Positions 1-21,411 of a stretch of 21,411 nt of DNA are shown here, one piece after another. Where the stretch lies: positions 124,001 through 145,411 of the forward strand of contig QPGO01000160.1 in assembly GCA_008632985.1 (NCBI GenBank), given 5' to 3'. The number at the start of each line of letters is the position of its first letter. The first letter of the stretch is position 1. A program made the translations under genes and the position numbers. The DNA comes from Psammoneis japonica. Lineage: Eukaryota. The notes under the pieces were generated by a model, which was given only the letters and a program-made list of their open reading frames with translations, had not been told where the DNA came from and made no database searches.

Positions 1-157
1 AAGTCAATGCTCAAAATCGATCTCGTGCTACTTCGGATTGAACAGCGACCTAATCCCGATCAAGGCTCCCAAGCCGCTCTGTTGACTGTTGATTGGCCTG
101 ATGCTGCTACCACTATATGGTACTGTACTGACTACTGACGATAGATAGAATAACTAT

Positions 158-697
158 TTGTATCTGTTACTTATTCTATTGCCAATTGCGAGATTGGATC
201 AACCTACTGTTGATGGACGACCTTTTCCCGAGAAGTGTATTTTCGGGAGGCCGAAGCTACTGATTATGGGACGAAACACATTCGATGTTGTTTGTGGTTT
301 CGGAAAGGAGGCTTGGGCATATGGGGAAATGCCCGTTGTGGTGTGGACGAGAAACGTGGATAGCGTCCGAGTGCCCGATTGGTTGCCCGACTCGGTGACG
401 GTTCAATCCGCAAAGTCTCCCATGGAATTATGGAAAGGCTTGGAAACGGAAAAAGGGTTCAAACATGCCTATGTGGATGGTGGAAAAACAATTCAATCCT
501 TTCTTGACGCTGGTTTGATTCATCACCTTACTCTTACTCGGATTCCCATCCTGTTGGGCAATGGCATTCCTCTTTTCCAGGGCAGCACAGAATCGGTCCA
601 ACGCAAGCTCACTCACATCAATACCGAGTCCTACTCGAACGGATTTGTGATATCCAAGTACAGTATTGATTTCGAACCAAGTTCAGCTGTGAAGTAG
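158..697 (+). CDS. Dihydrofolate reductase / RibD C-terminal domain family protein, N-terminus missing (partial or disrupted)
   Basis: Seen: motifs LIMGRNTFD, YVDGGKTIQSFLDAGLIHHLTLTRIPILLGNGIPLF and YSNGFVISKY, which match the bacterial-type DHFR-like/RibD_C family (knowledge). Recognisable homology starts at ~257. The expected N-terminal 'IAxSLDGxIA' segment is absent, the ORF start at 158 is TTG, and the first in-frame ATG (266) lies inside the MGR motif. Confidence 0.8.
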   Translation: MYLLLILLPIARLDQPTVDGRPFPEKCIFGRPKLLIMGRNTFDVVCGFGKEAWAYGEMPVVVWTRNVDSVRVPDWLPDSVTVQSAKSPMELWKGLETEKGFKHAYVDGGKTIQSFLDAGLIHHLTLTRIPILLGNGIPLFQGSTESVQRKLTHINTESYSNGFVISKYSIDFEPSSAVK

Positions 698-929
698 CTT
701 TTATCAAAGTCACCTCTTGGCTCGATCTATCAATGGACGTAGTATTACTTTCTACTGCTCATGCAAAAAGAATGGAATTCAAAGTTCCTGAAACTTCCAA
801 TTACTATTGCAAAGTCCTGCTTCAAGCTATTTCCTGAAATGCGGAGACCTACGACTGGCTAGCGAACTGTTCGCTTTCGTTGTTCCCATGTGTTTTGCTG
901 GCTGCCGTAAAGTCACAATGATGATTCTT

Positions 930-2019
930 CTAATCCAGCTTGATGTCACAACTCATGGGATAGTGATCGCTGAGGTCAATCCCATTAGCATCCTTCGGCG
1001 TTAGGTATTCACACATGGAACTGGATCCCGGCTGGACTGCGTCGTCACTCTTATCGTACAAGACATGATCCAAGGCATACTGATCGTATATTTTGGCAGA
1101 GACTGGGTCAATTAGGTTGTTGTGTTGACCGGATCGTAGGAATAGATCATGCTGCTCGGCTGTAACTTGAAGTCTCCAGCATTTAAATCACTCAGCATAG
1201 TCTCGTAGAGCTGGAGTGTGTTGACCTTGTCTTCATTGAAATCTCCAACCATGAGCACAAGTTCATTTTCCATATCTTGCTCATCGACAAAGGCGCGCAT
1301 TATCTCGTATTGACGCCGACGTGTATCGTGATTTTCAACATCAACATTGGCCACGGTATGAGTGTTAAACACGTTAATCATGATCCCATCCTTGTCAATT
1401 TGAGCGTACAACACACCCTTGTCAGCAGCACATTCAATGGCATCACCACAGGCAGGCTTAAATGACCGAAAGTCATGCCTTACAATGGGATATTTGGAGA
1501 ACAGTGCCAAACCAGACCCAAAGCTTCCACGATTGTCATACATGTAGTGGCAATAACCCGCTGCAATCATCCCATCACGGATTGTATCGACTGCAATCCA
1601 CGCTTCCTGCACAGCGACAATGTCGTAGGATGGAGAAGATTGAGCAATAAACCATTCACCAATTCGGGTGGCTCGACCCTCGAGTGACAAAACACCGTCG
1701 GAGGCCAGTAGGAAGAGGTAGAGATTGTAGCTCAATGCTGCAAGTGTAGAAGCGTTGTCCTTCGTACCATCTGGCGCGATGCAATTGTCGGCAGTGCCCT
1801 GTTGAAACGTGCAATGCTCCTTGCCTTTCTTTTTGCAAATGCGGTACCACGCATCGTCGTTGCATACCTCCTTGGAGAAGAAACTCCAAACGCAGCAGCT
1901 GCTTTCACATTGATCGCTGTTAGAGCATTCGCTGCCATTGACAAGCAGTGTTTGGCCGCAGCGGTGGCAGTCGGAATAACAATGCTGAGAAAAAGAAGAG
2001 CCAGCTGTGAGGACTTCAT
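930..2019 (-). pseudogene. Secreted endonuclease/exonuclease/phosphatase (sphingomyelinase C-like) gene with two frameshifts
   Basis: Seen: ATG at 2019 gives a signal peptide (MKSSQLALLFLSIVIPTATA). A frameshift at ~1955 leads into an open frame with a Cys-rich module (CSNSDQCESSCC...C..C..C) and then SYNLY, DIVAVQEAW, GSGLALFSKYPI, ADKGVLY, NVFNTH and VGDFN. A second frameshift at ~1120 leads to ALDHVLYD...LSDHYP and TAG at 932-930. These are the canonical EEP/neutral sphingomyelinase motifs in order (knowledge). Confidence 0.85.
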
Positions 2020-2749
2020 ACTGTATGTGCCGTTTTGGAAGTAACAGACGTTTACTGCTTGATGCTGAATTTGTGTGTATTTTTCACTTTCAAGCGTTCC
2101 ATGTCGCGTCACCATGGAACCAGCAGATCCCGAAAATGTCGAAATCAGTGCGTTGAGCTGGCGTTGAGTCGAAAGCAAGAACACATGTTTCAAAAATTAG
2201 GGTGTTGTATGTCCATTAAAAGCATAAGGTGCTGAAAGCGCAATGTTCTATCAGATGCGACATTTATCACTACGGCACTGTAGATGCGTGCTTGCTTTCA
2301 ACGGTTTGAGACGTCCGGTGTGCGGCCATTGCCGCTTCCTCGAACAGTGCAGCTGACTCCAGTTCTAACGTCTAAAAGTGGTGGTGGAGGTCCATTTGCG
2401 GAGCTCGAGCTCCAGACCCAATCACCAGGAGCCTGGCAAGCTTGGCTCCCAGGGTGGGCGGGAGGGTCCTTTTGCCATCCAGCCATTGTTGTTGCAACAA
2501 CAGCAACAGAGTGAGGCACTCTCTGCTGTGCGAGATTGGACCGGGACACCGCTGGGTGCAACAGTGCCTCATCAGCAGTGCCAAGCAAAGACTTGGGAGA
2601 TGGAACAGGATCTTGGAGCTCTTTTGTGGTGCAGGATCCAGCCCATTGTCTTGGCAAAAGACAGCCCCCAGGCAGGTGCACGCCACAGAGCCAGCACCTT
2701 TTAGCGGCGCTGGCGCGAAAAGGCGCGACTCCTCCTTTGACATCTTGTT

Positions 2750-4756
2750 GTGCAATGTGGAGGTCACAGCTGAAAGCATTGGCCATGTCAGGGTCTCACA
2801 AGTTCTTGATGGAGCCCGGCAGACAGTCCTTGAGGGCAAGACAGTGGCACTGGTTGTCATTGGTGTGGGGCACTCATGTGCAGGATGGCTGTCGTGGGCT
2901 TGGGTGTGGTGGCAGAACCTTCGCAATGCCAGTGCATGGTGTTGAGATTCTTGTCCGTGTTGTCTTTGGCAAGGGGGTGTTCACAGACATCAAAACAGTG
3001 GGCGCTGGCATCTTGGTGCTGCGCGAGCCCACCAACGAGCTCAAGGTCAGAGTTTGTGACAGCGCCATGGGGGCTGGACCTTGCAGTGAGCATGCAGTGG
3101 ACAGATGTTGGAAGTGTGCATTGCCATGCAATGGGGGGCTGGCACAGTGGGCACTGCTGCAGTGATGTTGCCATTGTGCAGTTTCTGCAAAGTGACATCG
3201 TGGGGTGCAACAGATGCACTGGGGAGCCACACCCCTCTCCGGCTCCTGAGCTGGAGGCATTGTGCAATCCAACAAGCACCAGCTGGAGTGCCGCAAGCTT
3301 GCACAGGTGTGTGGAGCACAAGGGAAGGTCACAGTGCATGTTGGACAGTGCTTGGGTGGAACCCGTCGTGGAGGCAGAGCTGGTTGTGCTCTTGTTGGCA
3401 CATCGGGCTTGCAGGTGGCTGAATGGACCTCCTGCTCCCAGGATGGCCCGTGACATGGAGCAAAGTTCTCCCAAAAGGCTGTGCCATTTGCATGGGGACA
3501 GTCTTTTTTGTGTGGGAGGTGTGGAGGCCAAGAGGTTGGCACCAAGGTGGCAAAGGCAATGTGGTGGCAGCATGATCATTGCAGCAATGGCGTCAATGAG
3601 CCACCCAAGAACAGCTTTGCAGGTTTCCCAGGAGGTGCCCCCCTTGAGGAGTTTCTTGATGACCAAGACAGGGTCAAGCCTGTTTGGGGAGTCATGGGAA
3701 TCAAGTGGCTGGAGCACATTGTGGATGGCATGCGTGAGGATGCAGCACACTTTGTTTGGTTGGCATGAACTGCCTTGCACTGTGACAATTGAGTCATCTG
3801 CAAATGTGTGGATGAGGTGGCCAACTGGCAGGCTTGCCATGATTGCAATGCAGGGTCTCATTGGGACACATGTGTGCATTGGTTGGCATTGCTGACAGCA
3901 GCAGGGTTGATGGTGTTGGAATGGGCCAGAGACTGCAGGTCAGCAGCTGCTTCAGCATGAGCTTGTTGATCAAGTAGATGGCAAGGTGTGTGGCACCACT
4001 TGAGGATGCGGCGGTGGTTGGCTGCATTGGTGATTGTCTCTGTGACTGTGCAGAATCAGGGTGGTGATTCTGTCCAGCCCACACTGTCATGGACTGCTCC
4101 TGCCATGGTCTCAACCAAGCAACCATCTGGTGGCTCTCCTCCCCGTGGGAGAGGCAATGCAGTTCGGCCAAGCCCTGGAGCATCTCATCACCCAAGTTGT
4201 GCATGCTGACCCACCATGGTCTGACATGTGGCTGAAGCTCGGAGTTGCATTCCCAGCACTTGATGGTGAAGAGCCTCTTGTTGCAGCATTCCCCTGTGGT
4301 CGTGCTTGGGCACCACACCAGTGGGGTGGACACAAAGGTTTGGCAGGTGTCAGACCTTGCTGTGAGGCAGGACCATCCACGCTGCCTTTTCAACTGTGTC
4401 CGCCATTTTGCTGTGAAGGCAGTCTCAGAACTTGCAAGCCAACTTGTTGCAACGGCAGCATCCTTGCACACTTGGCTCCACTGAGCAGTCTGCATCAGTG
4501 CGGGCACACCACAATTGCCCAACTGACATGCCAACTGTCAGGCCAGGTGTTGTCCCAGATGGTGGCAGTTGGCAAAGCCACTGTGGCCCTGATGATGGCA
4601 GAAAAGTGTGGTTGAGTCAGAATTCTTGAGCAGGTCAACATCTCTTCTGACAATCTTGCCCAGTTTGTCTGCAGTGGACCAGGCCACCTCAAGCACTGGT
4701 GGGTCTAATTTGCAGCACTTGGGGGTGGCGCCTGGCCCAGAGTGTTGCTGTGTCAC
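2750..4756 (-). pseudogene. Reverse transcriptase-RNase H (pol) remnant of the DIRS-like element, with an internal inversion at ~4078-4294
   Basis: Motifs are spread across ORFs 4538..4756(-), 3794..4534(-), 4061..4615(+, inverted piece) and 2857..3879(-), with many frameshifts. Confidence 0.75.
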
Positions 4757-5978
4757 TTGCAGCTGAGAGAAGCAACCAACTGCACATTGGCAATGCTGGG
4801 CACTGCCAAATTTTGCATGATCATGTCCAACTGTGCATTGAGAGCTTGCTGGAATGTGGTGACCTCTTCAGTGATGCATCCAACTGTGTGCAGGTTGACA
4901 CCTTCCGACAGGTCATCAGGCAGCAATGAGCTGTGAAGTGCACTTTGGTGATTTTCTTGGACAGGGCCTGCAACACCTCAATGGCAAAGAGCCCACAGCC
5001 AAGCTGCTCACTTGCATCTTGCACATGGGCCTGGATGGTGGTGCATGTGTTGCCTTTCTTTGCCTGAGCAGTGGCAGTGCAGACCACTGCAAGTCTTGTT
5101 CTCATTCAACCTGGCAGCACTGCATGCTTTTTAGTGACTTGTGCAAAAACAGTTGCCAGCGGTGCAGAGCTCTTCTCCAGGTTTTGGCATTGCTGGTCCT
5201 CCAGGCACACCATGTGCACATTTTTGGTCACGAGTGTGTCAAGTCCTGCTGCAATTTGTTGTGCCCCAGCAGCCAGGGGTGTCACAACAGTGAGATCTGG
5301 AAAATCCCCAAAGACCAAGGCGCGCTGATGTGCATTGAACAGCTGTGTGTCTTGAGGGGTGACTGTGGGGTGGCAAGTTGGGTGCCTGCACCACACTGGA
5401 CAAAATGGCTGGTTTGCTGCCTGGTGAGTCAAGGCACAATGCAGCCAATCAACAAAGGGTTGGCAGTCAGCCACTTCAACACAGTTCTCCATGGCACCCC
5501 AAATGCTCTCCCAAGCTTGCCAGGGCATGAGTCCATCACCAAAGATGGCAAGGTGGCACTTCTTGTTGGGCAAGAACATGGCTCTGCAGACTCAAATGAC
5601 ATTGGTGTCTTGGTTGTTGGGGTCGAAGGGCCCTGCCATGTCCAAGCCAGGATCAGCAGCCAACAGTTGATCCATCAGTTGAGGGGACAGAACCCTCATG
5701 GCATTTGCAATGTGACAGGTGTTGTTTGGCCACAAGACTGATTGGGGTGCTTGGTTGTTGCACACATTGCCCACAAAGGTGCAGGCATTCCCATTGAAAG
5801 GCAAGGCTGCCATGCCCAAACACATGGGGTGTGGTGTGTGACATGGTGATGGCCTTGTGTGATGTTAGGATGAATCCTCTGCTGCAGTGTTGGGCTCTTC
5901 AATTGGCAGCATCTGTGGCATGGCAGTGGTGTCAGCATTGCTGGCATTGCAGACCACAGCAGTTGACTCTTGTGGAGT

Positions 5979-6002
5979 GGGGGGGGGGGGGGGGGGGGGG
6001 GG
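5979..6002 (+). repeat. Poly-G homopolymer (24 nt)
   Basis: Seen directly. It reads as poly-Pro on the minus strand. Confidence 0.95.
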
Positions 6003-6180
6003 TGCAATTCCTTGCAAGGGGACATCACAGGCAGCACAGGCTGTGGCACATTGATTCTGAAAGGGGTCCTTGGCAGCATCAGGAAGCAGCGGTGGCAGGG
6101 CACCACTGGTGCTCCCAATGCTGCACATTGCACTGGTTGAGGCTGTGGCTGCATGGCAAGTGGCACCCCTTGTTGCACAG

Positions 6181-6207
6181 GTTGCTGCTGCTGCTGCTGT
6201 TGTTGTT
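6181..6207 (+). repeat. (GCT)5(GTT)3 trinucleotide tract
   Basis: Seen directly. It reads as poly-Gln or poly-Ala/Thr on the minus strand. Confidence 0.85.
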
Positions 6208-7049
6208 GAAGTTGAGCTGCAGGTTGAGCACCCACTGCTCCTGCAGCAGCAGGTGAGCCATGGCAATTGAGGATGAGCAAAGGGGAAGGTCATGTCTGGG
6301 CAGGTTCTGTTGTGATCCTTTGACTGTCCAATCCGCAGTTGGCAAGTGGTGAGCAAGAGGAGGTTCACTCTGCAATGGACAGACTCAAGCAGATCAACAG
6401 CCCTTTCTTGATCTTTCCTGTTCTGCAGTGTTCAAATGATGTTGAACTTCAGTTGTGTCATCAGACAACCACGAAGGCATGAATTTGATCTCATGCACAT
6501 GTGGCAGTGTGCTGCCTGGAAAAGTGCCGTGACTGCATGCATGATGTTCACCCACACATTTTCAATGTGTTTGCTGTGACTCCCAGATTTTGAAGAGTTG
6601 CACACAAATGGCACTTTTCATGTGTGCTTGACAACAGACTGAGAGTGATCCACTGTCTGCACAGGAATGGCCTGCTCACTGAGACCCCACCCCACACACA
6701 CACTGGGAGAATTGCAATCCTGGTGAGAGGAGGAGCGCTGTTTGGCTGGGGTGAAGAACAGTGCAGTGCAGTGGTGAGTCACTTCCACCACCTGAAACAT
6801 GTGTTGAGCAGTGGCAGCCAGTGAGCATGTCCAAATGACTGAATGATGGAACCTGGGCAACATTTTTTGTCAGAACATTGCCGCAGTTTGCTGCAGTGTC
6901 AATGCAGTCCTCCAATCACACAAGATCTTGCTCTGTCCATTCCCAAAGAGCAAAGTGATGAATGTCAACAATGTGTCAAGAGTGTGGCATGGTGCACAGG
7001 CTGACTGGTGTTGGCCATCACAAGGGATGACAGAAAATGAAGATGTCCA

Positions 7050-10000
7050 GTGGAAGAAAGGCAACGCTCCTTGCTGCTGTCCAAACAGCAGACAAGTTTT
7101 TGTGCAGAGACCATTGTGCAAGAGCCAACAGACATGCATTGTGAAATCAGCTCCACCATCATCATTTTTCAGAGCTCAAGAATGTCAGAGGCAATCACCT
7201 CACAAACACAATGGAGTGACAGGGTGGGGGGGTGTGACTTGTGTGACTTGGTGTGTTGGATGGCGGCACTGTCAACAACCAACCAGTTGTCACCAAACAT
7301 GTGGCTCATGTCGTAGATTGGGGCACAACAAATTTCGACATGTGGGTTGGCTGTGGCCTCAATGGCAGCTTGTTGCTTCTTGGGGAGCCAATCCACAGGG
7401 AACTTGTTGACGAAATGGATGATGCCCATGATGGGGCACCCCACAAGCATGAAATGGAAGAGGCTTGCATCATTGACACAATGAGTCATGGTGACAAACT
7501 TGCCAAGGGGCTCATGGGCATCTTTGGGAAGCAGTTCCTCCACATTTCCATGTGTGGTGTGCACCCACCAGCACACTGGCTTCAAGCTTGCATTCATCAG
7601 GTTGGGTCCTCTCAAGATGATCCATGGAGTCTTGCCATTTGTGTTTGTCATTGCACGCATCATCAAGTGCCATGATGGCATGCTTGCAGCTCCATGGAAC
7701 TTTGCAACCACACTTGCAACAAGGTGCAGTGCAGAAAGAACACAACTTGGCTTGATTGGCTGCATGCAGAACAGGACCTTCTTCTGGTGCCTGGCTGTGG
7801 CATGGAAATGCATCCAACCTTCAGCACCCAGGAGGCCATTCTCATGAGCACCACTGCCTTCATGACTCTCAAGTCTGACAAGCAATGGCACATGTGGCAC
7901 ACTTCTCTCATTGAACAAGTTTGAGCCCAGGATGTGGAGCACAATTTGGGCTCCACATGTCAACCTGTGGCTCCCAAAAACAAGCAGCTGTTTGCTGAAC
8001 AACAGAAGCACAAGTCATTTGTTTTTGAATGCATCTTGCAAACTGACAAGGGAAGGGTGTCTGATGCCCAAGCCATGCATTGCAAGCTTTCTGTGTGTGC
8101 AACCTTGACTCCACTCATGCATTGCTTGAGTCATTGATGACCCTGCTCACCCACCTCACCACTGCTTGTCTTGGTGGTGACCTCATCACTGCTTGTCTTG
8201 GTGGTGATGGCACATCATGGAAGGGACCCATTTGTGGCTTCATCCTTCACTGGCAGGACAGCTGCACAAGTTCAAGGCTCTGACCCCATCTTCTGATCAC
8301 TTCTCTCCTGGACAGAAGTTTGTCATGCAGGAGAATGTGGCTCACCCCATTGCAGAGCTTCGCTCTGTCAAGAGTCAAGCCAATCAGCATCACAGACAGA
8401 GTGGGAACAGCCTTGCACTTGTGATCATCATTGTGAGCATCTGCTCCTTTCCAGGGTCCTGCAACTCCCAACAATGTGCCCAAGCATCATGCAGCCAGTG
8501 GCCATTTCTTTGAATGGTGCAAGAATGGTGACTGATGCTCCACAGGGTCCTGTGGATGCAAGAATGTCAAGCATTTCTACTCTGTTGGCTCAGTGGTTGC
8601 AGCCAACAAGGGTTCTCAAGCCACCCCACCCCCCATTGGATGTGGCTTGAGCAGACTGGACTCAATGGCATGACAGTGCAGAGTGAACTGATGGCATGCA
8701 TCAGAACACCAGAAATGGAAGCTGCCATGCCCAAGAATCCTTCATTCCTGGAGCATGGAGCATTGACAAGAAAGGTGCAGCAGCATTGTCTGGCAGTCAT
8801 TGAGCAGCAATGGATGGCGTGCCAAAACACAGCACAGATGCAAGCCAGTGATGTGATCCTTCATTGCCATTTTGTCTTTGGGCTGACAGGGGTCTCATCC
8901 TGCCTTCTCCTCAATGACAGGAGTGCAGCTTAAATGGAAGAACCTTCATTGCCAACAATGGCATCAGAATCATGCTGATGCATGGATTTCTTCACCTCTG
9001 GATTGTGACAAACCAATCCCAGCACATCCAACTCACTTCGCCACTTGACTCAAACACACTTGTGAGCACTTCTGTCATCACATGTGGCATGTCTTCTAAA
9101 AGTCATGCTTCAGAGAAGTCTCCCAAAGAATGGCAGTTTTCTGAGCATTGCAGGGTCCCACTGCAGTCATCACAGGGATCCAAGCATGCTCATGAACAAA
9201 AATGCCTCTGGCTTCTGAAAAGAAACCCATTTTGGCCCCACCTTTCTGACACAGGGATCTTCTCAAACCAAGCAGACAACATGCACCACACCAGCCCTGA
9301 ATGCTGCACCTTGTGCTGCAGTCAGTTTCAGACCACCACAGATGGCATTTTCCCCACTTTTGATGCTCATTGCAAAAGTTGACACATGTGTGGAAATGGG
9401 TGCTGCTTTTGGTGCCCATGGAGACAGGTGCCCAACAGTTTGCCACAGCAGCAAAATCTCCCCTCCATCAACTGTGTGGGCACAAAGAAGCTTGTTTGGC
9501 CTGTCAACACTGAACCAAACGGCCTCCATCCATGACGCATGTTCAACAGAAGCTTGCATCTTTGGCCTGGACAAGGAAGAATTGGTGAGCGCCAGCCATG
9601 ACTCTGTGCTTTTGCTTGTTGCACCACAATTTGATGACAGCAATGTGCAGAGGCTTTTGCCCACTGCCAACTGAGCTGGGTTGCAAGTCACCACATCCTG
9701 GTGCAGATTTGACCCTCACTCTCAATTTGCAGTGAACCTGCATCAAGGGCCTCCAATGCATTGATCCTGTCTTCTGGCAATTCCATGGTTGCTGCGCAGC
9801 ACTGTTTGGAATTTCTCCACACCTTGACAGGACGAGGAATTGAATCTTGACATCTGCTTCATTGTTGTTGATTCATCCCAACATGTCATGCTGCAGGTCC
9901 TGTGCCAACCAACTGATGCGGGAAGGCCACCGGCCTGACAACACGGCAGACAGCAAAGGCTCAAGGCTGGATGTCAAGCATTGCTTCTTGAATCAGCAGG

Positions 10001-11150
10001 GTCAACTTTGTTTCAAGCAGCCAGAGATTCGCCATTGGGTTCTGTGATCAGCAAGCAAATGGCACGCACAAGAGCAGAAACAGCACTCACAAGAAGCTCA
10101 CCTGACACATTGGAGACAAAAAGCCCTTGGTGTGCTGGCATGGTCCCCAGCATTCTTTCACTTGCAGGCCAACCTCTGCAGGATGATGAGAGATCTGCCA
10201 CCTCCATCAGTTGGGGTGGGTTGTGCATCACCTCTTTGACAATTTCTCCCAACACAGGAACCTCAGGAATTGCTTTGATGTCGCTTCTCATGATTTGGAG
10301 AAGTGCGTTGCACACCCCCTGCTGTGTCCCCCAAACATTGGCTGCACCACCCAGCACACCAACATGAGGAGGTGCGCCACATTTGTTGGCAGATTGAGGG
10401 AGCGAGCAACCCAGACTGGCCATTGGCAGTGCGGCGCTGTTCCACAGGCAGCCTGTTTCACATCATGGAGCTGGCATTTGGCAAGTCTGTCCAACCAAAC
10501 CCATGACCCAGCTCTGCTCAGCAATCCCAGGGTTTGTTCCAAATTTTCAAAAGACTCCAAAGCCCCTTGCTGACAACATTGTGCTTGTGACAATCCATGC
10601 GCACATGAGCGGGTCTTTTGTGTCCCAGAAATTTCCCAAACTCAGAGGGTCCCACACTGGCTCCAATCACAAGCACTTGTGGTGGGGTGAGACTGGTGGT
10701 TTTCTCTGCACTTTGCCTGGCCACCTTGATGGTTTGTTTTCCATGTCGACCGACTCCAACTCATTGGTTGTCATGGCCAAAGAGAGCTGTGGGCCTTCTT
10801 GAGACTTGGCAGATGGCAGATGGAAGCAGCTCAACTGAGATGAATGAATTCTTCCCTTTTTCATGCTTGTGACTGATGCCTGTCTTCCTTCCACCATGAT
10901 CCATGTCCATCAAAAGAGTTGCTTGGCATCATTTTGCCACGGTGCACTTGGCATCTCCAAAATCGACAAGACCACTCAAGGTGGGGTTGTCGCCAATGCC
11001 AGGATGGCATTTTCTGCTGCAAGCAAGTTTGGCTTCCATTGACAAGTGCTGTTTCATTTTTTCCAAGTTTTTCCACATGGATCAGTTCTTCCTCTCCTGG
11101 TGGTTTGGCATGACCAAGAGATTCTTCCAAGCTGATGATGTGGCATGAGC
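7050..11150 (-). mobile_element. Degenerate Ty1/copia (CoDi-like) LTR retrotransposon pol remnant: PR-IN-RT-RNase H
   Basis: Seen: a clear CoDi-type RNase H region at 7169-7560 (ELLPKDAHEPLGKFVTMTHCV.DA...GIIHFVNKFPVDWLPKKQ...HMFGDN.LVV...LSLHCVCEVIA). Weaker remnants of RT (DSSNA, AMHGL ~8060-8135), integrase (~9800-10400, LITEP, EKFQTVLR) and protease (TALVNGS ~11040) lie in copia order. LTRs were not identified. Confidence 0.8.
8154..8207 (+). repeat. 27-bp tandem duplication (1 mismatch), each unit with a 7-bp internal inverted repeat
   Basis: Seen: cctcaccactgcttgtcttggtggtga / cctcatcactgcttgtcttggtggtga. The arms tcaccac...gtggtga are perfect in unit 1. Confidence 0.9.
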
Positions 11151-11830
11151 GCCTTGTTCATTGCCTTGCTGCTCCATTGTCTCCTGCCATGCTGTCTCAC
11201 AGTTCCATCCTGCTGAGAGGAGAAGCGTTGATGACCTGCACCATGTGTTTGGAAGAAGAGCATCCCGTTGCAGTCAATTGCTGCTTTTGGAACAAGGTGC
11301 CTCCCACCTGGCTTCAAAGGACACATGAAACATGTGCAGCCAAGAGCGCGAGCGCCAAGCATCAGCGTTGTCATCATCATTTGTTTCTGTCTGTCAGTGC
11401 TGCTCAATGAGAGGCTCCAGTTGTTGCTTTGTTGTTCACTGCTCACCCACCATCATTGCAACTCTGGCTGCTTTTTTCAGCGGGAGGTGTCGGCGCGTTT
11501 GCGCAACTCTGTGCCCGATCCATGAGAAACAGAGTGGTCAAAGTCGGCACTGAAGGGCATCTCATTCATGTCCAACCTCGAGAAATGGCGGTCGTCCCCG
11601 GGAATTGGAAAGGGTTTCTTACGGCAGTCTGAATAAGACAGTCTCAAATCAGGTGTTGTGTTTCTAACTGCTGTGTGTGTGAGATCGATTTTTGAAATTT
11701 TGATTTCTACGCCGATCGCGTAGCGCTTCGTCCTGTCTGGCCGTCGCAAATCTCCCTCCAAGACGCGTTCTGCATGATCGCGCTGGCGCGACACGACCAC
11801 TTCCAACTTGCATGCGGGAAGAAGACTCAT
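11150..11830 (-). pseudogene. Unknown gene starting at ATG 11830, disrupted by two in-frame TGA codons and running into the mutated TE block
   Basis: Seen: a CAA-rich leader (caacaacaaaaaacgcgaacaacgATG) and a 117-aa ORF. ORF 11054..11446 is in the same frame, separated by TGA at 11479-77 and 11455-53 in the context CGC TGA and TGA TGG TGG. Inference: these were CGA/CGG Arg codons. No family was recognised and the 3' end is uncertain. Confidence 0.45.
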
Positions 11831-11980
11831 CGTTGTTCGCGTTTTTTGTTGTTGAACTTGCAGGGAAACAAACGCAAAAACAATATATACCCCTCAAACC
11901 TTTGTATTGCGTTTATAATAGTCGTTAAGGTGTTTCAAAGTAAAAGGGAGTGAGAGAGATTTTCAGAGAAGGAGACGAAC

Positions 11981-12023
11981 GAGAGAGAGAGAGAGAGGAG
12001 GAGGAGAAGAAGAAGAAGAAGAA
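11981..12023 (+). repeat. Purine microsatellite (GA)n(GAG)n(GAA)n upstream of the LRR gene
   Basis: Seen directly, ~60 nt upstream of ATG 12083. Confidence 0.85.
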
Positions 12024-12082
12024 CTTCTGTAATTGAAATTGCTTGAAGAGTAAGAACAACAAAGAAAAAGAGGCGAAACATC

Positions 12083-14719
12083 ATGGCGGAAGAAAACGGC
12101 GATACCAGTGGCCGAAACAATTCAAGTAAGTCTTTGTAAACTCTTGACAATTGAATCGCAAGTGTAGTCGCCTAACGCCTCTCCCGCATAACTACCACCT
12201 TTTCTTCCCTTCTCTTCATAGCATCTCGCCGTACCAAAAACAAGAAGCATCATTCCTCACGTCAAGCTGACAATGGCGTAGGAGAGCAATCAGAATCTTC
12301 GAAAAAAAGAACTACTCCTTCTAGTCGCCGCCACACAAATGGCAACAGCAGCCACCGCCGCCGGAGCTCTTCCCCCGGTATTTTGCCAGTTAGTTCGTCT
12401 CGCAAGGTAATTGCGGTGGAAGATAAGCAGTCCAGCACATCACTGGATCAAGAGTTTTTGGCACAAGAATCCTTTACAGCAACGAGACAACGACAAGCAC
12501 GTACCAACGAGGACGCCAAGCTTCAATCCGTAATGGAGGACGATGTGGCGGCGAAAAAACGAGTCTCCAAAAGGAAAGCTCCGGCTGCAACAACACCGGG
12601 TGCAGTGGCTATGCACGCCGACTCATCGGACAATGCCGTGTTGCTTCAAAACATAATGGACGATGATGCCAAGAAACGAGCTGCAGGATCGCTTGGTCCG
12701 GCAACGACTGTCGTTTCTGAAAAGCAACGACGCAGTACTGGACCGGCGCTTGCTCCCGCAGTTGATTATGAAGAAGAACCTCAAGACGATGGTATGGAGG
12801 ACGAATATTACAGCAAGACCTTTGATTCGGATGATGACGATAAGATTGACCAAGACAAGGCTCCTGAAGAAGAACAATTGCAGCCCGAGCAACAGGTGGC
12901 ACACGGACGCGGGGTGGCGCCCGACTATCGGCACGTGGCGGAGGATGATGGACGCTTGGCGGTAGCCGTTGCCGTGGAAGACGACGAGGACAATGTTGAT
13001 TATATTCCTTCCGCTATTGAATACGACCCAGACGCCAAACCACCCCTCTACAAGAATCGACGATTCCAATTGTACGGAGCACTGGCTGCTTTGCTTCTCT
13101 TGGGCATTGTCGTGGGAGTCGTTGTAGGCGTACTGGTCGGCAGCGACACGTCACCCCGAACCCTGGCGCCCACGGCGACTCCCACCCTGATGCCAACGTC
13201 ACAAGAACGCGGTGAAATTGTGGAACGATTCGTGGCACTCGTGGGCAATGCTGTCCAACAGCCCGGCACACCGGAATTCATGGCGACGGATTGGATTTTA
13301 AATCAAGATCCCATGGGACTCAATGAAGACTCGGAGAATTTGACACAACGATTCTTGTTGGCACTCTTTTATTTCTTCACTACACAAACTTCTGATTGGC
13401 GTACCTGTGGGGCTCCTTCTTTAGATGAAGATGAGAATTGTATCTTTGATGTCTTGGGATTTGGCTTTGATTCAGACAGTCAATTCTATACCGGGATTCC
13501 CGCGATTCGATGGCTATCTGGCAAATCCGAATGTGAATGGATTGGAAGCATTTGTGACGATGTGGGCACAATTCGAGCCATTGACATGTGTGAGTCAATA
13601 ATCAAGAGTGCGAATGAATTGTGTTTTGTCTGTCTACTCATACGCTCACTGAATTCTGTCATTCAACTACACTTTGCGCAGGGGGCAATAACATTACCGG
13701 ACCACTCCCGCCGACGCTAGCCAAATTTCCATTCTTGCAAAGCATCTCCATGGCACATAATCAATTCACGGGAAGCATTCCAGAAGAGTACGCCAGTATG
13801 CGCCACCTTGCAAACTTTGAATTGCATTATAATGCCTTGACGGGAACGATATCTCCTTCCTTTTACGACGCCAATGCGCTACAGAATTTCAATGTCGCTA
13901 GCAATGATTTGGACGGACCGATTGAGGGTGCGCCAGGATTGACTATTGATATGTTGGAAGAGCTAAAAGGATTACATCTCTTTGACAATGACATTACGGG
14001 GAGCTTTCCAACCGGTATCGGCAATTTGAAGTTCCTATCATTTATGCGCATTTCGGATAATCAGTTTGACGAGCAGCCCATTCCAACGGAAATGGGACTG
14101 CTCACGTCTCTCCAGGAAATGTGGCTTGATGGCAACAAATTCAACAGCACAATTCCAATTGAATTGAGTACCATGGAGAAATTGAGTGAGTAACATTGTG
14201 CTGCGTGGTGTGTATTGGAGTGATTATGGTTGTAGTCGGAGGATACGCATCTAACTCAAAATCGGTTCACTCTATTTCATGTTTACAGCCGATTTGCGTG
14301 TCAACAACAATCGCCTCACGGGTCAAATTCCAGAGTCGCTCTATGAATTGACGGATTTGGTCTTGTTGTTTTTGGAAAAGAACCAACTCACGGGACCTCT
14401 CAGTCCTTCTGTAGGACGCTTGATTGACTTGGAACAACTCCGTTTACGAGAAAACTTGTTGTCAGGCGCCATACCGTCCGAGCTTGCACTTCTGTCCAAA
14501 ATGCTGCTAGTCTTTTTGCACCGCAACAAATTTGAGGGTGCCGTCCCGCAAGAGGTGTGTGCTAACGTTGGGTGTGGAAGGCTTCAGTTTGTAAATGCCG
14601 ATTGTGGAGGACCGACACCGCCCAATCCATGCGAGTGTTGCACCTCGTGCTGTGATCCCTTTGGAATCCCGCCAGGGGTTTGTCTTTCGACGAACTATTT
14701 GGATTGTCGGCGTGGCTAA
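12083..14719 (+). CDS. Single-pass membrane leucine-rich repeat (receptor-like, kinase-less) protein, 4 exons, ~781 aa
   Basis: Seen: exons 12083-12125, 12222-13589, 13682-14185 and 14289-14719. The introns are GTAAGT..TAG, GTGAGT..CAG and GTGAGT..CAG, and all splice in frame. The protein has a disordered N-terminus, a TM helix (LYGALAALLLLGIVVGVVVGVLV), a PT linker, an LRR N-cap (WLSGKSECEWIGSIC), plant-type LRRs (LxxNxLTGxIPxxL) and a Cys-rich C-cap (ADC..CECCTSCC). Confidence 0.92.
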
Positions 14720-15154
14720 GATTGACAACGTCAAGATTGTCGTGTGGCGGTTTTCATGTCGCAGCTGAGGCAAAAGTTGCTGCACTTGTGATTTATCGAA
14801 AATTAGCTGTTTTTTTTTCCCAGGATATCATTGTTGTGAAGAGTGGCCATGTTCCACCTGCTTTTCTCTTGGTCGTTGATTTCGTGGGTATGGTACTGGA
14901 GATGGTGGTGGCATACTCAGGAGGAAACAACGCTGCAACGCTTTACAAGCGACAAGCTCCTCCCCAACACGAATCCTCATAAATACATGGGCGTTGCTCT
15001 TTTGCAAATGTTAATAGGTACACATAGTGTTAATGAGACCGTGTGTTCATTCGAGACAGTAGTTAGCAACACTATTGCATAGATAGTTTTTGCATTCCGT
15101 TGGCGCATCTCCAGCGAGTTCAAAACAATCCGGAGTTACCGTCACAACATATAA

Positions 15155-16373
15155 CTATATTGAATCTTGTACAATCACAAATTCTTCTTCTGAATCACTG
15201 CAGCTACAAGAATACACGGCAATGGTACCCCAATCCATTCCGCCACCCGAATCGTGCAATTGTTTCACATCATCATTCAAAGTAGCAGTATCGGTTGGTG
15301 CATGCTTGTCGACGTGTAGCAAATGCAAGAGGGACGGCATGATTTGAAAATTAAAGTTGCGCTTCTTGTGACATTTGGGACACGATGGAATGACAAGGTT
15401 CTTGCTCTTTGGGATGGAACTAACATGCCATAGTACAACAAATAATGGTGAGAGTGTGATTAAATTAGTCCACACCAACGACAACAAATAACACAATAAC
15501 GTACATGGACCAAATGGGATTGCCCGAGCCCTGTCGAATCACATGATTGGGATAGAGCTTGACGTTTTTCATAAATCGATTCAAGGCTTGTTCATCACGA
15601 CCCACGGATTCATCCTTTTCTCGACAAGTAGTGGTCGCTCGTTGCTGTTGTTGCTTTCCATGCCCCAGTGCCGTCAATATTTCTTCATCGTCCTCTTGCT
15701 CCATGTACCGTGCCAGCATTTGTTGAATCTTGTCGTCATTTGTATTGGTAGTACTGTTATAGTCTTCGTCAAAGTCATAGGCTTGAATCGTCCAACAATC
15801 AAAGGAGTTTTTCGTGTCGGTTTTGTTGGCATTGTTTCTGTTTGACTCTGTCTGACTCTCGATGGGAACTTGCTTGTTGTTGTTATCCATTATTTGCTCC
15901 ATGGCCTTGACCATGGCTTCTAAATCCTTCTCCGTAGTATCATCGTTTTCATCATCACTCATGTCCCAATCATTATCATCCAATAAATCGTGTTGTTCTT
16001 GTCGTTGCGCAGTAGCTGGTTCCGCGTCATCGTTTGTTTCGTTCTTCTTTTTGTAGCCTTGTTTACAACGCAACGCACAATACACTCCACCACCACCCAA
16101 ACTAAACTTTGACTTGTCAAACAACGTCCGTGTACAAGAGGCCCGGTTGCATCCATAAACACTTGTCGTTGTTGTAACGTCGTCATCATTTACCAAAATG
16201 GAAACTATGTGGTGCATGCGTGCTTGACACACGGCGCAACTCGGTTGTCGTTGCAACGAAATACCACCAATAAAGGACCATGAACCTTCGACGATTTCAT
16301 CCATGTCACGGCATTTTGATAATGGTTCATAAAGGTAGACTTGTTGCTGTGGGTGATTGGTCGACGACGCCAT
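15155..16373 (-). CDS. PDCD2L: PDCD2-like / TSR4-like protein (PDCD2_C domain), 2 exons, ~377 aa
   Basis: Seen: exons 16373-15505 and 15419-15155, with an 85-nt intron GTACGT..TTAG that splices in frame. N-terminal motifs are FIGG..P.CAVC..M and VYGCNRASC. C-terminal motifs are P.HVIR..GNPIW, IPSCPKC..R.F.FQIMPSLL and MDWGTIAVYSC...EEFVIVQ, typical of PDCD2_C (knowledge). No MYND finger is present, hence PDCD2L rather than PDCD2. Confidence 0.88.
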
Positions 16374-16840
16374 GGCCACTCGTTTTTGTTCTTCTAGCTA
16401 TGGCGATATTTTTGGAAATTCAATGATATCATCGTTCTTGAAAGTACTATAATATCAAATTGAAGTACAACGGAAAAGAGGCCACAGTATTATTGAGATC
16501 AAGATAAATTTCGGAAACCCCTCGCATGCGAGACCATGACGTTCACATCACCGCGAGCGCTTTAGAAGTACTTTCGACTTTCATTATGCCGCCTACTAAA
16601 CACCAAAGCGCCGTACTTCTCCCGATCTACCCTGCTGCTATGAGGCAAATCCTTTAGCATGTCATCTGTCAATGGGAAGATCAATCGCATCCTTGTATCC
16701 TTGTACATGTCGTATACTTTGTCTCAGTTACAAATGGAAAGTGTGGTGCATAATGCATAAAGTGACAATCCCAGAAACGGTTTCCTTCCCTTTCTATACT
16801 CATCAAGCAGGCTAATGGCGTGATCCATCATGATGTCATA

Positions 16841-17150
16841 TTATTTATGCTTTTGGGGATTTCTCTAGAGTAATCTTGCGGTTTCGGGCAGTCTTCCAAC
16901 CTATCGTCTTTGAAAGATTCAAGGTCACTCGCATTTTCGTCCATCAAATCATAGAGGCATCATTGCCTTCCTTCCCACACCCAAGTCCCATGTTGAACGT
17001 TCCCAATTTCGGTTTTGCCAATCCACTCGGCAGCATAATCCGTGCAATCGAGTTTCGCAACACGACATGCCCCTTGTTTGCCGCATTGTCAAAGACACCA
17101 AGGGTCATTTTGAGCACTTTGTGAAGTAACGGTTCTGTTCCCTTTCTCTA
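16841..17150 (-). pseudogene. Possible decayed coding fragment
   Basis: Seen: one minus frame reads LLEKGNRTVTSQSAQNDPWCL*QCGKQGACRVAKLDCTDYAAEWIGKTEIGNVQHGTWVWEGRQ*CLYDLMDENASDLESFKDDRLEDCPKPQDYSREIPKKHK*. It is protein-like with two internal TGA. No family was recognised. Confidence 0.3.
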
Positions 17151-17802
17151 GTAGATATCAGTATGTCACATGCTTTCTACACTTTCAAAGGCTTTTGCTT
17201 CATCTACTAAAATGCATGCCCGGCATGTTTGTAATTGGCACATTTTCAAGATGCACAAAAAACAGTCGTGTTTAGAACAAGTCGACTGCCATGTGTGCCG
17301 AATGACGCTTTTCCATTTTGCAAGACCTGTGTTGTTTCTTTGAGTGCGTTCTGTAAGTGTAATAATATTTGCCCATGATTCGTCGTAGATCGCAATCAGC
17401 CGTTTGAGAGATTTTGTTTCGAATGAGGAACAATAATGACTCTCGGCGGTCATCGATTCTTGTTTTTTTGTGTTATTAATTCTGGGTTGTTTCAAACAGT
17501 TTAACGATGCTTGAAGTACTGTACTGATACTTGCGCTAAGGAATAACATTTTCACAAGGAAGTCTTCTAGAACAAAGTTCCTGGCATTGGGCTAGTTGTA
17601 TGACTACCGGCACCAAAGTGTTGGCGAAATAGTTCGTTTTCTCCCCAGACACTTTTTAGTAGTAGTGACTCATTTACGTGGGATTCCACAGGATAGGTAC
17701 GCGGGACTGCAGGGGACCAGAAATATCCGAAAACCTTCCATGCCCGGTCCCGCCTTTACATTTTTCACATTTGCTTCTCACAAATTCACATTCTTTGCAA
17801 TC

Positions 17803-18435
17803 ATGAAGCTCTCCGTCGTTGCTCTCTTTGCGCTTTCCCTTGCTTTCTACTCTGCTTCTGCAGAGGCTCTCAAGAGTGAAAGCCCTGGTGCTGTCACCAA
17901 AACGGGCGGGCTTCGAGGCTTATCCGAGCCAGCTGCAGAACCCGCGGAAGTGGTGGTCTACGAAGAAGAAAGCGAGGAAGAAAAGAAGCCCGCCAAGAAG
18001 GCTCATAAGAAGGGCAAGGGCAAGAAGAAAAAGAAGAAGCCCGCCAAGAAGGCCAAGAAGCCCGCCAAGAAGAAGCCTGCCAAGAAGAAGAAGAAGCCCG
18101 CCAAGAAGCCTCTCAAGCCGGCTCTTGCAGACAAGGTTGGCAGCTCCTCTAGCTCTTCCACAGGTACTCCTGGTGACTCTTCATCAGGTAGTACAGGCAA
18201 GCATCGTGTCAAGAAGGCTCACAAGCCGGCCCGATATGCAGGCGGTGACAGTGGCTCGTCTGGAAGCGCATCTAGTTCGTCTTCAGCAAGTGAAGGTGGT
18301 GATCCTGCCAAGCATCCTTACAAACCGGCACATGCAGGTGACGACAGTAGCTCCTCCTCTGGAAGTACCACGTACGGTGTCTCTTCTTCATCCGGTACTG
18401 TCTCGAAAACCCCTGGCGACTCTCACCCCTACTAG
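17803..18435 (+). CDS. Secreted Lys/Ser/Gly-rich low-complexity protein, silaffin-like (candidate biosilica or extracellular protein), 210 aa
   Basis: Seen: a signal peptide (MKLSVVALFALSLAFYSASAEA), GLRGL (an RXL motif), an acidic run, repeated KKPAKK (KxxK) and Ser/Gly blocks. Codon use is strongly AAG/GCC biased. Knowledge: signal peptide + RXL + KxxK + poly-Ser is the silaffin/cingulin pattern. The true start is taken as ATG 17803 rather than TTG 17596. Confidence 0.8.
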   Translation: MKLSVVALFALSLAFYSASAEALKSESPGAVTKTGGLRGLSEPAAEPAEVVVYEEESEEEKKPAKKAHKKGKGKKKKKKPAKKAKKPAKKKPAKKKKKPAKKPLKPALADKVGSSSSSSTGTPGDSSSGSTGKHRVKKAHKPARYAGGDSGSSGSASSSSSASEGGDPAKHPYKPAHAGDDSSSSSGSTTYGVSSSSGTVSKTPGDSHPY

Positions 18436-19329
18436 GCACGTGCTACCGTCGTGAAATTAGAAAATGCCATGTCGCTCGATTGGGTGTCTAGAAAATGATG
18501 CAACGCGACGTTGTTGGCAACATTGCAGAGGATGCGTCCTTATTTGCTTCAGTATGATACTACTAAAGCACGGTATATTATCAATGTCATGACAAGGTGT
18601 AGCGTTTACTTTAGCGTAGTTCTGATTGTTTTGTGTTGCTTTGTTTGAGGACGGTGGAGGACTTGAAGGAATGCTCCTCTGGTGGCAACAACTAGGATTT
18701 GTTGTGGAACTGGCGATCATAATTCCATAATTCGACTCCAAAAGAATGCCCGTAACCTTGCGATTCAATATAGTTGACTCTAAAGGAGTGAAAATTGTGC
18801 TTGCCAATTGGCATGAAATCATGGCCACATCATTTGTGACAGGAAGTAAGTTGCAAATTTTTCGACGGCTCACGATGACCAGAAAGGTGCAGATTAAATC
18901 ATAATTTCTTTTGATATCTCATCGGTACATTTTTGTTGTAAATTTGTTTTTGCTGAGGCAAGAATCTTTGTTTGTAGTGGCGGCGCCATTGTCGATCGTA
19001 GGCCGTACATTAAAATGAATGGAAAGCGTCCTCTCGCCAACTGAATTTGTGACCAACATTTTTCAATACATGAAAGATAATACGTGCCTGTATATATATA
19101 TTATATTCATCCTTGTGTTAGAAAGACATATAACAGTAGTATGACATTTTGGTACCTTCTACTCCGCAGAACTGGTCATGATAGACCACTACACGCTAGA
19201 CCAAATGCAGACCACGAATCTTCTTTAAATAAAATGACGTGGCAGATGAATCTTGCAACAATCTTATTTTGCATTTATGTTCATGAATGCCACAAAATAT
19301 ACTTTAACGCTTACTGTTCGCTCATAACG

Positions 19330-21411
19330 TCTCTGTCGCGCCAGGATTTTTGGTGAGCCAACAACAAACAACACATGCACCGCAGTGCACACAGTTGTGG
19401 CTTGCACTTGTTTGTTGTCAACTTATCGTTTCACACATGATGTCAAACACCAATGAAGGTTCATCTGTCCTTTTGTCCTCAGATCATGAGGCAGATAAAA
19501 GTGATGACAATGATTTGTCAAGCTCCCAGCAAGAGCTGTTGGAAAACAATGACAATGCAATTTCTGATGCACATGGAGATGACAGTGGTGCAACTGACTC
19601 TGCTCAGTTTACCTCCTCTCAACCAGCACTTCCACCCCCTCCCTCTCTTAAAAAGGTCTCAATGCCTTCATTTATGAACAATTGTGGGGAGCATTCTGAA
19701 GCACACCCTCTCAAAGAGCAGAGTGAGGAACTTCTCAAGAAGAGCTGGTCAGCTGAGGATCTTGCACAAGAGATTGTCAAACTTGCTCCCACAGAAGAAG
19801 ATGTCTCCAGTGCCAATGAGAACCAACGATCTCTAGATTCTTTCAAGACAAAGTGCAAGCTTGTGTTTCCTGTTGGTCGTCACTTTGCTGGCTGCAAGCA
19901 GTTGCACCAAGCTGCCACCCAGTTTCTTGACATGTGGGCCATTTCTTGTGTTCATGATGGGAAGCAAATTGTTTGTCACTTCAGTGATGCCAAGTCAGAT
20001 GCATGCAAAGAGAAAAAAAGAAAGCCTTTGGATCAATTGCAAGGCAGTGGCAGCCGCAGGTGCCAGAAGCAGTCCATGAAAGAGCGGTGCAAATGTCCAT
20101 TTGTGACTCGGTGCTCTCTTGTCAACAAGCGTGTTGACCCTCAATTGGGTGCAACAAAACCAGGCATTTTTCACCTTGTGAAGATTACCGCAGCAAACTG
20201 TCACCATTCTCATGACCTCAACACGGTTTTCCACCGCAAGGCAAAAGAGACTGGTGGCAACCTCCAACCAAATCTTGCTTGTCTTGAGTCAGTGATTGAT
20301 CGGATTGAGTCAAATCCATCAGTGGAGCCCAGGGAACTGCGGCCATTGTTGCAGAAGCACATGCCAGTCTATGCCTCAATGGATGCAACCTTCATAAAAA
20401 ATTTCAAGTGTCGTGTCCAAACATGGTTGATCAACACAGACCCCCAGGAGCGTCAGGTTGCAGCTCAGTTTGCAGAAGACCTGGCAAAGAAATGCCGAAA
20501 GAGTGCAGCTGATGAATTCATCATCAGTGACTCAACCATTGCTCGAAAGAATCTACATGCCATGCTTTGACGTGTGATGCAGGAGGACTCATCCACTTGG
20601 AATGCACTTCATTTTCTTGAAGCCATGAAAGAATCAAACCATGGATTTGACTTCCGATTGATGCGTGATGACAATGGCAGACCAGAAGCAGTTTGCTGCA
20701 TGACCCTTGAAATGAAACGTGACCTCAAGAGGTGTGGTGATGTGCTCCACCTAGATGCTCAGAAGCGACAGCACAACAAGGCTGGTTGGCCATGCATTGG
20801 TCCGGCAGTGAAGGACTCTGAGATGAAACCTCGTGCTGTTGCAGAAGGCCTCTGCCTGGAGGAGGATCACAAGCACTGTCATTTTGTTCTTGAGTCTGTG
20901 GAAAGCATCACGGAAAACAAGTGGCAAATCTCAGATGTCAGGATCATCTTTGCTGACCAGCACCTGACCAGTGGCTTTGTTGAAAGCCTGGGCAATGACC
21001 TTGACATTGTGCTGTGGTGTGATTTTCACCATGCTTTCAATGAAGTTTGGCCGAACCCTGACAATTTTGGCATTTTCCATCATGAAAAGACAAAGGACTG
21101 CCTCCGGATAATGCTGCAGTGCAGCACAGAGGAAGAATGGGCCCATGCATTCAATGAGGCCAAAGTGCATGTTGCTGATGATGCTCAGAAAACCTGCATT
21201 CTGCGAGACATTTTCTCTAAGCCAGAGTGCCATGCGGGGCACCATCTGAAGCAGCTGGCCGGCAATCTTGAGCTTGGTGGTTCTGTTCCGGCAGAGCAGA
21301 ATCATGCTGGCATTGTCCCAACATTTGGCAGAGGTGCCACATGGAGCATTGCTGAAAATTTGAAGATGCTCATTGAGCGACAGAGTGCATCAAGCAAGAA
21401 GCGACAGCAGG
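19330..21411. other. TpA-depleted hypermutated domain 2
   Basis: Seen: about a dozen TA and about 30 CG by eye in ~2 kb of the ORF, with an abrupt change from the TA-rich sequence at 19080-19327. Confidence 0.9.
19437..21411 (+). mobile_element. Mutator-like (MULE) DDE transposase, inactivated by one TGA and Tyr-eliminating substitutions; runs off the window
   Basis: Seen: a single frame from ATG 19437 to the window end with one stop (TGA 20568-70, context ML*RVMQ). It contains CKCPF...HSHDL (WRKY/GCM1-like N-terminal domain), GDVLHLDAQKRQHNKAGWPCIGP, RIIFADQ, CDFHH and GSVPAEQNH, i.e. the D, D, CxxH, E signature of MULE transposases (knowledge). Confidence 0.85.

Follow-up and report, generated by a model that had tools for sequence, protein, structure and literature searches.

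TpA and CpG loss confined to blocks of probable mobile DNA in a Psammoneis japonica window

The 21,411-nucleotide stretch of Psammoneis japonica DNA analysed here (the window) contains two blocks that are almost free of the dinucleotide TA and are embedded in host DNA of ordinary composition. This raises the question of what these blocks are and how they came to lose one dinucleotide so completely. The answer that we favour, with a probability of roughly 0.75, is that both are dead mobile elements which were mutated inside this genome by two separable transition processes.

Composition and limits of the TA-free blocks

In the zone between positions 2375 and 11619 (9245 nt, GC 52%) we counted 9 TA where base composition predicts 528 (observed/expected, o/e, 0.02), which is 0.1% of the dinucleotides (9/9244); at the TA density of the host DNA (0.0431 per nt) 398 would be expected. 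CG was reduced to 104 against 628 expected (o/e 0.17), and both CA (1080 against 530, o/e 2.04) and TG (1122 against 625, o/e 1.80) were in excess, with an o/e of 1.91 for the two combined. These counts agree with the preliminary description of this DNA, which had reported about nine TA in 9.2 kb where hundreds are expected, together with loss of CpG and enrichment of TG/CA. The depletion extended through the zone, since every 500-nt segment starting between 2501 and 11001 had a TA o/e of at most 0.06 and a CA+TG o/e of at least 1.69. The deficits of TA (519) and CG (524) add up to 1043, and the excess of CA/TG was 1047. The o/e values of AT, AC/GT and GA/TC in the purged blocks were close to those of host DNA. 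A second block, at 19326–21411 (2086 nt), had 13 TA of 142 expected (0.09), 36 CG of 118 (0.30) and a CA+TG o/e of 1.72; only 2.1 kb of it lie inside the window.

The host DNA had a GC content of 46% and retained both dinucleotides, with TA and CG o/e values of 0.60 and 0.90 in the flank at 1–2374 and of 0.58 and 0.97 at 11620–19299. The flanking genes, which encode RibD_C, Exo_endo_phos and LRR domains, thus have the ordinary TA (0.58–0.60) and CG content first ascribed to them. The best database matches of the host proteins were 27–33% identical; none was close, in a database expected to include the proteome of Bigelowiella natans.

The limits of the blocks were sharp. On the left of the zone TA occurs at 2366 and 2373 and then only at 2702; on the right the TA at 9097 is followed by those at 11620 and 11634. 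Ahead of the second block TA is dense through 19325, and the next one lies at 19424. The purge began and stopped no more than a few bases from where the elements end, and there was no leakage into host DNA. Inside the elements CG o/e was 0.06–0.33, accompanied by an excess of TG/CA. The CpG decay faded towards the right edge, whereas the TA purge showed no such taper. Base-pair-sharp limits are equally expected from editing before integration.

The features of the window are listed below. They include comparison with contigs assembled separately from a public run (X1, about 50x), which probably derives from the same sample as the window assembly.

2375..11619, no strand: TA-purged, CpG-poor, TG/CA-rich zone, probably dead mobile DNA of at least two elements (dinucleotide counts, sharp edges, left junction bridged by an X1 contig)
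2854..4747, minus strand: probable remnant of a divergent reverse-transcriptase (RT) polyprotein (tblastn of phmmer hits covers the span)
4092..4300, plus strand: inverted piece, about 210 bp, of the same RT gene (the plus strand encodes DCSCHGLN and EAMQFGQALE...)
4762..6143, minus strand: upstream ORF of the retroelement, from an unnamed family of 640–720 aa (phmmer homology)
6144..11619, no strand: TA-purged DNA with no Pfam or viral match, partly repeated in the genome (4 TA in 5476 nt)
19326..21411, plus strand: TA-purged, probably MULE-like DNA transposon that runs off the end of the window (homology to transposases)

Coding remnants of the elements

The transposase reading frame of the second block runs through 19308–20567 and 20571–21410, with a single TGA in between, and matched 26 homologues, unnamed proteins of about 1100 aa (best E 4.6e-72, 48% identity). 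Four homologues of this MULE-like transposase carry a precomputed PF21056 domain; the window protein's own match to it (ZSWIM1-3_RNaseH-like, E 4.7e-4) was weak, at 20.5 bits against a cut-off of 27.2. The DNA transposon proposed at 19.3–21.4 kb, on which the TA loss recurs, was thus borne out as probably MULE-like. Only 1 of 700 residues in the window transposase is Tyr, compared with 2.7–4.3% in 21 homologues. None of the 13 columns with conserved Tyr (conservation threshold at least 60%) retained it, the replacements being Cys (4), His (3), Phe (5) and Ser (1), whereas 177 of 257 other conserved columns were kept (Fisher p = 5.3e-7). A single TA or CG conversion within the codon explained 18 of the 138 differing conserved columns (16 TA, 2 CG); shuffled controls gave a mean of 7.2, and none of 2000 shuffles reached 18. 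The products were TG in 6 cases and CA in 10, interleaved along the element. Taken with the near equality of Cys and His at former Tyr positions and of TG and CA counts in the zone, this indicates that both strands were hit. Tyr had become Phe in 7 of 21 conserved Tyr columns overall; this change is a transversion and is not expected from deamination of adenine.

Among 80 metagenomic relatives of the transposase none was purged of TA, and none had a TA o/e below 0.34. Relatives with decay of CpG only kept a normal TA, as did L080 with CG at 0.17 and TA at 0.57. Since the relatives are TA-normal in this sense and the homologues hold Tyr, the element families do not appear to be TA-free by nature.

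The retroelement (2854–6143, minus strand) told a similar story at its arginine codons. The region of its YVDD box, a mark of RTs, reads TFADD in the window, and the box itself is visible in one homologue (P0199). A profile built from 17 homologues matched HIV-1 RT p66 (E 4.9e-4, 52 positions), and RVT_1 matched 8 of the 17, each time below the gathering score; a Pfam search of the window's own RT-remnant frames gave no match. In the RT remnant Arg persisted in 3 of 21 columns where it is conserved, each time as an AGR codon, and in 2 of 11 in a second column set, and conserved Tyr in 0 of 3 columns of either set; the Tyr content of the homologues is 0.7–4.7%. Two of the five motif readings proposed from the sequence alone could be checked here. 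VLPHS corresponds to VLPY in 25 of 32 homologues (window codon CAC), as had been proposed, and position 2 of DCSCHGLN, read as DYSYYGxN, is Y in 19 of 30 motif-bearing homologues (window codon TGC). The plus strand of 4092..4300 supplies homologue residues that are absent from the minus-strand reading of the RT gene. The upstream ORF (best phmmer match E 3.3e-38, 272 matches in total at E<=1e-3) belongs to a family without a Pfam domain in the 10 members tested and without a PDB match; it kept conserved Arg in 0 of 12 columns (4 Cys, 3 His, 2 Gln, 1 Trp, 1 Ser, 1 Ala). Over the whole retroelement conserved Arg survived in 5 of 45 columns, four of these five as AGR codons, and 31 of the 40 changes were to Cys, His, Gln or Trp. 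Conserved Tyr columns were few (7), and only 2 became His or Cys.

In the remaining 5.5 kb of the zone (6144..11619) CG o/e ranged from 0.06 to 0.63 across sub-blocks, purine/pyrimidine periodicity suggests coding stretches, and neither a Pfam domain nor a viral match was found. The motifs THCV, HMFGDN and AMHGL lie at 7286–8083 on the minus strand, and a homologue search with the ORF at 7172–8014 (minus strand) was without result. Of the two unrelated retroelements that had been proposed for the zone, one, the probable RT-bearing element, was borne out and the second could not be confirmed.

The Tyr and Arg codon tests, the balance of deficits and excess and the TA-normal relatives support the conclusion that mutation at TpA, to TpG or CpA, and decay of CpG struck elements that would once have been functional, and stopped at their ends. 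To this extent the earlier proposal of a region-targeted A:T to G:C mutator held, with CpG decay alongside it; one of its candidate enzymes, Pol eta, did not survive (see below).

The purge also affects annotation. Pfam gave no hit on 134 ORFs and six read-through frames, so the purged elements escape it. TGA is their only stop codon, and long spurious ORFs therefore arise whichever of the six frames is read; of the 51 ORFs of at least 100 aa, 32 overlap the zone. If the pattern holds genome-wide, too few transposons and too many genes would be annotated.

Separately assembled reads and competing explanations

The X1 contigs reproduced the TA-free sequence, for example without a difference at 9506–10893, and one of them (contig record 1) bridged the left junction of the zone, covering 1412–2430. 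At CpG the two assemblies differed in both directions, with at least 10 differences restoring CG and at least 6 removing it among the 40 listed of 403. At 20965–6 the window reads CTG and four X1 contigs read CCA, and the homologues have Leu (11), Ile (9) or Val (1) there, which points to an ancestral NTA codon; such a discordance suggests that the change took place after the copies had separated. At least 3 further TG/CA doublet exchanges were present within the zone among the differences listed. Summed X1 depth was about 4x single-copy over the MULE, 2–5x at about 6.7–8.7 kb and, at 85% likeness or more, about 1x over the RT element, but depth is a poor guide to copy number because independently purged copies are expected to differ by roughly 11%.

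Four other explanations were weighed against mutation at TpA by adenine deamination within the genome. The first concerns thymine chemistry: a TET/JBP-type oxidase could turn the T of TpA into 5-hydroxymethyl- or 5-formyl-uracil, and mispairing with G would give T to C. Since TA is a palindrome, this change yields exactly the TG/CA products seen and is indistinguishable from A to G at TpA. TpA and TpC are the preferred sites at which hydroxymethyluracil stands in for thymine in dinoflagellates, which also counts in its favour, and TA and CG were lost in the same blocks, where oxidation of 5mC at CpG could share the machinery. However, the purge of TA was more complete than the decay of CpG and had another profile at the edge, so that a single enzyme for both is not favoured. 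Nothing relevant came from a literature search that combined 5-hydroxymethyluracil with TpA and transposable elements, and we regard this explanation as unlikely.

Rather less probable is editing before integration, in which RNA, cDNA or extrachromosomal DNA would have been mutated by an ADAR-, ADAT- or APOBEC-like restriction activity and then inserted. The sharp limits would then simply be the insertion ends, with no leakage into host DNA to explain. Such editing favours one strand when it acts on RNA or minus-strand cDNA, though, and here the retroelement and the DNA transposon, which moves by cut and paste, both had their strands about equally affected. A purged transposase without any conserved Tyr could not have moved itself, and copies within one run differ by a TG/CA doublet at an ancestral TA. 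In Bigelowiella natans, moreover, the mutations arise in integrated DNA (Mettrop et al., bioRxiv 10.64898/2026.01.13.699255, 2026).

A base-calling or polishing artefact on heavily modified DNA, turning TA and CG into TG/CA, is very improbable. It was named in the preliminary description, and neither the assembly nor X1 has a recorded library type, but the X1 contigs carry the same TA-free sequence across the left junction, the two-way differences at CpG are those of polymorphism and not of one-way miscalling, and the conserved codons changed as expected of a coding sequence that truly mutated. Pol eta, a Y-family polymerase acting in error-prone patch repair of methylated chromatin (WA to WG) and a candidate raised earlier, can practically be dismissed: A to G at TpA is one of its two WA contexts and AG/CT was slightly raised in the zone (o/e 1.05 against 0.89 in host DNA), but the other WA context was untouched (AA/TT 1.09 against 1.15, with TA at 0.02), and in B. 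natans all events are stated to be at TpA (bioRxiv 10.64898/2026.01.13.699255).

Proposed mechanism and comparison with known systems

The elements concerned would be the MULE-like transposon, the retroelement with its divergent RT and one or more others. The first process, as we picture it, would turn TpA into TpG or CpA with high efficiency and within the bounds of the element, about equally on the two strands and to 91–98% completion; it would be an event of the type known from B. natans, where integrated foreign DNA is hypermutated at TpA only. Its chemistry may be deamination of adenine in a 5'-T context by an ADAT2/TadA-like deaminase, the resulting inosine being read as G, and a guide signal to foreign or silenced DNA could target it in a way that respects element ends. 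The second would be ordinary decay of CpG to TpG/CpA, as for cytosine-methylated transposons, less complete and graded at one edge. We infer that the first process acts in place on integrated double-stranded DNA, is still active and serves as a defence. Ordinary transitions turn CA/TG back into TA; that only 9 TA persist in the zone beside 2202 CA/TG, and that the residual TA at 5866 reads CA in an X1 contig, points to continuing activity.

We propose more tentatively, at somewhat less than even odds, a guided editor of chromosomal double-stranded DNA that is specific for A:T to G:C change at TpA, saturates any integrated mobile element within base-pair-sharp limits independently of CpG methylation, and occurs, besides the rhizarian Bigelowiella, in a second and distant lineage of eukaryotes (that of an ochrophyte and perhaps of a diatom). 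If so, 'editing immunity' against integrated DNA would be ancient or repeatedly evolved in protists, and a large share of protist transposons would be hidden from domain-based annotation. Confirmation of the pattern genome-wide would make this the second organism with TpA-targeted hypermutation of integrated DNA, apparently in another supergroup, and the first end state on ordinary transposons, RNA- and DNA-based alike. What a preprint observed in a single species would then be open to comparison (which enzyme, which guide and how old), and the pattern suggests that some natural activity changes A:T to G:C in chromosomal DNA precisely at one dinucleotide.

Several known systems share part of this pattern. 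Ordinary CpG decay is recognisable in the conserved Arg CGN codons that became TGN or CAN and in the survival of AGR codons; it accounts for 524 of the 1047 excess TG/CA and for none of the TA loss. In fungal RIP, as here, saturating dinucleotide-specific transitions kill mobile elements and stop near their ends. RIP changes C to T (CpA to TpA), thereby creating TpA and lowering GC, and is ruled out by direction: TpA was destroyed, CpA/TpG were made, and the GC content of the zone (52%) exceeds that of host DNA (46%). RIP is also tied to sequence duplication and to a premeiotic stage. The tRNA adenosine deaminases ADAT2/ADAT3 and TadA act on A34, which follows U33, and the 5'-T context fits them. 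To our knowledge, efficient action on chromosomal double-stranded DNA at this level is established for no member of this group. APOBEC3 and ADAR are likewise host deaminases that put context-specific transitions throughout mobile or viral nucleic acid. Their substrates are RNA or single-stranded cDNA, and the tracts that they produce are biased to one strand, which differs from what was found (TG 1122 against CA 1080, Cys 4 against His 3, a DNA transposon purged too). ADAR prefers a 5' U (discussion, bioRxiv 10.64898/2026.01.13.699255), and amphioxus ADAT2 is reported to deaminate DNA (PMC10354150, and as cited in the same preprint). A literature search with diatom or TpA-depletion wording found no report of such TpA hypermutation in diatoms.

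The closest parallel comes from B. natans, where integrated viral DNA is hypermutated at TpA only. According to that preprint, 230 of 231 de novo mutations in two viral regions were A to G or T to C, all stated to lie on TpA, and they arose in integrated DNA, in some mutation-accumulation lines only, at more than 1000 times the background rate (bioRxiv 10.64898/2026.01.13.699255). The same source describes clusters that are poor in TpA and rich in CpA+TpG, with an enrichment of RT and DDE-endonuclease domains and with many purged sequences that lose annotation, and gives 3.3% and 9.2% TpA as still held by the integrated NCLDV and virophage. In both organisms TpA alone would be hit, giving TpG or CpA according to strand, and the effect would be restricted to foreign or mobile DNA; the likeness is drawn here from the end state, and the 5 Tyr to Phe changes of the transposase do not fit it. 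In the preprint B. natans offers de novo events in mutation-accumulation lines on NCLDV and virophage DNA, whereas the window offers an end state of 0.1% TpA on a retroelement and a DNA transposon, overlaid by CpG decay. TpA hypermutation as such is thus already in print, and what the window apparently adds is a near-complete purge on transposons.

Composition and reproducibility of the purged blocks

The zone at 2375-11619 comprised 9245 nt with a GC content of 52% by base counts. TA was almost absent from it: 9 were observed and 528 were expected from the base composition (o/e 0.02), or 398 at the window's host density of 0.0431 TA per nt. CG was reduced to 104 of the 628 expected on base composition (o/e 0.17), and CA and TG were raised to o/e 2.04 and 1.80 (raw counts of 1080 and 1122). 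After strand symmetrisation the TA deficit of 519 and the CG deficit of 524 gave 1043, compared with a CA/TG excess of 1047, and the remaining dinucleotides were at 0.91-1.20 of expectation. The right block, from 19326 to the window end, showed the same pattern (TA 13 of 142 expected, CG 36 of 118, CA+TG o/e 1.72), and the flanking host DNA was normal, with TA o/e 0.58-0.60 and CG o/e 0.90-0.97. The limits of the purged blocks are sharp. At the left edge of the zone TA occurred at 2366 and 2373 and next at 2702; at the right edge it occurred at 9097 and next at 11620 and 11634; before the right block TA was dense until 19325, and the next was found at 19424. The final 369 nt of the zone alone (11251-11619; CG o/e 0.63) contained 0 TA against 15.9 expected, which at host density has a P of about 1e-7 and rules out chance as the cause of TA loss. 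The counts thus confirmed, far beyond chance, the TA and CG loss with TG and CA gain in the zone, the recurrence at the right block and the normal host flanks reported in the preliminary description. In trinucleotide context, no clear preference for particular flanks was visible among the 22 remaining TA; TA decay and CG decay share products.

The TA-free sequence was reproduced by the contigs of X1, a public sequencing run; these are a separate assembly of reads, probably from the same sample as the window assembly and not an independent sample. Of the words sampled from the zone, 79% occurred in this run, and its contigs stood at about 50x. They showed 0 differences from the window over 9506-10893 and 15 over 3030-4989, and the left junction was spanned by one contig (1412-2430). 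The differences between window and contigs included 270 transitions and 85 transversions. Since the CpG differences run in both directions, they represent polymorphism and not one-way miscalling.

Differences between window and X1 contigs by type (33 zone rows among 40 listed of 403)
Single changes between CG and TG/CA: 16 of 33 (10 restore CG, 6 remove CG)
TG<->CA doublets: 6 of 33 (three doublets)
TA->CA: 1 of 33 (at 5866)
Other differences: 10 of 33
TA-restoring rows: 0 of 33

Among the host genes beside the blocks, an LRR gene at ~12.4-14.7 kb is expressed and has at least two short introns, because spliced contigs of X2, another run, skip the GT..AG intervals 13590-13681 (92 nt) and 14186-14288 (103 nt). 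For the zone, X2 and a third run, X3, provided no usable coverage and no RNA run was listed, neither of which bears on whether the zone is expressed. The ORF at 17596-18432 (+) is rich in Lys/Ala/Pro and Ser, contains imperfect AKKPAKK-like tandem repeats at 17975-18133, and has 6- and 9-nt indel variants in X1 contigs.

Elements carried by the blocks

The coding features of the two blocks are as follows.

19308-20567 and 20571-21410: MULE-like transposase ORFs, with one TGA between them
2854-4747, minus strand: probable RT gene
4762-6143, minus strand: ORF preceding the RT gene
4092-4300, plus strand: inverted ~210-bp stretch of RT coding sequence, set within the minus-strand gene

The right block appears to be a MULE-like DNA transposon. 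Its transposase ORFs matched unnamed proteins of ~1100 aa (26 matches, best E 4.6e-72, 48% identity), and these homologues bear out the DNA transposon that had been proposed at 19.3-21.4 kb; a ZSWIM1-3 RNaseH-like match was weak (E 4.7e-4, below cut-off).

Pfam searches of the zone gave only noise, whether the queries were 20 long ORFs, 134 stop-to-stop ORFs of at least 45 aa or all six frames read through with stops replaced by X. Frames were sought by R/Y codon periodicity, chosen because transitions leave the purine/pyrimidine class unchanged. An exhaustive phmmer search with the minus frame 6431->3900, X at stops, returned 272 matches at E<=1e-3 (best 3.3e-38), which fell into two groups. 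Group a consisted of unnamed 640-720-aa proteins with no Pfam domain in 10/10 tested and no match to solved structures in the PDB. In group b RVT_1 was detected in 8/17 members, with every score below the gathering score, and the group profile matched HIV-1 RT p66 (E 4.9e-4). When 150 listed of the 272 phmmer matches were used in tblastn, they covered 2854-4747 and 4762-6143, both on the minus strand, and none covered 6144-11619. These searches confirmed one divergent element in the zone, which appears to bear an RT, a call of moderate support. The zone had been described as two unrelated retroelements; this one stands, and the second was not confirmed in the other 5.5 kb.

The inverted piece at 4092-4300 (+) encodes a DY[TS]..GVN and EAMQFG.ALE stretch that is missing from the minus-strand reading; because of this inversion, two of the motifs picked out in the preliminary description lie on opposite strands. 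The ORF at 7172-8014(-), which bears three such motifs, had no homologue among longer proteins, which is weak evidence. The region 6144-11619 gave no match to viral contigs with exact 8-residue patterns, a poor probe for hypermutated DNA. A search for LTRs or internal repeats, meant to date the mutations, found nothing with ordinary seeds or in a transition-blind purine/pyrimidine alphabet. The ORF upstream of the RT gene belongs, with proteins P0073-P0115, to a sizeable unnamed family of 640-720-aa proteins that gave no Pfam or PDB match and carry knuckle-like Cys/His motifs close to their C-terminal ends. In all six frames of the zone TAA and TAG are gone and TGA is the sole stop left, and of the 51 window ORFs that reach 100 aa, 32 lie wholly or partly in the zone, where many of them overlap one another on both strands. 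Such TGA-only stops make purged DNA a trap for gene callers.

Codon evidence and the mutational process

The transposase contained 1 Tyr in 700 residues, compared with 2.7-4.3% in 21 aligned homologues. At columns with Tyr in at least 60% of homologues, Tyr was kept in 0/13 (Cys 4, His 3, Phe 5, Ser 1), against 177/257 for the other conserved columns (Fisher p = 5.3e-7). Among the 138 differing conserved columns, 18 could be accounted for by one TA or CG conversion inside the codon (16 TA, 2 CG); the shuffle mean was 7.2, and 18 was reached in 0/2000 shuffles. The retroelement segments of the window had 0.0% Tyr versus 0.7-4.7% in homologues, and kept 0/7 conserved Tyr columns, the DY motif included, with 2 changed to His or Cys. 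Two substitutions that the preliminary description had read as lost Tyr proved to be so: VLPHS corresponds to VLPY in 25/32 homologues (window codon CAC), and DCSCHGLN to DY in 19/30 motif-bearing homologues (window codon TGC).

Relatives of the transposase are not TA-free: among 80 metagenome-contig loci encoding them, TA o/e was 0.34-0.92 and 0 were purged, so that the family, judged by these loci, is not natively TA-free. Native composition or foreign origin is ruled out by the Tyr content of the homologues, the lost Tyr columns and the TA-normal relatives, and the mutational reading of the TA loss is well supported.

Conserved Arg was likewise largely lost from the retroelement, and its loss records CpG decay: in 31/40 cases the replacement was Cys, His, Gln or Trp, as CGN->TGN/CAN changes yield.

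Conserved Arg kept in the retroelement
Group a alignment: 0/12
Group b alignment: 2/11
RT ORF 2860-3939: 3/21, all three AGR codons
Inverted piece: 0/1

CpG decay can occur without accompanying TA loss, because CpG-poor relatives of the transposase keep normal TA (for example locus L080, CG o/e 0.17, TA o/e 0.57). CpG-only decay in other organisms was seen at loci L080, L045, L032, L030, L028, L052, L077 and L058, with CG o/e 0.17-0.35 and normal TA. Within the window, CG o/e varied from 0.06 to 0.33 among purged sub-blocks, and over 11000-11800 it rose toward the right zone edge (0.09, 0.46, 0.69, then 1.36 outside) with TA at zero until 11619. The TA purge and the CpG decay are separable, since their spatial profiles differ.

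The change of TpA into TpG or CpA affected the two strands to about the same degree: the zone held 1122 TG against 1080 CA, TG products (6) and CA products (10) were interleaved along the MULE, and its conserved Tyr columns gave Tyr->Cys 4 times and Tyr->His 3 times. At 20965-6 the window reads CTG and four X1 contigs read CCA. The ancestral codon was presumably NTA, because Leu (11), Ile (9) or Val (1) occupies this position in the homologues, and the difference between CTG and CCA points to part of the purge having taken place in this genome, after the copies separated. The process also seems to persist: 2202 CA/TG in the zone lie one ordinary transition from TA, yet just 9 TA were present. 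If balance is assumed, arithmetic on these counts implies removal per TA ~250x faster than creation per CA/TG.

The leading candidate chemistry is that an ADAT2/TadA-like enzyme deaminates adenine preceded by a 5' T. We infer the identity of this enzyme, its action on the elements in place and a function in defence. A thymine oxidation route, T->C at TpA, is a possible but less likely alternative to adenine deamination, as TA is palindromic and this change leaves a footprint identical to that of A->G. Editing of RNA or single-stranded cDNA is improbable; it would give a strand asymmetry, whereas both strands were affected about equally here, and a cut-and-paste transposon was purged too. The suggested Pol eta-type WA->WG mutagenesis is argued against by the intact AA context (AA/TT o/e 1.09 in the zone vs 1.15 in host DNA).

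Neither adenine nor thymine chemistry predicts the Tyr->Phe transversion (TAY->TTY), which was found in 7/21 conserved Tyr columns (19980, 20652, 21024, 21150 and 21213 in the MULE; 3804 and 3921 in the RT); Phe was no rarer than Cys or His as an outcome at the 21 columns. These changes may be lineage variation (ancestral Y/F), may have been selected as TA-free codons that the protein tolerates, or could be a second outcome of the lesion.

Comparison with known systems

Fungal RIP creates TpA and the process in the window destroys it; it is a mirror image of RIP and not a member of that family. Keyword searches of the literature returned one relevant paper on TpA hypermutation, a preprint on Bigelowiella natans dated 2026-04-14 (Mettrop et al., bioRxiv 10.64898/2026.01.13.699255), nothing relevant on diatoms and nothing relevant on 5-hydroxymethyluracil. 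According to this preprint, the mutation rate per site and generation is ~6e-7 in two integrated viral regions vs 3.5e-10 elsewhere; 230/231 events were A->G or T->C, all of these stated to be on TpA, and the hypermutation was limited to some lines. It also describes 124 TpA-depleted, CpA+TpG-enriched clusters in the genome, an enrichment of RT and DDE-endonuclease domains in low-TpA CDS, and a proposal of the same deaminase chemistry (bioRxiv 10.64898/2026.01.13.699255).

The window carries the TpA signature and qualifies as a cluster by the criterion of the preprint. The two cases differ in target (integrated viral regions there, ordinary transposons here), in completeness (TpA 3.3% and 9.2% there, 0.1% here) and in the CpG-decay overlay of the window. 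The protein matches of the host PDCD2_C-like ORF were only 27-33% identical, so the window does not belong to the published B. natans proteome, assuming that the database includes it; one match cluster includes a diatom (Asterionellopsis) transcript. The process in the window is of the kind first described in 2026 in B. natans; here it has reached saturation, and the lineage is apparently a different one.

Follow-up and report, generated by a model that had tools for sequence, protein, structure and literature searches.

The window, the whole stretch of 21,411 nucleotides analysed here, ends inside a decayed Mutator-like (MULE) transposase gene. This gene lies in a domain depleted in TA and CG dinucleotides, and a second domain of the same kind is found further upstream, with host-gene stretches between the two. 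The features are as follows.

2374..11619, no strand: second, older TA-poor domain of the same kind (9 TA in 9.2 kb; CG o/e 0.03-0.3; TG+CA o/e ~2)
15465-16397, minus strand: host ORF, matching PDCD2_C-like eukaryotic clusters in the Atlas, mostly from plants, with one Bacillariophyta cluster (0.83)
19167..19325, no strand: candidate 5' end segment of the repeat unit; TA density normal, at 12 TA in 159 bp
19326..21411, no strand: domain poor in TA (13 in 2086 bp) and in CG, and with an excess of TG and CA
19437..21410, plus strand: MULE-type transposase pseudogene, codons 1-658, supported by alignment with its relatives; it continues past the window end
20370..20372, plus strand: sole surviving Tyr codon (TAT, codon 312, in PVYAS), kept at a majority-Tyr column
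20568..20570, plus strand: sole stop codon (TGA, codon 378), a CGA>TGA CpG transition at an Arg column
20649..20969, plus strand: RNase H-like catalytic core, residues 405-511 (Pfam stretch)

The original prediction described an almost intact frame with a single TGA and one Tyr, and this description holds. The plus-strand frame at 19437-21410 has 658 codons with one stop and zero frameshifts, and its alignment with 11 relatives is collinear across residues ~63-657. The stop column is occupied by Arg in 11 of the 11 relatives and in 19 of 19 sequences of a non-redundant set. The relatives (E values from 1e-127 to 4e-62; 35-41% identity) are ~1100 aa long, and the window frame represents the N-terminal 60% of a MULE transposase. 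Four relatives looked up in clusters were all 'hypothetical protein' or without a name, and a search for shorter relatives returned just two weak matches, of 101-132 aa.

Members of the nearest Atlas clusters carry PF10551 (MULE) in 97-100% of cases (score 0.93-0.95). Taken alone, the window copy matches Pfam PF21056 (ZSWIM1-3 RNaseH-like) with an E value of 0.0027 and 18.1 bits, below the cut-off of 27.2; six of the 12 alignment members, a set that includes the window copy, match this family (best E value, 9.9e-07). Through its relatives and the Atlas clusters, the frame can be assigned the RNase H-like DDE transposase domain expected of a MULE. The core contains LHLD, FADQ, and AEQNH motifs, which putatively hold the DDE residues. 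A CxC...CxH stretch in the long relatives lies ~130 residues past the window end, which falls at codon 658. No inverted repeats of at least 40 nt were found within the window; the element's 3' end lies outside it.

Tyrosine codons and TA dinucleotides

Tyr makes up 0.15% of the window frame versus 3.91% of the aligned columns in its relatives (binomial P(≤1) = 1.2e-10). His stands at 5.0% versus 3.1% in relatives, and Cys at 3.8% versus 2.3%. At the 18 majority-Tyr columns defined with 19 non-redundant relatives, the window reads His six times, Phe five times, Cys four times, and Tyr, Ser, and Lys once each; when the 11 relatives are used, 0 of 15 Tyr columns are kept (6 His, 4 Cys, 4 Phe, and 1 Ser). 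Among the non-Tyr majority columns of the 19 relatives, 207 of 339 are kept and 132 differ. Both strands are affected: the Tyr columns include six His (T>C on the coding strand) versus four Cys (A>G). The TG/CA outcomes inferred for 14 Tyr sites showed no strand-coherent patches (6 runs versus 7.9 expected; not significant by hand calculation).

The proposed route of loss, TA>TG/CA, accounts for 10 of the 17 lost Tyr, which are now His or Cys. It does not account for the five that are Phe (TTY), a transversion beyond the reach of TA>TG/CA; these changes may be older lineage differences. Cys and His had also been read as occupying aromatic positions in five motifs. This was borne out for RQHNK (Tyr in 10 of 11 relatives), WPCIGP (11 of 11), and PECHAGHHL (PEYYAGYYL in one relative). 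Two of the catalytic core changes, KRQ(Y>H)N and WP(Y>C)IGP, fall at columns 446 and 453. The reading was partly right for RCGDVLHLD, with C and H at F/Y and F/C columns, and for FAGCKQLH, in which C lies at a mixed F/Y/D/E column; the H of the latter replaces a conserved Asp and is not a former aromatic. At the strongest columns (226, 246, 308, and 481), every relative with a residue there has Tyr, and functional relatives carry neither Cys nor His.

Dinucleotide counts in the frame are 12 TA (o/e 0.09), 31 CG (0.28), 208 CA (1.63), and 211 TG (1.79), in line with the earlier by-eye estimate that CG outnumbers TA. Per 658 codons, TA occurs 1/5/6 times by codon phase (sum, 12) versus a mean of 24/23/32 (sum, 78.5) in intact relatives. 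TA is lower in each phase, and the loss therefore spans all three. On the same basis, TG numbers 211 versus 154 and CA 208 versus 152 in intact relatives. AT, AA, and TT are not depleted in the element (o/e 0.95-1.16), so there is no general AT>GC drift. The 12 surviving TA sites follow no clear rule of flank preference. In metagenome contigs, 48 related MULE frames have a TA o/e of 0.36 to 0.82 and mostly 2-5% Tyr. None of these 48 loci has a TA o/e below 0.36, not even decayed copies that are rich in stops and low in CpG. Four decayed relatives (L037, L041, L047, and L048) have a TA o/e of 0.56-0.82 and a CG o/e of 0.11-0.43.

CG is also reduced, to an o/e of 0.28 versus about 0.65 in relatives. 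Only two codon-boundary CpGs (NNC followed by G) remain versus ~27 expected, and Arg CGN codons number 23 versus ~27. As CpG loss is nearly all at these silent sites and Arg CGN is kept, most of it was probably filtered by selection and predates the element's death, which would strengthen the claim that TpA loss is the faster process. Among conserved codons, 12 of 16 Arg CGN survive, with four CpG-type losses, and 1 of 11 Tyr survives, with 10 transition losses. Judged by these counts, TpA loss outruns CpG decay. Note that ancestral TA and CG numbers were taken from relatives that are 35-41% identical and probably from other species, making the estimates of 85% TA loss and of rate ratios (~8-fold per site) rough ones. 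The original prediction that TpA loss ran ahead of CpG decay stands, with the correction that CpG is not intact and was for the most part probably lost earlier.

Sister copies and domain edges

Sister copies were available as contigs of one public run (X1) that are ~98% alike and represent paralogues or the other haplotype; two further runs of the same sample (X2 and X3) gave almost no cover. At a likeness of at least 80%, 82 X1 contigs fall on 18500-21411. Of these, 21 are ≥99% alike, 25 are 95-99% alike, 24 are 90-95% alike, and 12 fall below 90%. Inside the element the contigs reach a summed depth of 100-500, versus about 90 in the flank. The element is repeated in the genome.

Differing places numbered 147, with 34 transversions. 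Site classes were drawn from a selected subset, the best-supported 40 of the 147, in which the five transversions all lie upstream of the element. Among these listed differences, 22 sites fall in the element: 15 at former TA, four of CpG type, and three other transitions. The 15 TA-derived differences comprise 10 adjacent TG<>CA doublets (TG in the window at seven, CA at three) and five sites of TA versus TG/CA (TA in the window at two, in the sister at three). If the doublets are taken to have been TA originally, codons 421, 433, 602, and 603, where window and sister differ as Cys versus His, revert to Tyr, and Val436, Leu510, and Ile123 are recovered, as in relatives. An ancestral CG restores the relatives' common residue at 0 of 10 doublets.

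Over three sister contigs (1102 bp in total), 24 letters differ from the window, 21 of them listed. Differences outside TA and CG amount to two listed letters plus at most three unlisted, or 0.18-0.45% of the 1102 bp, and 10 of ~44 expected ancestral TA sites differ (~23%). Low background divergence beside heavy TA loss had been named in advance as support for the claim, and it is what the sisters display. These comparisons show that sister copies received independent TA changes and that the process is recurrent. In one 623-bp contig, however, four doublets are discordant versus ~10 expected under independent symmetric loss; much of the TA loss may therefore be shared between copies and older than their split.

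The switch in TA is sharp, lying between 19325 and 19424, and neighbouring genes are spared: host-gene stretches across 11501-19000 have a TA o/e of 0.45-0.67 and a CG o/e of 0.71-1.10. Contig loose ends with unlike flanks at 19166/19167, where depth climbs from 89 to 293, suggest that the repeat has its left edge near 19167. TA density is normal across the initial ~160 bp of this apparent unit, which simple whole-element targeting does not explain; 19167-19325 is possibly a spared terminal repeat, or a different repeat that abuts the element. In the older domain (2374..11619), TA o/e is 0.02, and the TA-free zone extends 200-400 bp beyond the CpG-poor zone, towards a host gene. Pfam searches of the six read-through frames of 2201-11202 and of seven long ORFs there gave no match.

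Origin of the TpA changes

We consider it about 85% probable that this eukaryotic DNA carries a dead Mutator-like transposase gene, present in multiple copies and TpA-mutated copy by copy after insertion. At the level of sequence, the comparisons establish the direction and context of the change, its presence on both strands, the independent hits in sisters, the excess over background, and the confinement to the element. After insertion, each copy would undergo A:T to G:C change restricted to TpA, so that one strand comes to read TpG and its complement CpA. Some 85% of TA dinucleotides would be rewritten, as would every Tyr codon except one (TAY>CAY, His; TAY>TGY, Cys), and the frame would be left open because TA>TG/CA changes cannot create stops. 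CpG decay would proceed alongside, ~8 times more slowly per site, and supply the sole stop codon (CGA>TGA), which agrees with the logic of the original prediction that TA changes make no stops. The chemistry may be enzymatic editing of DNA bases, in which either adenine is deaminated to hypoxanthine or the thymine opposite it is modified. Its role, by analogy with that proposed for Bigelowiella natans, could be a genome defence aimed at silenced mobile DNA.

The main alternative keeps this DNA-level process and places the primary lesion on thymine instead of adenine, through hydroxylation or another modification that mispairs with G. TpA is self-complementary, so T>C and A>G on the other strand are indistinguishable from sequence, and thymine-modifying enzymes exist in some protists. 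We give this version perhaps one chance in five: it has no positive support here, and the sole published proposal that we found, itself no more than a proposal, is an ADAT2-like adenine deamination.

Far less probable is RNA-level A-to-I editing of transcripts (ADAR-like, with U before the edited A) that became fixed in the genome via an RNA intermediate. The TpA context fits the known preference of ADARs for a 5' U, which the Discussion of the B. natans preprint cites (10.64898/2026.01.13.699255), and both strands are affected, as they would be in double-stranded RNA. However, MULEs are described as cut-and-paste DNA transposons without a reverse-transcribed stage (PMC6446971), resident copies kept diverging at TA sites after separation, and the TA-free zone of the older domain overshoots its CpG-poor zone by 200-400 bp towards a host gene.

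A living transposase lineage might also have adapted to TA avoidance, under pressure from a TA-directed mutator or nuclease, and retained a functional Tyr-free protein. The nearly open frame, the selection-filtered CpG loss (codon-boundary CpG gone, Arg CGN kept), and the conservative Phe at five Tyr columns would suit such a lineage. We nonetheless judge it highly improbable: catalytic-core Tyr residues invariant in 17-19 relatives are now His or Cys, codons 421, 433, 602, and 603 vary between Cys and His among copies and so are under no constraint, a TGA stands at an invariant Arg, and TA in the Tyr phase (1 of ~24 kept) is lost at least as fully as in the other two phases. Ordinary neutral decay of an old pseudogene, by slow context-dependent drift and CpG deamination, would fit the CG o/e of 0.28, the CpG origin of the stop, and the 132 of 339 divergent non-Tyr columns, but is scarcely tenable given zero frameshifts and one stop in 658 codons, sisters that differ at 0.18-0.45% of ordinary sites versus about a quarter of expected TA sites, the four decayed MULE relatives that lose CpG and keep TA, and the undepleted AT, AA, and TT.

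Significance and comparison with known systems

Mobile DNA is disarmed by targeted mutators in known systems such as fungal RIP and animal APOBEC/ADAR. RIP changes C:G to T:A, mostly at CpA (G>A at TpG), so that TpA becomes enriched and stops arise. We rejected fungal RIP as a candidate here, where the pattern is the reverse: TpA o/e is 0.09, CpA 1.63, and TpG 1.79, and the sole stop came from CpG. What the copy-by-copy TpA mutation proposed here shares with RIP of Neurospora and other fungi (PMC7296669) is that dinucleotide-specific transitions kill repeated or mobile DNA and spare neighbouring genes. Methylation-driven CpG decay is visible as CG>TG/CA in the same domain (CG o/e 0.28; CGA>TGA; 4 of 22 listed sister differences). 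It is, however, unable to remove TA, appears ~8-fold slower per site by our rough estimate, and leaves its imprint mainly at silent codon-boundary sites.

As a transposon, the element can be set beside published diatom MULEs by their descriptions, namely, a Phaeodactylum MULE (bioRxiv 10.1101/2023.01.02.522487) and the 'MULE-Diatoms' group 37 (PMC6446971). It resembles them in its MULE / SWIM zinc-finger type of transposase and its multiple copies. The published elements are given as 3.7 kb long; their terminal repeats measure ~200 bp (or 123-124 bp) and their target duplications 9 bp (10.1101/2023.01.02.522487; PMC6446971); the relatives of the window copy are ~1100 aa, and the 3' half of the element lies outside the window.

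A TpA-specific A:T>G:C mutator was first reported in 2026, in one alga and on viral inserts (10.64898/2026.01.13.699255). Besides that preprint, we found no description in the literature of TpA erasure in diatoms or transposons. New here are a clean coding read-out of TpA mutation in another genome, on a DNA transposon; a first internal rate comparison of TpA loss with CpG decay; and a dating argument, in which CpG was lost under selection and TpA without it. Should the process prove general, silenced mobile DNA in algae would be cheaply recognizable as open sequence that is TA-poor, TG/CA-rich, and stop-poor. Such sequence would, in addition, give rise to false gene predictions, because all six reading frames remain open.

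In mutation-accumulation lines of B. natans, two viral inserts gained 231 mutations, of which 230 were A>G or T>C and lay without exception at TpA, and ADAT2-like adenine deamination is proposed (Mettrop et al., bioRxiv 10.64898/2026.01.13.699255). As in that alga, A>G/T>C changes at TpA yield TpG/CpA on either strand, restricted to foreign DNA and, here by the proxy of sister-copy divergence, far above background. The window carries the same signature: TpA transitions (with five Tyr>Phe changes as a caveat), on both strands and local to mobile DNA. The preprint further reports that DDE endonuclease and reverse transcriptase domains are over-represented in the TpA-poor, CpA+TpG-rich coding sequences of B. 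natans (10.64898/2026.01.13.699255).

The two cases also differ. The B. natans targets described are integrated giant-virus and virophage DNA, whereas ours is a DNA transposon in an apparently different host lineage. Here the loss approaches saturation, with a TA o/e of 0.09 in the element and 0.02 in the older domain, in contrast to the Rho(TpA) of 0.45 given for a B. natans viral insert. CpG depletion accompanies TpA loss in the window, whereas 'CpG' occurs 0 times in the preprint. Our evidence is historical, from the comparison of copies, whereas the B. natans mutations were measured de novo. A tentative view, which we hold to be rather less than an even bet, is that distant algal lineages (this one and the rhizarian B. 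natans) share a TpA-specific DNA base-editing defence, through an adenine deaminase or a thymine modifier. Such a defence would be steered by chromatin or transcription and not by repetition, would start near the transposase promoter and not at the element end, and would overshoot the CpG-methylated zone by a few hundred bases, inactivating transposases by missense changes only and ~8 times faster per site than 5mC deamination.

A transposase reading frame with a single tyrosine

Window positions 19437-21410 (+) form a single frame of 658 codons that continues past the window end and has one stop, a TGA at 20568-20570. A protein search with this stop read as X returned 11 proteins (E 1.4e-127 to 4.2e-62, 35-41% identity), the long ones of about 1100 aa, and the alignment with them is collinear, with the frame constant throughout. 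By itself, the window copy has a sub-threshold Pfam match to the ZSWIM1-3 RNaseH-like domain (residues 405-511, E 0.0027), a family matched by 6 of the 12 alignment members (best E 9.9e-07). Of the members of the nearest protein-atlas clusters (score 0.93-0.95), 97-100% bear a MULE transposase domain. Together, these matches identify the window copy as a Mutator-like transposase, of which it covers the N-terminal 60%. In the alignment, the relatives' SWIM-like CxC...CxH stretch falls past the window end.

The single Tyr and single TGA in ~658 codons noted in the original prediction are confirmed, within a collinear alignment. Tyr accounts for 1 of 658 residues (0.15%) vs 3.91% in the relatives' aligned columns (P(<=1) 1.2e-10), while His and Cys are raised (5.0% vs 3.1% and 3.8% vs 2.3%, respectively). 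Among 15 columns with Tyr in 60% or more of the 11 proteins, the window copy keeps none (6 His, 4 Cys, 4 Phe, and 1 Ser), whereas it retains Phe at 11 of 13 and Trp at 6 of 7 other aromatic columns. We obtained a similar result with 19 non-redundant translations (<90% identity) of MULE loci from metagenome contigs: one of 18 Tyr columns is kept (codon 312; the others are 6 His, 4 Cys, 5 Phe, 1 Ser, and 1 Lys), against 207 of 339 non-Tyr majority columns. Columns 226, 246, 308, and 481 have Tyr in all relatives with a residue there (17-19 sequences), as does column 453 in 18 of 19; the window-copy codons at 226, 246, 308, 481, and 453 are TGC, CAC, CAC, TGT, and TGC. Only two single transitions abolish TA in TAY, and they yield precisely His (CAY) and Cys (TGY). 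The Phe codons (TTY) at five Tyr columns correspond to no single TA-destroying transition of TAY and are unexplained by TA->TG/CA; Phe is present among the relatives at four of these five columns.

The stop lies at codon 378, where Arg is found in 11/11 proteins and 19/19 translations; it is therefore CGA>TGA, a CpG transition. The reasoning that TA>TG and TA>CA never make a stop from a sense codon was right.

At the DNA level, TA occurs 12 times (o/e 0.09) and CG 31 times (o/e 0.28) in the window copy; CA (208, o/e 1.63) and TG (211, o/e 1.79) are abundant, and AT, AA, and TT are at ordinary levels (o/e 0.95-1.16). In host-gene DNA (11501-19000), o/e is 0.45-0.67 for TA and 0.71-1.10 for CG. 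Across reading frames of the 48 related metagenome MULE loci, o/e is 0.36-0.82 for TA and mostly 0.55-0.78 for CG, with 2.6-5.1% Tyr in those with <=2 stops (n=37), and none of the 48 has a TA o/e near 0.09. In four decayed relatives on other contigs (L037, L041, L047, and L048; 15-46 stops in the naive frame), CpG has been lost (o/e 0.11-0.43) but TA retained (o/e 0.56-0.82), which makes them a natural control: dead family members do not usually lose TA.

TpA loss relative to CpG decay

Dinucleotide counts by codon phase (1-2 / 2-3 / 3-1 boundary), scaled to 658 codons
TA, mean of 12 intact relatives: 24 / 23 / 32, sum 78.5
TA, window copy: 1 / 5 / 6, sum 12
CG, mean of 12 intact relatives: 27 / 10 / 27, sum 65
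CG, window copy: 23 / 6 / 2, sum 31

TA is depleted in all phases, including the Tyr phase, in which its loss is always non-synonymous. CpG loss, by contrast, is almost confined to the codon boundary NNC-G, where C>T is silent (kept vs lost, phase 1-2 against phase 3-1, Fisher p 7e-9); boundary T-G is in excess (124 vs 79 in relatives), and the rise in boundary C-A is much smaller (79 vs 65). In our reading, selection probably filtered CpG decay while the transposase was still functional, and TpA was lost without selection.

Conserved Arg codons provide an internal comparison. The 26 conserved Arg columns comprise 16 that still encode Arg (12 CGN and 4 AGR), 4 with CpG-type changes (TGA, CAT, TGG, and CAG), 4 with Lys, and 2 with Glu. 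CGN codons thus survive at 12/16 vs 1/11 for Tyr codons (1 kept, 10 His/Cys), a per-site loss roughly 8-fold higher for TpA (-ln 0.09 against -ln 0.75), although all ancestral TA and CG numbers are rough because the relatives are only 35-41% identical. These survival figures support the claim that TpA loss outruns CpG decay, and do so with more force than the raw 31:12 count.

Sister copies of the element

The public sequencing run X1 contains 56% of the window's sampled words. When its contigs were aligned to 18500-21411 at 80% likeness or more, 82 could be placed (21 at 99% or more, 25 at 95-99%, 24 at 90-95%, and 12 below 90%), and summed depth was 100-500 within the element vs about 90 in the flank; the MULE element is therefore repeated in the genome. 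Window and contigs differ at 147 places, of which 113 are transitions. Site classes rest on the best-supported 40 of these places, among which 32 differing letters within the element make up 22 sites.

Classes of sister difference within the element, among the best-supported 40 of 147 places
TG<>CA adjacent doublets: 10 sites (window TG / contig CA 7, reverse 3)
Window TA, contig TG or CA: 2 sites (19425, 19496)
Contig TA, window TG or CA: 3 sites (19778, 19989, 20253)
CpG-type: 4 sites (20086, 20088, 20409, 20735)
Other transitions: 3 sites (19752, 19810, 19918)

The ancestor of a TG<>CA doublet could in principle be TA or CG. With TA restored, codons 421, 433, 602, and 603 encode Tyr; they are Cys in one copy vs His in the other, and the relatives have Tyr/Phe/Trp there. 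An ancestral TA also yields Val436, Leu510, and Ile123, matching the relatives. With CG restored, the outcome is Arg, Ala, or Pro, residues absent from every relative at the six clearest sites, and a common residue is matched at 0 of 10 doublets; three doublets are uninformative. At 19989 and 20253, the contig's TA version encodes Thr and Ser, as in several relatives (alignment, by eye). The same ancestral TA was thus struck on opposite strands in different copies, and the process acted on resident DNA in both, after copies or haplotypes had separated.

Three long X1 contigs, at 19327-19554 (2 differences), 19611-19861 (11), and 20254-20876 (11), together cover 1102 bp with 24 differing letters. 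Depth values placed 21 of these: 14 in 7 doublets, 3 single TA-type, 2 CpG-type, and 2 other. Divergence at ordinary sites is accordingly 2 to 5 letters per 1102 bp (0.18-0.45%). For TA-derived sites, it is about 23% (10 differing of about 44 expected), a rough value because the expectation derives from 78.5 per 1974 bp in relatives of 35-41% identity. The excess is 50- to 125-fold, and sister divergence at non-TA, non-CG sites, which the original prediction had proposed as its test, is indeed low. In the 623-bp contig, we found 4 discordant doublets vs about 10 expected under fully independent, symmetric loss, and the window's 4 surviving TA in this region are also present in the contig (with <=1 unlisted difference). 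Much of the TA loss may therefore be shared and older than the copy split, or some sites may be refractory.

Domain edges, mechanism, and known systems

Other features of the window
2374-11619: 9.2-kb domain with 9 TA, CG o/e 0.03-0.3, and TG+CA o/e about 2.0
17596-18435 (+): Lys/Pro/Ala-rich ORF, host low-complexity protein, TA and CG ordinary
17975-18133: four overlapping copies of a 51-nt repeat (AAGAAGCCCGCCAAGAAG-type) within that ORF
19091-19104 and 18890-18910: short (TA)n run and small indels close by, differing between X1 contigs through deletions of 1-7 bases
19355-19425: imperfect palindrome just 5' of the ATG, CAACAACAAACAAC...GTTTGTTGTC around GCAC/GTGC repeats

These differences look like haplotype variation in the host flank, where two contigs of depth 42 and 34 point to a heterozygous diploid. 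The palindrome may serve the transposon as a promoter or as a subterminal element.

Loose ends of X1 contigs with unlike flanks at 19166/19167, together with a rise in depth, place a repeat boundary near 19167. TA is ordinary up to 19325 (12 in 19167-19325), followed by 13 in the remaining 2086 bp, so that the TA-poor state begins abruptly at about 19326, some 110 bp upstream of the ATG. Position 19300 is TA in the window and CA in a sister contig. Either TA loss spared the element's first ~160 bp, or a different repeat adjoins a truncated MULE. This segment (19167-19325) is comparable in length to terminal repeats reported for diatom MULEs (123-124 bp and about 200 bp; PMC6446971, 10.1101/2023.01.02.522487).

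The window's second TA-poor, CpG-poor domain, at 2374-11619, has no Pfam match in any of six frames. Long ORFs (150-360 aa) occur on all six because TAA and TAG are gone, and they risk being mistaken for genes. At its right edge, DNA is TA-free to 11619, and CpG is back from about 11200 (o/e 0.46, then 0.75); TA erasure therefore extends 200-400 bp past the CpG-poor zone, toward an ORF starting near 12176. Together with the abrupt start at about 19326, this overshoot at 11200-11619 suggests that targeting would operate via chromatin or transcription and not via the repeat's exact borders. The coincidence of TA-poor with CpG-poor DNA suggests that one chromatin state may attract both the TpA process and CpG decay.

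The change occurs in the TpA context, yields TpG or CpA, affects both strands, is local, and is in large rate excess; its action is DNA-resident and recurrent. An enzymatic lesion at TpA within silenced mobile DNA would be the likely source. For Bigelowiella natans, an ADAT2-like enzyme that deaminates adenine has been proposed (10.64898/2026.01.13.699255); a lesion on the paired thymine is just as compatible with the sequence data.

The original observation stands confirmed, and its interpretation is supported with corrections. A full-text literature search returned no other description of such TpA loss beyond the B. natans preprint, the accessible text of which mentions neither diatoms nor CpG. 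According to that text, A>G or T>C changes, all of them at TpA, made up 230 of 231 mutations in two integrated viral regions, the rate was about 1000-fold that of the background, and TpA-poor coding sequences were enriched in DDE endonuclease and reverse transcriptase domains (10.64898/2026.01.13.699255). Fungal RIP is the closest classical analogue, yet it is opposite in direction. The window copy belongs to the kind of process described once, in 2026, in that preprint, and adds to it a coding read-out, TG<>CA doublets at shared Tyr sites, and an internal comparison of TpA with CpG.
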